The notes beneath the pieces were generated by a model. The model did not search any database. It was not told where the DNA came from and saw only the letters and a list, made by a program, of their open reading frames with translations. From Candidatus Falkowbacteria bacterium (lineage in GTDB: Bacteria; Patescibacteriota; Patescibacteriia; Patescibacteriales; UBA12465): 63,189 bases of DNA. Shown here piece by piece: positions 1 to 63,189 of this stretch. The stretch spans positions 1-63,189 of the forward strand of contig JAAZJO010000004.1 in the NCBI GenBank assembly GCA_012800315.1, in the 5' to 3' direction. A program made the translations under genes and the position numbers. Every line of letters begins with the position of its first letter. Within the stretch, counting starts at the first letter, position 1.

Positions 1-2157
1 TCTAAGCAGCTACCATTTAATATTATAATGGAATTGCTGTTTGCTATTTGGTTAGTTTTTATCATGCGTTATCCAGAATATCGTCCGAAGAAAAACTGGA
101 TTTCAATTGGTTTAATTGCTTATTTTATTGCTATTTTAATTTCTTGTTTCTCGGGTGTTGATTTTAATTTGAGCTTCTGGGGTGATGCGGAAAGAATGCT
201 AGGCTTTTTTCATTTAGCGCACTTTTTAATTTTTTATTTTGTTATTATTACTGCTTTTCGTTCCTGGAAAGACTGGAAACTTCTTTTTCTTTCCTTGGTG
301 GTGGTTGCTACCTTAATTAGTTTGATTGGTTTATTTGGTGCAGATCCGTATAGTACAATTGGTAATACAGCCTATGTTAGTGGCTATCTTATTTTTGGCA
401 TTTATTTTGTTTTTTTATTATTTTTTCGTTCTGAGAATAAGGGCATGCGTTGCTTATATTTACTTCCGCTTTTTATTATGTTAATGGAGTTTAAGAACAT
501 GCGCACTTCGGGGGCAATTATTGCTTTGGGAGTAAGTATTTTATTATTATTTCTACTATTAGGTTTATCACATGCTAATAAAAAAGTGCGGGTTGGTTCG
601 TTAATTTCTTTTTTGGTGGCAGTTGTTGCGATTCTTGTTGTTTTTTCTCAGTCAGATGCGGCTTGGTTTCAAAATAGTTTTTTAAGGAATTTAACTTCTC
701 AAAAAGCGACTTTTCAAACTCGTTTGATTTCTTGGCGGGGAGCAGTTAAAGATTTTCACAATCATCCAGTGATCGGGGTTGGTTTTGGTAATTATGCAAT
801 CATCTTTGACAAGATGTTTGACTCTAAGTTTTATAATTATGCTACTGGTGACACTTATTTTGATCGCGCTCATAATAATTTAATTGATATTGCTTCCACG
901 ACTGGCTTAGTTGGTTTAATAACTTATTTGAGTATTTTTTTAGCAGCTGCTTATTATTTATGGAATGAGTTTAAGCTGAATGGTAAAAGAACGGGTAGCG
1001 ATCCTAGTGGTCTGAATAATATAGAAATTATTATTTTAACTTCTTTATTAGCCGCTTATTTTATTCAGAATTTGGCGATTTTTGATTCTTTTACCACTCT
1101 AATGGGTCTAACGATTACTTTGGGCTTTATTTATTGGCTTAATTTTCGCCGTAATAATGAGAAAACGAGTGAGCGTCAACCACGCTTTGTCATTAAAAGT
1201 GATAGCGGGGAATTAATTTGTTTAATTATTTTCTTATTAGCTACTTTTATTTTTACAAATTATTATAATATTAAGACTTTTAAGATGTTCCAGGGCTCAA
1301 TTGATGCTTATACTCAAATTGCTTATGGTCAGCTGGAAGATGGGGTGGTTATTTATAAAAATAATCTAGTTGGTCGGCCAATGGAGCGTGACGCTCGGGT
1401 GACTTTAATTCATTTAATAGTAAATAATCCCTCGTTATTAGATACTTTAAGTGTGGAAAAAGCATTTGATGTTCTTGATTATGTTGTTTCTTTGGCTAAA
1501 TTGAATGTTTCGGAAAATCCGGGAGATAGTTTAATGCAGTTGCAGTTAGCTCAAATTTTAGATGTGGCAGCTAGATATAGTTATAGCTATCAGAATTTAG
1601 AAAAGTTTAATTTTTATTCTCCGGAAGCGATGCAGGCTATTGATCTTTCAATTAAAGCTAGTCCGGGAAGAGCGACTACTTATTTTGTGAAAGCGCAAAT
1701 GCTTTTGTTTAGACAAGAGAATGATGAGGTAGTGGCAACTATGAAGCAAGGGATTGCTCTAAACCCTGATTATGCCGAGGGACATTGTCTTTTAGCGCAG
1801 ATGCTTTTCTTTATTGGGGATAGTAAATATGATAATGAAGTTGGAGAAGCGATTAATAATTGTCTTGATCGGGGTGGGGTTGCCGAGATTAGCTCAGTTA
1901 GCTTTTTGAAATCAGGGATAAATTATTATGCTTCAATAAAAGATTATGATCGGGCAGCTACTTTATCAGAACGTTTAGCGGAAATCTCTGAGCCAGATTC
2001 AGAGATTTGGAATAATCAGGCTCGGCTTTATTATTTGCTTAATAAAAAAGATCAGGCTGAAGCTGCTTTTCAAAAAGCTCTAGCTCTTAATCCAACTTTA
2101 GTTGAGGATTGGAATGAATTTAAAGCATTTATTGACGCTAATCGTAAAGAAGAATAA
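1..2157 (+). CDS. O-antigen ligase (Wzy_C)-family membrane protein with C-terminal TPR region; 5'-partial
   Basis: The frame is open from base 1 (SKQLPFNII precedes the M at 28). About 10 TM segments, ligase-type motifs TRLISWRGAVKDF..HPVIGVGFGNY and DRAHNNLIDI, and a helical TPR-like C-terminus (AEAAFQKALALNP). Confidence 0.8.
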   Translation, partial: SKQLPFNIIMELLFAIWLVFIMRYPEYRPKKNWISIGLIAYFIAILISCFSGVDFNLSFWGDAERMLGFFHLAHFLIFYFVIITAFRSWKDWKLLFLSLVVVATLISLIGLFGADPYSTIGNTAYVSGYLIFGIYFVFLLFFRSENKGMRCLYLLPLFIMLMEFKNMRTSGAIIALGVSILLLFLLLGLSHANKKVRVGSLISFLVAVVAILVVFSQSDAAWFQNSFLRNLTSQKATFQTRLISWRGAVKDFHNHPVIGVGFGNYAIIFDKMFDSKFYNYATGDTYFDRAHNNLIDIASTTGLVGLITYLSIFLAAAYYLWNEFKLNGKRTGSDPSGLNNIEIIILTSLLAAYFIQNLAIFDSFTTLMGLTITLGFIYWLNFRRNNEKTSERQPRFVIKSDSGELICLIIFLLATFIFTNYYNIKTFKMFQGSIDAYTQIAYGQLEDGVVIYKNNLVGRPMERDARVTLIHLIVNNPSLLDTLSVEKAFDVLDYVVSLAKLNVSENPGDSLMQLQLAQILDVAARYSYSYQNLEKFNFYSPEAMQAIDLSIKASPGRATTYFVKAQMLLFRQENDEVVATMKQGIALNPDYAEGHCLLAQMLFFIGDSKYDNEVGEAINNCLDRGGVAEISSVSFLKSGINYYASIKDYDRAATLSERLAEISEPDSEIWNNQARLYYLLNKKDQAEAAFQKALALNPTLVEDWNEFKAFIDANRKEE

Positions 2158-2187
2158 AAATAAAAAATAAATAAAGACAAAGAACTT

Positions 2188-2220
2188 AAAAATCAGACCA
2201 GAAGGTCTGATTTTTTATTT
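2188..2220 (+). terminator. Rho-independent terminator
   Basis: AAAAATCAGACC-AGAA-GGTCTGATTTTT followed by a T-rich tail. Confidence 0.85.
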
Positions 2221-2347
2221 TAGGAAAATAAGCGGTTTATTGTGATGTTTTCACTAAAAGTAGCAAGAAACTTTTTATTTTCTTTTTAAAATTCTATCAG
2301 GACGTTTTTGTTATATTAAAGAGGCTAAGAATTAATCTTTAAAAATT

Positions 2348-3316
2348 ATGGAGATCAAAAAAAAGTTTCATCGCCTATTTGAAAATTGGCGATTGAAGAC
2401 AAAAAAAAGGCGATTAGCTACACCACGCGCTAAAATAATTTTTGCTATTTTATTGTTGGTTGCTATTTTTCTTGTCTATCTAATTGTTTCGCTTTTGTGC
2501 GTGAGCAGAGGAGAGGTGGCTTTAGCTAAGCTAGAGAAATCATTTCTTAATGAGGCAATTTGTCATGAAGAATGTTTTTTGCGACGGCAAAAAGAGATAG
2601 AAATTATTAAAGCTGAACTAGAGAAAGGCAGTGCTCGTTTAGAAAAAAGAATAGTTGCCTACTGTTTTAAGGCGGAGACAGTTTTTGGGTTTAAAAAAGA
2701 ACTTATTCGGATATTAGCAGCTGTTTATGGAAAAAATAATTTACCGGCCTATTTAAATGATTATTTAATTGATCCACGGGCTGATGTGCGTTTAATTAGG
2801 GAAATTTGGGCTGTATTTGCCCCGAAAACGGTCAATAGTAGTGATTTGCTGGCTAATTTGCATCGGCGGATAACAACAGCCACAGATGAGGCTGAGAAGA
2901 TTGAGGCAGTGAAAACTTTAGCTAAAGTCGGTGGTGGCAGCGAAATTGATAATTATTTTTTGCTTTTGAATAGTGAGGTCGGAGTAGCAGTAAAAAAACA
3001 GGCTATTAGTGGTATTAGCAATGTTTTAGAAAAATCAAAATACTTTACTTTAGATCAATTAGCTTTATTAAAATCTTTTATTTTAGCACCAGAAACAGAT
3101 AAAAGATTACGGCAAGAGATGGTTTTATTAGTCGGAGATTATTATTTGCTTTATCCTCAAGAAAGTGAAGTCGTGTGGCAGGCAGTTTATGATAATAATT
3201 CTTTAGATATAATTAGTCGCTTTTTTAGCGCTGATAGTTTAAATCATCTCGCGGATAAGAAATTAGAATTACCCGCGGTTAGCTCTACTGATTGGGCTGA
3301 TTATTATAATCAATAA
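2348..3316 (+). CDS. Membrane-anchored hypothetical protein with HEAT/ARM-like helical repeats
   Basis: Basic N-terminus, one TM segment, a CHEEC motif, then amphipathic helical repeats (EKIEAVKTLAKV, VKKQAISGISNV). The fold call is by eye. Confidence 0.5.
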   Translation: MEIKKKFHRLFENWRLKTKKRRLATPRAKIIFAILLLVAIFLVYLIVSLLCVSRGEVALAKLEKSFLNEAICHEECFLRRQKEIEIIKAELEKGSARLEKRIVAYCFKAETVFGFKKELIRILAAVYGKNNLPAYLNDYLIDPRADVRLIREIWAVFAPKTVNSSDLLANLHRRITTATDEAEKIEAVKTLAKVGGGSEIDNYFLLLNSEVGVAVKKQAISGISNVLEKSKYFTLDQLALLKSFILAPETDKRLRQEMVLLVGDYYLLYPQESEVVWQAVYDNNSLDIISRFFSADSLNHLADKKLELPAVSSTDWADYYNQ

Positions 3317-3320
3317 AAAT

Positions 3321-6300
3321 ATGAAAATAAATTTAATTAAAAAATACTTTTTATTTTTCTGCTTATTACTGTGTTTAAATTTTCTGTATCCGTCATTTTG
3401 TCAGGCAATGGTGCCAGGCGCTTTAGTTTATCGTACTTCTAGCAATGGGAAAATGTTTGGTTATAGTGGCGATTCCTTAGTTGAGTCAAAAAAAGGAATT
3501 ATGAAAGATATTTATCCCGGTCATGTGGGAATATATGTTGGTCAAGAAGATGGGGTTGATTATGTTGTTGAAGCTTTGGCGGGTGGAGTGGTGATGACGC
3601 CGGCGGATAAATTTGTTAATGAGGCGGAGGGAGAAAAATATTTAGGGGCAAAAATTCCGAAAAATTTAACGGCTGCTCAGCAAGCAAAAGTAGTGAAGAT
3701 AGCACGTAGTCTGGCTGCTAAAGAATTAGCTTATGATTTTGATTATAAAACACAGAAGGGACCATATTCTGGTCAATGGACTTGTGTGGGTTTAGTAGAA
3801 AAGATTTATGAGAGTGCCAATATTTCTAATCCGCATAATTTAGAAGCCTTAGAATATGATAATGATTATTATGCTATTGATATAACTGATGACGGTTTTG
3901 ATAATTACAGCATTATTAACGATGAGGGTGATTGTTTTTCAACTGATTATGAATTTTCTAAAATTGCTCGCCGGAAAAATTTATTACTACCAGCTCCGGA
4001 ATTAATTGGTTATGATGTGGGTTTTGAGATAGCGGGGGAACGTTTTGTTTTCTTGCCATATACGCAGTTTTTGCAACCAACTTTAATTGACACGCCGACT
4101 GATATTCAAATGTCTTCCTCTTTTTCTGGAGAAGAGGTACGTGGCTCTTATAACGCTGGCGCTTTAGCAGCCAGATGGAGCTTAATTAATAATCCAATTT
4201 CTTCAGTGAAGATAATTGTTCAAAAAACTAATGATTTATTACTTAGTTTAAAAGATAAAATTTTTGGTGCTGATACAGATATAGCAGACAGTATTGTATT
4301 TAATGATTTGGTTGAAGAGCTTAGTCCGGAATTAGCAGTAGCTGTTAAAGCACGAGCGATTATTAATAAAGCTGATAAAAAGAGCAGTACTTCCGAAAAA
4401 GAAAAAACTTCTTTGCAAAAGTTGTCTGAGCAAGCTTATGCTAACAAGTCAAAGAAGATAACAGCTAAGGTGGTAAAAAATTCAGAGTTGACTACTAAAT
4501 CAGCTGCGAAAAATAATGAGAAGGCTGCGCAGACGACTAAAACAGAAGCTAAGAAGGAGGTAAAAACAGAAGTTGAGAAGAATGATAATAATGCAAGTTC
4601 AACTTTAACTTTAGCTACGACTTATTATGCCCCAACTGTTTCTACTCCTAATAATTTCAATCAAAATAATAATGCTAGTAGTGGGGGAAGTGGTAGTGGA
4701 GGAGGGGGTGGTAGTTCTTATTCAAGCTCTCAAGTGACTGATAATTATCCTAAGATTGCTACGATTGATAAAATTTACGCAACTGATGATAGTGATTGGA
4801 TTGAATTATATAATCCAACTGATCACGATTTTGATTTAGCGGCGGCTGGTTATAGAATTGAATGGGCGAAATCAGCTAAAGATCCGGAACCGATTATGGT
4901 TATTGGTAATGAGGATTATGGTTATTATCCGGGAGGAACAGTTATAAAAGCGCACGGTTATTATTTGATTGTTAAGGATACAGCGGCTGATTATTATTTA
5001 AGTAAAGCTGATGCGGTAGCTACACGTGAGCGTTTTTCTTGGAAGGGTTCCGGTTATACTTTATTTTTAGGTACAGCAGCCATTAGCTCAATTACTGATG
5101 AAGATATTGTGGAAGCCGTTGGTTTTGGCACAGAGGCAACTTATTTTCAAGGGAATGGTCCAGCACCAGAGATAAAAGATTATTATGTTTTAGCTAGGAT
5201 AGCTGATAGTGGAAATAATGATACTGATTTTCAGTTAATAAAATCAGATAATCCAGAAATTGATTGGTTAGCCTTAGAAAGGAATGATCAGAAATCTGCC
5301 AATGAGAACCCTGATTCTTTAGTTGAGAATGAAGATGATGTTTCTGATGAAGATGGGGATGATGTTTCTAATGAAGGCGAGGATAATATTTTTGATGAAG
5401 GTGAGGATAATGTTCTTGATAATGGTGATGAGGTGACCACTTCTTCTGAAGAATTTATTGAAGATGTTCCAATCTTTATTAATAAAATTTATGCGACCGG
5501 CAATAATGATTGGATTGAATTATATAATCCAAGTGATCACGATTTTGATTTAGCGGCAGCTGGTTATCGTTTAAGTAAAGCAAAAACTTCAGAATATCCT
5601 AATATTTTAATGCGGATTGGTAAACCAGAAGATGGTTATTATCCCGGAGGAACGGTTATTAAGGCAAGGAGTACTTATTTAATTGTTCGTGATGAGGCTA
5701 GTGATTTTTATCAAATTAAGGCGGATGCTATTGCTACTAATACCGATTTTACTTGGGGTGATTCCGGTTATACGATTTATTTAGGAAAAGGTGCAATTAG
5801 TTCTAGTACTGATCCAGATATTTTAGAAATTATTGGTTTTGGTCCGGAGGCTAGCTATTGGCAGGGGACTGGACCAGCGCCGGCTATTGCTGACAATTAT
5901 ATTTTAAGTCGTGTAGCTACTAGCAGTGATAACAGGCTTGATTTTGAATTAATTGAATCAGATGATCCGGATATTGATTGGCCGTCTGCTGAAGTAGAGG
6001 AGCCGATTTTTAACGGAGTGTATACTTTTTATCCATCTGATTATGATTTATTACCACAAGTAGAACCGATTGAGTCAGCTGATTTAAAATATCTTTGGCA
6101 CTTTGATGAATGTTCTGGCGAGCAAATTAATAGCGCAGTGGGTTCGTCCACCACTGTTTTTAGTAGTGATTGGGCGGGTGGAAAATTTGATTGCGCTCAA
6201 GAAGCTGGCTTAATCCAAAAAAAGATAAGTAGCTTTTTAGAGGAACCAGTAGATATAAATAATTTTTCTTTGAGTTTTTGGTTTAAAACTAATCAGGAAT

Positions 6301-7298
6301 ATCCACGTTTAAGCCTAACTTTATCAAACAGTGAAGATGAAAATATTAATCTTACTTTAGAAAAAGGTTTAATGCAGTTTGCTGGTTTACCTAATCCAGA
6401 TTGGCGCTACTATACAGAATTTCCTTTTGATCATGTTTGGCGACAAGCAATGCTAGTGGTCAATCGTCAGGAGGGTTATTGGGCTTTTTATGTTGATGGG
6501 GAAGAGAAAATGTATATTAATTCTTATAAAATTTTTCCGTTGATGGATAAATTAGAAATTGGTGGCACTAATGGATTATTTGTTATTGATGAAGTAGCTA
6601 TTTGGGAGAGAGCTTTGTCGCCAGATGAGGTTTATTTGGTCCGTAATATTGAAGAGCCATTTGCGCCAATTACTTTTCGTAGTCTGCAATCAGCTGCAGT
6701 TTTAAAACATTTTTGGAATTTTAATGAGGGGGTGGGAACAAGCACGGCTGATTTAATTGGTGAGGCAGATTTAATTATTGATAAAGATGCTTGGCGTAGT
6801 TTAGATTTGGAGAATAGCGTGTTGGTTAATAAATGGGGTAAAGATGTTTTAGTTGAGTTTCCGGTTTTAGAATCACCAGATCTTTCCTTGACTTTTAAAT
6901 GGCGGAGCACTGATGTTTCTTGTGGTGATCGTAATCGGATTAGCTTAAGAAATAAAGAGGTTGATCGTATTTTAACAGCTATTCCTGGTCAGTATGTTTC
7001 TGGTTATAATTTTGCTGGTAAATATAATTTTATTGGTTATACTGATTGTTTAAAGACACCAAAAGATACAGAATGGCATGATATCGCAATAGTTTATGAT
7101 TCTTATCGCAGCTTATTACGCCTGTATCTTGATGGTCAAGCAACAGAAGAGCATAGTTATCTTTGGCCAGTCAATCGGCCATTAGCCGATTCCCTGGAGA
7201 TAGTTTTAGAGAACGGGGTAGTAGAAATAGATGACCTGGGAGTTTGGGAGGGCGCTTTAAGTGCAAAACAAATTGAGGTAATATCAGCTAATAATTAA
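3321..7298 (+). CDS. Secreted multidomain protein: permuted papain-like (YiiX/YebB-type NlpC/P60) amidase, 2x lamin-tail domain, 2x LamG/ConA-like domain
   Basis: Signal peptide. His before Cys (GHVGIY..VEAL..YDF..TCVGLVEKIY). Duplicated I(N/D)KIYA..DWIELYNP (LTD) units, and W(H/N)F(D/N)E..G / SFWFK / IDEVAIWERALS (LamG) units. Confidence 0.7.
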   Translation: MKINLIKKYFLFFCLLLCLNFLYPSFCQAMVPGALVYRTSSNGKMFGYSGDSLVESKKGIMKDIYPGHVGIYVGQEDGVDYVVEALAGGVVMTPADKFVNEAEGEKYLGAKIPKNLTAAQQAKVVKIARSLAAKELAYDFDYKTQKGPYSGQWTCVGLVEKIYESANISNPHNLEALEYDNDYYAIDITDDGFDNYSIINDEGDCFSTDYEFSKIARRKNLLLPAPELIGYDVGFEIAGERFVFLPYTQFLQPTLIDTPTDIQMSSSFSGEEVRGSYNAGALAARWSLINNPISSVKIIVQKTNDLLLSLKDKIFGADTDIADSIVFNDLVEELSPELAVAVKARAIINKADKKSSTSEKEKTSLQKLSEQAYANKSKKITAKVVKNSELTTKSAAKNNEKAAQTTKTEAKKEVKTEVEKNDNNASSTLTLATTYYAPTVSTPNNFNQNNNASSGGSGSGGGGGSSYSSSQVTDNYPKIATIDKIYATDDSDWIELYNPTDHDFDLAAAGYRIEWAKSAKDPEPIMVIGNEDYGYYPGGTVIKAHGYYLIVKDTAADYYLSKADAVATRERFSWKGSGYTLFLGTAAISSITDEDIVEAVGFGTEATYFQGNGPAPEIKDYYVLARIADSGNNDTDFQLIKSDNPEIDWLALERNDQKSANENPDSLVENEDDVSDEDGDDVSNEGEDNIFDEGEDNVLDNGDEVTTSSEEFIEDVPIFINKIYATGNNDWIELYNPSDHDFDLAAAGYRLSKAKTSEYPNILMRIGKPEDGYYPGGTVIKARSTYLIVRDEASDFYQIKADAIATNTDFTWGDSGYTIYLGKGAISSSTDPDILEIIGFGPEASYWQGTGPAPAIADNYILSRVATSSDNRLDFELIESDDPDIDWPSAEVEEPIFNGVYTFYPSDYDLLPQVEPIESADLKYLWHFDECSGEQINSAVGSSTTVFSSDWAGGKFDCAQEAGLIQKKISSFLEEPVDINNFSLSFWFKTNQEYPRLSLTLSNSEDENINLTLEKGLMQFAGLPNPDWRYYTEFPFDHVWRQAMLVVNRQEGYWAFYVDGEEKMYINSYKIFPLMDKLEIGGTNGLFVIDEVAIWERALSPDEVYLVRNIEEPFAPITFRSLQSAAVLKHFWNFNEGVGTSTADLIGEADLIIDKDAWRSLDLENSVLVNKWGKDVLVEFPVLESPDLSLTFKWRSTDVSCGDRNRISLRNKEVDRILTAIPGQYVSGYNFAGKYNFIGYTDCLKTPKDTEWHDIAIVYDSYRSLLRLYLDGQATEEHSYLWPVNRPLADSLEIVLENGVVEIDDLGVWEGALSAKQIEVISANN
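4764..5981 (+). repeat. Intragenic direct duplication of 504 bp (4764-5267 and 5478-5981), encoding the two lamin-tail-like domains
   Basis: The copies align at the DNA level, e.g. GATTGGATTGAATTATATAATCCAA, GATCACGATTTTGATTTAGCGGC and GGTTATTATCC(G/C)GGAGGAAC occur in both. Confidence 0.85.
5331..5432 (+). repeat. Degenerate 24-bp tandem repeat encoding an acidic linker
   Basis: 8-aa periodicity EDDVSDED/GDDVSNEG/EDNIFDEG/EDNVLDNG. Confidence 0.7.
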
Positions 7299-7301
7299 CA
7301 A

Positions 7302-7327
7302 AAAAAGCCACCTAGGGGTGGCTTTTT
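7302..7327 (+). terminator. Rho-independent terminator
   Basis: AAAAAGCCACC-TAGG-GGTGGCTTTTT. Confidence 0.85.
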
Positions 7328-7329
7328 AC

Positions 7330-7358
7330 TTGATTTTTTTCTCCTTTTCTTGTATTCT
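7330..7358 (+). promoter_or_regulatory. Sigma70-type promoter for rnpB
   Basis: TTGATT-17 nt-TATTCT, ending 6 nt before the P1 helix. Confidence 0.55.
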
Positions 7359-7364
7359 GTAAGT

Positions 7365-7771
7365 GTTATCGGGATAAGCGGGCAATCGCTCTTTTTTGTA
7401 ATTTTTATTACAAAAAGGGGAGGAAAGTCCGGACTCCAGGCTTATTTTATAAGCAAGACGATAGTGGGTAACGCCCACCGAAGCGCTTAAATTATTTTTA
7501 GGAGCTTTAGGGATAGTGCCACAGAGACAATTCTAATCCTGGAAATTTTGACAGGATAAAAGGTGAAAAGATATTGGATGTTTCCATCAGGAAGCTACCG
7601 ATTTCGGCCTCCGGTGACGGAGATGCCGTGGTAAACCCTATCAGGAGCAAGAGCAAAGTTTTATTCATTTTTTGAATAAAATAAAAAGTAGCTCGCCCGA
7701 GTTTATCAGTAATGATAAACCTAGATAAATGATTGCTAGAACAGAATCCGGCTTATGGCTGTCCCGATAAC
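7365..7771 (+). ncRNA. rnpB: RNase P RNA
   Basis: P1 GTTATCGGGA/TCCCGATAAC; P4 signatures GAGGAAAGTCCGG and ACAGAATCCGGCTTA; AGTGCCACAGA; GGTAAACCC; GGAGCAAG; CTAGATAAATGATTGC. Confidence 0.96.
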
Positions 7772-7795
7772 TATTTGCTTCTATTTATTTTATAT

Positions 7796-9211
7796 ATGAA
7801 AAAAATTGAAACATTTTTTTCCGTTTTAATGATTCCAGTTGATTTTGTTTTATTAATTTTAGCTGGTTTAAGCGCTTATCATTTAAGATTTTCTTCTTGG
7901 TGGACGGGTATTCGTCCCATTATTTTTGATTTACCTTTCCCGGAATATTTTCGCTCTTTAATTTTAGTAGCGATAATTTGGATTTTAATTATGGCCATGT
8001 CTGGTTTATATAATATCCGAGGCGCTCGTAGAATAGCAGTAGAAATTAATAAAATATTTTTTGCTTGCGCAGCTGGCTTGGCTGTGATTGCTATTATTAT
8101 TTTTTTCCGACGTGATTTATTTGATTCTCGCTTTATTGTTTTAATGGGTTCGGTGTTTGCTTTTCTCTATTTAACGATTGCCCATATTTTTATTCGTTGG
8201 CTGCAGAAGGAATTATATAAATTTGGCATCGGTGTTCGTAAGGTTATTTTGGTGGGCAACTCAATGACCACTGATAGTTTGATGTCAGAATTTTCTAGCA
8301 ATAAGAAAGCTGGTTTTGAAGTAGTAAAACGAGTGCGTGATTTTTCTTTAGAAACAGCTCAGGAAGTAGCTGAGTTTATTACTAATCATGAGGTTGATGA
8401 AATTATTTCTAGTGATCCAAATTTAACTAAAGCTGAGACTTTGCGTCTTTATGATTTTTCTAATGAGAATCATATTACTTTTAAATATGTAGCTGATTTA
8501 TTAGAGGTTAAAGTTTTACGTACAGAAGTGGCGGAAATTTTTGGCATGCCGATTGTGGAAGTAAAACGCACAACCCTAGAAGGTTGGGGCAAAGTTTGGA
8601 AGAGACTTTTTGATATCGTTGCTTCTGGTATTTTAATTATTTTATTATCACCAGTACTTATTTTAACTATGTTGGCTATTGTTTTAGATTCACGTGGACC
8701 GATATTTTTTTCACGTCGTGATGATGGCAGTCCAGTTTATCGGGTAGGGGAAGGTGGTGTACCTTTTCGTTATTTTAAATTTCGCTCAATGATCCCTAAT
8801 TCTGATAATATGCGCTATAAAGAATTAGCTGATCGTAATTTACGTAGCGAGGGGCCCTTGGTTAAGATTAAAGATGATCCACGGGTGACGCGGGTTGGTC
8901 GCTTTATTCGTCGCTGGTCAATTGATGAATTGCCGGAATTATTTTTAGTTTTTATTGGTCGCATGAGCTTGGTTGGGCCACGTCCACATTTACCAGAGGA
9001 GGTGGCTAAATATGAAAATTATCATCGTAAAACTTTAACAGTTAAGCCAGGGATCACTGGTTTAGCTCAGGTTTCTGGTCGTAGCGATTTATTATTTGAA
9101 GAAGAGGCTAAGTTAGATATTTATTATATTGAAAACTGGTCTTTTTTACTTGATATCTCTATTTTACTAAGAACACCTTTGGCGGTTTTAAAACATCGTG
9201 AGGCAGAATAA
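7796..9211 (+). CDS. Priming polyprenyl glycosylphosphotransferase (WcaJ/WbaP-like sugar transferase)
   Basis: KRLFDI..., FRYFKFRSM, DDPRVTRVGRFIRRWSIDELPEL, MSLVGPRP, KPGITGLAQVSGR. The start was moved from 7733 (inside rnpB) to the ATG at 7796. Confidence 0.92.
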   Translation: MKKIETFFSVLMIPVDFVLLILAGLSAYHLRFSSWWTGIRPIIFDLPFPEYFRSLILVAIIWILIMAMSGLYNIRGARRIAVEINKIFFACAAGLAVIAIIIFFRRDLFDSRFIVLMGSVFAFLYLTIAHIFIRWLQKELYKFGIGVRKVILVGNSMTTDSLMSEFSSNKKAGFEVVKRVRDFSLETAQEVAEFITNHEVDEIISSDPNLTKAETLRLYDFSNENHITFKYVADLLEVKVLRTEVAEIFGMPIVEVKRTTLEGWGKVWKRLFDIVASGILIILLSPVLILTMLAIVLDSRGPIFFSRRDDGSPVYRVGEGGVPFRYFKFRSMIPNSDNMRYKELADRNLRSEGPLVKIKDDPRVTRVGRFIRRWSIDELPELFLVFIGRMSLVGPRPHLPEEVAKYENYHRKTLTVKPGITGLAQVSGRSDLLFEEEAKLDIYYIENWSFLLDISILLRTPLAVLKHREAE

Positions 9212-9244
9212 TAATTAATATCGCTTTGGTGATTTTTAACAAAA

Positions 9245-10360
9245 ATGAAAGTTGCTTTAATTCATGATCATTTAGCTCAAGATGGGGGAGCAGAAAAAGT
9301 TCTGAAAGTTTTTTCTGATATGTTTCCGGCGGCACCTATTTATACGCTTCTTTATGAGAAAAAACAGGTTGATAAATATTTTAAGAATCGCCATATTGAG
9401 ACTTCTATAATTCAAAAGCTACCGGGTGGCATTAAGCATTATCAATGGTATTTAATGTTTATGCCTTTGGCGGTGGAGTTTTTTGATTTGTCTAATTTTG
9501 ATGTGGTTATTTCTGACGCTAGTGCTTTTGCTAAAGGAGTAATCACTAAGCCAGATTGTTTACATATTTGTTATTGTCATACACCAACGCGTTATTTATG
9601 GAGTGATACTCATCAATACATTAACGATTTAAAATATAATAAATGGTTTAAGAAAATTATTTCTTTATTTTTAAGTCGTGTTCGTATTTGGGATAGAGTA
9701 GCGGCTGACCGAGTTGATTTTTTTATTGCTAATTCAAAAACAGTTCAAGAGAGAATTAAAAAATATTATCGTCGTGAATCAACGGTTATTTATCCACCAG
9801 TGGAAACCGATAAATATTCGGTTCGTGATTTAAGCAATCAAAAACTGGAGGAAAAATATTTTTTGGCTGGTTGCCGTTTAGCACGCTATAAGCGAATTGA
9901 TTTAGTAGTTGAGGCTTTTAAAAAATTAGGTAATGATTATCGCTTAAAGATATTTGGTGATGGAGTTGATGCCAAGAGATTAAAAAAAATGGCTGCTGGT
10001 GCAACTAATATTGAATTTTTAGGACGGGTGAGTGAAGAAGAAAAAATTAAATTATTTGAGAATGCTCAAGCTTTTATTAATCCGCAAGAAGAAGATTTTG
10101 GGATTACTGTTATTGAATCAATGGCGGCTGGTCGCCCAGTAATTGCTTATCGGAGTGGCGGAGCAAGTGAAACAGTACTTGAGGGGAAGACCGGTCTTTT
10201 CTTTAATGAGCAAACAGCCGAATCTTTAGTGATGGCTGTTAAAGAGTTTAAGAATGAAAACTTTAAGCCACAAGAGATTAAAGATTATGCTAATCAGTTT
10301 TCGCTAGATAATTTCAAGCAACGAATTAATGAGTTTATCATGACACATTTAAAAAAATAA
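9245..10360 (+). CDS. Glycosyltransferase family 4 (GT-B)
   Basis: GGAEKV N-terminal motif; EDFGITVIESMAAGRPVIA. Confidence 0.9.
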   Translation: MKVALIHDHLAQDGGAEKVLKVFSDMFPAAPIYTLLYEKKQVDKYFKNRHIETSIIQKLPGGIKHYQWYLMFMPLAVEFFDLSNFDVVISDASAFAKGVITKPDCLHICYCHTPTRYLWSDTHQYINDLKYNKWFKKIISLFLSRVRIWDRVAADRVDFFIANSKTVQERIKKYYRRESTVIYPPVETDKYSVRDLSNQKLEEKYFLAGCRLARYKRIDLVVEAFKKLGNDYRLKIFGDGVDAKRLKKMAAGATNIEFLGRVSEEEKIKLFENAQAFINPQEEDFGITVIESMAAGRPVIAYRSGGASETVLEGKTGLFFNEQTAESLVMAVKEFKNENFKPQEIKDYANQFSLDNFKQRINEFIMTHLKK

Positions 10361-10392
10361 ATGTTTCTTAAAAGAAGTAGTTAATTTATTTT

Positions 10393-11598
10393 ATGAAAAT
10401 TGGAGTAGACGCCAGAGTTTTAATGGATAAATATTATAGCGGTGTGTCCGAATACGCCGCTAATTTATTAAAGGCGCTTTTACTACTAGATCCTGATAAT
10501 GAATATAAATTATTTTATAATTCTTTTAAGAATCTCAATCAGCAATTTCAGTCTTGGAATCGCCCCAATTCTCAGGTGGTTGCCAGTCGTGTACCGAATA
10601 AAATTTTTAATTATTTGGGGCAGAAAATTTTTTCTTATCCAAAAATAGATAAAAAGTTAGGTGGGGTAGATATTTTTTGGTCGCCTCATTTTAATTTTAC
10701 TAGCTTAGAGAAGAATACAAAAAAAATAATTACTGTTCATGATTTATCTTTTTTACGCTATCCAGAATTTTTTAGTATACGAAAAAATATTTGGCATCGT
10801 GCGCTGAGAGTGAAAAAGATTATTAGAGAAGCGGATAGAGTGATTGCGGTTTCTGAGAATACAAAAAATGATATTGTGGAATTAGTTGGAGTAGCGCCGG
10901 AAAAAGTAAAAGTAATTTATTCTGGCAATAATGCGCTTAAGGATGTTTTGGACAAAAAAGATTTAACAGCAGCAGAAAAAAATATTTTTAATCAGGCGGC
11001 AAAGGAGTTTTTGGCTAAGAAAAATTTAAAGGGGCGTTTGATTTTATATCTAGGCACGATTGAACCAAGAAAAAATATTTCTGGTTTAATTACTGCTTAT
11101 AATGCTTTAAGAGATAAGGATAAATTAAGCGGCCATAATAAATTTAGTGATTTAAAATTAGTTTTAGCTGGAGCAGATGGCTGGAAAAATAAACAGATTT
11201 ATACTGAGTGGAAAAAGTCACCTTATCAAGCTGATATTATTTTTTTAGGTTATATTAGCCAAAAAGAAAAGGAGATTTTATATTCTTCAGCGACTGTTTT
11301 TGTTTATCCGTCATATTATGAAGGCTTTGGTTTTCCACCATTAGAAGCAATGACTTATGGTTTACCAGTTATTTGCTCAAACATTTCTAGTTTGCCGGAA
11401 GTGGTGGCTGGGGCTGCTTTAATGATTAATCCTTTTGAATCACAAGAAATTGCTGAAGCTTTAGAAATTATTTTAAGTGATACAAATTTACGTGAATCAT
11501 TTATTCAAAAAGGATATGAACGGGCTAAGATTTTTACTTGGAAAAAAACAGCTGAGGAATATTTAAAAATATTTAGAGAATTAAATGACCAGCAGTAA
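10393..11598 (+). CDS. Glycosyltransferase family 4 (MtfB/WbpY-like)
   Basis: LYLGTIEPRKN; PSYYEGFGFPPLEAM. Confidence 0.9.
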   Translation: MKIGVDARVLMDKYYSGVSEYAANLLKALLLLDPDNEYKLFYNSFKNLNQQFQSWNRPNSQVVASRVPNKIFNYLGQKIFSYPKIDKKLGGVDIFWSPHFNFTSLEKNTKKIITVHDLSFLRYPEFFSIRKNIWHRALRVKKIIREADRVIAVSENTKNDIVELVGVAPEKVKVIYSGNNALKDVLDKKDLTAAEKNIFNQAAKEFLAKKNLKGRLILYLGTIEPRKNISGLITAYNALRDKDKLSGHNKFSDLKLVLAGADGWKNKQIYTEWKKSPYQADIIFLGYISQKEKEILYSSATVFVYPSYYEGFGFPPLEAMTYGLPVICSNISSLPEVVAGAALMINPFESQEIAEALEIILSDTNLRESFIQKGYERAKIFTWKKTAEEYLKIFRELNDQQ

Positions 11599-12715
11599 AA
11601 AGCAAAAAGTAAAGGAGCGGGTATTAGTAGCCATGTCTGGCGGGGTTGATTCTAGTGTGGCGGCTCAATTATTAAAAAACCAGGGTTATGATGTGGCTGG
11701 TGTTTTTTTACATTTTTGGCAGGATAAGTCAGTCAAGGCAGAGAATCGTTGTTGTTCATTAGAATCTTTACGGGATGCGCGCGCAGTGGCTGCTAAAATT
11801 GGCATTCCTTTATATACATTTAATTTTTCTGAACCATTTAAAAAGGTAGTGGTTGATAATTTTTTAAGTGAATATGCGGCCGGTCGGACACCAAATCCTT
11901 GCGTAGTTTGTAATCATAAAATAAAAATTGGCCTATTACTTAAACAAGCCCGGGCTTTAGGTTATGATTACGTGGCCACTGGACATTATTTAAAGATTAA
12001 GAAAGTGAGACGCGAATATCAATTATTTAAAGCGCGTGATACTCATAAAGATCAAAGTTATTTTTTATATACTTTTAGACCAGAGCAATTAAAACATTTA
12101 TTATTTCCATTGGGTAGCTATACTAAATTACAAGTAAAAAAAATGGCTGAGAAATTTGGTTTACAAGTAGCGCAGAAAGCAGAAAGTCAGGACATTTGTT
12201 TCTTATCGGGTGATCATAATAATTTTTTAAAAAAATATTTAAAATTAAAGTCAGGTGATATTCGTTTACTAGAAACAGGAGAGAAAATTGGTGAACATCA
12301 GGGATTGCCTTTATATACAATTGGTCAACGTCGTGGTTTAGTGGGTGGTACTGGGCCTTATTATGTAGCTAAATTTGATTATCGGAAAAATATTCTTTAT
12401 GTAGTTAAGAATTGGAATGAGGCTATTTTATATCAACCGGGATTAATTGCTCAGAAGGTAAATTGGTTAAGTGGCAAATCACCAAAAAAAACTTTTCAAT
12501 GTGAAGCAGTTATTCGCTATGGACATAAAGCAGTTAAGTGTACAGTGACACCTAAAAATAAAAAATCCACGAAAGCTTATTTAGATTATTTAGTCACTTT
12601 TAATAAACCGCAACGCGCTGTTACTCCCGGTCAAAGTATTGTTTTTTATAATAAAAAACAAGTTCTGGGCGGTGGTCTGATTGCTGTTTTGCCGTCATCA
12701 AAGGTAAAAAAATAG
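11585..12715 (+). CDS. mnmA: tRNA 2-thiouridylase MnmA
   Basis: AMSGGVDSS, TPNPCVVCN, ATGHY, KDQSYFL, ESQDICF, TIGQRRGL, RAVTPGQS. Confidence 0.96.
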   Translation: MTSSKKQKVKERVLVAMSGGVDSSVAAQLLKNQGYDVAGVFLHFWQDKSVKAENRCCSLESLRDARAVAAKIGIPLYTFNFSEPFKKVVVDNFLSEYAAGRTPNPCVVCNHKIKIGLLLKQARALGYDYVATGHYLKIKKVRREYQLFKARDTHKDQSYFLYTFRPEQLKHLLFPLGSYTKLQVKKMAEKFGLQVAQKAESQDICFLSGDHNNFLKKYLKLKSGDIRLLETGEKIGEHQGLPLYTIGQRRGLVGGTGPYYVAKFDYRKNILYVVKNWNEAILYQPGLIAQKVNWLSGKSPKKTFQCEAVIRYGHKAVKCTVTPKNKKSTKAYLDYLVTFNKPQRAVTPGQSIVFYNKKQVLGGGLIAVLPSSKVKK

Positions 12716-12723
12716 AAAAATAT

Positions 12724-12754
12724 AAAAAACAAGCTTAATTTAGCTTGTTTTTTT
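12724..12754. terminator. Bidirectional terminator between mnmA and tRNA-Leu
   Basis: AAAAAACAAGCT-TAATTT-AGCTTGTTTTTT. Confidence 0.8.
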
Positions 12755-12755
12755 G

Positions 12756-12842
12756 TGGTGCCGCGAGAGGGACTTGAACCCTCATGAAGTCGCCTTCGCA
12801 TGATTTTGAGTCATGTACGTCTACCAGTTCCGTCACCGCGGC
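12756..12842 (-). tRNA. tRNA-Leu(CAA) with long variable arm and encoded CCA
   Basis: Reverse complement GCCGCGG..CATGA-CT-CAA-AA-TCATG..GGTTCAAGTCC..TCGCGGC-A-CCA. Confidence 0.96.
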
Positions 12843-12860
12843 TGTCCGATTACGAAGTTT

Positions 12861-12911
12861 AGTATAATAAATATGCTTTTAATTGTCAAAGGGCTTTCTT
12901 TAAGATATAAT
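12861..12911. promoter_or_regulatory. Overlapping divergent sigma70 promoters for tRNA-Leu (-) and parA (+)
   Basis: Minus strand TTGACA(12889-12884)-17-TATACT(12866-12861); plus strand TTGTCA(12883-12888)-17-TATAAT(12906-12911). Confidence 0.7.
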
Positions 12912-12930
12912 ATGAATATTAGTAAAGTTT

Positions 12931-13695
12931 ATGGGTAAAATAATTGCGATTGTTAACCAAAAAGGTGGTGTCGGTAAAACGACTACGGCTGTGAATTTAA
13001 GTGCCTATTTAGCCCACTTGGGCAAACAGGTTCTTTTGGTTGATTTAGATCCGCAAGCTAATGCTACCTCTGGTTTAGGTTTTGATCATCGTAATTTAGA
13101 AGCTGGTATTTATGAGTCTTTGGTGAGCGATAAACCGATTTATGAAATTATTAAGCGGACGATGCAGAATGGGCTAAAATTAGCCCCAGCCACGCTAGCT
13201 TTAGCCGGTGCCGGGATTGATTTAGTGGCCTTAGATAATCGTGAATTTCGTCTATCTAGTATTTTAGAGGAAGTACGCAATGATTTTGATTTTATTATTA
13301 TTGATGGCCCACCCTCCCTTGGTTTATTAACGGTTAATAGTTTAATTGCCGCTGATGAAGTTTTAATTCCAATCCAAAGCGAATATTATGCTTTAGAAGG
13401 TTTGAGTCAGTTATTAGAAACAATTAGCTTGGTGCAAAATAATTTAAAACCCAGTTTAGGTATTATGGGTGCAGTTATTACCATGTATGATAATCGCAAT
13501 AAATTGTCTGGAGCGGTTATGGAAGAATTATATAAATTTTTTCCGAATCGCATTTTTCGTTCGGTTATTCCGCGTAGCGTTCGTCTAGCTGAGGCGCCAA
13601 GTTATGGTCGCTCAATTCTACATTATGATCCAAAGTCACGTGGTGCTAGGGCTTATGAAAATTTAGCGCGAGAAGTTTTAAGTTTAGAGAGATAG
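12931..13695 (+). CDS. parA: Chromosome partitioning ATPase ParA/Soj
   Basis: NQKGGVGKTTT, VDLDPQANAT, IIDGPPSLG, IPRSVRLAEAPSYG. Confidence 0.96.
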   Translation: MGKIIAIVNQKGGVGKTTTAVNLSAYLAHLGKQVLLVDLDPQANATSGLGFDHRNLEAGIYESLVSDKPIYEIIKRTMQNGLKLAPATLALAGAGIDLVALDNREFRLSSILEEVRNDFDFIIIDGPPSLGLLTVNSLIAADEVLIPIQSEYYALEGLSQLLETISLVQNNLKPSLGIMGAVITMYDNRNKLSGAVMEELYKFFPNRIFRSVIPRSVRLAEAPSYGRSILHYDPKSRGARAYENLAREVLSLER

Positions 13696-13745
13696 ATTTT
13701 TAGAAAATAAAAAAATTAGATAAATAAAAATTCAGATCAATATAT

Positions 13746-14627
13746 ATGGCACAAGGTTTAGGCCGAGGACTCGGCTCATTAATTCCCAAAAAAACAGTAA
13801 CTTATGGACAAAATCCTTTTAAGTCGGAAACGGCTGGAGGAGAAGTGGTTGTTCTTAATGATAGTGATCGTATTTTAAAAGTAGATCCAAATCGTATTTC
13901 AATTAATCCGCAGCAACCGCGTACACATTTTTCAGAAACTGCTTTAAATGATTTAGCCGAATCAATTCGTCAACACGGTATAATTTCACCTTTAATTGTT
14001 ACTCGTAAAGGCAATGATTTTGAATTAATTGCTGGAGAGCGTCGTTTGCGTAGTGCTAAGTTAATTGGTTTAAAAGAAGTGCCAGTGATTGTGCGTGAAG
14101 AAAAAGAGCAGAAGAAGTTAGAAATTGCTTTGATTGAAAATTTACAGCGAGAAAATTTAAATCCCCTAGAAACAGCCCGCGCTTATCAAAGATTAATTGA
14201 TGAATTTAATATCACGCAAGAAGAGGTGGCTAAAAAGGTTGGTAAGGCTCGTTCTAGTGTAACGAATGCTTTACGTCTTTTAACTTTACCTGCACCCATC
14301 CAAGATGCTTTAGCCGCTGGGAAAATTACAGAAGCCCATGCTAAATATTTATCAGGAATTGACGGGGAGACGAAGCAGGTAAATATGTTGAAAAAAATCT
14401 TGCGTCAAAATATGACTGTAGCGGAGACTGATAGAGAGATTAAGCGTTTAGGTGGAACTAAGGCAGCGAAGCAGAAAGATTATTTTGATCGGGCGCGTGA
14501 AGAAGAGTTGGGTGAGTTTTTAGCTACTAAAGTTGAAATAAAACATCGTGGTAAGGGTGGAAAGTTAATTATTGACTTTTACTCCGAGGAAGAATTGAGT
14601 GGAATATTGAAGAAAATAAAAAAATAA
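13746..14627 (+). CDS. parB: ParB/Spo0J partition protein
   Basis: NPQQPR, LIAGERRLR, ALIENLQRENLNPLE, HTH GKARSSVTNALRLL. Confidence 0.95.
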   Translation: MAQGLGRGLGSLIPKKTVTYGQNPFKSETAGGEVVVLNDSDRILKVDPNRISINPQQPRTHFSETALNDLAESIRQHGIISPLIVTRKGNDFELIAGERRLRSAKLIGLKEVPVIVREEKEQKKLEIALIENLQRENLNPLETARAYQRLIDEFNITQEEVAKKVGKARSSVTNALRLLTLPAPIQDALAAGKITEAHAKYLSGIDGETKQVNMLKKILRQNMTVAETDREIKRLGGTKAAKQKDYFDRAREEELGEFLATKVEIKHRGKGGKLIIDFYSEEELSGILKKIKK

Positions 14628-14657
14628 AGGAAAATAAATCAATAATTATTTTTTCAC

Positions 14658-17600
14658 ATGTCTTTTGTTCATCTCCACAATCATAGTCATTATTCATTAC
14701 TTGACGGTCTAACTAAGATTGACGAGATGGTTAATTTTGCTAAAGAACAGGGTTCGCCAGCTGTTGCCTTAACTGATCACGGCTCAATGTATGGAGTGAT
14801 AGAATTTTATCAGAAAGCTAAGAAGGCTGGAATTAAACCGATTATTGGAGTAGAGACATATTTAGCGCCGAATTCTCGTTTTGATAAAAATACACGTGAA
14901 GATGGTCGTGGTTACCATCTTTTATTATTAGCTAAAAATAAAACTGGTTATCAAAATTTAATTAAATTAGTTTCAGCCGCTCATTTAGAGGGATTTTATT
15001 ATAAACCGAGAATTGATTGGGAATTATTGGAAAAATATCATGAAGGTTTAATTGCTTCAACGGCTTGTTTAGCTGGAGAAATACCGCGCTTGATTGTTGC
15101 TGATAAATTAGAAGAGGCAAAAAAAAGAATTCAAGATTATAATAATCTTTTTGGGCAGGGAAATTTTTATTTAGAATTAATGGATCATCCAGAATTGGAG
15201 GACATGCCCAAGGTAAATGCTCAACTACTTAAATTTTCTAAAGAATTAAATGTCCCAGTGATCGCTACTAATGATGTTCATTATTTTAAAAAAGAGGATG
15301 CTGAAGCACAGGATATTCTTTTATGTTTACAAAATAAAAAGAAGATTACTGATACCGATAGAATGACTATGCTTGGTTATGGTGATTATTCAATGCGTTC
15401 TAATGCTGATATGATTGCTGCTTTTAAGGATGTACCGGAAGCAATTGAAAATACTTTGAAGATTGCTGATATGTGTAATTTAGAAATTGAGCTTGGCAAT
15501 ATTCAGCTACCGCATTTTGAGGTTCCGGCAGGTTATGATGGCAATTCCTATTTAAGAGAATTATGTGAAAAGGGGATTTCTAGACGTTATCCAGAAGCTA
15601 GCGAAGAAGAATTAAAAGCAGTGCGAGAGCGCCTGGAGTATGAGTTAGGGGTTATCGCCAAGATGGGTTGGTCAGATTATTTTTTAATTGTAGCTGATTT
15701 TGTTAATTGGTCACGTGAAAATAAAATTGTGGTTGGCCCGGGGCGTGGCAGTGCTGCTGGTTCAATAGTTTGTTATTTGACTGGTATTACTGGACTTGAT
15801 CCCTTAGAGTATGATTTACTTTTTGAACGTTTTTTAAATCCAGAACGTGTTTCTATGCCTGATATTGATTTAGATTTTGCTGACACACGCCGTGGCGATG
15901 TACTTAATTATGTAGCAGAGAAATATGGACGTGATCACGTTGCTCAGATTATTACTTTTGGTACAATGGCGGCCAGAATGGCGGTGCGTGATGTCGGACG
16001 GGTGCTTGATGAGCCTTATGATTTTTGCGACAAGATTTCTAAGAGCATCCCGATGTTTACTAGTTTAAGTGATGCTCTAAAAGATGTTCCAGAGGTTAAG
16101 GAAATGTATAATAATGATCCAGCAGCTAAGCGAATATTAGATTATGCTTTACGTTTAGAAGGGGTGGCTCGTCATTCTTCAACACATGCTTGTGGTGTTT
16201 TGATTACTAATAAACCACTAACTGATTATGTGCCGATTCAATATGCTTCTTCTTCTGATCAAAGCATTATTTCTCAATATTCTTTGCATCCAATTGAGGA
16301 TTTAGGTTTGTTAAAAATGGATTTTTTAGGTTTGAAAAACCTTACTATTATTGAATCAGCTTTAAAGATTATTAAAAATACTCGCGGACTAGATATTGAT
16401 ATTAATAAAATTCCTTTAGACGACGCGGCAACTTATAAATTATTTCAAGAAGGGGAGACGACTGGAGTTTTTCAATTTGAATCATCTGGCATGAAACGTT
16501 ATTTACGCGAACTTAAACCAACTGTTTTTGAAGATATTATTGCTATGGTTGCTTTATATCGCCCAGGACCAATGGAGTGGATTCCGGATTATATTGCGGG
16601 TAAACATAAAACTAAGAAAGTTTCTTATCTCCATCCTAAATTGGCGCCAATTTTGGAAAAAACTTATGGGGTGGCTATTTATCAGGAGCAGGTTATGCAA
16701 ATTGCTCGTAATTTAGCTGGCTTTACCATGGGGCAGGCAGATGTTTTGCGTAAAGCGATGGGTAAGAAAATTCCTTCTTTATTAGCTGAACAAAAAGAGA
16801 AGTTTATTGAAGGTTGTGTTAAGAATGGAGTTTATCAAGAGTTGGCTGAGAAAGTTTTTTCTTTTATTGAGCCATTTGCTGGTTATGGTTTTAATCGTTC
16901 GCATGCTGCTTGTTATGCGCTTATCGGCTATCAAACAGCTTATTTAAAGGCGCATTGGCCGGTAGAGTTTATGGCTGCTTTATTGACTTCTGATTATGGA
17001 GATTCTGATAGAATTGCTATTGAAATTGAAGAGTGTCGTAATATGGGTATTAATATTATGGCTCCAGATATTAATGAATCTTTTGGCACTTTTACAGCGG
17101 TGACGGCTGGCACTAAGGAAAATCGGCCAGTTAGAGCTGGGGAGAAAGTTGATACAATCCGCTTTGGTCTTAAAGCGATAAAAAATGTTGGTGAGCATAT
17201 CGTTGATATTATTATTAATGAGCGTAAAAAAAATGGACCCTACAAAGATATTTTTGATTTATTAGAAAGAGTAACTGATAAAGATTTAAATAAAAAGTCT
17301 TTAGAAAGCTTAATTAAGAGTGGGGCGATGGAGAGCTTGGGTGAACGTGGTTTGTTATTATCAAATTTAGAAAAATTATTAAATTATAATAAAGAACTGA
17401 GCAAGATTCAGGAAAGTAAACAGGTTAGTTTATTTGCCGATCTTCCCTTGAATGCCGGTTTGAGTAAAGTGAGCTTAAGTCCAGCCCCACCAGCTGAGCA
17501 AAATGAAAAATTAATTTGGGAGAAGGAATTACTGGGTCTTTATGTCAGCGAGCATCCTTATAATCTTTTTCGTCAGTACTTATCTGGCTATGCTATTCCT

Positions 17601-18245
17601 TTAGCGAAATTAAATCAGTACAAAGGTTCGGAACATGTTATTATTGCCGGCATTATTTCAACTGTTAAAAAAATTATTACTCGTAAAGGTGAGTCTATGC
17701 TTTTTGTTAAAATTGAGGATGCTCTTAAATCGGTTGAGCTGTTAATTTTTCCACGTTTATATAAAGAGACAACTGATCTTTGGCTTGATGGCCAGGCAGT
17801 TATTTTAGAGGGAAAGGTTTCAGAAAAAGATAAAGAAATAAAGTTTTTGGTTAATCGGGCTGCTCCGCTTGATCCTGAAGCGCCACAAAAATCAGTTGAT
17901 AATTTTAAACGTTTAATGTTAGAGACTGCTTCACATAAGAATAATTATCAAGCTAAACATGCTCAGCTGTTTGCTCGGGAGAAAAAAGAAGCTAAAGCTG
18001 TTAAATTAGAAGAGCAGCCCAAGAAACCACTCAAAATCATTTTCTTAAAAGATCCTTTAGATCAAGATATTCTTAAAATGAAAGAATTTTTTTCTCGTTA
18101 TCCGGGAAAAGATGAGGTTTATTTTAAAGTTACGATAGGTGGAAAATCAAAAATCATTAAAACTGCCTTTCAAGTTGATAATAATGACAATATAAATAAG
18201 GAATTAAGTGATCAGTTTAAGGGATTAATAAAAATTGCTGTTTAA
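14658..18245 (+). CDS. dnaE: DNA polymerase III alpha subunit
   Basis: PHP HLHNHSHYSLLDG, GRGSAAGS, PDIDLDF, KMDFLGL, GFNRSHA, C-terminal OB fold; no intein seen. Confidence 0.97.
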   Translation: MSFVHLHNHSHYSLLDGLTKIDEMVNFAKEQGSPAVALTDHGSMYGVIEFYQKAKKAGIKPIIGVETYLAPNSRFDKNTREDGRGYHLLLLAKNKTGYQNLIKLVSAAHLEGFYYKPRIDWELLEKYHEGLIASTACLAGEIPRLIVADKLEEAKKRIQDYNNLFGQGNFYLELMDHPELEDMPKVNAQLLKFSKELNVPVIATNDVHYFKKEDAEAQDILLCLQNKKKITDTDRMTMLGYGDYSMRSNADMIAAFKDVPEAIENTLKIADMCNLEIELGNIQLPHFEVPAGYDGNSYLRELCEKGISRRYPEASEEELKAVRERLEYELGVIAKMGWSDYFLIVADFVNWSRENKIVVGPGRGSAAGSIVCYLTGITGLDPLEYDLLFERFLNPERVSMPDIDLDFADTRRGDVLNYVAEKYGRDHVAQIITFGTMAARMAVRDVGRVLDEPYDFCDKISKSIPMFTSLSDALKDVPEVKEMYNNDPAAKRILDYALRLEGVARHSSTHACGVLITNKPLTDYVPIQYASSSDQSIISQYSLHPIEDLGLLKMDFLGLKNLTIIESALKIIKNTRGLDIDINKIPLDDAATYKLFQEGETTGVFQFESSGMKRYLRELKPTVFEDIIAMVALYRPGPMEWIPDYIAGKHKTKKVSYLHPKLAPILEKTYGVAIYQEQVMQIARNLAGFTMGQADVLRKAMGKKIPSLLAEQKEKFIEGCVKNGVYQELAEKVFSFIEPFAGYGFNRSHAACYALIGYQTAYLKAHWPVEFMAALLTSDYGDSDRIAIEIEECRNMGINIMAPDINESFGTFTAVTAGTKENRPVRAGEKVDTIRFGLKAIKNVGEHIVDIIINERKKNGPYKDIFDLLERVTDKDLNKKSLESLIKSGAMESLGERGLLLSNLEKLLNYNKELSKIQESKQVSLFADLPLNAGLSKVSLSPAPPAEQNEKLIWEKELLGLYVSEHPYNLFRQYLSGYAIPLAKLNQYKGSEHVIIAGIISTVKKIITRKGESMLFVKIEDALKSVELLIFPRLYKETTDLWLDGQAVILEGKVSEKDKEIKFLVNRAAPLDPEAPQKSVDNFKRLMLETASHKNNYQAKHAQLFAREKKEAKAVKLEEQPKKPLKIIFLKDPLDQDILKMKEFFSRYPGKDEVYFKVTIGGKSKIIKTAFQVDNNDNINKELSDQFKGLIKIAV

Positions 18246-18337
18246 TAAATTGCTGTCATTATAAAATTTTGATATAATAGAATTAATTAAGTTATAAATT
18301 TTTTTAAAATTAAAATTTTTAATTCTTTTTTTGTATT

Positions 18338-20017
18338 ATGCCTAGAGTTTCAAAAAAAAATGATGTTGACGAGGTGAAAAAAACAACGAAAAAAAAATCC
18401 TCAACTGCTAAAGCTTCTGTTCGGGCAACTAAAACAGCTAAAACTTCTCCTAAGTCTTCTGCCAAAGTTTCTTCCAAAGCCTCCACCAAGTCTTCTAAGT
18501 CTTCTTCTAAGCCCTCCACTAAAACTTCTCCTAAGGCCGCAACTAAAAAGGCGACTGATTCGGTAAAAAAGAAGAAAGTCCAACCGGTGATTGTTGATAT
18601 TATTGAAGATGATGAGGAGATGGATAATTTTTTTCCGGATTTACCGGAATTGAAAGCGGAAGTGGTTGTTGAAGATATGCTAATAGATGAAACAGAGGCA
18701 GATATTGTAACGAAAAAAAAGAGTAAAGAGGTAGAGGAACATTATTCTGCAGAAGAAATTGACCAGCAAAAGAAATATTTTTCTAAATTTATTTCAGAAA
18801 AAGAAGAGAAGAGACGCAAATTAGCTGATGGTGATGATGATTATCTTGAGAGAGGGGAAGCTGTTAAGAAAAGTGTTGGTTTATATCGTAATTTAGTTTG
18901 GAAGTTTGTTGGCTTAACGGTTATATTAGTTTTAATCGTTTTGTATTTTTCTTTTTCTAAATTAGTAATTAATATCACTCCAAATGGCGAAACTCTAAAT
19001 GATAGTTTACTGATTAAGGTTATACCAGCAAGATTTTTAGGAGAAAATGCTTCTTCAACACCTAATGATTATTTAGAGGAGGTTGATTTTAGGGAAGTAG
19101 TTGATGGCGCTATTCAGGAGGTTGAGATTAGCGAAGAAAAAACTTTTTTGGCTAGTGGAGAGGAACCAGTTGGTGAGGAAATATATGGAAAAGTGACTTT
19201 AATTAATAATTCAGCTAAAAATCAACCTTTGGTTGCCACAACTCGTTTGCTCAGTCCGGATAATAAGTTATTTAGAATAAAAGAAGCAGTAAATATACCA
19301 GCTCATGGAGAAGTGGAAGTAGAAATATATGCCGATAAACCAAGTAGAGATTTAGCTATTTCGCCAACAACTTTTACTATTCCTGGTCTTTGGATTGGTT
19401 TGCAGGATAAGATTTATGCGAAGAGTGATACCGAATTTATATATCGTCAAAAGGTTAAAAAATATGTGAAGGCTAGTGATATTGATGCCGCTACTAAAGA
19501 AATGGGTGATCTCTTATTGTCTAAAGTAAAGCTGAGCCAGCCTGAAGATATAACAACTGGTGTTATATATGAGGCTTTGGCCCCGATGACTATTGAGTCA
19601 AGTGCCAAGATTGGAGATTCGGTTGATGAATTTACTGTTAAGGCTAAGGAAAAATTTGTAGTAATTTCATATTCAAAAAAGCAAGCCTCGGAATTAGCTA
19701 AGAATAAACTATCTTTACTTGTTCCAGATGATAAGGAACTAGTTGGCTATGATGAAAAAAACATTGCTTATATTTTTGATGATTATAATCAGAAAACTGG
19801 TGTAGCTTCAATTAAAATTAATTTTAATGGCACAATGATTTTAAAGAGTAATACAGAAATTATTGATAAAAAACAAATAGTTAATCTTAATCGCGATCAG
19901 TTAGAGAATTATCTTAAGACTTTTCCGGAAATAAAAACTTTTGAACTTAAATTTTATCCCTCTTTCATTACTCGCGCTCCACGTTTACCGGAAAGAATAA
20001 GTGTAGTTATTGATTAA
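18338..20017 (+). CDS. Single-pass membrane protein with Lys/Ser-rich N-terminus and a baseplate-J-like extracytoplasmic region
   Basis: Low-complexity K/S/T/A N-terminus, acidic segment, one TM segment, then GKVTLINN..QPLVATTRL..F..VNIP..V.IYA..FTIPGL resembling Baseplate_J-like domains (by eye). Confidence 0.55.
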   Translation: MPRVSKKNDVDEVKKTTKKKSSTAKASVRATKTAKTSPKSSAKVSSKASTKSSKSSSKPSTKTSPKAATKKATDSVKKKKVQPVIVDIIEDDEEMDNFFPDLPELKAEVVVEDMLIDETEADIVTKKKSKEVEEHYSAEEIDQQKKYFSKFISEKEEKRRKLADGDDDYLERGEAVKKSVGLYRNLVWKFVGLTVILVLIVLYFSFSKLVINITPNGETLNDSLLIKVIPARFLGENASSTPNDYLEEVDFREVVDGAIQEVEISEEKTFLASGEEPVGEEIYGKVTLINNSAKNQPLVATTRLLSPDNKLFRIKEAVNIPAHGEVEVEIYADKPSRDLAISPTTFTIPGLWIGLQDKIYAKSDTEFIYRQKVKKYVKASDIDAATKEMGDLLLSKVKLSQPEDITTGVIYEALAPMTIESSAKIGDSVDEFTVKAKEKFVVISYSKKQASELAKNKLSLLVPDDKELVGYDEKNIAYIFDDYNQKTGVASIKINFNGTMILKSNTEIIDKKQIVNLNRDQLENYLKTFPEIKTFELKFYPSFITRAPRLPERISVVID

Positions 20018-20051
20018 AGTTAAGACATTATTTATTAAAGAAATTAAATAT

Positions 20052-20080
20052 AAAAAAATCTCGTTAAAACGAGATTTTTT
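20052..20080. terminator. Bidirectional terminator between convergent genes
   Basis: AAAAAAATCTCG-TTAAAA-CGAGATTTTTT. Confidence 0.8.
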
Positions 20081-20120
20081 ATTAAGGTCAAAAGATTGAA
20101 TTAGATTAAAAAGGATTAAA

Positions 20121-21026
20121 TTAGAATAAGCCAAGAAAGGATGATCTTTTCTTTGGTTTCGGACCATGAATAACTTCGCTCAAGTTATTACCTAATTTTA
20201 TTGCTTCAGCTAAAGGTCGTTGGTGAAGATTGCGACCAATAGCTAAACCATGAGTACCAGCGATTTTCATTTGCTCTTTAGTTGTTTTGATCATTTCCTT
20301 AAGATTTCTTTTTTGCCCACCGACACAAATTATTTTTGTTCTACCGGCTGCTAAAACAACTTCTTTAAATTTTTCTGCTGTTAATTTAGCATTCTTACTT
20401 CCATAAGGATATTTTACTTTAGCAAAATCAGCATCCAGGCAGGCGGCAACGCCAGCTCCACCAGCGATAGTATGGATATCTTCTTCTTTAATATTTTTAC
20501 CGCGCGGATAAACCCAGAGGACAGCAATTAGACCATTTTGATGAGCAACATTAATTTCTCTAGCAATACGGCTGAGCATTTGCGCTTCAAATTTACCACC
20601 TAGGTAAACAGTATAGCCGATACCAACAATATTTAAGCCAGATTGTTTTTTGAAGTTAAGTACATCTTCTGTTTTCCACCAACACTCGCTTGAATCTTTT
20701 TCTGCATTTTGTCCTAAATTTGTTTTACCATTTATTTTTACTAAATAAGGAATGTGGGGATAGCTAGAGGCATATTGAGAAATAAGCCCGAGGTGAGTAG
20801 CTAAAACTCCCCCTCTAACACCAGCCGCAATTTTAAATAAATGTTCTGGAGAAGCATCTTCTGGGGCAATGCCACGACCAAAGAAATCATCATTTAGATG
20901 CTCCACTTTTTGATCACCAGCGATTAAGAGTAGGTTGCCGGTATTGGCTGTAGCCTGGTTATAATTTTTCTTATATTCCGATTTTTTTGAATCAGGAACA
21001 CTTAAAGGAATTTTTATTTCTGCCAT
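20121..21026 (-). CDS. Class I fructose-bisphosphate aldolase (DhnA family)
   Basis: AGDQKVEH, VKINGKTNL, LWVYPRG, DADFAKVKYP, GLAIGRNLHQ. Confidence 0.85.
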   Translation of the reverse strand: MAEIKIPLSVPDSKKSEYKKNYNQATANTGNLLLIAGDQKVEHLNDDFFGRGIAPEDASPEHLFKIAAGVRGGVLATHLGLISQYASSYPHIPYLVKINGKTNLGQNAEKDSSECWWKTEDVLNFKKQSGLNIVGIGYTVYLGGKFEAQMLSRIAREINVAHQNGLIAVLWVYPRGKNIKEEDIHTIAGGAGVAACLDADFAKVKYPYGSKNAKLTAEKFKEVVLAAGRTKIICVGGQKRNLKEMIKTTKEQMKIAGTHGLAIGRNLHQRPLAEAIKLGNNLSEVIHGPKPKKRSSFLGLF

Positions 21027-21092
21027 AGTAAATGTTTATAAATTTAAAAAAATATGTTATGCTAAAATAACTAGAATAATTATAACATAATT

Positions 21093-21992
21093 ATGTCAAA
21101 AAATAAAAATATCAATGGAATTGATTTACGTAAGTATAAAGATTTAGATAATTTAAGTGTGAAAAAAATGAATTTTGGTCTTTGGTTATCAGAAAATCGT
21201 AAATATATTACTAAAATTATCATTATTTTTTTAATTGTCCTCTCTATTTTCTTTTTTGTTTATTCTTTTTATAATTATCTTATTTATTTTCGTAGTATTA
21301 AGGCGGAGAAAGAGCACATGGCTAATTTTGGCTCAAACATTGTCGCTCAACGTGATGCCGTTAATGATTTAATTGTTAGTGCTCCTAGGGTGTTTAAAAA
21401 TAATGGAAATTATGATTTAGTGGTTAATGTTAAAAATCCTAATGATAAGTTTTTTGCTGTTTTTCAGTACTGTTTCATGGTCAATGAAGTTGAAGTTGCT
21501 TGTGATAATGCTCATGTTTTGCCAAGTGAGGAAAAATATATTTTATCTTTAGGAAGAGAAATAGAAGCGGAGTCTCCGGCAGCTATTTTGGCGATTAGAG
21601 ATATTTCCTGGAAGAGAATAAATGCTCATGATATTCCGGATTGGAATTATTTTTATAACGAACGCGTAAATTTTGGATTAAAAGATATGAAATTTACGCC
21701 TGTCGGAGTAAATATGGCGGTTGGTAGAAATAATTTAAGTTCTTTAGATTTCAGTATCACCAACCTAACAGATTATGGTTACTATAGCGTTCCTTTTAAT
21801 ATTGCTTTATATAATGGCTCTGATCTAGTGGGAGTAAATATATTTGTTGTAAATAATTTTTTGGCTGGCGAGACGCGAGAAGTTTCCTTAACTTGGTTAA
21901 GTAATATTCAGCGTGTAACTAGGGTAGAAGTTCGTCCTAATTTAAATATTTTAGACGATAGTCTTTATCTGAAATATCAGGGCTTTCAATAA
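21093..21992 (+). CDS. Membrane-anchored hypothetical protein with Ig-like (FxLYD-like) beta domains
   Basis: One TM segment; VNVKNPN and FSITNLT..IALYNGSDLVG..FLAGETR beta-sandwich-like motifs. Confidence 0.45.
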   Translation: MSKNKNINGIDLRKYKDLDNLSVKKMNFGLWLSENRKYITKIIIIFLIVLSIFFFVYSFYNYLIYFRSIKAEKEHMANFGSNIVAQRDAVNDLIVSAPRVFKNNGNYDLVVNVKNPNDKFFAVFQYCFMVNEVEVACDNAHVLPSEEKYILSLGREIEAESPAAILAIRDISWKRINAHDIPDWNYFYNERVNFGLKDMKFTPVGVNMAVGRNNLSSLDFSITNLTDYGYYSVPFNIALYNGSDLVGVNIFVVNNFLAGETREVSLTWLSNIQRVTRVEVRPNLNILDDSLYLKYQGFQ

Positions 21993-22003
21993 TTAGTTAA
22001 CTA

Positions 22004-23119
22004 TTGTTTTATATGTTAAGTCGTATTAGGTTGTATTTGAAAAACTTTGATTGGTTGATATTGGCGGCTGTTATTCTCTTGATTACTTTTAGTTTGGTGG
22101 AAATATATAGCGTTGCTTTAGGACAGGAGAATTTTAGTTTGCTTAATTTTAAGAAGCAATTATTTTTTGCCATTATTGGCATAGGTTTGCTTTTTTTATT
22201 TTCTTTTATTGATGCTTATTCTCTTAAAAGTTTAAGTATTTATTTTTATCTTTTTGGAATAATTATTTTAGTTGCGGTTTTAATTTTTGGATCAGTAGTT
22301 AAGGGGACTAAAGGTTGGTTTAATATTGGGGGATTTGGTTTGCAGCCGGTAGAATTTGTGAAATTTATTTTGATTTTATTTTTAGCTAAATATTTTTCTG
22401 GCTTAGCAACTAAAATAAAGACCTCACGTCATTTTTTAGTTTCCGCTTTTAGTACTTTTGTTTTTGTTTTTTTAGTATTATTACAGCCTGATTTTGGTTC
22501 AGCGCTTATTTTAGCGGCTATTTGGTTGATAATGATTATTGCTGCTGGTTTTCCGAAAAAATATTTTATTATCATTGGGGTGGCCGCAGCGATTATTTTT
22601 GTGATTTCTTGGTTTTTTCTGTTTAAACCTTATCAAAAAGATAGAATTTTAACTTTTATTAATCCAACAGCTAATTCTCTGGAGGCGGGTTATAATATTT
22701 CCCAGGCAATGATTGCTGTGGGTTCTGGTGGTTTAACTGGCAAAGGAGTTGGCTTTGGTTCACAGTCACAGCTAAAGTTTTTGCCCGAAGCTCAAAGTGA
22801 TTTTATTTTTGCCGTTATTGCTGAAGAATTAGGTTTATTGGGCGTTTTATTGATTTTAAGTTTTTATTCACTTTTCTTTTTTCGTTGTATTGCGGCTATC
22901 AGAAGAGTAAATGACGATTTTGGAATTTATTTCATTATTGGGGCGGCGGGCTTGATTTTTGTTCAAATGTTTATTAATATTGGTATGAACATGGGAATTA
23001 TGCCGGTAGTGGGTCTACCATTACCTTTTGTCAGTTATGGCGGCAGTTCCTTATTATCCTTGCTGATTTTGGTGGGGGTAATTGAAAATATAATAATTAA
23101 ATCAAAAATTAGCTATTAA
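22004..23119 (+). CDS. rodA: SEDS peptidoglycan polymerase RodA
   Basis: KGWFNIGGFGLQPVEFVK, LQPDFGSA, FLPEAQSDFIFAVIAEELG, LPFVSYGGSS. Confidence 0.9.
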   Translation: MFYMLSRIRLYLKNFDWLILAAVILLITFSLVEIYSVALGQENFSLLNFKKQLFFAIIGIGLLFLFSFIDAYSLKSLSIYFYLFGIIILVAVLIFGSVVKGTKGWFNIGGFGLQPVEFVKFILILFLAKYFSGLATKIKTSRHFLVSAFSTFVFVFLVLLQPDFGSALILAAIWLIMIIAAGFPKKYFIIIGVAAAIIFVISWFFLFKPYQKDRILTFINPTANSLEAGYNISQAMIAVGSGGLTGKGVGFGSQSQLKFLPEAQSDFIFAVIAEELGLLGVLLILSFYSLFFFRCIAAIRRVNDDFGIYFIIGAAGLIFVQMFINIGMNMGIMPVVGLPLPFVSYGGSSLLSLLILVGVIENIIIKSKISY

Positions 23120-23123
23120 ATCT

Positions 23124-23759
23124 ATGGAATTCAAATTAAAAGCAGAAAAGAGAGAAAAAAATGAAAAATTAACGCCCGATTATATTCCAGCAATTTTGTA
23201 TGGCAAAGGGGTGGAGAATCAGAATCTTAAATTAAAAAAAGTAGATTTTGAAAAAATTTATAGCGCCGCTGGTGAATCAAACTTGATTGATTTAGATTTT
23301 GGCACGGGAGCGCTTAAAGTTTTAATTAAAGACACGCAAAGAGATGTTTTGAAGTATACTTTTACCCATGTTGATTTTTATCAAGTTAACATGAAAGAAA
23401 AGGTTACGACAGAGATTCCTTTTGAATTTGTTGGAGAAGCTAAGGCGGTTAGAGAGTTGGGCGGTATGTTAATGCGGGAAATGGATAGTATTGAAGTTGA
23501 GTGTTTGCCGAGCGACTTAGTTGATCACATTGATGTTGATCTTTCCGTGTTGGCTACTTTTGATGATGTTATTACAGTGGCTGATTTAGCCTTGCCAGCT
23601 GGTTTTGAATTAAAACGCAATAATCCTGAAGATTTGGTGGCCAAGGTGATTGAACCAAAGGTTCAGGAGGTTGAGGAGGAAAAGCCAGCAGAAGAGACAG
23701 TAGAAGCAGCGGCTCCGACTGAAGATAAAGAAAAGGAAAAGGAAGAAGAGAAAAAATAA
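23124..23759 (+). CDS. rplY: 50S ribosomal protein L25/Ctc
   Basis: IPAILYG, HVDFYQV, two-domain Ctc form with acidic tail. Confidence 0.93.
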   Translation: MEFKLKAEKREKNEKLTPDYIPAILYGKGVENQNLKLKKVDFEKIYSAAGESNLIDLDFGTGALKVLIKDTQRDVLKYTFTHVDFYQVNMKEKVTTEIPFEFVGEAKAVRELGGMLMREMDSIEVECLPSDLVDHIDVDLSVLATFDDVITVADLALPAGFELKRNNPEDLVAKVIEPKVQEVEEEKPAEETVEAAAPTEDKEKEKEEEKK

Positions 23760-23778
23760 GATTGAAGATAGTTTAAAT

Positions 23779-23812
23779 ATAAAAATCCTTGAGTTTAATC
23801 AAGGATTTTTAT
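23779..23812. terminator. Bidirectional terminator overlapping the prmC stop codon
   Basis: ATAAAAATCCTTGA-GTTTAA-TCAAGGATTTTTAT. Confidence 0.8.
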
Positions 23813-24703
23813 TATAGCCAAACGATTTTTCTGGGCCAAATCTTTTTTAATAGTTAGTTTAGCTGAAGGAAAATATTTTTGAGTTAATATTTTAATTGAT
23901 TTTGTTTGACTGGGATCAATTTCACAGAGAAGCGTAATTGGTTTTTTAAAACGGTTACTGAATGATTTATCTTGCCGAAAAACTTTTTTAATTTCTTTTA
24001 ATTGTTTAAATAATTCACGGTAATATTTTAAACCATCAGGACCAGCCACGAGAGCAATCTTTGGTTCTTTTTTAATGCTAGGAGAGTTTTTTACTTGACT
24101 TGGAGTTAAATAGGGAAGATTAGCAGCTATAATTAATTCATGATTACTGAAATCATTAAAATCTTTTTTGTTAATTAGAGGTTCAAGTAGATTGCCTGAA
24201 AGGAATTTAATTTTTTTTGCTTGTTTATTTAAAATAGCATTTTTTTTAGCAATCCTCAGGGCGGGCAGAGAGATATCAAGGGCTCTAAAAATGTTTTTTT
24301 GGTATTTACCGGGAAACATTTTTTTGCTTTCGTGAGCGACAGAGATAATAATAGCGCCACTGCCAGTACCTAAATCAATTAGTATTAATTTATTTTGCTT
24401 GTTTTTTATTATGTTAATAATTTCTTCAACCATTATTTCTGTTTCTGGGCGGGGAACTAAAACATCTTTATTAATAAAAAAATTTAAACCATAAAATTCT
24501 TTATGACCAATGAGAGTGGCAATTGGCCAACCAGCTAATCTTTCTTTTTCTAATTTTTTATATTTTTGATAAATATTTTTTGGGACAGCCAGTTCTGGAT
24601 GAGTTAAAATAAATTCTTTTTCTTTCTTTAATAAAAAACCCATCAAGATTTCAGTTTCTCCTGATGGCAAGGGAGAGGTTTTTTGTAGATCAAAAATAGT
24701 CAT
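23795..24703 (-). CDS. prmC: Release factor glutamine methyltransferase
   Basis: VLVPRPETE, DLGTGSG, ANLPY (NPPY variant), ALVAGPDGL; lies downstream of prfA. Confidence 0.9.
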   Translation of the reverse strand: MTIFDLQKTSPLPSGETEILMGFLLKKEKEFILTHPELAVPKNIYQKYKKLEKERLAGWPIATLIGHKEFYGLNFFINKDVLVPRPETEIMVEEIINIIKNKQNKLILIDLGTGSGAIIISVAHESKKMFPGKYQKNIFRALDISLPALRIAKKNAILNKQAKKIKFLSGNLLEPLINKKDFNDFSNHELIIAANLPYLTPSQVKNSPSIKKEPKIALVAGPDGLKYYRELFKQLKEIKKVFRQDKSFSNRFKKPITLLCEIDPSQTKSIKILTQKYFPSAKLTIKKDLAQKNRLAIIKILD

Positions 24704-24722
24704 TTAATTAGAGAATATTTGT

Positions 24723-25772
24723 TTATTTCTGGCGACTTTCACGATCGGCTTTTTTTAGGGCCATAATTAATTCTTCTATTTCTCCATCCATGATACGTGG
24801 AATGCTGTGCCAAGACATATTAATGCGATGGTCAGTGACTCTATCTTGGGGGAAATTATAGGTTCTAATTTTATCAGAACGATCACCATCGCCAATTTGT
24901 GTTTTACGGGCATCAGAGTCAGCGGCTAAACGATCTTCTTCTTCTTTAGCTAATAAGCGAGAGCGTAAAACTTGCAAAGCTTTTTCCTTGTTTTGATGTT
25001 GTGATTTTTGGTCTTGGCAAGAAACAGTAATCCCGGTTGGTAGGTGGACTATGCGAATAGCTGAATAAGTAGTATTGACACATTGACCACCCGGACCGCT
25101 AGAGCAAAAAGTATCAATTCTGATATCGTTAGGCTTGATCTCAATATCAATTTCTTCCGCTTCTGGTAAAACTACGACAGTGGCTGTTGAGGTATGAACG
25201 CGACCTTGTTTTTCTGTTTCAGGAACACGTTGGACGCGGTGGGTTCCCGCTTCAAATTTTAAGAGACCAAAGGCACTTTCGCCTTTAACAGAAAAAACTA
25301 CTTCCTTATAGCCGCCAATACCGATAACTGAAGAATCAATTAAACTTAATTTCCAGTTTTGTCGTTCACAGAAACGGGAATACATGCGAAATAAATCACC
25401 AGCGAATAAAGCAGCCTCATCACCTCCAGTGCCCGCTCTGATTTCAATAATCGCATTTTTCTTATCATTCGGGCTAGAGGGGCTTATTTCTTCCTCAATT
25501 TCAGCTTTTAGTTTTATGGCTTTATTATGTAAAGTATCTAATTCTTCAGTAGCCATATTTTTTAACTCCTCATCATTTTCCGAATTTATTATTTCATTGT
25601 TTTGCTCTATTGCTTTATTGACTTTTTCCAATTCTAAAATAAGATCAACTGTCTTTTTTAAAGTAGCGTGTTCTTGAGATATTTTAACCATTGTCTGAGC
25701 ATTTTTTAAAAGCTCAGGATCCATTAGTTTTTTTTCACTGTCGGCAAATTTTTGCTTTATCTCTTCGTACAT
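24723..25772 (-). CDS. prfA: Peptide chain release factor 1
   Basis: [21 protein letters not shown] (PxT), [19 protein letters not shown]. Confidence 0.96.
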
Positions 25773-25804
25773 ATTTATTTGAGCAATTTTTAATTCTCTA
25801 ACAA

Positions 25805-25867
25805 AAAAAGCAACTGTTAGTCATATTGTAGCATGAAAATGTTACAAAATTAAAGCAGTTGCTTTTT
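25805..25867. terminator. Extended hairpin / terminator between rpmE and prfA
   Basis: Outer stem AAAAAGCAACTG/CAGTTGCTTTTT; inner TTGTAGCAT-GAAA-ATGTTACAA. Confidence 0.6.
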
Positions 25868-25876
25868 ATAGAGAGC

Positions 25877-26209
25877 TTATTTTTTATTTAATTTAACTTG
25901 CGCAATTTTTTTTATATCTTTAGTTTTTACGGTTATCTCCTTTTTGGCGCGTGCTTCAGCTCGGGCAATACGTTTTGCTTTTTTACCTTTAACATTTTTA
26001 GAAGCTTCTTTAGCTTTTACTTTAGCTTCAAATTTCTCAACTCGGCGAGCGGTATCAACCAATTTTTGTTTGCCGGTATAAAAAGGATGACAAGCAGAGC
26101 AAAGTTCAACTTTAATTTCTGGTTCAGTTGAGCCAGTTATAAAAGTGTTACCACAAACACAGGAGACTTTGCAGTTCGGATAATATTTTGGGTGGATTTC
26201 TTTCTTCAT
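25877..26209 (-). CDS. rpmE: 50S ribosomal protein L31 (Zn-ribbon type) with basic C-terminal extension
   Basis: [27 protein letters not shown]. Confidence 0.95.
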
Positions 26210-26364
26210 AAAAATAAAAAAATTTTATTGATATTTAATAAAATTTTAGCTATTGAATATCTTTAAATTATGTTAGTATTATGTTATCATAACTCTTAGA
26301 TTTAATCAAGAGTCCTTGTGAAAATGACCGAATCCTAATAATTTTAGTTGATGTTCACATATTT

Positions 26365-27798
26365 ATGGCAAAAATAGGTAATATTGCTAAAAATACTTCA
26401 TATTTAACCTTGGCTCTAGTTTTGCAAAAGGTGATTTCTTTTACTTATTTTACACTTTTGGCTCGCCATGTTGGTCCGGCTAATTTAGGTAAATATTATT
26501 TTGCCATTTCTTTCACAACCATTTTTGCCATTCTTATTGACTTAGGCTTTGCTAATGTATTAACGAGAGAAGTAGCTAAAAATTCTGAAAAGGCGGGGAA
26601 GTGGTTATCCAATATTTTGATTTTGAAACTCCCCTTAACTATTTTGGCTTTGGTGGCTGTTTTTATTTTAATTAATGTTTTGGGTTATGACTCTTTGACA
26701 AAGAATTTAGTTTATATTTCCTCTATTTGCATGGTTCTAGATTCTTTTACAACTACTTTTTTTGCGGTAGTGCGTGGTTTTCATAATTTAAAATATGAAA
26801 GTATTTCTTCAGTTATTTTTCAACTCATAGTTTTAATTTTTGGTTATGGAGCCTTATTAGCTGGTGGTGGACTTATTGCAGCCATGTTGGCTTTGGCTCT
26901 AGCTAGTACTTTTAATTTTGTTTATTCTTTAATTATTTTAAAAAGAAAGATAAAAGTTCCTTTGAAGTTTGTTTATGATAAAGCGCTAATCAAGGAGATA
27001 ATAAAAATAGCTTGGCCTTTTGCTGTTTATGCTATTTTTCAGCGTTTATATACTTATCTTGACTCAGTTCTTTTATCTGTTTTAGCTGGCGATGTTCAGG
27101 TTGGTTTATATCAAATAGCCTTTAAAATAATTTTCGCTCTTCAGTTTCTACCAATGGCCTTTACAGCCTCTTTATATCCGGCCATGAGTTCTTATTGGCA
27201 GAATAATCGGGGACAGCTTTTAATTTCTTTTGAGCGGGCGATGAATTATTTAATTATTATTTCTTTGCCGATAATTATTGGCACCATAGTATTAGCAGAT
27301 AAGATAATTCTTTTATTTTCCCAAGGGTATTCTGCCGCAGTTTTACCTTTAGAAATATCAATTATCGCTTTATTTTTTATTTTTATTAATTTCCCAATTG
27401 GTTCATTGCTTAATGCCTGTGATCATCAGCAAAAAAATACTTTAAACATGGGGATAGTTATGCTTGTCAGTATTGTGCTCAATCTCTTGCTTATTCCGCG
27501 CCTACAAGCCGTTGGTGCCAGCTTAACTGTTTTGATTACTAATTTTTTGATGTTTATTTTAGGAATGTATTGGGTAAAAAAAATAATTCCATATCGTTAT
27601 GGTAAAAATTTAAAAATATTTGCCAAAGTATTATTCGCTTCTTTGATTATGGGCATAATTGTTTTTTTAGGTAAAAAATATTTAAATGTTTTTTTAGTAA
27701 CGATTATCGGGGCCATTGTTTATTTTCTCCTTTTGATGAATTTAGGCGGATTTAAGAAAGAAGATTTTTTGAGTGTGCTGAAGTCATTTAAACGTTAA
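26365..27798 (+). CDS. Oligosaccharide flippase (Wzx/MOP family)
   Basis: About 12-14 TM segments; IAKNTSYL, LGPANLGKY-like, VGLYQIA motifs; lies among glycosyltransferases. Confidence 0.85.
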   Translation: MAKIGNIAKNTSYLTLALVLQKVISFTYFTLLARHVGPANLGKYYFAISFTTIFAILIDLGFANVLTREVAKNSEKAGKWLSNILILKLPLTILALVAVFILINVLGYDSLTKNLVYISSICMVLDSFTTTFFAVVRGFHNLKYESISSVIFQLIVLIFGYGALLAGGGLIAAMLALALASTFNFVYSLIILKRKIKVPLKFVYDKALIKEIIKIAWPFAVYAIFQRLYTYLDSVLLSVLAGDVQVGLYQIAFKIIFALQFLPMAFTASLYPAMSSYWQNNRGQLLISFERAMNYLIIISLPIIIGTIVLADKIILLFSQGYSAAVLPLEISIIALFFIFINFPIGSLLNACDHQQKNTLNMGIVMLVSIVLNLLLIPRLQAVGASLTVLITNFLMFILGMYWVKKIIPYRYGKNLKIFAKVLFASLIMGIIVFLGKKYLNVFLVTIIGAIVYFLLLMNLGGFKKEDFLSVLKSFKR

Positions 27799-27832
27799 TT
27801 TAATTTTAATAGTTTGCTTTGAGAAATATATT

Positions 27833-28915
27833 ATGAAAACTTTATTAATTACTTTAGAGTATCCACCCTTTCGTGGAGGGGTAGCCAGTTATTACGGTAA
27901 TCTAGCTAAATATTGGCCGATTGATGAAAAAATAATAGTGCTTAATAATAATCGCGGTGAATTAATGTCTGGCAACAAATCGCTTTCTTGGTTGCCGATT
28001 ATTCCGTTATTAAAAAGAAGATTGGTGACAGAAAAATTTGATCATTTACTGGTTGGTCAGATATTACCCCTAGGTACAGTTGCCTATATTGTTTCTTTTT
28101 TGCAACCGTTAAAATATACGATTTTCTTGCATGGTATGGATTTATCACTTGCCTTAAAGTCTCCTCGGAAGAAGTTTTTAAGTAAACTAATACTGAAGCG
28201 GGCTGATAAAATAATTTGTGCGAATACTTATGTTAAAGAAAAATTAATTGAAAATTGGCCACTGCTGGAAGATAAAATTAAAGTAGTTAATCCTGGAATT
28301 GAGAGTGGAGCGCGCGAGGCTGATCCTTATGATCTACGGATGATAAAAAATTCCTATAATTTAGAGGGTAAAACAATTATCTTAAGTTTAGGGCGTTTAG
28401 TAAAAAGAAAGGGAGTTGATCGCACGATTGAGGCTTTAATAAAAATGCCTGAAGAGGAGAGTAAGAATTTAATTTATTTTATTGCTGGCGCCGGACCACG
28501 AGAGAGTTATTTAAAACAATTAGTGCCACTACGCTTTGCTAAAAAAATAATATTTTTAGGAAAATTATCGGAAGATGAAAAATGGGCCTGGCTTAGATTA
28601 TGTGATATTTTTATTATGCCTTCGCGTGATATTGCTGGTGACTTTGAAGGTTTTGGAATTGTTTATCTTGAGGCCAATCTTTGTGGCAAACCAGTTATTG
28701 CTGGTAATTCTGGGGGCATTAAAGATGCGGTAGTGCATGAAGTAAACGGATTAATGGTTGACCCAGAAAGTGTTGAGGATATTGGCGCAGCGATAGTTCG
28801 TTTACTTAAAGATCCAGGATTAAGACAGAAATTAGGTGAACAAGGCAAGCGACGCGCTATGAAAGAGTTTAGATGGGAAGATAAGGCGCGGGAAGTTTGT
28901 CAATTTATTAAATAG
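27833..28915 (+). CDS. Glycosyltransferase family 4
   Basis: SLGRLVKRKG; EGFGIVYLEANLCGKPVIAG. Confidence 0.9.
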   Translation: MKTLLITLEYPPFRGGVASYYGNLAKYWPIDEKIIVLNNNRGELMSGNKSLSWLPIIPLLKRRLVTEKFDHLLVGQILPLGTVAYIVSFLQPLKYTIFLHGMDLSLALKSPRKKFLSKLILKRADKIICANTYVKEKLIENWPLLEDKIKVVNPGIESGAREADPYDLRMIKNSYNLEGKTIILSLGRLVKRKGVDRTIEALIKMPEEESKNLIYFIAGAGPRESYLKQLVPLRFAKKIIFLGKLSEDEKWAWLRLCDIFIMPSRDIAGDFEGFGIVYLEANLCGKPVIAGNSGGIKDAVVHEVNGLMVDPESVEDIGAAIVRLLKDPGLRQKLGEQGKRRAMKEFRWEDKAREVCQFIK

Positions 28916-28954
28916 AGTTTATGGCTGAGTAGGGTTTAATATAAATAGATTTAT

Positions 28955-29659
28955 ATGGTTTCCATAATAATACCGGTTTATAATCAAGCCGATAAAATAA
29001 AAAAAACTTTAGAGAGTATTGCTAAACAAAGTTATCAAAATTATGAGGTAATTATTGTTAATGATGGTTCTAAGGATAATCTTGAAGAAGTTTGTGCGGC
29101 ATATCTTAAAAAATTAGAAACCAATAATCGTTATTTATTTTTGAATCAAGCTAGTAATCAAGGGGCACCAGCAGCTCGCAATCGCGGTTTTCAGGAATCT
29201 CGGGGTGAATATTTATTATTTTGTGATGCTGATGCTGTTTTAGATCCCCAAGCTTTAGAATATATGATTGCTTATTTAGATAGCAATCCAAGCGCTAGTT
29301 ATGCTTATTCTTCTTTTTTGTGGGGCAAAAAGATGTTTAAGTTAACTAATTTTGATCCAGATAAATTAAGACGTCAGCCGTATATTCACACCATGTCATT
29401 GATTAAAAGAGCAGATTATCCAGCAAGTGGTTGGGACGAAAATATTAAAAAATTTCAAGATTGGGATTTGTGGCTGACAATGCTTGCCGAAGGGAAAATA
29501 GGTGTTTTTATTCCCCAGGTTTTATTTAAAATTGCTCCAGGTGGAACAATTAGCTCTTGGTTGCCCTCATTTGTTTATAAGCTCTTTCCTTTTTTGCCAG
29601 CGGTTAAAAAATATAAAGAGGCGATGCGGGTAATAAAAAATAAACATGGCTTGTCTTAA
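28955..29659 (+). CDS. Glycosyltransferase family 2
   Basis: VSIIIPVYN, IVNDGSKD, GAPAARNRG, FCDAD, FQDWDLW. Confidence 0.92.
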   Translation: MVSIIIPVYNQADKIKKTLESIAKQSYQNYEVIIVNDGSKDNLEEVCAAYLKKLETNNRYLFLNQASNQGAPAARNRGFQESRGEYLLFCDADAVLDPQALEYMIAYLDSNPSASYAYSSFLWGKKMFKLTNFDPDKLRRQPYIHTMSLIKRADYPASGWDENIKKFQDWDLWLTMLAEGKIGVFIPQVLFKIAPGGTISSWLPSFVYKLFPFLPAVKKYKEAMRVIKNKHGLS

Positions 29660-30119
29660 AATTAAAAAAGAATATTGCTTAGTAGCTGCTTTATTTTTAA
29701 TGTTAATTTTTTTTGTATTTTTTAATAAAATTAGTGAGCTAAATATTGTTGAGCTTAAATATCAGGATATTGAAATAAAAGGGAAGAAAATTATCAGTGA
29801 AGTTGTTTCTGAGCCAGTGGAACAATATAGAGGTTTAAGTTTTAGGGAAGATTTATGTGCTAATTGCGGAATGTTATTTGTTTTTCCAGATAAAGAAGAA
29901 AGACAATTTGTCATGCGAAATATGAATTTTCCTTTAGACATTCTTTTTATTGATGATGATAAAATTATTAACATTGCGGCTGATTTACCACCAGAAGGCT
30001 CGGAGCCGGTAAATATTTATGTTAGCGGAGCAGCTGTTAATTATGTTTTAGAATTGCCAGCCGGGTTTTGTCGGGAAAATGAAATTGTTGTTGGTGATAC
30101 GGTTAAAATTAATAATTAA
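29646..30119 (+). CDS. DUF192 family protein
   Basis: RGLSFRE..GMLFVF..MRNMNFPLDILFID..YVLELPAG. Confidence 0.88.
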   Translation: MACLKIKKEYCLVAALFLMLIFFVFFNKISELNIVELKYQDIEIKGKKIISEVVSEPVEQYRGLSFREDLCANCGMLFVFPDKEERQFVMRNMNFPLDILFIDDDKIINIAADLPPEGSEPVNIYVSGAAVNYVLELPAGFCRENEIVVGDTVKINN

Positions 30120-30121
30120 TT

Positions 30122-31624
30122 ATGTTTAAATCAAAAAAAATTCGTAATTTATTTTTTCTTTTGGCGGCTTTTATAGCAATAGACATCTTGTCTTACTTAG
30201 CTTTAGTCTTTCCTAATTTGAACCAAGTGATTTTTATTGTTTTAGTTTTATTATGTTTAGGTTTAAGCATTTATCGTTTAGAACTGGGTTTATTAATGGT
30301 TTTAGCAGAGCTTTTTATCGGTTCAATGGGGCACATGTTTGTTTTTTCTCTTGGCACTTATAACTTACCGATTCGCATTGCTTTATGGGCGGTGGTGATG
30401 GCTGTTTTTGTTTTTCGTTTTGTCTGGCAATTAATAAAAGAGAAAAAAGAAGGTCAGTATCTTAAAAAAATAAAAAATTTTTCATTATTAAAGTATTTTA
30501 TTTTTTTAGCGATATTCATTGGCATTGGCTTAATTAATGCTTTTTTACGAAAACATTCTCTAGATTTAATTTTTAACGATTTTAATTCTTATTTATATTG
30601 GCTTTTGCTTTTTCCGGCAATAGTTGTTTATAGTCGTGGTGAATCAGAGACGGAAGATAAGAAGACTTTTAATAATCTGAAACTAGTTTTTTTAGCAGCG
30701 GCAATTTTTTTAAGTTTAAAAACGTTATTTTTAATTTATGTTTTTACTCATAGCTTAAGTTTTTCTCCCGAAGTATATACTTGGCTAAGAAAAACTTTGG
30801 TTGGAGAAATGACTCCCACTCTTTCTGGTTGGCCACGTGTCTTTATTCAAGGACAAATATTTTCTGGGGTGGCTTTATTTTTAGTTTTTGGGCAAAGTTT
30901 AAAAACAAAAAAAGAAGCTTATGGTCAGCAAATTGCTCTCATGGTGTTGGCAGCTTTATTTATTAGTTCAATTTTAATTAGTTTCTCGCGTAGTTTTTGG
31001 CTTGGTTTGGCGGTGGCGGTTGTTTTTAGTTTTATTGTTGTTTGGCGCTTTTTTTCTCTTAAGAAAGCAATTATCTCAATGTTGTGGCTTTTAATGAGTG
31101 TATTAATGGCCTTTTTTATTATTTATTTTGTTTCTATTATTCCGTATCCTAGCAAAGGAGAATTTAACGCCGATTTTATTGAGCGTGTTAGTGGAAATAA
31201 AGATGAGCCAGCCTTAGCTTCACGTTGGTCTCTTTTGCCAGTGCTTTTAAAGGAGATAAAAAAAGAACCATTTTTAGGGCAAGGCTATGGAGCGACAGTG
31301 ACTTATTTTTCTCAAGATCCACGAATTTTACAGAATAATCCAACTGGAGAATATACAACTTATGCTTTTGAGTGGGGCTATCTTGATTTATGGTTAAAAA
31401 TTGGTTTGTTTGGATTATTAGTTTATTTAGTTTTAATTTTTTCTTTAATTAAGAGAGCTTTAATACTTGGTTCACAAAAGAATAATTTTATTTTATTGGG
31501 GTTGAGCACTGCTTTAGTTTTCTTAGCTTTAACAAATTTTTTTACCCCTTATTTAAATCATCCTCTAGGAATAGGAATTTTAATAATCGGGGCTTGTCTT
31601 ATTCAGGAAAATAGAGTATATTAA
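30122..31624 (+). CDS. O-antigen ligase (Wzy_C)-family membrane protein
   Basis: Multi-TM; ISFSRSFWLG, SRWSLL..PFLGQGYG, YLDLWLKIGLFG. Confidence 0.8.
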   Translation: MFKSKKIRNLFFLLAAFIAIDILSYLALVFPNLNQVIFIVLVLLCLGLSIYRLELGLLMVLAELFIGSMGHMFVFSLGTYNLPIRIALWAVVMAVFVFRFVWQLIKEKKEGQYLKKIKNFSLLKYFIFLAIFIGIGLINAFLRKHSLDLIFNDFNSYLYWLLLFPAIVVYSRGESETEDKKTFNNLKLVFLAAAIFLSLKTLFLIYVFTHSLSFSPEVYTWLRKTLVGEMTPTLSGWPRVFIQGQIFSGVALFLVFGQSLKTKKEAYGQQIALMVLAALFISSILISFSRSFWLGLAVAVVFSFIVVWRFFSLKKAIISMLWLLMSVLMAFFIIYFVSIIPYPSKGEFNADFIERVSGNKDEPALASRWSLLPVLLKEIKKEPFLGQGYGATVTYFSQDPRILQNNPTGEYTTYAFEWGYLDLWLKIGLFGLLVYLVLIFSLIKRALILGSQKNNFILLGLSTALVFLALTNFFTPYLNHPLGIGILIIGACLIQENRVY

Positions 31625-31655
31625 GAAGCAAATAATCTTCAAATAAAATAAAATT

Positions 31656-32114
31656 ATGAATGAACAAATCATTTCTCAAGAGGGCTATGATAAGCTAAAA
31701 GATGAATTAACTTTCTTGACGACAATTAAGCGTAAAGAAATTGCTGAAAGAATTGAGCATGCTAAAGAACTCGGCGACTTAAGTGAAAATGCTGAGTATA
31801 GCGAAGCTAAGGATGCTCAAGCCTTAAACGAAGGAAGAATTTTGGAATTAACTAATATTTTAAAAAATGTTACTATTGTCCAATACGAGGATGCTAAAGA
31901 TCAGGTTCTAATGGGTTCAAAGGTTACTGTTAAATCTGGTGATAAGGAAAAGCAATATACAATTGTTAGTTTTAATGAAGCGGATCCACTTGCGGGAAAG
32001 ATTTCCAATGAATCACCACTAGGGGTGGCTTTCTTAAATAGAAAAAAAGGAGATTCGGTGGAAGTGGAAACACCTAAAGGTGTCTTGAAATATAAAATTT
32101 TAAAGATTGAATAA
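31656..32114 (+). CDS. greA: Transcription elongation factor GreA
   Basis: GDLSENAEY..AK..Q, ISNESPLG. Confidence 0.96.
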   Translation: MNEQIISQEGYDKLKDELTFLTTIKRKEIAERIEHAKELGDLSENAEYSEAKDAQALNEGRILELTNILKNVTIVQYEDAKDQVLMGSKVTVKSGDKEKQYTIVSFNEADPLAGKISNESPLGVAFLNRKKGDSVEVETPKGVLKYKILKIE

Positions 32115-32125
32115 TAATCAATTTT

Positions 32126-33616
32126 ATGCCTGTTAATAAAGAAAAAGAAATTGAATCAGCGGCATCAGTTAGTGAGCGCGATGATCGCTTAAAAAAAATG
32201 GAGGAGCTGGTTCAGCAAGGAATAAATCCCTATCCGGCCAAAGCTAAGCGCGATTTTAGTATTGGCTCGGTTTTAGCTGATTTTGAATCTTTAGCAGATA
32301 GTCAAAAGGAATTTTATATTGTCGGGCGGTTACGCTCAAAAAGAGAACATGGTAATTTAGCATTTGCTAATTTAGAAGATGCTAGTGGCAGCATTCAATT
32401 AGCTTTTTCTAAAAAAGATATTGGAGCTGAATCTTATAAATCTTTCCTAAAATTTATTGATGTGGCTGATTTTATTGAAGTAAAAGGAAGTGTTTTTTTA
32501 ACTCATAAAGGGGAAAAGAGTGTGATGGTTAAAGAATGGAAATTACTTACTAAAGCTTTGCGCCCAATACCAGATGCTTGGTATGGCTTAAAAGATGAGG
32601 ATGAACTTTTTCGTAAACGCTATCTTGATCTATTATTAAATAAAGATTTAAGAGATCTGTTTTATAAAAAAGCTTTGTTTTGGGAAGTGACGCGTGATTT
32701 CATGAAGCGCCATGGTTTTTTTGAGGTAGAAACTCCAACTCTAGAAGTCACAACTGGCGGAGCAGAAGCTAATCCCTTTAAAACTCATCACGATGATTTT
32801 GATATTCCAGTTTATTTACGTATTTCTGTTGGTGAATTATGGCAGAAGAGATTAATGGCCGCTGGCTATGAAAAAGTATTTGAAATTGGACGTGTTTATC
32901 GCAATGAAGGTTCTAGTCCTAATCATCTTCAGGAGTTTACTAATATGGAATTTTATTGGGCTTATGCTGATTATGAAATGGGTATGAAATTAGCCCAAGA
33001 ACTATACCAAGAAATTGCTCTTAAAGTTTTTGGTAAAACAAAATTTAAAACTAGGGGGTTTGAGTATGATTTAGCTGGTGAGTGGCCAAAAATTGATTAT
33101 TGTGAAGAAGTATTAAAGCAAACTGGAATTGATGTTTTACAGACGAGCGAAAAAGAAATGAAAAAGAAATTAAAAGAGTTAGCGGTAGAATATGAAGGAG
33201 ATAATCGGGAGCGCCTCACAGATACTCTTTGGAAATATTGTCGTAAAAATATTGCCGGTCCGGTATTTTTAGTTAATCATCCTAAGCTAGTTAGTCCATT
33301 AGCTAAAGCTAAGCCAGAAAATCCGGAATTAACTGAAAGATTCCAAATTATTATTGCTGGCGCGGAAGTAGGAAATGGCTTTTCAGAATTAAATGATCCA
33401 ATTGATCAATATAATCGTTTTAAATTGCAGGAAGAGTTAATTGATCGTGGTGACAAGGAAGCCATGATGCCAGATTGGGAATTTGTGGAAATGCTTGAAC
33501 ATGGCATGCCGCCAACTTGCGGTTTTGGTTTTGGTGAGAGATTATTCGCTTTTTTAGTTGATAAGTCGGTGAGAGAAACAACTTTATTTCCATTAATGAA
33601 ACCAAAAAATAATTAA
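32126..33616 (+). CDS. lysS: Lysine--tRNA ligase (class II)
   Basis: RKRYLDL, EVETP, RVYRNEG, ERFQ..EVGNGFSELNDP, GMPPTCGFGFG. Confidence 0.95.
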   Translation: MPVNKEKEIESAASVSERDDRLKKMEELVQQGINPYPAKAKRDFSIGSVLADFESLADSQKEFYIVGRLRSKREHGNLAFANLEDASGSIQLAFSKKDIGAESYKSFLKFIDVADFIEVKGSVFLTHKGEKSVMVKEWKLLTKALRPIPDAWYGLKDEDELFRKRYLDLLLNKDLRDLFYKKALFWEVTRDFMKRHGFFEVETPTLEVTTGGAEANPFKTHHDDFDIPVYLRISVGELWQKRLMAAGYEKVFEIGRVYRNEGSSPNHLQEFTNMEFYWAYADYEMGMKLAQELYQEIALKVFGKTKFKTRGFEYDLAGEWPKIDYCEEVLKQTGIDVLQTSEKEMKKKLKELAVEYEGDNRERLTDTLWKYCRKNIAGPVFLVNHPKLVSPLAKAKPENPELTERFQIIIAGAEVGNGFSELNDPIDQYNRFKLQEELIDRGDKEAMMPDWEFVEMLEHGMPPTCGFGFGERLFAFLVDKSVRETTLFPLMKPKNN

Positions 33617-33645
33617 AAAATTAAGTTAAAATAATAATTTAAAAT

Positions 33646-34062
33646 ATGCCTGATTGTATTTTTTGTAAAATTATCAATAAAGAAACTCCATCCAAGATTA
33701 TTTATGAAAATGATTTAGTTATAGCGATTTTAGATGCTTTTCCTTCTAGTTTAGGGCATACTTTAATTATTCCTAAAAAACATTTTGTTAATATTTATGA
33801 TGTTGAAGAGGAATATTTAGTAGAAATTATTAAAGTAGCTAAAAAATTAAGCCTTGCCTATAAAGAGGTGTGGGGAATTGATAATTTACAATTAATTCAT
33901 AATGCCGGCCAAGATGCTCAACAAAAAGTTTTTCATTTTCATTTACATTTAATTCCAAGAAAGGCAGGGGATGGAATTAATTTAGCTCATGCCCAGGTTG
34001 ATGTTTCGGAAGAGAAAAAAATGGCTTTTTGGGAAAAGCTAAGAAAAGCAAATTTTTCTTAA
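33646..34062 (+). CDS. HIT family nucleotide hydrolase
   Basis: CIFCKII, GHTLIIPKKH, HFHLHLIP. Confidence 0.92.
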   Translation: MPDCIFCKIINKETPSKIIYENDLVIAILDAFPSSLGHTLIIPKKHFVNIYDVEEEYLVEIIKVAKKLSLAYKEVWGIDNLQLIHNAGQDAQQKVFHFHLHLIPRKAGDGINLAHAQVDVSEEKKMAFWEKLRKANFS

Positions 34063-34071
34063 TTATATATT

Positions 34072-34145
34072 TCGGGGATCGTCTAGTGGTAGGACACCAG
34101 GTTCTGGCCCTGGCAACCGGGGTTCAAATCCCTGTCCCCGAGCCA
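34072..34145 (+). tRNA. tRNA-Gln(CUG) with encoded CCA
   Basis: TCGGGGA/TCCCCGA acceptor stem; CCAGG-TT-CTG-GC-CCTGG; GGTTCAAATCC; G73-CCA. Confidence 0.95.
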
Positions 34146-34292
34146 AGAGAGAATTGAAATTTTGCACTAAAAGTTTTAGTGTCAAAGAAGCTAATAAATA
34201 ATTAGTATTGAAAATTAATGATGTTGCTGATTCTGTAATTAATGAATATCAAAAATAGTTGTCTATAAACCCTGCTTTTAAGTAGTAATGTT

Positions 34293-34320
34293 TAAAAACC
34301 CATTGAAAAATGGGTTTTTA
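34293..34320. terminator. Terminator-like hairpin
   Basis: TAAAAACCCATT-GAAA-AATGGGTTTTTA. Confidence 0.75.
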
Positions 34321-34379
34321 ATTGACTAAAAATAGATAAAAATGATAAGATTGTTTTAGATAAATAAATTAAAGAATAT

Positions 34380-34592
34380 ATGGTTCTGGAACAAGCTTTA
34401 ATTGAAAATCCTAATATTATATTTTTAATTGTTTTATGGGTTTTACCTTGGAGGGGGGTTGCTTTATGGAGGGCCGTTAAAAATAATAGTAAGCCCTGGT
34501 TTATTGCCTTATTAGTTATTAATACTTTAGGTATTTTAGAAATTTTATATATTTTTCTTTTTGGTAGGAAAAGAAATAAAGAGAATAATTAA
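34380..34592 (+). CDS. DUF5652 family small membrane protein
   Basis: W..PW(R/K)G.ALW(R)A..N..K.WF..L..NT.GILEI.Y pattern. Confidence 0.75.
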   Translation: MVLEQALIENPNIIFLIVLWVLPWRGVALWRAVKNNSKPWFIALLVINTLGILEILYIFLFGRKRNKENN

Positions 34593-34616
34593 AGGAGCTG
34601 ACTTATTTTTTAGATT

Positions 34617-35549
34617 ATGCTTTTAGATTTTTTATTGTTAATAGCATCTTTAGCAATTGTTATAAAAAGTGCTGATTTTACGGTGCGTTATTCTACAAAA
34701 ATAGCGGAAGGTTTTAAATTACCGAAATATATTGTTGGTTTTTTGATTGTAGCTGTTATTTCAGTTTTGCCAGAAGCGATGGTGTCTATAAATGCAGCGA
34801 TCCAAGGTGTGCCAGCTTTAGGTTTAGGCACTCTTTTTGGATCTAATGTGGCTGATTTAACTTTGGTTTTAGCTATCACTATTTTTTTAGCAAATCGTGG
34901 GTTAAAAATTGAAAACAGACTCCTGGAAAATAAATGGTTTCATATTATTGCTATTGCGATCCCTCTCTTGTTAGGTCTTAATGGTTCTTATTCTCGTTTT
35001 GAGGGCATACTTTTAATTATTACTGGCTTATCTTTTTATGCCTATATTTTACGACGTAATAAAAGCACTGTTAAAACAGAGCGTGAGCCTTTTTCGTATA
35101 AAAATTTATTTCTATTTTTACTTAGTTTAGGCGTCCTTATTTTAGGGGCTAACTTAGCTGTTCAATATGGTGCTAGTTTGGCTGAGAAGTTAAAGATTAA
35201 TCCAGTCTTTGTAGGAATGTTTATTATTGGACTGGGAACAATTTTGCCAGAATTAACTTTTTCTATTAAGGCAGTTAAACAGGATCATGATGATTTGGCC
35301 TTGGGCGATATTTTAGGAACTGTAGTTGCTGATGCCACTATTGTAGTTGGCTTGATTGCGATTATTAGTCCGTTTTCTTTCGCTCCTCAGTTAATTTATG
35401 TTACTGGATTGTTTATGTTTTTAGCTATGGTTTTATTATTTTATTTTATGAAATCTGATAAGGTTTTAAGTAAGAGGGAAGCGTTATATTTAATTTTATT
35501 TTATATATTGTTTGTTATAGCCGAATTGTTTTTTAGCGGCTTATATTAA
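34617..35549 (+). CDS. Ca2+/Na+ antiporter (YrbG/CaCA family)
   Basis: Two alpha repeats: SVLPEAMVS..GTLFGSNVAD and GTILPEL..ALGDILG. Confidence 0.85.
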   Translation: MLLDFLLLIASLAIVIKSADFTVRYSTKIAEGFKLPKYIVGFLIVAVISVLPEAMVSINAAIQGVPALGLGTLFGSNVADLTLVLAITIFLANRGLKIENRLLENKWFHIIAIAIPLLLGLNGSYSRFEGILLIITGLSFYAYILRRNKSTVKTEREPFSYKNLFLFLLSLGVLILGANLAVQYGASLAEKLKINPVFVGMFIIGLGTILPELTFSIKAVKQDHDDLALGDILGTVVADATIVVGLIAIISPFSFAPQLIYVTGLFMFLAMVLLFYFMKSDKVLSKREALYLILFYILFVIAELFFSGLY

Positions 35550-35558
35550 ATTAACATT

Positions 35559-36749
35559 ATGCAAAAAAAGTATTTAATTATTAACACGGGCAGCTCAAGT
35601 AAAAAATATTCTTTTTATTCTGGGGAAGAAAAAATTTATTCTGCTCATTTTGAAAAAGAAGATGGTGATTTTATTGTCACTGAAACAGCCGAAAAAATTG
35701 GTAAAAAGAAAACAGCTATTGATGAAAATCGTTATATTAATGCGATTAAATTTATCGTTTCTTCATTAATAGAAATAGGCTTAATTAAGTCTAAAGAAGA
35801 TATTGACTCAGTTGGTATAAGAATTGTCGCTCCGGGTGAATATTTTTTAACTAATCGTTTAATAGACGATGAATATTTAAAATTAGCTGATAGTGCTTTA
35901 GAAAAAGTACCTCTTCATTTGGGTCCAGCCTTAAGTGAAATAAAAAAAGTCCGAGAAATTTTTGGAGAAGATAAGCCAATTATCGGTGTTTCTGATAGTG
36001 CTTTTCATGCCACTATTCCTGAGCAAGCTAAATTATATGCTATTCCGATTGAAGATAGTCGTCGCTTTGGTATTCGTCGCTTTGGTTACCATGGCATTTC
36101 AGTACAATCAGTAATTGGCCGAACAGCTGGTTTGCTTGGTCGCATGCCGGAAAAGGTAATTGTTTGTCATTTAGGCGGTGGGGCTAGTATTACGGCAGTT
36201 AAAAATGGACAAAGTATTGATACTTCAATGGGCTTTACGCCTCTTGAGGGCTTGGTGATGGCTACTAGAGTTGGTGATATTGATGCTGGCACGGTTCTTT
36301 ATCTCTCAGAAAAACTTAATAAAAATCAGAAAGAACTAGAGGCTTATTTTAATAATAATTGTGGTCTACTTGGTTTATCTGGCAAGAGTGATGATATTCG
36401 TGAGTTATTAGTGAATGAAAAAAATGGTGATTTAGATTCAAAATTAGCTTTACAAATTTATGTTAATCGCATTAAGCAATATATCGGTCGCATGGCAGCT
36501 GTTTTAGGGGGAGTTGATTTGTTGATTTTTGCTGGTACAGTTGGTGAAAGATCATTTATTATGCGGGAAAGAATTTGTGATAATCTGAAATTTCTAGGTA
36601 TTGAATTAGATGAAGAAATGAATAATAAGTCAGAGGGGGTTGAGGCGGAAATAGGTAAAACTGGTGGCGGCACACAGATTCTAATTGTTAAAACTGATGA
36701 AATGGAAGAGATTGCTAAAGAAACATATCGTTTATCTAAAGATCTCTAA
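35559..36749 (+). CDS. ackA: Acetate kinase
   Basis: INTGSSSKK, DSAFH, YGFHG-type FGYHGIS, CHLGGGAS, TSMGFTPLEG, TRVGDID. Confidence 0.93.
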   Translation: MQKKYLIINTGSSSKKYSFYSGEEKIYSAHFEKEDGDFIVTETAEKIGKKKTAIDENRYINAIKFIVSSLIEIGLIKSKEDIDSVGIRIVAPGEYFLTNRLIDDEYLKLADSALEKVPLHLGPALSEIKKVREIFGEDKPIIGVSDSAFHATIPEQAKLYAIPIEDSRRFGIRRFGYHGISVQSVIGRTAGLLGRMPEKVIVCHLGGGASITAVKNGQSIDTSMGFTPLEGLVMATRVGDIDAGTVLYLSEKLNKNQKELEAYFNNNCGLLGLSGKSDDIRELLVNEKNGDLDSKLALQIYVNRIKQYIGRMAAVLGGVDLLIFAGTVGERSFIMRERICDNLKFLGIELDEEMNNKSEGVEAEIGKTGGGTQILIVKTDEMEEIAKETYRLSKDL

Positions 36750-36830
36750 TTAATCAACAACAACTATCTTGAATTACTTTCTTGATAGCCTTATACTAAA
36801 TAATGGTTTGATTTTATTTGTTCAAAAAAT

Positions 36831-37859
36831 ATGAATACAAAAATAATTGCTACTATTGGCCCAAAAACAGAGTCAAAAAATACTTTATTAAAATTACTTG
36901 ATGCTGGTGTTGATATTGTTCGGATTAATTTTTCACACGCTACTTATGAGCAGTATGAAAGAATTAAAAAAATAATTGATACTTATAATAAAAAAAGTGA
37001 AAAACAAGTAGAGATCATGTTAGATTTGCAAGGCCCACGCATTCGTGTTGGTAAAATGCCGGAAGGGGGAATTATGATGCGTGTTGATGATATTTATAAA
37101 TTTGCTTATTCAGAAAAGCCTTATAAGAAGGGCGGCATTATCCCAATTGGCGATAAAGATCTATATAAGGATATTAAAAAAGGAGAACCATTATTTTTAT
37201 GTAATGGTGCGATTGAATTAATTGTTTTAGAGGTGAAAAATAAAACTATTACTGCTAAAGTTATTAATAATGGAGTCCTGAATTCTAATAAAGGCATTAA
37301 TGTACCAGCTACTAATATTAAAAAAGGTGGTTTGACGCCAAAAGATATCGCTGATGTAAAATTTGGCATGAAAGCCGGCATGGATTATGTAGCTTTATCT
37401 TTTGTACAAACTGAAAAGGATGTTAAGCGTTTAAGAAAGATTTTAGGCGAGAAAAGTGAAGTTAAAATTATTTCTAAAATTGAACGAGCCATTGCTTTAA
37501 AAAATATTGATAAAATAATTATTGCTTCTGATGTGATTATGATTGCGCGTGGTGATTTAGGGATTGAGGTACCGATTGAAGAATTGCCGATAATTCAGAA
37601 AAACCTTATTCGTCATGCCCATTGGCATAAAAAGCCAGCTATTTTAGCGACTCAAGTAATGACTTCAATGATAAAAAATCCACACCCAACCCGAGCGGAA
37701 ATTAGTGATATCGCTAATGCGGTTTTTGATTGTGCTGATATGATTATGCTTTCTGATGAGACTGCTGTTGGTAATTATCCAATTGAGGCAGTAAAAATTT
37801 TACGAAAAGTGGCTTGTTGTGCAGAAAAACATGCTCATGAAAACTATAATGGCAATTAA
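36831..37859 (+). CDS. pyk: Pyruvate kinase, short form (A+B domains only)
   Basis: TKIIATIGP, RINFSH, DLQGPRIR, KIE, IARGDLG, TQVMTSM, PTRAEISD, MLSDETAVG. Confidence 0.93.
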   Translation: MNTKIIATIGPKTESKNTLLKLLDAGVDIVRINFSHATYEQYERIKKIIDTYNKKSEKQVEIMLDLQGPRIRVGKMPEGGIMMRVDDIYKFAYSEKPYKKGGIIPIGDKDLYKDIKKGEPLFLCNGAIELIVLEVKNKTITAKVINNGVLNSNKGINVPATNIKKGGLTPKDIADVKFGMKAGMDYVALSFVQTEKDVKRLRKILGEKSEVKIISKIERAIALKNIDKIIIASDVIMIARGDLGIEVPIEELPIIQKNLIRHAHWHKKPAILATQVMTSMIKNPHPTRAEISDIANAVFDCADMIMLSDETAVGNYPIEAVKILRKVACCAEKHAHENYNGN

Positions 37860-37873
37860 TTTTGATTAATTAT

Positions 37874-39163
37874 ATGAAAATAAAGTCAATTAAAGCTTTG
37901 CAAATTCTTGATTCTCGCGGTAATCCGACACTTTCGGCGACTGTTACTTTAGAAAATGGCGCAAGTGCTTGGGCAGCAGTACCAAGTGGAGCTTCAACTG
38001 GTAGTTATGAGGCAGTAGAATTACGTGATGGTGATAAATCTTTTTATAATGGAATGAGTGTTTTAACGGCTGTTAAAAATGTTGAGGAAAAAATTGCTCC
38101 AGTTTTAATTGGACAAGAGGCGACAAATCAAGAAAAGATTGATGAATTAATGATTAAATTGGATGGTACTGAAAATAAAGCTAATTTAGGAGCTAATGCG
38201 ATGTTGGCTGTTTCTTTGGCGGTAGCGCGTGCTGCTGCGGTTGCTTTAAAACAACCTCTTTATCAGTATTTAAGTAAATTTAACCCCTCATTTTCTGGAA
38301 AATATCAAATGCCAATACCAATGATGAATGTTTTAAATGGTGGTAAGCATGCTAATTGGGCAACTGATATTCAGGAGTATATGATTTTGCCGATAGGCGC
38401 GAAGTCTCTTGTTGAGGCAGTAAGAGTTTGCACAGAAATTTATCAAAATTTGAAAAAAGTTTTAAAAAATAAGGGTTATAATATTAGTGTTGGTGATGAG
38501 GGTGGTTTTGCGCCAGCTGTTTCATCTAACGAAGAAACTTTCGCCTTATTGACTGAAGCAGTTAAGGCGGCTGGCTATGAATTAGGCAAGGATATTATTT
38601 TTGGCATTGATGCGGCGGCAACTGAATTCTTTGATAATGGTTTCTATCATTTAAAGAAGGAGAATAAGACCATGTCAAGCGCAGAGTTAATTGCCTTTTA
38701 TCAAGAATTAAGTGAGCGTTATCCAATTTATTCTTTTGAGGATGTTTTAGCTGAAGATGATTGGGCGGGATTTAAAGCTTTTACTGAGGCTTTTGAACAG
38801 AAAGTTCAGGTAGTGGGTGATGATCTATATGTTACTAATGTTAAGAGATTAGAGCGTGGTATCGCGGAAAAGACCACTAATTCAATTTTAATTAAATTAA
38901 ACCAGATTGGCACCTTAACTGAGACGATTAAGGCTATTAACGAGGCCCAGGCTAATGGAATGACGGCAGTTATTTCTCATCGTAGTGGCGAGACTGAAGA
39001 TACTTTTATTGCTGATTTAGTGGTTGCTATGGGTACAGGGCAAATTAAAACTGGCGCACCGGCACGTAGTGAAAGAACGGCCAAATATAATCGGTTAATG
39101 GCTATTGAGAGTGAATTAGCTGGTCAATCAGAATACACACAATTTCCGTTTGCTAAAAAATAA
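37874..39163 (+). CDS. eno: Enolase
   Basis: ILDSRGNPT, VPSGASTG, GDEGGF, VVGDDL, IKLNQIG, SHRSGETED; start placed at ATG 37874. Confidence 0.97.
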   Translation: MKIKSIKALQILDSRGNPTLSATVTLENGASAWAAVPSGASTGSYEAVELRDGDKSFYNGMSVLTAVKNVEEKIAPVLIGQEATNQEKIDELMIKLDGTENKANLGANAMLAVSLAVARAAAVALKQPLYQYLSKFNPSFSGKYQMPIPMMNVLNGGKHANWATDIQEYMILPIGAKSLVEAVRVCTEIYQNLKKVLKNKGYNISVGDEGGFAPAVSSNEETFALLTEAVKAAGYELGKDIIFGIDAAATEFFDNGFYHLKKENKTMSSAELIAFYQELSERYPIYSFEDVLAEDDWAGFKAFTEAFEQKVQVVGDDLYVTNVKRLERGIAEKTTNSILIKLNQIGTLTETIKAINEAQANGMTAVISHRSGETEDTFIADLVVAMGTGQIKTGAPARSERTAKYNRLMAIESELAGQSEYTQFPFAKK

Positions 39164-39201
39164 ATTTAGATTTATAATTAAATTAATTAACATAAAATAA
39201 T

Positions 39202-39927
39202 ATGGAAAAATCAAACAAACTTATTATTTTTGGTCTTATTTTAGGCGTGAGTCTTATCGCGGCCTCAGTCATTGTGGCGCGCACCTTCTTAGATGTGAGA
39301 AAGCTTGATAACACAGTGGTTGTCTCTGGTTCAGCGAAAAAAGAAGTGACTGCTGATTCAGCTCGTTGGACTGGTAATTTTTCTCGCACTGTTACTAAAG
39401 AGCAAATGAAAGAGGGTTATAATCAAATGAAAGCTGATGAGAAGATTGTTAATAATTTTCTTATCGCCCAAGGATTTACTGCTGAGCAAATTGAAATTTC
39501 GCCGGTGTTTATGAGCGAAATGTATAATTACAGAAACAATGAAACTGTTAAGGAGTATAATTTAACTCAGAATGTGTCCATTAAATCAGATGATGTTTAT
39601 AAAATGAAAGAATTAGCTAAAAATAGCGATAAGTTAGCTGAGCAAGGAGTTTTATTTTTTGCTAATTCTGTAGAATATTATTATTCAGAATTACCAGAAG
39701 TAAGAGTGTCGCTATTACCAGAAGCAATTAAGGACGCTAAAGCGCGTGCGGAAGCAATTGCGGCTAGCAGTGGTAAAAAGGTTGATGCCATCAAATCAGT
39801 TTCCATGGGTGTTGTTCAGGTGATGACTGCCGGTGCAATTGAAATTTCTGACTACGGCCTATATGATACTTCAAGCATAGAGAAGGAAGTTATGGTAACT
39901 GTTAAGGCTAACTTCAATTTAAAATAA
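39202..39927 (+). CDS. SIMPL (DUF541) domain protein
   Basis: N-terminal TM segment; VVSGSAKKEVTAD; AIKDAKARAEAIA; VTVKANF. Confidence 0.85.
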   Translation: MEKSNKLIIFGLILGVSLIAASVIVARTFLDVRKLDNTVVVSGSAKKEVTADSARWTGNFSRTVTKEQMKEGYNQMKADEKIVNNFLIAQGFTAEQIEISPVFMSEMYNYRNNETVKEYNLTQNVSIKSDDVYKMKELAKNSDKLAEQGVLFFANSVEYYYSELPEVRVSLLPEAIKDAKARAEAIAASSGKKVDAIKSVSMGVVQVMTAGAIEISDYGLYDTSSIEKEVMVTVKANFNLK

Positions 39928-39959
39928 ATTTACTTTTAGTCAATTTATTTAATAATTTT

Positions 39960-39989
39960 AAAAGACCGCCATAAAAACGGCGGTCTTTT
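39960..39989 (+). terminator. Rho-independent terminator
   Basis: AAAAGACCGCC-ATAAAAAC-GGCGGTCTTTT. Confidence 0.85.
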
Positions 39990-40069
39990 AATTTATAGGC
40001 TATATGTTATGATAATATTGATATTTTTTGAAAAATTTATTAAAATTACAGAAAAATTTTAAGGTTTTT

Positions 40070-41905
40070 ATGGCTCAACTTTTTCAATTAAAATCAGATT
40101 TTAAGCCGGCTGGAGATCAGCCAGAAGCGATTAAAAAGCTCTTAAAAGGAATAGAGTCTGGTTTTGATTGTCAAACTCTTTTGGGTGTTACTGGTTCAGG
40201 AAAGACTTTTACAATGGCTAATATTATTGAAAAGCAAAATAGGCCAATTTTAGTAATTGCTCCAAACAAATCTTTAGCAGCACAATTATATCGTGAATAT
40301 AAAAATTTTTTTCCGAATAACGCTGTTCATTATTTTGTTTCTTATTATGATTATTATCAGCCAGAAGCCTATCTACCGATTACCGATACTTATATTGATA
40401 AAGAAGCCATGATTAATCAGGAGATTGATCGTTTACGTCATGGGGCAACTTCAGCTTTAATGACTCGTCGTGATGTAATTATTGTTGCCTCTGTTTCCTG
40501 TATTTATAATTTAGGAGTGCCTTTAACTTATTTAGAATCACGTTTAGTTTTAGAAAAAGGGAAAATAATTGTTCGTTCTGATTTAATAAAACAATTAGTA
40601 AAAATTCAGTTTGAGCGCGTTAATGGTGAAATTAAGCGTGGACAATTTCGCGTACGGGGTGATGTTTTTGAAATTAGACCGATGTCAGAAAATATTATCT
40701 ATCGCCTAGAGTTAAAGAATCAAGAAATTTTTTCTTTAAGCATTATTGATAATATTACTAAAAATATCCTTAATAATTTAGAGGAAATTATTATTTTTCC
40801 GCCTAAACATTTTATTTCTAATGCACCACAAATCAGTACTGCTCTTAAAAATATTCAAGCAGAATTAAAAGATCGTTTAACTTATTTTAAAAAGAAAGGT
40901 TTATCATTAGAAGCTGATAGATTAGAGCGTCGTACTAAATATGATATGGAAATGCTGCAGTCTTTGGGCTATTGTCATGGTATTGAAAACTATTCCCGGC
41001 ACTTAAGTGGAAAATTAGCAGGAGAAGCGCCAGATTCGCTTTTGAGTTATTTCCCGCAGAAAAATGGTCAACCAGATTTTTTAACGATTATTGATGAATC
41101 TCATATTACCATTCCCCAAATTAGGGGCATGTATAATGGTGACCAGGCTCGTAAGCAAAATTTAATTAAATATGGTTGGCGTTTGCCGTCAGCCCTAGAT
41201 AATCGGCCATTAAAATTTCTGGAGTTTAAAAAAAGAGTTGGGCAAATGATTTTTACCACCGCAACACCAGGTGATTATGAAAATAAAAATTCAAAACAAG
41301 TAGTTGAACAGGTAATTCGTCCGACTGGTTTAGTTGATCCAGTAGTAGAAGTTCGTCCGGTTTTTAATAAAGAGGAAAATTATAGCCAGATTAACGATGT
41401 ATTGGCTGAAGTAATTAAAATTTCTGAATTAAATGAGCGAGCGATTATTAATACCTTAACAAAAAAACAAGCAGAAGATTTACATGTTTATTTAGAGGGT
41501 AAGGGGATAAAAACTAATTATTTACATTCTGATATTAAAACTTTTGAACGTACGGAAATTTTAAAGAACTTTCGGGAAGGGAAGTTTAATGTTTTAATTG
41601 GGGTTAATCTTTTGCGAGAAGGTTTAGATTTGCCAGAAGTGACTTTAGTAGCAATTTTAGATGCTGATCGCGAGGGTTTTTTACGTAGTCAAACTTCATT
41701 AATGCAAACTATGGGACGGGCGGCTAGAAATGTAAAAGGGAAAATTATTCTGTATGCTGATAAAATTACCGATTCTATGCGCCGCGCGATTAATGAAGCG
41801 GATCGTAGACGAGACAAGCAGTTGGCTTATAATAAAAAACATCACATTATACCTCAGAATATTCATAAAAAGATTGAGGAATTTTTAGATATTATTGAAG
41901 AATAA
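40070..41905 (+). CDS. uvrB: Excinuclease ABC subunit B (no C-terminal UVR domain)
   Basis: [47 protein letters not shown]; start placed at ATG 40070. Confidence 0.96.
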
Positions 41906-41925
41906 AAAATATAACATTAAATAAA

Positions 41926-44436
41926 ATGTTAGATAATAATAAGTTGATTATCCGTGGCGCACGGACACACAATTTAAAAAATATTAATTTAGAAATACCG
42001 CATAATAAACTAACGGTGATCACTGGTGTTTCTGGTAGCGGTAAATCATCGCTAGCTTTTGATACTATTTTTGCTGAGGGGCAAAGAGAATATGTTGAAT
42101 CTTTGTCGCCTTATATGCGTCAATTTTTAAGTCAGAAAAAGCCAGCTGATGTTGATGAAATAATTGGTTTAGCCCCATCAATTTCAATTGACCAAAAAGC
42201 TTTATCACATAATCCGCGCTCAACGGTTGGTACTTTAACTGATATTTATAATTATTTACGAGTTTTATATGCTCGGGTTGGTGAAGTTTTTTGTCCACTA
42301 TGTGGCACGAAAATAGAAAAATTATCAACTGAAGAAATGGTTGATATTTTGCTTGAGCGCGGTGCTGAATTTGGCGAGGCAGAGGTTACTATTTTTTCTC
42401 CAGTTGTACGTGATCGCAAGGGTGATTATTATCAAGTGCTTTATAATTATTTATCACTTGGTTTTAGTGAGGCGCGTATTGATGGAGCAATTTATTCTTT
42501 AAGGGATAGAATAAAGTTGGCGCCGAAACAGAAACATGATATTGAAATTTTAATTGATCGGGTAATGCTTAATGATCAAACACGCTTATTTGAAGCAGTG
42601 GAGAATGCTTTAGATTATAGCAAAGGGTTGTTGATTGCTAAATACAAAAAACAAGAATTTTTATTATCCGCTAACTGGACTTGCCCGAATGATAATTTTT
42701 CTTTTCCCGAAGTGGAGCCACGTCTATTTTCTTTTAATTCACCACAAGGAGCTTGCCCAGAATGTTCTGGTTTGGGGCGTACTAGTTTTTTTGCTAAAAA
42801 TAAATGTCCAAAATGTCAGGGTGATCGTCTAAGGCCAGAGGCTTTGGCGGTGAGGGTGGCTGGTAAAAATTTAGCGGAAGTGAGTAAATTGCCAATTGAT
42901 AAATTATTAGATTTTTTTAATCGTTATTTTGAAAAAATGACTAAGCGGCAAAGAGTGATCGCGGAAAATGTAGTTGTTCAAATTATTAGTCGTCTAGAAT
43001 TTTTACTTAAAGTCGGTTTAAATTATTTATCCTTAGCTCGGGAAGCATATACTTTATCAGGCGGTGAAGCACAACGCATTCGTTTATCTTCACAAATTGG
43101 TTCCAACCTTTCACGAACGCTTTATGTTCTTGATGAACCAACAATTGGTTTACATGAACGTGATACTGAGCGCTTAATTGATGCTTTAAAAAAATTACGT
43201 GATAAAAATAATACGGTAATTATTGTTGAACATGATGAAAAAACTATTTTAGAAGCTGATTATTTAGTTGATCTAGGGCCATTAGCTGGGGTACATGGTG
43301 GAGAAGTAGTAGCTAGTGGCAATATTAAAGATTTATTAGATCAGAAAAAAAATAAAACTTTCTTTGAGAAATCGCTAACTATTCAATATCTTAGTGGTCA
43401 GGAGAAAATTGATTTACCAGTAAAGCGTCGTAGTCAAAATCATGGCTCATTAAAGATTATTGGCGCTCATGCTAATAATCTAAAAAATATAAAAGTAACA
43501 ATACCGCTAGGGCGCTTAGTTGGTATTAGCGGGGTATCTGGTTCAGGAAAATCATCTTTATTTGAGGTTATTCACAAGAATGTTTCGCGTTTGAAAAATC
43601 ATCCAGGGAAGGTGAAGCTAGAAAATGTAACTGAAATAAAGGGGGTTGAATATTTAAATAAAATTGTAGTGATAGATCAGTCGCCAATTGGTCGCACACC
43701 ACGTTCTAATCCAGCTACCTATACCGGCATTTTTACTCCAATTCGTGATTTCTTCGCTTCTTTGCCTGAATCTCGGGAAAGAGGTTATTCTATAGGTCGT
43801 TTCTCTTTTAATCGCGCTGGAGGGCGTTGTGAGGCCTGTCAGGGAGCAGGGGCGAACCTAATTGAGATGCATTTTTTGCCTCCAGTATTAGTTGAGTGTG
43901 ATGTTTGTCGTGGTAAACGTTTTAACCGTGAAACTTTACAAGTAAAATATAAAGGAAAGAATATTGCTGAAGTTTTAGAGATGACGATTGATGAGGCGAT
44001 TCAGTATTTTGAAGGTAATTATTTTATTACTGATAAATTAAAAGTTTTACAATCAGTTGGCTTAGGGTATATTAAAATTGGTCAAAGTGCCACCACTTTA
44101 TCAGGCGGTGAAGCACAACGAATAAAAATAGCGAAAGAATTAACACATACTTTAGGTAAACGAACTTTATATTTATTAGATGAGCCGACGACGGGTTTGC
44201 ATTATCACGATATTAATATGCTTTTATCAGTTTTGAATCAATTAGTGGAAAAAGGCAATTCGGTTTTAGTAATTGAGCATAATATGCATATATTAAAATC
44301 AATGGATTATATTATTGATTTAGGACCGGATGGCGGAGAGAGTGGTGGACGTCTGGTTGCTGCTGGGGAGCCAGAAGATATTATACGTGAACCAAAAAGT
44401 ATTACTGGAAAATATTTAAAGGAATATTTAAAATAA
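41926..44436 (+). CDS. uvrA: Excinuclease ABC subunit A (836 aa, insertion domain absent)
   Basis: Two ABC modules ([23 protein letters not shown]), Zn fingers, [12 protein letters not shown]. Confidence 0.96.
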
Positions 44437-44464
44437 AAAAGGGTGAATCTTACGAAACACCCTT
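44431..44464 (-). terminator. Rho-independent terminator of the minus-strand RNA
   Basis: Minus strand AAGGGUG-UUUC-GUAA-GAUU-CACCCUU followed by UUUUAUUU; no U-tract on the plus strand. Confidence 0.8.
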
Positions 44465-44603
44465 ATAAAGGACATTAGTCTCTGCAACCTACGTATATAT
44501 AATTATTAACTAATTAAACAAATATTATTATGGCAGAAACTTTGGGGTATACGCAGGTCTTCCGACCCATGCCCTTTTAATAACTCTTTTCTTTAAAGTA
44601 ACC
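44431..44603 (-). ncRNA. Putative small non-coding RNA, rod-shaped (6S RNA-like candidate)
   Basis: Has its own promoter and terminator. Nested stems AAAGGGCA/UGUCCUUU and GACCUGCGUAUA/UAUACGUAGGUU contain G-U pairs that are valid only on the minus strand. Confidence 0.6.
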
Positions 44604-44609
44604 AAGAAT

Positions 44610-44638
44610 AGTATATTATTTTTTTAATTTTTTGTCAA
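44610..44638 (-). promoter_or_regulatory. Consensus sigma70 promoter, minus strand
   Basis: TTGACA(44638-44633)-17 nt-TATACT(44615-44610). Confidence 0.8.
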
Positions 44639-44673
44639 GGGCATAACGATGAATAAATAAAGATATTAATAAA

Positions 44674-45855
44674 ATGGCTAAAATAAGCAAAAAAATATCT
44701 AAAATAGATAGTTTAAAAAGTAAATTAAAAACCGTTCCTGAAAGTCCAGGGATTTATTTTTGGTATGATAAAAAAGGAGTTATTTTATATATTGGTCGGT
44801 CAAATAATTTAAAAAATCGTTTAAGTCAATATTTTCAAAAAAATATTTCACCACGCATCGCGGAAATGCTTGCCTTAGCTACTGATGTTAAATATAAAGT
44901 TACTGAAACTTTATTGGAAGCGATAATTTTGGAAGCAAAAAATATTAAAAAATTTTGGCCGAAATATAATATTGTTGATCGCGATGATCGCTCGTTTATT
45001 TATTTAATAATTCCCAAGACTAGTTTTGCTAAACCATTAATTGTTCGGGGCAGTGATTTAAAAAAAATTCCTACCGCTCAAGCAAAAATATTTGGACCCT
45101 ATCAATCAGTTTATTTATTACAAAGCGCTTTACGTTTGCTTAGACGAATTTTCCCCTACGGAAATTGCACACCGCATAGTGGCAAGGCTTGTTTTGATTA
45201 TCAAATTGGGCTTTGTCCAGGTGGCTGTATTGATGCTATTTCTGCCAAAGATTATCAAAAGAATATTGATAGTCTTTGTTTGCTATTAGCTGGAGAAAAA
45301 AAGCGCTTAATTACTAAGCTAATGAAGGAGAATCCTAATAAGATTAAGGCTTTGCGTCATATTCAAGATGTTTCTTTGTTGATTCGCGAGGATAATTTAA
45401 GGGAGGTAAAAATAAATCGCCTTGAAGGTTATGATATTTCTCATCATGCTGGTAAAGAAAGTTATGGCGCAATGGCAGTGTTTGAAAATGGGGAGGCTAA
45501 TAAAAATGAATACAGGCTATTTAAAATTAAAGAAGCGCCGGGCGGTGATGATGAAAGAGCCTTGGCTGAAGTTTTACTTAGACGCTTTAAGCATAGCGAA
45601 TGGCCGAAACCAGATATTATTATGATTGATGGTGGTTCGCCGCAGATAAGTTTTTTATCCAAAGTGTTTAAAAAAAATAATATCACTGTACCAATCGTGG
45701 GTATTTCTAAACTTGCTGGTGATAAGTTAGTTTTTCCGGCTGGAACTAAAAAAGAATTAAAAGAGTTGGCTGAGAATATTAAAGCAACATTACTAAAATT
45801 ACGTGAAGAAGCACATCGTTTTGCTAATTATGGAAGAAGGAGGGCAAAGTCTTGA
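44674..45855 (+). CDS. uvrC: Excinuclease ABC subunit C, short form
   Basis: GIY-YIG PESPGIY..LYIGRSNNLKNRL, Cys cluster, RLEGYDISH, PDIIMIDGG, LREEAHRFA. Confidence 0.9.
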   Translation: MAKISKKISKIDSLKSKLKTVPESPGIYFWYDKKGVILYIGRSNNLKNRLSQYFQKNISPRIAEMLALATDVKYKVTETLLEAIILEAKNIKKFWPKYNIVDRDDRSFIYLIIPKTSFAKPLIVRGSDLKKIPTAQAKIFGPYQSVYLLQSALRLLRRIFPYGNCTPHSGKACFDYQIGLCPGGCIDAISAKDYQKNIDSLCLLLAGEKKRLITKLMKENPNKIKALRHIQDVSLLIREDNLREVKINRLEGYDISHHAGKESYGAMAVFENGEANKNEYRLFKIKEAPGGDDERALAEVLLRRFKHSEWPKPDIIMIDGGSPQISFLSKVFKKNNITVPIVGISKLAGDKLVFPAGTKKELKELAENIKATLLKLREEAHRFANYGRRRAKS

Positions 45856-45879
45856 CAAAAATCTTTAATTTGTTAAGAT
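45852..45879 (+). promoter_or_regulatory. Promoter of rplJL, overlapping the uvrC stop codon
   Basis: TTGACA-16-TAAGAT. Confidence 0.55.
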
Positions 45880-45901
45880 AAAGTCATAATAAATAATTTT
45901 T

Positions 45902-45987
45902 ACCACAGACAGCTAGCTTGATACATTAGTATCTTTAAGTCTCGCCGAGGTATAAATCCGCTTTTTAAGCGTTTTCTCGTCTGTGGT
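45902..45987 (+). promoter_or_regulatory. Ribosomal protein L10 leader (autoregulatory RNA)
   Basis: ACCACAGACAG...CGCCGAGG...CTCGTCTGTGGT upstream of rplJ, matching the L10 leader pattern (AGACAG / CCGAGG / GUCU). Confidence 0.8.
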
Positions 45988-46030
45988 CACACAGATTTTT
46001 TTATATAAAATCGTTTAATATTAATAATAT

Positions 46031-46561
46031 ATGCCTAAGAATAAAATTCAAAAACAAGAAATTTTACGCAATTTAAGCGAAAAAATTAAAAAGTCAAAGT
46101 CAGTGGTTTTTGTTGGTTTTAATGCTTTAACGGTTAAAGATAATGAAATTCTGCGCGCTCAACTTCGTAAGGAAAATAGCGAATATTATGTGGCTAAAAA
46201 AACTTTAATGAATATCGCTTTTAAAGACCAGATCGCTGATTTAAATGTTCGTGAAATGGATGGTAAATTAGCAGTTATTTTTTCTTATGAAGATGAAGTA
46301 GCGCCAGCGAAAATTTTAGGAAATTTCCGCAAAGACAAAGAGAGGGAGGATCGCATTTTCTTTTTAGGCGGTATTTTAGAAAATAAATTAATCACTAAAG
46401 ATGAGGTAGAGGCTTTAGCAAAATTACCAAGCAAGCAAGAATTATATGGTCGTTTAGTTGGCTCTTTGAATTCTCCTGTTTCTGGTTTTGTTAATGTTTT
46501 GGCGGGTAATTTAAGAAATCTAGTTTATGTTTTAAAAGCTGTCTCCGAAAAGAAAGCTTAA
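46031..46561 (+). CDS. rplJ: 50S ribosomal protein L10
   Basis: [27 protein letters not shown]. Confidence 0.95.
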
Positions 46562-46607
46562 TAAAGAAAGTTTAATAATAATTAATAATAAATTTAATTT
46601 TAAATCT

Positions 46608-47009
46608 ATGGAAGAAAAAAATGTTGTCGTCCCAGCTAAATTTGAAAAGTTGGTAGGCGAAATTGAAAAAATGAGCGTTTTAGATTTAGCTGAGCTCGTT
46701 AAAATCTTAGAAGAAAAGTTTGGCGTGAGTGCAGCCGCTCCAGTGATGGCTATGGCTCCTGGTGCAGCCGCCGGTGCAGCCGCTCCAGCTGAGGAAAAAG
46801 ATAGTTTTGATGTGGAAATTACTGAGGCTGGTGCTAATAAGATTAATGTTATTAAAGCAGTTCGCGAATTAACTGAATTAGGCTTAAAAGAGGCTAAGGA
46901 TTTAGTTGATGCTGCTCCTAAGGTTTTAAAGGAAGGGGTTAAAAAAGCAGAGGCTGAGGAAATGAAGAAGAAATTAGAAGAAGCTGGCGCTAAAGTAACT
47001 TTGAAATAA
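46608..47009 (+). CDS. rplL: 50S ribosomal protein L7/L12
   Basis: [38 protein letters not shown]. Confidence 0.97.
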
Positions 47010-47040
47010 AATTTAGCTTAGCTAAGAATTTAATCTTTTA

Positions 47041-47069
47041 ATAAAAACGCCCTTGAAGGGCGTTTTTAT
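47041..47069. terminator. Bidirectional terminator
   Basis: ATAAAAACGCCC-TTGAA-GGGCGTTTTTAT. Confidence 0.85.
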
Positions 47070-47091
47070 ATTAGTCTTTTTATTTCTTTAT

Positions 47092-49362
47092 TTATTGCTT
47101 CAAAGAAATTTTATAAATTAATTCATCAGCTAAGAAGTAGGCGGTCTTATTTTTTTCATCAACAGCAAAGTCAACTGGAGATAAAGAATCAACTTGGTAT
47201 TGGTTCATAAGATGTCCGTCTTTTATTGCTAAAACTGCTAGTCGTTTTGATTCAGCGTCAAAGAGATAGAGATAGTTTGTCCCGACAATTATCTTATCAG
47301 CTGACATTTCTGGTGAAATAGCGGTCGTTAAATAATCTTCCTTTTTATATAAATGGAATTTTGAAACTTCACCATTATCGTTTAGAGTATAAATACTACC
47401 GTCAATAGATATGTCCACTACTTGGCTTAAATCAACATTTTCTTTTAGCCAATCTGACTTAGAATCATATTTTTTTGCCCCAGTATTATAGGAATAGCGA
47501 AAGATTTGATTTTGGTTTTTAGCTAAAATATAAAGATAGGTATTCCGACCATTATTAAAAATGTCATAAATTACTTTTTCTTCAAGAGAAGTGCCAGCGT
47601 CTAGTTCAGTTACATCTGCTTGATTATTTTTTAAATTATATTTAACAATTTTTCCATCTGCCCAATAGTAAATAAAACCTTTTCTATCAAAACGAGGATT
47701 GCTTAAATTAGTCACATTATTAACCTCAAGACGGCTAGACTCTAAATTTCCAGGCATAATGCTGTAAATCATTTTTCCACCAGCCGCATAAAGTTTATCA
47801 TTAGCCCAAATAAGATTAGATACTGCTAAGCCGCTTAGATCATTAACCTTTTCTGGTTCATCAATGCGTACTATTTTTTGAATTTTATCAGCTTGGTTGT
47901 TAAAGGTATTATTAAAGCGATCATAAATTATTTTTTGATCATCTTTTTCTTTAGGCAAGGTCGCTAATAATTCACTAATTTCTATTAAGGTTTTTTTAGC
48001 ATCTTTTTCATTATCATAAAGTATTAAAGAGTCAATATAAGCCTGTTTTTCACTAATAGCTGAAACTAAATTACTATATTCAACCTTAGCTGTTTCTCGC
48101 TTTTTGTGAATAGAGGTGATTGTTAGACTACCTGTAAAAATGATAATTAATAAGATGAGAACTAAAAATAAACGACGATTTCTTTTCTCCATTTGAGCAA
48201 AACGATCTTTTATTTTTGATGTTAAATTGGTAAATAAGTTAGTATGAAATATGCCAGACAGGGAAGTTAGTATTTTTTTAAATTTTGCACCAATTTGACT
48301 CGGTCTCTTTTTAAAGATTATTTGTTCTTTAATTAGAAAAGAATCAGCTCGCACCATGTTATTCATGGTGTTTACTTTATCCAGATTAACTGTTTTGGCT
48401 GTTTCTTCTTTTTCCTCGGCTGGCCGATAAACTTTTTTCGGTAGGGCCTTTGCTTTTGGTTTTATTTTTTCAATAAATTGTTTAAAGCCCCGGCAAATAT
48501 CAGAGAAATTAATTAAACCAGCTGGAGCCAACATTCTTTCAGTTTTTTTCTCAGTATAATTAAGGCTAGAAATTGAGCCGTGAGCACTTAAAGATTGTTC
48601 AGTTTCTTCGCGCATTTCCTGATTATCGCCGATAGTATTTTTAATGATAATGCCTAGAAAGGGAATAAAAGAATTTATTTTTCCTAAGACATTTTTTATT
48701 TGTTCGGCGGCTACAATGGGTGGTAATTTAGTTATAATATTAATCATGTCTTGATTGGAAATATATTCAGGCAAGGCCTCATTAGTAAAAACGAAATAAG
48801 AGCTAATTGGAATTTCACCACTAATAACTGAGGAAAAAATGCTAGGCGCTTTAAAATCTGCCCGATCTTCATTAGGGTTTACAGAGTTTTTAACCTCATA
48901 AGCATTAGTTTCAACATTAATTATTTCAAATTGCTCACCGTGGCGATAAATTAAGAGTGCCTTGTTTTTACCAAAGTTAGTGAAGTATAATTTATTTTCA
49001 AAAATAACCCCAAGAGTAATATGAGTAGCTGGAACACTGAGTTTAATTTTTTCTTTTATTAGGAAATCATTTAAATTTTTATTGATTTTAGCGACTACCG
49101 CTTCAAAAATTTTTTCAATTTTTAAACCCTCTATTTTATCGCGGAGGAGAATTTTTTCATCATCGTAATAATTTTCATCAATATTGGAAACTAAAAAATC
49201 CATGATTCTACGTCCTTCATTTTTTTTAGCACCAATTTCAGCGATGATAAACATTTTTCCAGCCAAACCTTCTTTAAATGAGTCGGGCTGAGCAATATAG
49301 ACATCACTAAAGCCATTTGACTTGCCAGAATTTAAAATGATAGAAGAAATTTTATTATACAT
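47092..49362 (-). CDS. Single-pass membrane protein: degenerate PP2C-like cytoplasmic domain plus extracytoplasmic beta-propeller
   Basis: PP2C-like strand/helix order without the catalytic Asp residues, a TM segment (LFLVLILLIIIFTG) and NHL-like repeats (DISIDGSIYTL, DFAVDEKNKTAYF); start placed at ATG 49362. Confidence 0.5.
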   Translation of the reverse strand: MYNKISSIILNSGKSNGFSDVYIAQPDSFKEGLAGKMFIIAEIGAKKNEGRRIMDFLVSNIDENYYDDEKILLRDKIEGLKIEKIFEAVVAKINKNLNDFLIKEKIKLSVPATHITLGVIFENKLYFTNFGKNKALLIYRHGEQFEIINVETNAYEVKNSVNPNEDRADFKAPSIFSSVISGEIPISSYFVFTNEALPEYISNQDMINIITKLPPIVAAEQIKNVLGKINSFIPFLGIIIKNTIGDNQEMREETEQSLSAHGSISSLNYTEKKTERMLAPAGLINFSDICRGFKQFIEKIKPKAKALPKKVYRPAEEKEETAKTVNLDKVNTMNNMVRADSFLIKEQIIFKKRPSQIGAKFKKILTSLSGIFHTNLFTNLTSKIKDRFAQMEKRNRRLFLVLILLIIIFTGSLTITSIHKKRETAKVEYSNLVSAISEKQAYIDSLILYDNEKDAKKTLIEISELLATLPKEKDDQKIIYDRFNNTFNNQADKIQKIVRIDEPEKVNDLSGLAVSNLIWANDKLYAAGGKMIYSIMPGNLESSRLEVNNVTNLSNPRFDRKGFIYYWADGKIVKYNLKNNQADVTELDAGTSLEEKVIYDIFNNGRNTYLYILAKNQNQIFRYSYNTGAKKYDSKSDWLKENVDLSQVVDISIDGSIYTLNDNGEVSKFHLYKKEDYLTTAISPEMSADKIIVGTNYLYLFDAESKRLAVLAIKDGHLMNQYQVDSLSPVDFAVDEKNKTAYFLADELIYKISLKQ

Positions 49363-49448
49363 AAGCAAAATTTCAACCCTTTAGATAAGCTAAATGGATT
49401 GACTGTTTACAAGATATATTATACTATAAATTTATAAATAAAGAAAAT

Positions 49449-50132
49449 ATGCTCAACCTTCTTTTTGGTTCAGATACGCGAGTAAAAATTCTCAACCTTT
49501 TTCTTCTTCATCCAGAAAATAGCTATAATATTTCCCAAATAACCCGTAATTTAAAGTTAACGGCTGCTTCAGTGCGCCGTGAGTTAGATAATTTAGTGGA
49601 ATTAGGGCTGATTAATGTTTTAATTAAACGAAACACTGATCCGACTGAAGAGGTTGAAAAAGAAATAACGACTAAGGGGGTGAATAAGAAGGGAAAAGGG
49701 AAAAATAAGAGGGAGCTAAAAACTAAAAAGAAAGAAGTAGGTAAAATTCAAGAAAAAAAATTTTTTAACATAAATAAAAATTTTATCCTTTATCCAGAGT
49801 TAAGGGCTTTTTTCATTAAAGCGCAAATTTTATCAAGTAAAAACTTTATTACTGCTTTAGAAAAAAACTTTCAACCAAAATTATTAATGCTAACTGGTTT
49901 TTTTACTAATTATCCAGAGGCTAAAACTGATCTTCTGATTGTTGGCTCAATTAAACGCCCTCCTTTTTTAAAATTAATCGCTGAGTTGGAAAAAGAATTA
50001 GAAAGAGAAATAAACTTTACTATTATGGGGGAAAAAGAATTTAGGTATCGTCAGGAGTTGATGGATATTTTTCTTTTTAATATTTTAGAAGGGAAAACTA
50101 TTACTTTAATTAATAATCTGTCTGATAAGTAA
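49449..50132 (+). CDS. Winged-helix protein with C-terminal degenerate nucleotidyltransferase-like domain
   Basis: LFGSDTRVKIL..ASVRRELDNLVELGLI (wHTH); LTGFF..KTDLLIVG..LEREINFTIM (MNT-like). Confidence 0.6.
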   Translation: MLNLLFGSDTRVKILNLFLLHPENSYNISQITRNLKLTAASVRRELDNLVELGLINVLIKRNTDPTEEVEKEITTKGVNKKGKGKNKRELKTKKKEVGKIQEKKFFNINKNFILYPELRAFFIKAQILSSKNFITALEKNFQPKLLMLTGFFTNYPEAKTDLLIVGSIKRPPFLKLIAELEKELEREINFTIMGEKEFRYRQELMDIFLFNILEGKTITLINNLSDK

Positions 50133-50133
50133 T

Positions 50134-52011
50134 ATGAAAGACATAATTATTAATATTCTAAGAATTTTTACTAAATTGCTAAAATACGCTCTGATTACTG
50201 TCATCGGGCTTTTTTTTATTTCAGTAATTTTATTAAGTGGAACAATTCGTGATTTTAGAGCAGCTTATCTTTCTGGCTTAGAGGGGAAAAATCAATTAAC
50301 AGAAGCATTTGCTCAGTTGAAATCAGGAAATTACGAGGAAGCTTTAAGGAATTCGCAGTTAGCTAATCTTAATTTTAATGCTTCTTTAGAAAGACTTAAT
50401 TCAGTTCAAAATAATATTTTTGTTAAAAAAATTTCTCTTTTCCGCACTCAGGTAAATTATCTAGAATATCTTTTTAAGACCACTGAAATATTAAGCAGTT
50501 CTTTGGAACGCTCAATTCCTCTTGTTAAGCAATTAGAGGAAATTAGTGGTGGGAAAGTTGGCAATAGTTTTGCTAATCTGGATAACCAAAATAAAAGTAA
50601 GTTTTTACAATTACTTTATGAGTCTGGCCCAGAAATTAATGGTCTAAAAGCTAATTTAAAGTTAGCTCTATTTAATATTGATAAGATTCATAAAATTAGT
50701 ATTTTATGGCCAGTTTATGGTCAAATAAGTGAATACAAAACCCAACTCCAAGAAGTTTCGTTTTTGCTGGAAAAAATAAGTTCATTAATACAAGTTTTAC
50801 CAACTTTAAGTGGTTATCCAGTAGAAAAAGAATTTTTAATTCTTTTACAAAATAATGATGAGTTAAGACCAACCGGAGGATTTATTGGTGTTTTTGGTTT
50901 AGCTCATGTAAAAAATGGCAATATTATTTCTTTAAAGACCAGTGATAGTTATCATCTAGATATGCCGGCTGTCAATAAATGGCAAAAAGAGCCACCGGCG
51001 CCATTAAAAAAATATTTAGAGGTAGAAAATTGGTATTTGCGTGATGCTAATTGGGTACCTGATTGGCCGTTAGCTGCCCAAAAAATAAATGAGATTTACA
51101 CTGGAGAAAGTTTAGCTATTGGTCAAGCAGCTCCTAATTTTGCTGGTATTATTGCTGTTAATCCCGATTTTGTGGGTGGTTTATTAAACTTAGTCGGTCC
51201 AATTAAGGCTAGTGGTGAGGAATATAATGCCCATAATTTTCAAGAATTATTGCAATATAATGTTGAGGTCGCTTATAAAGATCGTGATATTTCTTCTTGG
51301 GACCGCAAGGAAATAATTAATGAATTATTAGAGGAGTTAAAAACTCGTTTATTTAATTTATCCTCAAATCAATGGGTTGATTTAGCAAAAGTGATAACTG
51401 AGGCAATAGAGAGAAAAGATTTACAAATGTATTTTTTTGATTCAACCTTAGAAGAGTTAGTAAAAAATATCGGGGCAGCTGGGGAAATGAAGCAAACAGA
51501 TAGTGATTATTTAATGGTGGTTGATGCTAATTTAGCTGCCTTTAAAAGTGATGCGGTAGTTAAGAAAAAAATTGATTATAATCTTAGTCAGCGAAATAAT
51601 AAGACTACAGCAACCTTAACCTTAAATTATCGTCATGAAGGTGATTTTGATTGGCGAACAACTCGCTATCGCAGTTATACTAGAGTATATTTACCTTATG
51701 GTAGTCGCTTGATTACTAGTTCTGGCTTAGATAAAAACAAGGCGGATTGGAGTTCTACTGATGATCAGCTTTTAAATAAAACTGTTTTTGCCTTCTTTTT
51801 TACCGTTGAGCCAGGAACAGAAAAAGAAATTAGCCTTAGCTATTCTTTACCAGAAAGTATTAATCAGCAAATGACTGCTGGTACTTATAATCTTTTAGTC
51901 CAAAAACAATCTGGTCGGCGAACACAGGAATTGACGGTGACCATTAGTCCAGAAAAAGGTGGTGTTAAAAATTGGGTAACTGATTTATGGACTGATAAAT
52001 TTTTTCAATAA
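50134..52011 (+). CDS. DUF4012 domain protein
   Basis: N-terminal TM segment; LLQNNDELRPTGGFIG; LRDANWVPDWP. Confidence 0.85.
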   Translation: MKDIIINILRIFTKLLKYALITVIGLFFISVILLSGTIRDFRAAYLSGLEGKNQLTEAFAQLKSGNYEEALRNSQLANLNFNASLERLNSVQNNIFVKKISLFRTQVNYLEYLFKTTEILSSSLERSIPLVKQLEEISGGKVGNSFANLDNQNKSKFLQLLYESGPEINGLKANLKLALFNIDKIHKISILWPVYGQISEYKTQLQEVSFLLEKISSLIQVLPTLSGYPVEKEFLILLQNNDELRPTGGFIGVFGLAHVKNGNIISLKTSDSYHLDMPAVNKWQKEPPAPLKKYLEVENWYLRDANWVPDWPLAAQKINEIYTGESLAIGQAAPNFAGIIAVNPDFVGGLLNLVGPIKASGEEYNAHNFQELLQYNVEVAYKDRDISSWDRKEIINELLEELKTRLFNLSSNQWVDLAKVITEAIERKDLQMYFFDSTLEELVKNIGAAGEMKQTDSDYLMVVDANLAAFKSDAVVKKKIDYNLSQRNNKTTATLTLNYRHEGDFDWRTTRYRSYTRVYLPYGSRLITSSGLDKNKADWSSTDDQLLNKTVFAFFFTVEPGTEKEISLSYSLPESINQQMTAGTYNLLVQKQSGRRTQELTVTISPEKGGVKNWVTDLWTDKFFQ

Positions 52012-52029
52012 AGTAGAGATATTTTTTGT

Positions 52030-53328
52030 ATGAATATTTTTCTAATTTCAACCATCATTTTACTATTAATTATTATTGCCTTTCAGCCCAAGATTGGTAT
52101 TTATTTAATAGCCGCCTGCTTGCCGATAATTGGGCGAGATATAAACTTATATGGACTAGTTATTCCAATTTCTGATTTAGTGGCTTTATTAACTTTATAC
52201 GGCTTTGTAATAAATTTATTTTACCGAGTTATTTTTAAACCCAAAGATTGTATTAAAATAACTTGGCCATTATTTTTTCCCTTTTTAATCTTTTTCTTGA
52301 TGAATATTTTGTCAATTATTTTTTCTGCCAATCCCGCCTATTCTTTTTATTATTTTTTACGTTGGCCATTTTTTCTTTATGTTGCTTATATTTTTGTTCC
52401 AGCCAATGTTATTGTTGATACCAAAACCTTAAAAAATACGGTAGTGATTGTTTTTTTGAGCGCAATGGCAGTTTTATTTTCTGGTTATTTATCTTTAATT
52501 GGACAAGATTGGCAAAATAGTTTTTTCCGCTTAAAATCTGTTTATTTTTGGGGCGCTTATCCTTTTGGTGATAACCACAATTTAATTGCCGAGTTTTTAA
52601 ATATTGGCGTTTTCTTTGTTTTAGTGATTAAAGAATTTTTAAAAACCAAAAGAGGGAAGCGAGTAGCAAATATTGTTTTTTTCTTAACAGCTCTAGGAAT
52701 TATTTTAACTTTTTCGCGCGCTGGCTGGATTACTCTATTTTTACAGTTAGGAATTTATTTATTTTTCTGGACTAAAAATGATCGTAAAAAAAAGTTATCT
52801 ATAGCCATGTTTGCTCTTTTAGGAGTTGTGATTATTTCGCCCTTACTTTGGAAAATGAGCGTGCTTCAAGATAATAATACTAGCTCAACTGAGAATCGTC
52901 TTTTATTAACTGAAATTGCCTGGAACGCCTTTAAGGAAAAACCCCTCTTTGGTCATGGTAGTGGAGAGTTTATTAATTTAGTGGGCAATAATATTCGTTT
53001 TGTGGCTAAATATGGTGCACCGATTGATTCCCATGGCGCCTTACAGAAAGTTTTAGCAGAAAATGGTATTTTAGGCTTAATAAGCTGGTTGTTTATTTTA
53101 GCTTATCTAGCTAGATTTAGCTTTTTAGCTATTAAAAAATATTATCCAAAAGTATCCTGGGTCCTACCTTTTGCCCTAGCAGCACTCGGTGGAATATTTT
53201 TTCAATTTTTTAATACCTCATATTTCAAGGGGCGAGTCTGGTTTCCTTTAACTCTTTTTTACTTAGCGATAAAATTTTCTGAACAATTATATGTCAAAAA
53301 AAATAAAGATTCTTCACGTCTTACCTAA
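52030..53328 (+). CDS. O-antigen ligase (Wzy_C)-family membrane protein
   Basis: LTFSRAGWI, NRLLL..KPLFGHGSG, DSHGALQKVLAENGILG. Confidence 0.82.
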   Translation: MNIFLISTIILLLIIIAFQPKIGIYLIAACLPIIGRDINLYGLVIPISDLVALLTLYGFVINLFYRVIFKPKDCIKITWPLFFPFLIFFLMNILSIIFSANPAYSFYYFLRWPFFLYVAYIFVPANVIVDTKTLKNTVVIVFLSAMAVLFSGYLSLIGQDWQNSFFRLKSVYFWGAYPFGDNHNLIAEFLNIGVFFVLVIKEFLKTKRGKRVANIVFFLTALGIILTFSRAGWITLFLQLGIYLFFWTKNDRKKKLSIAMFALLGVVIISPLLWKMSVLQDNNTSSTENRLLLTEIAWNAFKEKPLFGHGSGEFINLVGNNIRFVAKYGAPIDSHGALQKVLAENGILGLISWLFILAYLARFSFLAIKKYYPKVSWVLPFALAALGGIFFQFFNTSYFKGRVWFPLTLFYLAIKFSEQLYVKKNKDSSRLT

Positions 53329-54424
53329 TTTAAGTCAGGGAGGCGCAGAAAAAATTTGCCGTGAACTTTTACTGAAAATTGATCCAGAAAAATTTTCTTC
53401 TGCTCTTTTATTATTTAAAGATAATAATTCAGTTCAAGTGGGTAGAGAAGAGTTGTTAAATAATAATATTGAAATAATTTCTTTGCGTAAAAGATGTTTA
53501 TTTGATTTGTTTAATTTTTGGAAAATAATAAAGGCGATAAAAAAATATCAGCCAGATATTGTTCACACCCATCTCGGAGGGGATATTTATGGCCGTCTAG
53601 CAGCCAAATTAGTAGCCGTACCGATAATTGTTTCCACTGAACATAATTTAAATAACAGTGAACGTCGCTTAGCTACTATCGCTAAAAAAATTACTGCTCG
53701 TTATGCTACTAAAATTTTTGCTGTTTCTGAAGCAGTGAAAAAAGATGCTCTTAAACGGTACAATATCCCGACAAAAAAAATAGAAGTTATTTATAATGGA
53801 ATAGATATTACTGAGTTTAAAGCTAATAATTTTAAAACTAATGATTTAAAAAACGATGATTTAATTGTCTTTGGCGCCTTAGGTCGCTTAACGGAGCAGA
53901 AAGGATTTGCAACTTTGATTGAGGCAGCTGCTCAATTAAAAAATAAAAATTATTTACTTAAAATAGCTGGTGTTGGCGAGTTGGCAGAAAAATTAAATAA
54001 AAGAATTACTGAATTAGGTTTAAATAAACAAGTTCAATTAGTGGGGGCAGTTAAAGCAGCTGATTTTTTAGCTAGTTTAGATATTTTTGTTTTTCCTTCA
54101 CTTTGGGAAGGTTTGGGTTTAGCTATTTTAGAAGCTGGCGCTTTAGCTAAGCCAGTAATTGCTAGTGATATTGATGGTATTAAAGAAGTTTTAAATGATG
54201 ATAATGCTTGGCTTTTTCCGGCCGGTGAAATAGATAAATTGGCGGCCAGAATGGATTTTGTGATGACCAATTTAGAAAGCGCGGCAGTTAAAATAAAAGC
54301 GGAAAAATTAAAAAATTTAATCAATAAGCATTTTAATTTAGATCTTATGATTGAGGCTTATAGAGAGTGGTATGAAATTTTACTTTTAGAGAAATCGCTT
54401 ATTAAAAATGATGTAAAAAAATAA
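53291..54424 (+). CDS. Glycosyltransferase family 4
   Basis: GGAEK, GRLTEQKG, PSLWEGLGLAILEA. Confidence 0.9.
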   Translation: MSKKIKILHVLPNLSQGGAEKICRELLLKIDPEKFSSALLLFKDNNSVQVGREELLNNNIEIISLRKRCLFDLFNFWKIIKAIKKYQPDIVHTHLGGDIYGRLAAKLVAVPIIVSTEHNLNNSERRLATIAKKITARYATKIFAVSEAVKKDALKRYNIPTKKIEVIYNGIDITEFKANNFKTNDLKNDDLIVFGALGRLTEQKGFATLIEAAAQLKNKNYLLKIAGVGELAEKLNKRITELGLNKQVQLVGAVKAADFLASLDIFVFPSLWEGLGLAILEAGALAKPVIASDIDGIKEVLNDDNAWLFPAGEIDKLAARMDFVMTNLESAAVKIKAEKLKNLINKHFNLDLMIEAYREWYEILLLEKSLIKNDVKK

Positions 54425-54428
54425 TTAT

Positions 54429-55679
54429 ATGCGTATTCTTCAAGTCAATAAATTTTATTATTCTCACGGCGGAGCTGATAAATACTTTCTTAATTTAACA
54501 GACGCCTTAAAGAAATCTGGACAGACAGTGGCTGTTTTTTCGATGACTCACCCGAAAAATTTGGCTAGTGAATTTAAGCAATATTTTGTTTCGCAAATTG
54601 AATTTAATAATGCCTCTTTAAGTGATAAATTAAAAGCGCCGGGGCGAATAATTTATAGTTTAGAGGCAAAAAGAAAGTTTAAAAAACTAGTTAATGATTT
54701 TCAACCAGATATTATTCATGTTCATAATATTTACCACCAAATTTCACCCTCAATTTTAGATGTGGCTAAGCGAAAGAGAATTCCGGTGATCATGCATTTA
54801 CATGATTATAAGTTACTTTGTCCGAACTATCAATTATTTACTCAAGGACAAACTTGTGAAGCGTGCCGGCCGAAAAAATATGGTCAATGTGTACGAAAAA
54901 AATGCTTTAAAGAATCGTTAGCTAAAAGTTTCTTGGCTAGCAGTGAAATGTTTATCCATCATTCATTATTAAAAATATATAAAAAAAACATTACTCTCTT
55001 TATTGCTCCAAGTAATTTTATGAAAAAGAAAGTGGTGGGGTTTGCTTGGCCTGCTGATAAAGTTAGGGTGGTTGTTAATCCTTTTTCTATAGATGAAGAG
55101 ACAGGGAAGGAGCAGGGGATAGAGAAAAATAAAATATCAACAGCGGAAGATTATTTATTATACTTTGGTCGCTTGTCAAAAGAAAAGGGAATTGAAACTT
55201 TAATTAAGGCAGCAGCGTTAACTAAAACTAAGGTAAAATTGGCTGGTACTGGTCCGGAGGAACTGAGATTAAAGGAGGCAGCTAAAATAACAGGCGCCCG
55301 AGTTGATTTTTTAGGTTTTAAAAATGGACCAGAATTGCGCCAGATAATCACTAAAGCTAAAGCGGTGCTTATTCCCTCAATTTGGTATGAAAACATGCCC
55401 TTAAGCCTCCTAGAGGCCCTTAGCCTAGGAAAAATAGTGATAGCCGCTAATATTGGTGGTTTGCCAGAAATTATTCATAATGGAGAAAATGGATTTCTAT
55501 TTGAACCTCAAAATATTGAGGATTTGAAGACTAAAATTTCCTTACTAGATACTCTTGATGAAGAGAAAAAACAATCTATTCAAAAGCGCGCCAAAGAGAG
55601 CGTAGCTCACTTAACCCCCGAAAATAATCTCAAAGAAATTTTAAATATCTATCAAGAGATTTTGAAAAATAAAAAATAA
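54429..55679 (+). CDS. Glycosyltransferase family 4
   Basis: YFGRLSKEKG, PSIWYENMPLSLLEA. Confidence 0.9.
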   Translation: MRILQVNKFYYSHGGADKYFLNLTDALKKSGQTVAVFSMTHPKNLASEFKQYFVSQIEFNNASLSDKLKAPGRIIYSLEAKRKFKKLVNDFQPDIIHVHNIYHQISPSILDVAKRKRIPVIMHLHDYKLLCPNYQLFTQGQTCEACRPKKYGQCVRKKCFKESLAKSFLASSEMFIHHSLLKIYKKNITLFIAPSNFMKKKVVGFAWPADKVRVVVNPFSIDEETGKEQGIEKNKISTAEDYLLYFGRLSKEKGIETLIKAAALTKTKVKLAGTGPEELRLKEAAKITGARVDFLGFKNGPELRQIITKAKAVLIPSIWYENMPLSLLEALSLGKIVIAANIGGLPEIIHNGENGFLFEPQNIEDLKTKISLLDTLDEEKKQSIQKRAKESVAHLTPENNLKEILNIYQEILKNKK

Positions 55680-55702
55680 TTTTTTAAGAAAACATTAATA
55701 AA

Positions 55703-55733
55703 AAAAACAAGCTCCACTGAGAAGCTTGTTTTT
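55703..55733. terminator. Bidirectional terminator
   Basis: AAAAACAAGCT-CCACTGAGA-AGCTTGTTTTT. Confidence 0.75.
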
Positions 55734-55759
55734 ATAAATATTTTAATAATTAATTTTAC

Positions 55760-57037
55760 TTATCTAACTTGAAAAGAGATACTATAGCTTAATTCTGAAT
55801 CGTTGCCGGTAACTTTTATATCATAAACACCGTTGGCGACATTTGGCACTTTAATTTTAGTTGAGAAGCGACCACGATAATCAGTGGCTATATTTTTTAA
55901 AGAGGCATTATTAAAACTAAGATTCACTTCTTCTTGTGGCAAGAATCCGCCACCAGAGACTAAAACCTCTGAATCAACTGTGGCCATATTATGATTTAGA
56001 TTTAGGAACAGGCTTTCTAAAGGATAAATTTCCGCTTCGGCAGTTGCTGTTAGAGAGGCAATTTTATCAAGTTTATCATCTAAAACTAAGATATTAGAAT
56101 TATTGAAAATAATAATTTTATCTCCTTGATTATAAACAACTTTTAAGCCCATGGCCCAGCCAGCATAACCACCTAAATTACCAGTCCAAGCATAATCTTC
56201 TAAGCCCATTTCACTATTAAGTTTAACTACACCAACTCCATTAGAAAAATAAACATGATTAGTTAAGCCACTAGCTGCCATATCAAAACCTTGATAATCA
56301 AGATGAGTAAAGGAGCCTAATAATTTTCCGTTTAAATCAAATTTTTTTGCTTGATAATCATCTACTACATAAATATTATTATTAAGATCTTGATAAGCGC
56401 GACGATTTCCTTTTTCAAATTTAAAGTTAAGTGGTATTTGGGTAATAATGGAATCTTTATTAATGTCATAAATTAGTAAAGCACTTTCTTCTTCATCAAC
56501 ACTTAACAAAAATTGATCATTGCCACTGATATTATAAGGGGCGTTAATATTTTTAAAATCATAAGCAACAATTGATTCTAAATCAGTATTATATACTTTT
56601 ACTCCTTTAGCACTAATAGTTATTAATTTATCACCAATCTTATCAACACGGTTATGCCATTCCCAAAAAGAATTAGTGGTTTTTTTAACTAACTCAAAAT
56701 TAGTTCCAATAATTTCATATTTATAAATTGTATAGTTGCTGACAGCATAAACATACAAGTGATCATCCTCTGTAGAAAACTTAGCATCAAAAAACTTCCC
56801 ATAAGAATTAAATAGGGAATTATAGGGACGTATTTTAGTTAAAGGTACTAATTCTTTATCGGCTAATTTAAAAATTTCTAAACTGCCAGTATTAGTAGTT
56901 ACAATATAAACATTATTTTGATACGATATTGCATCACCAGAATAATAGGATTGAGTAATACTTTCTCCTGGCTTAACAATAAAGAAGATGGAAATCAGGG
57001 ACACTAGGACCACTGAAAAGATTATAATTTTTTTCAT
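55760..57037 (-). CDS. Secreted/anchored beta-rich (propeller-like) protein with C-terminal Ig-like domain
   Basis: N-terminal hydrophobic segment, repeated 4-strand units, C-terminal VSGGGFLPQE..TD..G.F...I.VP....G.Y.I.V.G. Confidence 0.45.
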   Translation of the reverse strand: MKKIIIFSVVLVSLISIFFIVKPGESITQSYYSGDAISYQNNVYIVTTNTGSLEIFKLADKELVPLTKIRPYNSLFNSYGKFFDAKFSTEDDHLYVYAVSNYTIYKYEIIGTNFELVKKTTNSFWEWHNRVDKIGDKLITISAKGVKVYNTDLESIVAYDFKNINAPYNISGNDQFLLSVDEEESALLIYDINKDSIITQIPLNFKFEKGNRRAYQDLNNNIYVVDDYQAKKFDLNGKLLGSFTHLDYQGFDMAASGLTNHVYFSNGVGVVKLNSEMGLEDYAWTGNLGGYAGWAMGLKVVYNQGDKIIIFNNSNILVLDDKLDKIASLTATAEAEIYPLESLFLNLNHNMATVDSEVLVSGGGFLPQEEVNLSFNNASLKNIATDYRGRFSTKIKVPNVANGVYDIKVTGNDSELSYSISFQVR

Positions 57038-57057
57038 ATATTTTTTTACTTCCCATA

Positions 57058-57135
57058 ATTATGCACTATATTAATAATTTTGTCAAGCCCTTTGCCAAGC
57101 CAACTATTGACAAATGAAAATAATTGTAGTATAAA
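57058..57135. promoter_or_regulatory. Divergent sigma70 promoters
   Basis: Minus strand TTGACA(57086-57081)-17-CATAAT; plus strand TTGACA(57107-57112)-17-TATAAA. Confidence 0.6.
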
Positions 57136-57168
57136 GTAAAGATATAAAATAAATAAATTAAAGAATAT

Positions 57169-57978
57169 ATGGAATTCCATGACTTTTTAGCTTTAATTAA
57201 GAGAAAAAAGCAAACAATCCTGGTTATTATGTTAATTGGGATTGTGCTTACAGCAATTGCTTCTTTAGCGCAAACAATGAAGTATAGCACTCATTCTCGT
57301 CTTTTAGTGGTGCAAAACTCGGTTGGGGATGATACTTATGCTTTATCAAAATCTAATGAATATTTAGGTAATTTGTTTGCAGAAATTATTCGCTCCAGTT
57401 CATTTTATGATCAAATATTAAATTCTAATTTAAATATTGATCGTAGCTACTTTGCTGGAACTTATGGTCAGCAAATAAAAAAGTGGCAAAAAACTGTAGA
57501 AACAAAGACCCAAAGTAATACTGGAATTATTGATGTTACTGTTTATCATCCAAATGTTCAGGAAGCGAAAAAAATAGCTTTAGCTATTAATAATATTTTA
57601 ATTAGTAGTAATCAAAATTATCAGAGCGGACAGAGCGTGAGAATAAATATTATTGATCAACCATTATCATCTGCTTATCCAACTAAACCAAATTTACCTT
57701 TTAATCTTTTAGCGGCTACTTTAATTTCTTTATTTCTAGCTCTCTTCTATATTTATATTTTTCCAGAAGAAAAATATGATCTTCATCTTATTAATAAAAG
57801 AAAAAAGAAAGTTAAAAAATTAAATAAAAAGATGGCTGGATTATTAGAATATGAAACTGCAAAATATGGAGAAATAAGCAAAGAAGTAGTTGAGACTGAA
57901 AGAGAAGCAGCGGAAACCAAAACAACGGAAGAGTCTGATCAGTTAAGTGGTGATATTAGAAATATTATTGGGCGATAA
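57169..57978 (+). CDS. Polysaccharide chain-length determinant (Wzz/CpsC/YveK-like)
   Basis: Two TM segments; YSTHSRLLV, IIDVTV.HPN..A..IA, IIDQP....PTKPN. Confidence 0.85.
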   Translation: MEFHDFLALIKRKKQTILVIMLIGIVLTAIASLAQTMKYSTHSRLLVVQNSVGDDTYALSKSNEYLGNLFAEIIRSSSFYDQILNSNLNIDRSYFAGTYGQQIKKWQKTVETKTQSNTGIIDVTVYHPNVQEAKKIALAINNILISSNQNYQSGQSVRINIIDQPLSSAYPTKPNLPFNLLAATLISLFLALFYIYIFPEEKYDLHLINKRKKKVKKLNKKMAGLLEYETAKYGEISKEVVETEREAAETKTTEESDQLSGDIRNIIGR

Positions 57979-58005
57979 GAAAAAGTTAATTATATAGCGT
58001 ACCTC

Positions 58006-58033
58006 TTGACAAAAATAGAAAAAGTATTATAAT
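58006..58033 (+). promoter_or_regulatory. Sigma70 promoter
   Basis: TTGACA-16-TATAAT. Confidence 0.7.
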
Positions 58034-58093
58034 TAAATGAAAAACTTTTTATAGTTTTCAAATAAAAGTACATTAACAATTAAAATAAATATA

Positions 58094-59005
58094 ATGAGAA
58101 AGGTACTATTGCTGGTTTTAACCATATTGTCCGCGGCTTACGCCGTGGGGCAGGGCACAAAAAGTGCTAGGCCCTTGGTTGAATACCGAGGGACAACTAT
58201 GGTCTCCGTTTTTGCCGGCGGACACGTCGCGCAAAAAAATGTGAACAACCGGGGTGATTGGTACGGAGTTTATTTGGAGCATTTACCGCTCCAGCTTCTC
58301 ATTTCCGAATATAAACATTTGAACTTGGGCTTAGCAGCCCTAGCAGCAAAAAGTTTATACGAAGGAAATGATCAGGAGCATAAAAACTCCAACACCGATT
58401 ATTCCTTCGGTTTCGGTTTTAGCGGCGGTTTTTATAACTACCGCTTTTCTAAGAATTCTGCCATTTATATTGGCGCCAACTCTTTAATAAAGAGGGGGCA
58501 AGAAATCATAAATGGTAGAACTTCCGAGAGTGCCGGCAGATATCTGGCTGACGGTCAGTACATAATCTGGTCCTCAGAACTGAATATCAACGTCATGAAG
58601 ACGTATGAGTCAGGTTTGAAGAACTGGCCACGTACTCAGTTACGGCTAGTATATCAAAAGCCACTGCGAAATGAACGTGATGCTTTTTGGGATGCTGTGC
58701 CGCTGTCTGAGTCTACAATTTGGGACAAGACAGTGTACATGAGCGAGCTAAAAGCTAGTCTCTATCGCTATGGGAAAAGAGTTATACTAGAACCAAAAGT
58801 TATAGCTGGTTATCATTTCTATGAAGGTGATAATAGCCAGTGGATAATTGCTGGTCTAGAGCTTGCACTAAGGAAGTTTAATTGGGACGACTTTTTGTCT
58901 GTCTCATTCTCTCTAAAACGTCAGGTTGGAAATTATGCTCCAAACTTGAACGAAACCCAATTTCTTTTGGGTGTAAATTTTATGCCTTTTAACTTAAAAA
59001 GGTAG
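58094..59005 (+). CDS. Secreted hypothetical protein, predicted outer-membrane-type beta-barrel; elevated GC
   Basis: Signal peptide, many amphipathic beta-strands, C-terminal QFLLGVNF strand. Confidence 0.5.
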   Translation: MRKVLLLVLTILSAAYAVGQGTKSARPLVEYRGTTMVSVFAGGHVAQKNVNNRGDWYGVYLEHLPLQLLISEYKHLNLGLAALAAKSLYEGNDQEHKNSNTDYSFGFGFSGGFYNYRFSKNSAIYIGANSLIKRGQEIINGRTSESAGRYLADGQYIIWSSELNINVMKTYESGLKNWPRTQLRLVYQKPLRNERDAFWDAVPLSESTIWDKTVYMSELKASLYRYGKRVILEPKVIAGYHFYEGDNSQWIIAGLELALRKFNWDDFLSVSFSLKRQVGNYAPNLNETQFLLGVNFMPFNLKR

Positions 59006-59053
59006 GAGATTGGTTGAAATTAATTGTTAATATGATTGTAAAAAAAATTAGAA

Positions 59054-63189: not shown

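What the first reader, a model, noticed from the sequence alone, without database searches (positions are those of the whole stretch)
44431..44638. Unannotated ~170-nt structured small RNA between uvrA and uvrC (6S-like candidate)
Seen in the sequence: a minus-strand TTGACA-17-TATACT promoter with the same hexamers and spacing as the tRNA-Leu promoter at 12861-12889, and a terminator whose U-tract is only on the minus strand. Between them is a nested rod: an 8-bp stem (44577-44570 with 44474-44467), an internal loop, a 12-bp stem (44559-44548 with 44497-44486), an unpaired CCCCAAAGUUUCUGCC segment and an AU-rich apex. All three non-Watson-Crick pairs in these stems are G-U on the minus strand but A-C on the plus strand, which fixes the strand. 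An alternative GGUC-GGAA-GACC GNRA hairpin competes for the same bases, so two conformations are possible. Inference: size and rod-with-bubble shape resemble 6S RNA, but I do not see clear 6S primary motifs, so it may be a new RNA class. Short overlapping ORFs exist on both strands (MGRKTCVYPKVSAIIIFV on minus, with its AUG at the edge of the closing stem; MAETLGYTQVFRPMPF on plus), so a peptide-coding or antisense role is not excluded.
Basis: partly seen in the sequence, partly recalled or inferred. Interest (0 to 1): 0.78.

Follow-up and report, generated by a model that had tools for sequence, protein, structure and literature searches.

The report
Antisense small RNA between uvrA, uvrC
A self-contained gene for a folded, non-coding RNA of about 170 bases sits backwards between two DNA-repair genes of an ultra-small (CPR/Falkowbacteria-type) bacterium; it is not 6S RNA, related genomes carry similar backward units in the same slot, and its function is still unproven.

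Summary
There is a minus-strand TTGACA-17-TATACT promoter (11/12), a terminator whose U-tract lies only on the minus strand, the two stems at the stated coordinates, three G-U pairs, and a competing GGAA hairpin. The minus strand folds better than shuffles (z -4.15) and better than the plus strand (z -2.44).

The 6S reading fails. No Rfam family matches here or in relatives' gaps. The fold has no central bubble. The syntenic units of relatives range from 59 to 450 nt. SRP RNA is excluded too, because the genome has no Ffh or FtsY.

The unit is one case of a clade-wide pattern. Of 36 short uvrA-uvrC gaps in relatives, 25 carry a backward promoter-to-terminator unit and none carries a forward one. 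Promoter and terminator are kept, but the bodies diverge too fast to align. The bodies are still structured and enriched in GNRA-capped hairpins on the sense strand.

One metatranscriptome holds a perfect 261-nt contig on exactly this locus and nothing else long from 40 kb of the window. Ten other runs show nothing there, and the strand is unproven.

Best reading: a lineage-specific antisense small RNA gene nested in the uvrA-uvrC operon junction, acting in cis and possibly also in trans. Interest is moderate.

The parts
44633..44638 (-). -35 hexamer TTGACA of the small-RNA promoter
   Evidence: 11/12 match. The 29-nt promoter, spacer included, is identical in relative L100 and nearly so in L104.
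44610..44615 (-). -10 hexamer TATACT. The predicted start of the RNA is about 44603.
   Evidence: The start site is inferred from the spacing and is not mapped.
44578..44604 (-). 5' hairpin of the RNA (9 pairs, three of them G-U). It overlaps a weak plus-strand promoter-like site for uvrC (TTTAAA 44592-44597, TATTAT 44614-44619).
   Evidence: The TTTAAA element is kept in L100 and L104.
44467..44577 (-). Main rod. The closing stem is 44577-44569 with 44475-44467, then GGUC/GACU (44567-44564 with 44480-44477), then the 12-bp stem 44559-44548 with 44497-44486.
   Evidence: MFE fold and pair list.
44554..44569 (-). Alternative GNRA hairpin UGGGUC-GGAA-GACCUG, which competes with the rod
   Evidence: A GUC-GNRA-GAC hairpin is also present once in L100 and twice in L104.
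44517..44547 (-). Unpaired segment CCCCAAAGUUUCUGCCAUAAUAAUAUUUG, a candidate pairing surface
   Evidence: It is largely unpaired in the centroid structure. GUUU(U)CU..GCCAU(A/U)AUA is shared with L104. The best predicted partner is the rpsM start region, which is a weak lead.
44500..44516 (-). AU-only apical hairpin
44431..44464 (-). Intrinsic terminator: hairpin 44464-44439 plus a U-tract. The U-tract overlaps the uvrA stop codon on the other strand.
   Evidence: The U-tract is on the minus strand only.
41926..44436 (+). uvrA (836 aa), convergent with the small RNA
   Evidence: Its C-terminus was used as a tblastn probe.
44674..45855 (+). uvrC, short 393-aa form, divergent from the small-RNA promoter

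Best explanation
This is a lineage-specific gene for a non-coding RNA of about 170 nt, nested backwards in the junction of the uvrA-uvrC repair operon.

Shown: a near-consensus sigma-70 promoter lies back to back with the uvrC upstream region. A one-directional intrinsic terminator abuts the uvrA stop codon. The sense strand folds stably into a rod that can switch to a GNRA-capped hairpin. The same backward promoter-to-terminator frame fills this slot in most related genomes that have a gap there. RNA from exactly this locus was found in one metatranscriptome.

Inferred mechanism: uvrA and uvrC are ancestrally one operon, since they overlap in more distant relatives. The terminator has no U-tract on the plus strand, so uvrA transcription should still read through to uvrC. 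The backward unit would then act in cis in two ways. Firing of the strong convergent promoter would interfere with read-through. The RNA is also perfectly complementary to the intercistronic part of any uvrA-uvrC transcript, which would give RNase III (present in the genome) a duplex to cut. Either effect would uncouple or tune uvrC relative to uvrA.

An added trans role through the exposed loop (CCCCAAAGUUUCUGCCAUAAU...) is possible.

My odds: about 0.8 that a discrete minus-strand non-coding RNA is made, and about 0.4 that the cis antisense mode is its main function.
For: Signals and fold.

Orientation bias: in 75 unique uvrA-uvrC gaps of relatives, the minus orientation has 68 promoters, 73 terminators and 43 complete units. 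The plus orientation has 12, 25 and 2. Among the 36 short gaps, 25 have a minus unit and none has a plus unit.

Operon ancestry: uvrA and uvrC abut or overlap in the more distant relatives.

Selection on the frame: the promoter, including its spacer, is identical between the window and L100 while the body is not alignable.

Selection on the bodies: sense folding z-scores are mostly more negative than antisense ones. There are 17 GNRA-capped hairpins in sense against 6 in antisense and 5.1+-2.2 in shuffles. Close pairs show GNRA-preserving changes: L053 GUGA versus L059 GCGA, and L056 GCAA versus L061 GAAA.

Expression: run X25 holds one perfect 261-nt contig at 44374-44634, depth 8.3, and no other long piece of this organism in window 1-20000 or 40001-60000. 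It holds no RNase P contig, and a tmRNA contig at depth 3.3.

RNase III: its signature NERLEFLGD lies in a 234-aa ORF on C5.

Other: no Rfam family fits. Earlier notes of this scan describe backward modules in the same slot in other Patescibacteria. Those are leads, not independent proof.
Against: The transcribed strand is not shown, because only undirected contigs were available. The X25 contig runs 31 nt beyond the predicted start and 59 nt beyond the terminator, so the ends do not fit a clean 170-nt minus-strand RNA.

Ten other RNA runs that hold this organism's 16S rRNA or tmRNA show nothing on the locus. Small RNAs may be lost in library preparation, and those strains may differ.

Read-through from uvrA to uvrC and RNase III cutting are inferred, not observed.

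A pure cis role does not explain why the bodies are structured and carry GNRA loops.

No covariation could be measured for this RNA itself.
Confidence: 0.4

Rival explanations
1. It is a trans-acting base-pairing small RNA. The stable rod and terminator present the unpaired 30-nt segment (CCCCAAAGUUUCUGCCAUAAUAAUAUUUG), which pairs with the start regions of mRNAs elsewhere in the genome. Its position next to uvrC would then be incidental.
For: It has the usual architecture of free-standing small RNAs: its own promoter, an exposed segment and an intrinsic terminator. Fast sequence turnover with a kept promoter and terminator is typical of such RNAs. The rpsM (S13) start region is the best of 577 predicted partners, at -24 kcal/mol with about 13 contiguous pairs over the AUG. 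That target site is kept in the genomes of L100 and L104. The L104 RNA ranks it 17th of 577.
Against: The top hit was picked after the fact from a smooth tail of energies. The L100 RNA ranks rpsM only 77th of 577. C-rich seed motifs are not enriched across the relatives' units (37 sense against 30 antisense). No Hfq signature was found. A trans role does not explain the strict antisense orientation and fixed slot.
Confidence: 0.25
2. It is a passenger or by-product. The uvrA-uvrC junction is simply a permissive slot. Only backward units with one-directional terminators are tolerated there, because they do not cut uvrC off from the uvrA promoter. The RNA is made but has no function of its own, or the promoter matters only as a bidirectional partner of the uvrC promoter.
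For: Bodies are unrelated between lineages and range from 59 to 450 nt. Some units are little more than a promoter and a terminator. The slot also holds an ogt-like gene in some relatives and small ORFan genes in other Patescibacteria, according to earlier notes. The -10 boxes of the minus promoter and of a weak plus promoter overlap. That arrangement is known for symmetric bidirectional promoters (my own knowledge: Warman et al. 2021).
Against: A perfect TTGACA -35 box is kept in nearly all lineages. The bodies fold better in sense than in antisense, and they are enriched in GNRA hairpins with loop-preserving substitutions. Neither feature is expected of neutral spacer.
Confidence: 0.2
3. The plus strand carries the function. 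The structured stretch would be the 3' end of the uvrA mRNA or a leader of uvrC, and the RNA-seq contig would come from that strand.
For: The X25 contig (44374-44634) starts inside uvrA and ends at the plus-strand T-run 44618-44632, not at the predicted minus-strand ends. The plus strand also folds somewhat better than shuffles (z -2.44).
Against: The plus-strand fold is 15.6 kcal/mol weaker, and all three wobble pairs become A-C. No Rfam leader matches. Promoters and terminators in this slot point backwards 68:12 and 73:25. X25 has no coverage of the rest of uvrA or uvrC.
Confidence: 0.07
4. It is a functional analogue of 6S RNA, a rod-shaped RNA that binds the RNA polymerase holoenzyme, in a clade where no 6S RNA is recognisable.
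For: No RF00013 match in this genome or in 39 relatives, so the slot for 6S is open. The size of about 170 nt and the rod shape fit. In run X25 its depth is at or above that of tmRNA and RNase P RNA.
Against: There is no large central bubble and no long terminal stem. There is no CM hit even at E<=10. The syntenic units vary from 59 to 450 nt and are missing where uvrA and uvrC abut. The RNA is absent from ten RNA runs that hold this organism's 16S rRNA or tmRNA. RF00013 itself rings in only 5 of 14 control genomes, so its silence is weak evidence either way.
Confidence: 0.04
5. It is a small-peptide gene or a type I toxin-like mRNA, translated from the 18-aa ORF MGRKTCVYPKVSAIIIFV.
For: The ORF exists, and its AUG sits at the edge of the closing stem. 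L100 and L104 have short hydrophobic ORFs (MFSCVISFLVNIW..., MFSLPLYAYCVL...) in the corresponding T-rich stretch, read from the sequences. Tandem, fast-evolving, structured units are typical of type I toxin loci (my own knowledge).
Against: There is no Shine-Dalgarno sequence at a workable distance (AAGGG lies 1 nt before the AUG), although the 16S tail is canonical. The hydrophobic run is only about 8 residues long. The shared nucleotide motif is read in different frames in different genomes. T-rich RNA gives hydrophobic codons in any frame.
Confidence: 0.04

Closest known systems
Noncontiguous operons and excludons: an oppositely oriented gene nested between co-transcribed genes (Staphylococcus menE-menC/ytkD; Listeria excludons). 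Named from my own knowledge.
   Same: A self-contained unit on the opposite strand sits between two genes that are ancestrally one operon. Its transcript would be fully complementary to the operon's read-through RNA. RNase III is encoded.
   Different: Here the nested unit is a short non-coding RNA that ends before it overlaps either coding region. Co-transcription of uvrA and uvrC across it and mutual regulation are not shown.
Free-standing bacterial regulatory small RNAs with their own promoter and intrinsic terminator, such as RoxS/RsaE, the LhrC copies and PrrF1/2
   Same: Size, a strong promoter, a Rho-independent terminator, an exposed single-stranded segment, fast sequence turnover and occasional tandem copies in relatives.
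   Different: No conserved seed, no validated target and no known chaperone. C-rich motifs are not enriched. The position is fixed to one operon junction and the orientation is strictly antisense.
6S RNA (Rfam RF00013)
   Same: About 170 nt, largely double-stranded, driven by a sigma-70 consensus promoter, and detectable in a metatranscriptome at tmRNA-like depth in one run.
   Different: No CM match, no central bubble flanked by two long helices, and no conservation of size or sequence in relatives.
Bidirectional promoters with overlapping -10 elements (Warman et al. 2021; from my own knowledge)
   Same: The minus -10 box (44615-44610) overlaps a plus-strand -10-like TATTAT (44614-44619). The predicted start sites are about 20 bp apart.
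   Different: The backward arm is much the stronger one (perfect -35). It has a dedicated terminator and a structured body, so it is not a mere consequence of sequence symmetry.

Membership tests
6S RNA (RF00013) | Match to the family covariance model at or near the gathering score | tested here: not met
   No hit at the gathering score in the window. No 6S hit at E<=10 in 44380-44720. No hit in the whole genome at E<=1 or in the relatives' gaps.
6S RNA (RF00013) | Long rod with a large central bubble between a closing stem and a terminal stem | tested here: not met
   The MFE and centroid folds show a 4x6 internal loop and a roughly 50-nt AU-rich apex with a 6-bp AU hairpin. There is no two-sided bubble.
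6S RNA (RF00013) | Size and structure conserved among related genomes | tested here: not met
   The syntenic units are 59-450 nt with bodies that cannot be aligned, and they are absent where uvrA and uvrC abut.
6S RNA (RF00013) | Binds sigma-70 holoenzyme and templates short product RNAs | not testable with these tools
   Only assembled contigs of the RNA runs were available, so no short-read view was possible.
Bacterial SRP RNA (RF00169 / RF01854) | Match to the covariance model, and a helix 8 with a GNRA loop plus the conserved AGCA-type loops | tested here: not met
   No hits. A GGAA loop is present, but the sequence after it is GACCUGCG, not GGAAGCAGC.
Bacterial SRP RNA (RF00169 / RF01854) | The partner protein Ffh (M domain) is encoded | tested here: not met
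   No PF02978 and no PF00448 in the genome. No DTAGR motif in any of the six frames. None of 25 genomes searched (own plus 24 relatives) has PF02978.
Free-standing regulatory small RNA | Own promoter and intrinsic terminator, with no gene downstream on that strand | tested here: met
Free-standing regulatory small RNA | Transcribed as a discrete RNA | tested here: inconclusive
   A perfect local contig in X25 and one in X26, but the strand is unknown, the ends are offset, and ten other runs show nothing.
Free-standing regulatory small RNA | Conserved pairing segment with conserved targets | tested here: inconclusive
   The rpsM start region ranks 1st, 17th and 77th of 577 for the window, L104 and L100 RNAs. 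The first rank was chosen after the fact.
Noncontiguous operon / excludon | An oppositely oriented unit nested between genes of one operon | tested here: met
   uvrA and uvrC are co-directional, and they overlap or abut in the more distant relatives. Backward units are found in 25 of 36 short gaps and forward units in none.
Noncontiguous operon / excludon | The flanking genes are co-transcribed across the nested unit, with RNase III-dependent mutual regulation | not testable with these tools
   Indirect only. There is no plus-strand terminator in the gap, few plus-strand promoters in relatives' gaps, and rnc is present.
Type I toxin-antitoxin mRNA | A conserved small hydrophobic ORF with a ribosome-binding site | tested here: not met
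   An 18-aa ORF without a usable SD sequence. There is no frame conservation with L100 or L104 (sequences).

The most novel reading that the evidence does not exclude
Across Falkowbacteria-type Patescibacteria, the uvrA-uvrC junction may be a dedicated regulatory slot. An almost invariant backward promoter and terminator frame would carry fast-evolving, folded RNAs. These RNAs would gate the incision nuclease UvrC in cis and would also bind a cellular factor through their GNRA-capped hairpins. That would make them a new class of riboregulator coupling excision repair to cell state in organisms that have no LexA.
Probability: 0.12. Interest if true: 0.7.

Novelty: new member of a known kind. 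Interest (0 to 1): 0.4.

Why it matters
To my knowledge, almost nothing is known about regulatory RNAs in CPR/Patescibacteria, and most of these organisms cannot be grown alone. This locus offers a concrete candidate that is visible in at least one metatranscriptome. It also shows a reproducible genomic rule: a backward promoter-to-terminator unit sits in the uvrA-uvrC junction, 25 to 0 in orientation. That rule can be tested with reporters in laboratory strains.

If the cis model holds, it would show how a minimal genome without LexA tunes excision repair. If it does not hold, the slot still yields dozens of fast-evolving structured RNAs for comparative work.

The side observation that the whole SRP pathway seems absent in this order may matter more than the RNA itself.

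Tried and rejected
- Rfam: nothing at the gathering score on the window, at E<=10 on the region, on 20 relatives' loci or at E<=1 on 11 loci.
- 6S, small SRP and large SRP models on the whole genome and on relatives: no hits.
- BLASTN of the RNA against 60 relatives: only AT-rich chance hits.
- nhmmer and BLAST among 77 gaps: bodies align only between very close pairs. Covariation for the window RNA was therefore not measurable.
- A three-sequence alignment of a neighbouring subfamily (L031, L035, L111) gave 2 compensatory pairs out of 27, which is too thin.
- A hand-made SRP regex scan was too noisy to use.
- The GTTCTTT motif looked like a family signature, with 43 sense against 11 antisense copies. 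It turned out to be a general promoter-proximal leader motif of this clade, and it is not exactly present in the window RNA.
- LexA-box idea: no LexA homologue by tblastn.
- The idea that GUUCUUU pairs with 16S rRNA: no AAAGAAC in the 16S, and the anti-SD tail is canonical.
- C-rich seed idea: no enrichment.
- Paralogues of relatives' units elsewhere in this genome: none.
- The raw-read run X27 gave no reads on the locus, so the strand could not be read.
- Two literature searches found nothing relevant on small RNAs or SRP loss in Patescibacteria.
Full report
**Setting.** The window comes from a 634-kb, 17-contig genome that is 97.75% complete. Its closest public relatives are labelled Candidatus Falkowbacteria or Patescibacteria. 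GC content is about 33%. The same sequence occurs with all sampled words in about 20 biogas-fermenter, digester and bioreactor DNA runs. uvrA (41926-44436) and a short 393-aa uvrC (44674-45855) both lie on the plus strand, 237 nt apart.

**Checking the observation.**
- The consensus scan finds TTGACA-17-TATACT on the minus strand at 44638-44610. At 11 of 12 it is the best site in 43500-45500.
- Genome-wide there are only 71 sites of this quality.
- The minus-strand RNA (44605-44431) folds to -48.5 kcal/mol, z -4.15. The plus strand gives -32.9, z -2.44.
It also reproduces exactly three G-U pairs in them and the terminator hairpin 44464-44439 with a U-tract on the minus strand only.
- Forcing the GGUC-GGAA-GACC hairpin costs only 2.6 kcal/mol.
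- Both short ORFs exist, but the 18-aa minus-strand ORF has no usable ribosome-binding site.

**Known families.**
- Rfam finds RNase P RNA and two tRNAs in the window and nothing at this locus. An E<=10 scan of the region gives only noise.
- The whole genome has no 6S, small SRP or large SRP match. aragorn finds a tmRNA on C5.
- SRP RNA is excluded on independent grounds. The genome has no Ffh M domain, no SRP54-type GTPase at all and no DTAGR motif in any frame.
- The same holds in relatives: none of 41 genomes has RF00169 and none of 25 has PF02978, while the controls ring in 13-14 of 14.
- 6S is also undetectable in 39 relatives, but that model rings in only 5 of 14 controls, so this is weak evidence.
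- The fold has no central bubble between two long helices.
- The 6S-like reading is therefore not supported.

**Relatives.** Using UvrC as an anchor I fetched 80 genome loci and 80 metagenome loci and located the end of uvrA and the start of uvrC in each.
- In the more distant relatives the two genes abut or overlap, which is the operon state.
- In the Falkowbacteria-type clade the gap is 70-450 nt, or longer when extra genes are present. One such gene is an ogt-like methyltransferase on the plus strand.
- In the short gaps there is nearly always a backward consensus promoter next to the start of uvrC (or ogt) and a strong backward terminator next to the uvrA stop.
- Counted on 75 unique gaps, the minus orientation has 68 promoters, 73 terminators and 43 complete units. 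The plus orientation has 12, 25 and 2.
- Among the 36 short gaps, 25 carry a backward unit and none carries a forward one. Some gaps hold two units in tandem.
- The window's unit is therefore one instance of a conserved arrangement.

**What is conserved and what is not.** The nearest relatives are L100 and L104 (UvrA C-terminus 95% identical, UvrC about 83%).
- L100 has the identical 29-nt promoter, spacer included; L104's differs at a few positions.
- All three share the first bases of the RNA (GGUUAYUUUWAAA), a GUC-GNRA-GAC hairpin, CCUUUAU and the terminator.
- The rest does not align.
- The unit lengths I measured range from 59 to 450 nt.
- No relative's unit has a copy elsewhere in this genome.
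- The bodies are nevertheless not neutral-looking. Their folding z-scores are mostly more negative in sense than in antisense (window -2.6 against -0.8).
- GNRA-capped hairpins number 17 in sense, 6 in antisense and 5.1+-2.2 in shuffles. Close pairs show loop-preserving changes: GUGA versus GCGA, and GCAA versus GAAA.
- A neighbouring subfamily (L031, L035, L111) shares a conserved 3' domain, but three sequences give only 2 compensatory pairs.

**A motif that led away.** GTTCTTT is enriched on the sense strand of the gaps, with 43 copies against 11 and about 8 expected. However, it is a general leader element of this clade. It peaks 15-29 nt after the -10 box of strong promoters and precedes genes such as rpsA and pnp in this genome. 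The window RNA has only a relative of it (GUUUCUGCCAU). There is no LexA, and there is no complementary site in the 16S rRNA.

**Expression.**
- Two cDNA runs of one wastewater study hold the sequence.
- In X25 a perfect 261-nt contig (44374-44634, depth 8.3) is the only long piece of this organism across window 1-20000 and 40001-60000.
- X25 has no RNase P contig. Its tmRNA contig has depth 3.3.
- In X26 coverage of the organism is patchy. The locus (44316-44561, depth 3.3) is one of about eleven patches, beside RNase P RNA at 4.6 and tmRNA at 8.4.
- Ten other RNA runs that hold this organism's 16S rRNA or tmRNA show nothing on the locus.
- Contigs carry no strand, and the one raw-read run gave no reads.
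- The X25 contig overshoots the predicted start by 31 nt and the terminator by 59 nt.
- RNA from this locus therefore exists and can exceed the flanking mRNAs. Its strand, its ends and its general abundance are not established.

**Mechanism.**
- The strict antisense orientation, the one-directional terminators, the scarcity of plus-strand promoters in the gaps and the ancestral operon state together fit a noncontiguous-operon arrangement. In that arrangement uvrA transcription reads through to uvrC. A strong convergent promoter then produces an RNA fully complementary to the intercistronic transcript.
- RNase III is encoded, and no Hfq signature was found.
- I rate this cis mode the most likely at about 0.4. 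It accounts for the fixed position and orientation and for the fact that unrelated bodies can occupy the frame.
- It does not by itself explain the structured bodies, so a trans role is the main rival at 0.25.
- The exposed loop pairs best with the rpsM start region (rank 1 of 577). The target site is conserved in the genomes of L100 and L104, and their RNAs rank it 17th and 77th. This is a lead only.
- The remaining probability is shared by a passenger or by-product reading (0.2), a plus-strand element (0.07), a 6S analogue (0.04) and a peptide gene (0.04).

**Earlier notes of this scan.** One search returned notes describing backward small-RNA or small-ORF modules in the uvrA-uvrC slot of other Patescibacteria. 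These agree with the orientation statistics I computed here and raised my weight on a slot-level explanation. They are unchecked AI notes and I do not count them as independent evidence.

**Verdict.** The unit is a real, previously undescribed small RNA gene candidate, not 6S, SRP or any Rfam family. It is a new member of the known kind of free-standing or antisense bacterial small RNAs, placed in a clade-wide antisense slot. Interest is moderate (0.4).

Noticed in passing
whole genome G000 (window = C16) and relatives G001-G052: The whole SRP pathway seems to be missing. The genome has no SRP RNA (RF00169, RF01854), no Ffh M domain (PF02978), no SRP54-type GTPase (PF00448, so neither Ffh nor FtsY) and no DTAGR motif in any of the six frames, although it is 97.75% complete. 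None of 41 genomes (own plus relatives) has RF00169 and none of 25 has PF02978. Controls ring in 13-14 of 14. This deserves its own follow-up.
   Followed up: partly
own genome, e.g. C5:24356(+), C5:24727(+), C5:122878(-), C13:56658(+), C5:49374(-); relatives' loci L031-L190: The heptamer GTTCTTT is a sense-strand leader element. It peaks 15-29 nt after the -10 box of strong promoters (7 of 149 promoters in that single bin, against 0-2 in every other bin). It is often preceded by a small 5' hairpin, and it stands before rpsA (S1), pnp (PNPase) and several hypothetical genes. Its function is unknown.
   Followed up: partly
own genome C1:71205(-), C5:18472(+), C5:30866(+), C5:73081(+): Four further orphan units of 34-127 nt, each with a consensus promoter and an intrinsic terminator, and with no ORF and no tRNA. 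They are further small-RNA candidates and are unrelated in sequence to the uvrA-uvrC RNA.
   Followed up: no
window 45856-46030; relatives e.g. L079:5065-5186, L102:6422-6550: Relatives have an Rfam L10 leader (RF00557) downstream of uvrC. The window has a 175-nt gap before the 176-aa ORF at 46031, but no hit at the gathering score. A diverged L10 leader may lie there.
   Followed up: no
relatives L037, L156, L113, L128, L162, L066 (uvrA-uvrC gap): In several relatives an ogt/MGMT-like methyltransferase gene (PCHRV motif) on the plus strand sits between the backward RNA unit and uvrC. The backward promoter then abuts the start of ogt instead.
   Followed up: no
L191 (own C5:23500-24300) in runs X25 and X26: The tmRNA contigs in the two cDNA runs differ from the genome at 2-4 positions, while the small-RNA contig is identical. 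More than one close strain may be present in those samples.
   Followed up: no
window 44674-45855: UvrC is only 393 aa long and ends before the usual C-terminal domains. The same short form is seen in all relatives fetched and was noted by other readers of this scan.
   Followed up: no

Follow-up and report, generated by a model that had tools for sequence, protein, structure and literature searches.

How does a protein with the predicted fold of an outer-membrane beta-barrel come to be encoded by a bacterium of the CPR, and at which surface would it act? The question is raised by a gene of Candidatus Falkowbacteria (58094..59005, + strand), whose 303-amino-acid product is a predicted 12-stranded outer-membrane-type beta-barrel. 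It lies on a contig of 63,189 nucleotides (GCA_012800315.1 JAAZJO010000004.1), which was analyzed whole and is called the window here; the source genome comprises 633,746 bases in 17 contigs, is estimated to be 97.75% complete, and has an overall GC of 0.343. To our knowledge, every single-chain outer-membrane barrel described so far depends on Omp85/BamA for its insertion into a second membrane, and we know of no outer membrane or lipid layer in CPR cells. Such cells are treated as monoderm (10.1101/2021.05.31.446380; PMC8871954). Our literature search found no paper on outer-membrane-like barrels in CPR. The reading we favor, tentatively and at slightly less than an even chance, is that this is a native envelope barrel that does without BAM, positioned at the surface of the producing cell by its operon partner p254 and tied to a glycan pathway.

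The first step is the protein itself. Read from the sequence, its signal peptide occupies residues 1-19 (58094..58150, + strand), with the predicted cut between AVG and Q. This peptide, MRKVLLLVLTILSAAYAVG followed by Q, has no Cys and is thus of the signal peptidase I type; it is kept across the family. Cys is likewise missing from the mature protein, in which Gly, Asn, Tyr, and aromatic residues are abundant. An AlphaFold2 model, computed from a shallow input alignment of 11 sequences (the query and 10 homologues), reached a mean pLDDT of 80.9 and a pTM of 0.76 and is all-beta, with 12 long antiparallel strands. On one side of the model the turns are mostly short (2, 2, 10, 7, and 4 residues), whereas the opposite side carries long hairpins, a predicted layout that matches outer-membrane proteins.

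A Foldseek search of the PDB with this model gave 96 matches at E<=1e-3. Among the 50 of these that were listed, all 50 are outer-membrane barrels or barrel-containing outer-membrane complexes, most of them at a probability of 0.9-1.0. The top matches are 12-stranded autotransporter beta-domains, such as that of Hbp (3aeh; E 3e-9, TM 0.52-0.55), and BrkA (3qq2) reaches a TMt of 0.66; FadL, OmpG, AlgE, PelBC, and PgaA are also in the list with lower TM-scores. From these global matches to 12-stranded barrels, we infer that the modeled barrel is closed; that the fold is predicted from just 11 sequences counts against the favored reading. The sequence-only reading had proposed a cleavable signal peptide followed by about a dozen strands; all the peptides it quoted are at their expected positions, the signal peptide proved to be of the Sec type and conserved in the family, and the model and its structural matches agree with the strand count.

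The two faces of the strands differ in the way expected of such a barrel. Strand parity across 48 family members gives a lipid-compatible fraction of 0.58 on one face versus 0.36 on the other; the lipid-compatible face is consistent on 12 of 12 strands, and the polar inner face is better conserved (entropy 2.10 versus 2.41 for the outer face, same 48 sequences). Two features of the outer-membrane barrel class, a Sec signal peptide and alternating lipid-facing and polar residues, are therefore present in the sequences, and a third, an even number of antiparallel strands in a closed barrel whose two termini lie on one side, is present as a prediction. The C-terminus gives a mixed picture. The last strand, QFLLGVNF, is followed by MPFNLKR, so that the chain ends without Phe or Trp. 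A G-x-N-F-x-P-F pattern is conserved in the 11 close homologues of the alignment, but the ending ..NFMPFNLKR is not the canonical terminal-aromatic beta-signal, which counts against the favored reading.

By sequence, the protein belongs to no curated outer-membrane protein family: it matched nothing in Pfam or NCBIfam at E<=1 and nothing among the PHROGs, the family profile found nothing among PDB sequences, and hhalign found nothing against Escherichia coli Tsx. Weak Pfam matches, to Autotransporter or PagL, were seen in no more than 3 of 48 distant family members. The barrel enzymes OMPLA, PagL, PagP, and omptin were considered and rejected, since the family has no invariant catalytic His/Ser set and OMPLA is outside the top Foldseek matches. 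Hypervariability of surface loops was not supported either: variability is not significantly higher in the distal than in the proximal parts of the barrel (p 0.16), which counts against the favored reading.

The producer, in turn, lacks the machinery that such barrels are known to use. Omp85/BamA (PF01103) gave no above-threshold match in the source genome or in 60 further genomes of the same GTDB family, a survey of 61 genomes from 16 genera, some of them single-contig, in which diderm controls were positive. In profile searches at threshold, LptD, LpxC, and MotA/ExbB were not found in the source genome or in 20 relatives. The source genome has no PF13505 barrel and no paralogue of the barrel. 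The sequence-only reading took this to be an apparently monoderm CPR genome and asked for a search for BamA, TamA, and LptD; the profile searches support a small CPR genome without these three, and LpxC and ExbB are missing from it as well. With PF01103, LptD, and LpxC all absent, the producer is not a BAM-bearing diderm. Those relatives that are named are metagenome-assembled genomes of Patescibacteria or Candidatus Falkowbacteria. No route for outer-leaflet lipid synthesis or transport is apparent in the source genome, which counts against the favored reading, as does the lack of any known outer membrane or lipid layer in CPR cells. Going by the model, then, the protein would be structurally a 12-stranded outer-membrane barrel that departs from its class in two ways: its producer is not a diderm with BAM, and no curated family includes it.

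A rival explanation is that the protein is not a membrane protein at all but a barrel that is secreted or associated with the wall, its hydrophobic belt either being hidden through oligomerization or binding lipid-like ligands, or that the model is partly wrong. The lipid-like ligands proposed here are glycan intermediates linked to lipid or else lipids that the cell takes from a host. The missing BAM and the lack of a known outer membrane speak for it, as do the shallow alignment behind the prediction, the FadL-type lipid transporters among the structural matches, and the lipid A deacylase PagL among the weak Pfam hits of distant members. However, the listed Foldseek matches are without exception integral outer-membrane barrels or complexes containing them, the lipid-compatible face recurs on every strand across the 48 sequences, and the family has no invariant His/Ser triad of the kind found in barrel enzymes. 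We consider this explanation unlikely.

The second step is the genomic setting. The genes for the barrel, p254, and a lipoprotein, p380, are all embedded in a Wzy/Wzz-type surface-glycan locus. Upstream on the + strand lie genes for a DUF4012 protein, a Wzy_C polymerase/ligase, and two GT4 glycosyltransferases (50134..55679), followed on the - strand by p426 (55760..57037), a conserved, beta-rich protein that is exported or membrane anchored. Directly upstream of the barrel gene is that of a Wzz/CpsC-type polysaccharide co-polymerase (57169..57978, + strand; Pfam Wzz E 8.9e-6, TIGR01006 E 1.2e-13). Downstream on the + strand are p254 (59054..59818), a further GT4 glycosyltransferase, GT4b (59940..61025; GC3 0.185), and p380 (61066..62208). 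Sampled loci repeat this order: DUF4012, Wzy_C, two GT4, a 426-residue protein, the Wzz/CpsC-type protein, the barrel, a partner of 240-280 residues, GT4, and the lipoprotein; where they extend far enough, CorA, WecG-NUDIX, and GluRS follow. Across most barrel loci, p426 is 53-72% identical and GT4b 53-87%; in the most divergent genera these values are 35-49% and 42-50%, and p426 adjoins the barrel gene in those loci that diverge most.

Is the gene native to this locus or was it acquired? A word-indexed search found 10 relatives of the barrel, and an exhaustive search of 1.84 billion representatives found 55 barrel clusters, nearly all of 264-343 residues, plus two short fragments. The family profile is positive in 38 of the 61 genomes and in 9 of the 16 genera of the window's GTDB family. 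That no barrel is detectable in the other 7 genera counts against the favored reading; the true distribution is wider than the detected one, however, because at least one genome scored negative by the profile (G448) carries a divergent copy. In a sample of the class, 9 of 9 genomes of the window's family matched, as against 1 of 392 others, and that match was partial. Every sampled barrel context, across a range that starts at 93% identity and ends with the weakest hits (E 1e-5 and 7.6e-4), is the same CPR glycan locus, and same-locus relatives reach down to about 25% barrel identity. How similar a barrel is to the window's copy follows the identity of GT4b (Spearman 0.73, p 1e-4), although the barrel evolves much faster, being 33-41% identical where GT4b is 53-69%. 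Such fast divergence fits surface exposure. Serotype-like cassette switching, considered for two score classes within genera, was rejected, since barrel identity tracks that of both GT4b and p426.

The sequence-only reading had taken the gene as acquired and Gln at +1 after signal cleavage as typical of Bacteroidota, and it asked for the taxonomy of homologues. Acquisition was not supported. Among 400 genomes of the class of a MAG labeled 'Marivirga' (Bacteroidota), there was no real match, with two marginal N-terminal hits, and the barrel hit in that MAG itself comes from a 3.7-kb contig on which the genes follow the CPR order; the labels 'Marivirga', 'Gammaproteobacteria', and 'Bacillota' all attach to contigs with CPR gene order. 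Although Gln20, at +1, is nearly invariant in the barrel family, at least 12 other predicted signal peptides of the source genome also have Gln following Ala at the cut, so this residue reflects the genome's own usage and is no sign of import. On these data an origin in Bacteroidota was rejected. A chimeric assembly is excluded too, as the gene order recurs in more than 20 independent assemblies.

The possibility of a recent foreign gene, for example from Bacteroidota, or of a chimera draws on a GC and GC3 about 3-4 standard deviations above the genome mean, on Gln at +1, and on the gene having its own promoter and terminator. Against these stand the repeated gene order, the lack of any homologue found outside the CPR locus, the co-divergence of the barrel with its neighbors, a GC excess that recurs in most orthologues of AT-rich relatives, and the genome-wide use of Gln at +1. 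We regard it as extremely improbable. The barrel gene is native to one Falkowbacteria-type CPR family and, in our reading, vertically inherited there.

The GC excess that had suggested acquisition is real, and the four hand counts first reported for it (34/60, 24/60, 14/60, and 17/60) are exact. GC and GC3 are 0.428 and 0.444 for the barrel gene, 0.480 and 0.459 for p254, and 0.402 and 0.409 for p380, against a mean GC3 of 0.26 (sd 0.05) for ORFs of the genome and 0.185-0.28 for flanking genes. The excess of C-ending codons noted earlier stands, but it is not confined to them, since codons ending in G are raised as well. In most AT-rich relatives, the orthologues of the barrel, p254, p380, and a small p254 paralogue exceed their neighbors in GC, while in GC-richer relatives their GC equals the background. 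The excess must be maintained and cannot be a remnant of transfer, because synonymous sites are saturated at 25-40% protein identity. Simple translational selection for high GC3 was not supported, given the rise in G-ending codons and a GC3 of only 0.32-0.34 in ribosomal-protein genes.

Expression signals set the barrel and p254 apart as a unit. A perfect sigma-70 promoter (TTGACA, 16 nt, TATAAT; score 12/12; 58006..58033, + strand) precedes the barrel gene and is one of 14 perfect sigma-70 sites in the 634-kb genome; relatives retain an extended -10 (TGTATAAT) at a similar distance. The gap between the barrel gene and p254 is 48 nt, and an intrinsic terminator that reads on both strands (59827..59858, + strand) follows p254. 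A second perfect sigma-70 promoter (59891..59919, + strand) serves the GT4 glycosyltransferase gene. Because a promoter lies upstream, a terminator after, and a separate promoter before GT4, the barrel and p254 form a two-gene operon. Among the eight perfect consensus promoters of the genome that precede an ORF, six precede ORFs of high GC3. The GC excess coincides with promoter strength.

The operon leader contains a conserved motif, ACATTAACAATT (58070..58081, + strand), about 22 nt 5' of the start codon. The leader has no Shine-Dalgarno sequence, and the whole genome is nearly free of them; it matched nothing in Rfam and has no stable fold. An 11-mer of the motif, CATTAACAATT, has four copies in the genome; one sits 23 nt ahead of the barrel start codon, and another (61041..61051, + strand) 25 nt ahead of that of p380. 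An inverted copy (TTAACAATTAA; 59020..59032, - strand) lies between the barrel gene and p254. The form ACATTAACA(A) is retained before most barrel orthologues, even at 20-25% protein identity. Judged from these motif copies, the barrel and p380 are probably co-regulated through the common leader motif. High GC3, a consensus promoter, and an A/U-rich leader free of structure would suit a protein made in large amounts, even if ribosomal-protein genes show no more than a modest GC3 enrichment.

The third step concerns the partners. In the AlphaFold2 model of p254, a membrane-anchored spacer protein of 254 amino acids, an N-terminal membrane helix (residues 3-35) and a further helix (51-85) lead into a disordered spacer rich in Pro, Ala, and Thr (86-148), which is followed by a C-terminal domain (149-254) with pLDDT 93-98. 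No significant match to this domain was found by Foldseek in the PDB or BFVD. The sole sequence hint is a weak PHROG match of the anchor and coil (residues 9-88) to an Rz-like spanin (E 0.0026). Orthologues of p254 alternate between a membrane helix and a lipobox as their anchor, and because they switch, what is conserved is their attachment to the cytoplasmic membrane on its outer face. Relatives of p254 adjoin the barrel gene across the family, and the two co-occur: both are present in 28 genomes, the barrel only in 10, a weak p254 only in 5, and neither in 18 (Fisher p 1.4e-4). Homology of p254 to TonB or TolA was rejected, with no significant Foldseek match and no above-threshold MotA_ExbB match in the source genome or 20 relatives; that its C-terminal domain shows no likeness to TonB, TolA, or OmpA counts against the favored reading. 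The lipoprotein p380, with a lipobox cut between LVA and C, is fast evolving, and its orthologues keep an acidic motif, C-E-x-V-[DE]-F, following the lipidated Cys. It has no Pfam, NCBIfam, or PDB match, and neither p254 nor p380 contains an OPX (Poly_export/SLBB) domain.

The anchoring of both partners bears on where the barrel might reside. It could enter the producer's own cytoplasmic membrane from outside, either as an anchor or as a channel that is plugged or gated. No other bilayer is known to be present to receive it, and p254 and p380 are both anchored in this one. On the other hand, ion gradients would collapse through an open 12-stranded pore there, p254 would have no need of its long spacer if the barrel sat in the same membrane, and we know of no beta-barrel in a bacterial cytoplasmic membrane. 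This location seems to us very unlikely.

The barrel could also be directed at a host, the cell being a presumed epibiont that exports it into the membrane of a partner cell as a pore or anchor, with p254 or the lipoprotein tethering the two cells and host metabolites being gained. A membrane-competent fold made by a producer with no fitting membrane of its own would be explained in this way, and so would the clade restriction of the family and its fast divergence, which is expected of host-interface proteins; the long spacer of p254 could bridge the gap between cells. Yet the gene is always within the producer's own glycan-synthesis locus, beside no secretion or contact system, p254 and p380 are both attached to the producer's own membrane, and we know of no case in which a monomeric 12-stranded barrel inserts from the outside into the membrane of another cell. 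We judge a host-directed role to be improbable.

In the reading we favor, that of a native envelope barrel at the cell's own surface, the barrel would be exported by Sec and expressed together with p254 from their strong promoter. p254 would be anchored in the cytoplasmic membrane, with a coiled coil and then a long flexible spacer carrying its globular domain outward. The exported barrel would fold without BAM into a lipid or other hydrophobic layer at the surface of its own cell, where p254 may hold it clear of the cytoplasmic membrane. There the barrel might form the distal exit or attachment site of the glycopolymer that the neighboring genes produce.

A more specific form of this, in which a BamA-free, single-chain barrel of the outer-membrane type is embedded in lipid, distanced by p254, and coupled to a Wzy/Wzz system in one family of Patescibacteria, appears to us doubtful. 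If it were true, cells considered 'monoderm' would have an unrecognized outer layer or trans-envelope device, or would plant the barrel in a partner membrane. The CPR account for much of bacterial diversity, and studies of how the outer membrane arose and was lost treat them as monoderm. In a lineage that lacks genes for BamA, LptD, or lipid A, a conserved and evidently functional barrel family implies BAM-free assembly and use, an undescribed envelope layer, or action on a partner cell. The barrel, tether, lipoprotein, and common leader form a marker set with which such envelopes could be sought in metagenomes.

Among known systems, the closest structural matches are the beta-domains of type Va autotransporters, including Hbp (3aeh), NalP (1uyn/1uyo), EspP (2qom/3slj), BrkA (3qq2), and AIDA-I (4mee), at E 3e-9 to 1e-5 and TM 0.45-0.66. 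They share with the barrel 12 strands, about 280 residues, and a Sec signal peptide. However, autotransporters have a passenger domain and a pore-filling helix, whereas the barrel has neither, with just residues 20-34 (about 15) before strand 1. Identity is 10-13%, there is no sequence similarity, and PF03797 is not matched. Unlike the autotransporter systems, the barrel comes from a producer without BamA or TamA and from a glycan locus.

That context recalls the glycan barrels of diderms, which are likewise encoded in Wzy/Wzz-type or other glycan export loci with a co-polymerase and a lipoprotein. Wzi and the Wzp porins of Myxococcus, which are paired with OPX proteins, are diderm surface-polysaccharide barrels and offer a possible further comparison. 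The differences are several. AlgE, PgaA, BcsC, and PelB have 16-18 strands, compared with 12 in our barrel, and TM-scores of the model to AlgE, PgaA, and PelB are only 0.2-0.3, which counts against the favored reading. Polysaccharide-export barrels usually have TPR or OPX partners, whereas the neighbors of the barrel have no TPR or Poly_export domains, and the diderm systems cross a real outer membrane.

The partner p254 resembles TonB, TolA, and the phage Rz i-spanin in layout: an N-terminal membrane anchor leads through a coiled coil or extended Pro-rich spacer to a globular domain at the far end. TonB and TolA, however, have a TonB_C or TolA fold and an ExbB or TolQ motor, both of which are missing from the p254 system, and some p254 orthologues have a lipobox in place of the helix, unlike envelope-spanning tethers. 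The mycolata offer a last comparison. MspA is a multi-chain goblet, whereas our barrel is single-chain, and mycolata make mycolic acids, nothing comparable to which is expected in a 634-kb genome; even so, the MspA porin sets a precedent, since bacteria without Omp85 have in it a beta-barrel pore within an outer lipid layer, the mycomembrane.

Several side observations concern the gene neighborhood of the barrel, a predicted 12-stranded outer-membrane-type beta-barrel encoded in a Wzy/Wzz-type glycan locus. In many relatives, the Wzz co-polymerase gene and the barrel gene are separated by an additional GC-rich gene that encodes about 165 aa (L004:9317-9820, L009:5270-5767, L016:5261-5791 and others). 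In several of these relatives it is a detectable paralogue of p254, the operon partner of the barrel; the window lacks it. Barrel gene and p254 are 48 nt apart, and this spacer holds an inverted copy (TTAACAATTAA, 59020-59032) of the leader motif that stands before the start codons of barrel and p380. On the other strand, p426 (55760-57037, minus) encodes an exported or anchored beta-rich protein of 425 aa without family assignment. Compared with other genes in the glycan locus it is one of the better conserved, with 53-72% identity across most barrel loci, and it directly adjoins the barrel gene in the most divergent loci.

The lipoprotein p380 (61066-62208) was compared with its orthologues in L001, L004, L009, L011, L016 and others, and an acidic motif, C-E-x-V-[DE]-F, is kept right behind the lipobox Cys at an overall identity of only 22-61%. 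In genera where no barrel was detected, GC3-rich lipoproteins come after the glycosyltransferase gene GT4b, several of them starting with C-KK-[DE].

The CPR gene order of the glycan locus also appears in public MAGs, on contigs labelled "uncultured Gammaproteobacteria bacterium", "Bacillota bacterium" and "Marivirga sp." (L007, L008, L010, L012-L015, L018, L021, L024, L027 and P0028/L040), and these MAGs are probably mislabelled or contaminated bins.

A whole-genome scan found only 14 perfect TTGACA-N16-18-TATAAT promoters in 634 kb, two of them in the window (58006-58033 and 59891-59919). Eight of the 14 precede an ORF, and six of these eight ORFs belong to the extreme high-GC3 tail: the barrel and those at C1:11506, C5:24370, C5:122533, C7:32922 and C15:1421. 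Some of these ORFs may overlap with RNA genes. Shine-Dalgarno sequences are practically missing genome-wide, an SD-like 4-mer lying upstream of 13 of 452 ORFs versus 31 in the in-gene control, and A/U-rich leaders stand before start codons.

Finally, secreted proteins of this CPR genome commonly have Gln at +1, following Ala, where signal peptidase I is predicted to cut (for example, C1:69557, C7:10231, C7:11938 and C13:23224), a pattern similar to the "Q-rule" described for Bacteroidota.
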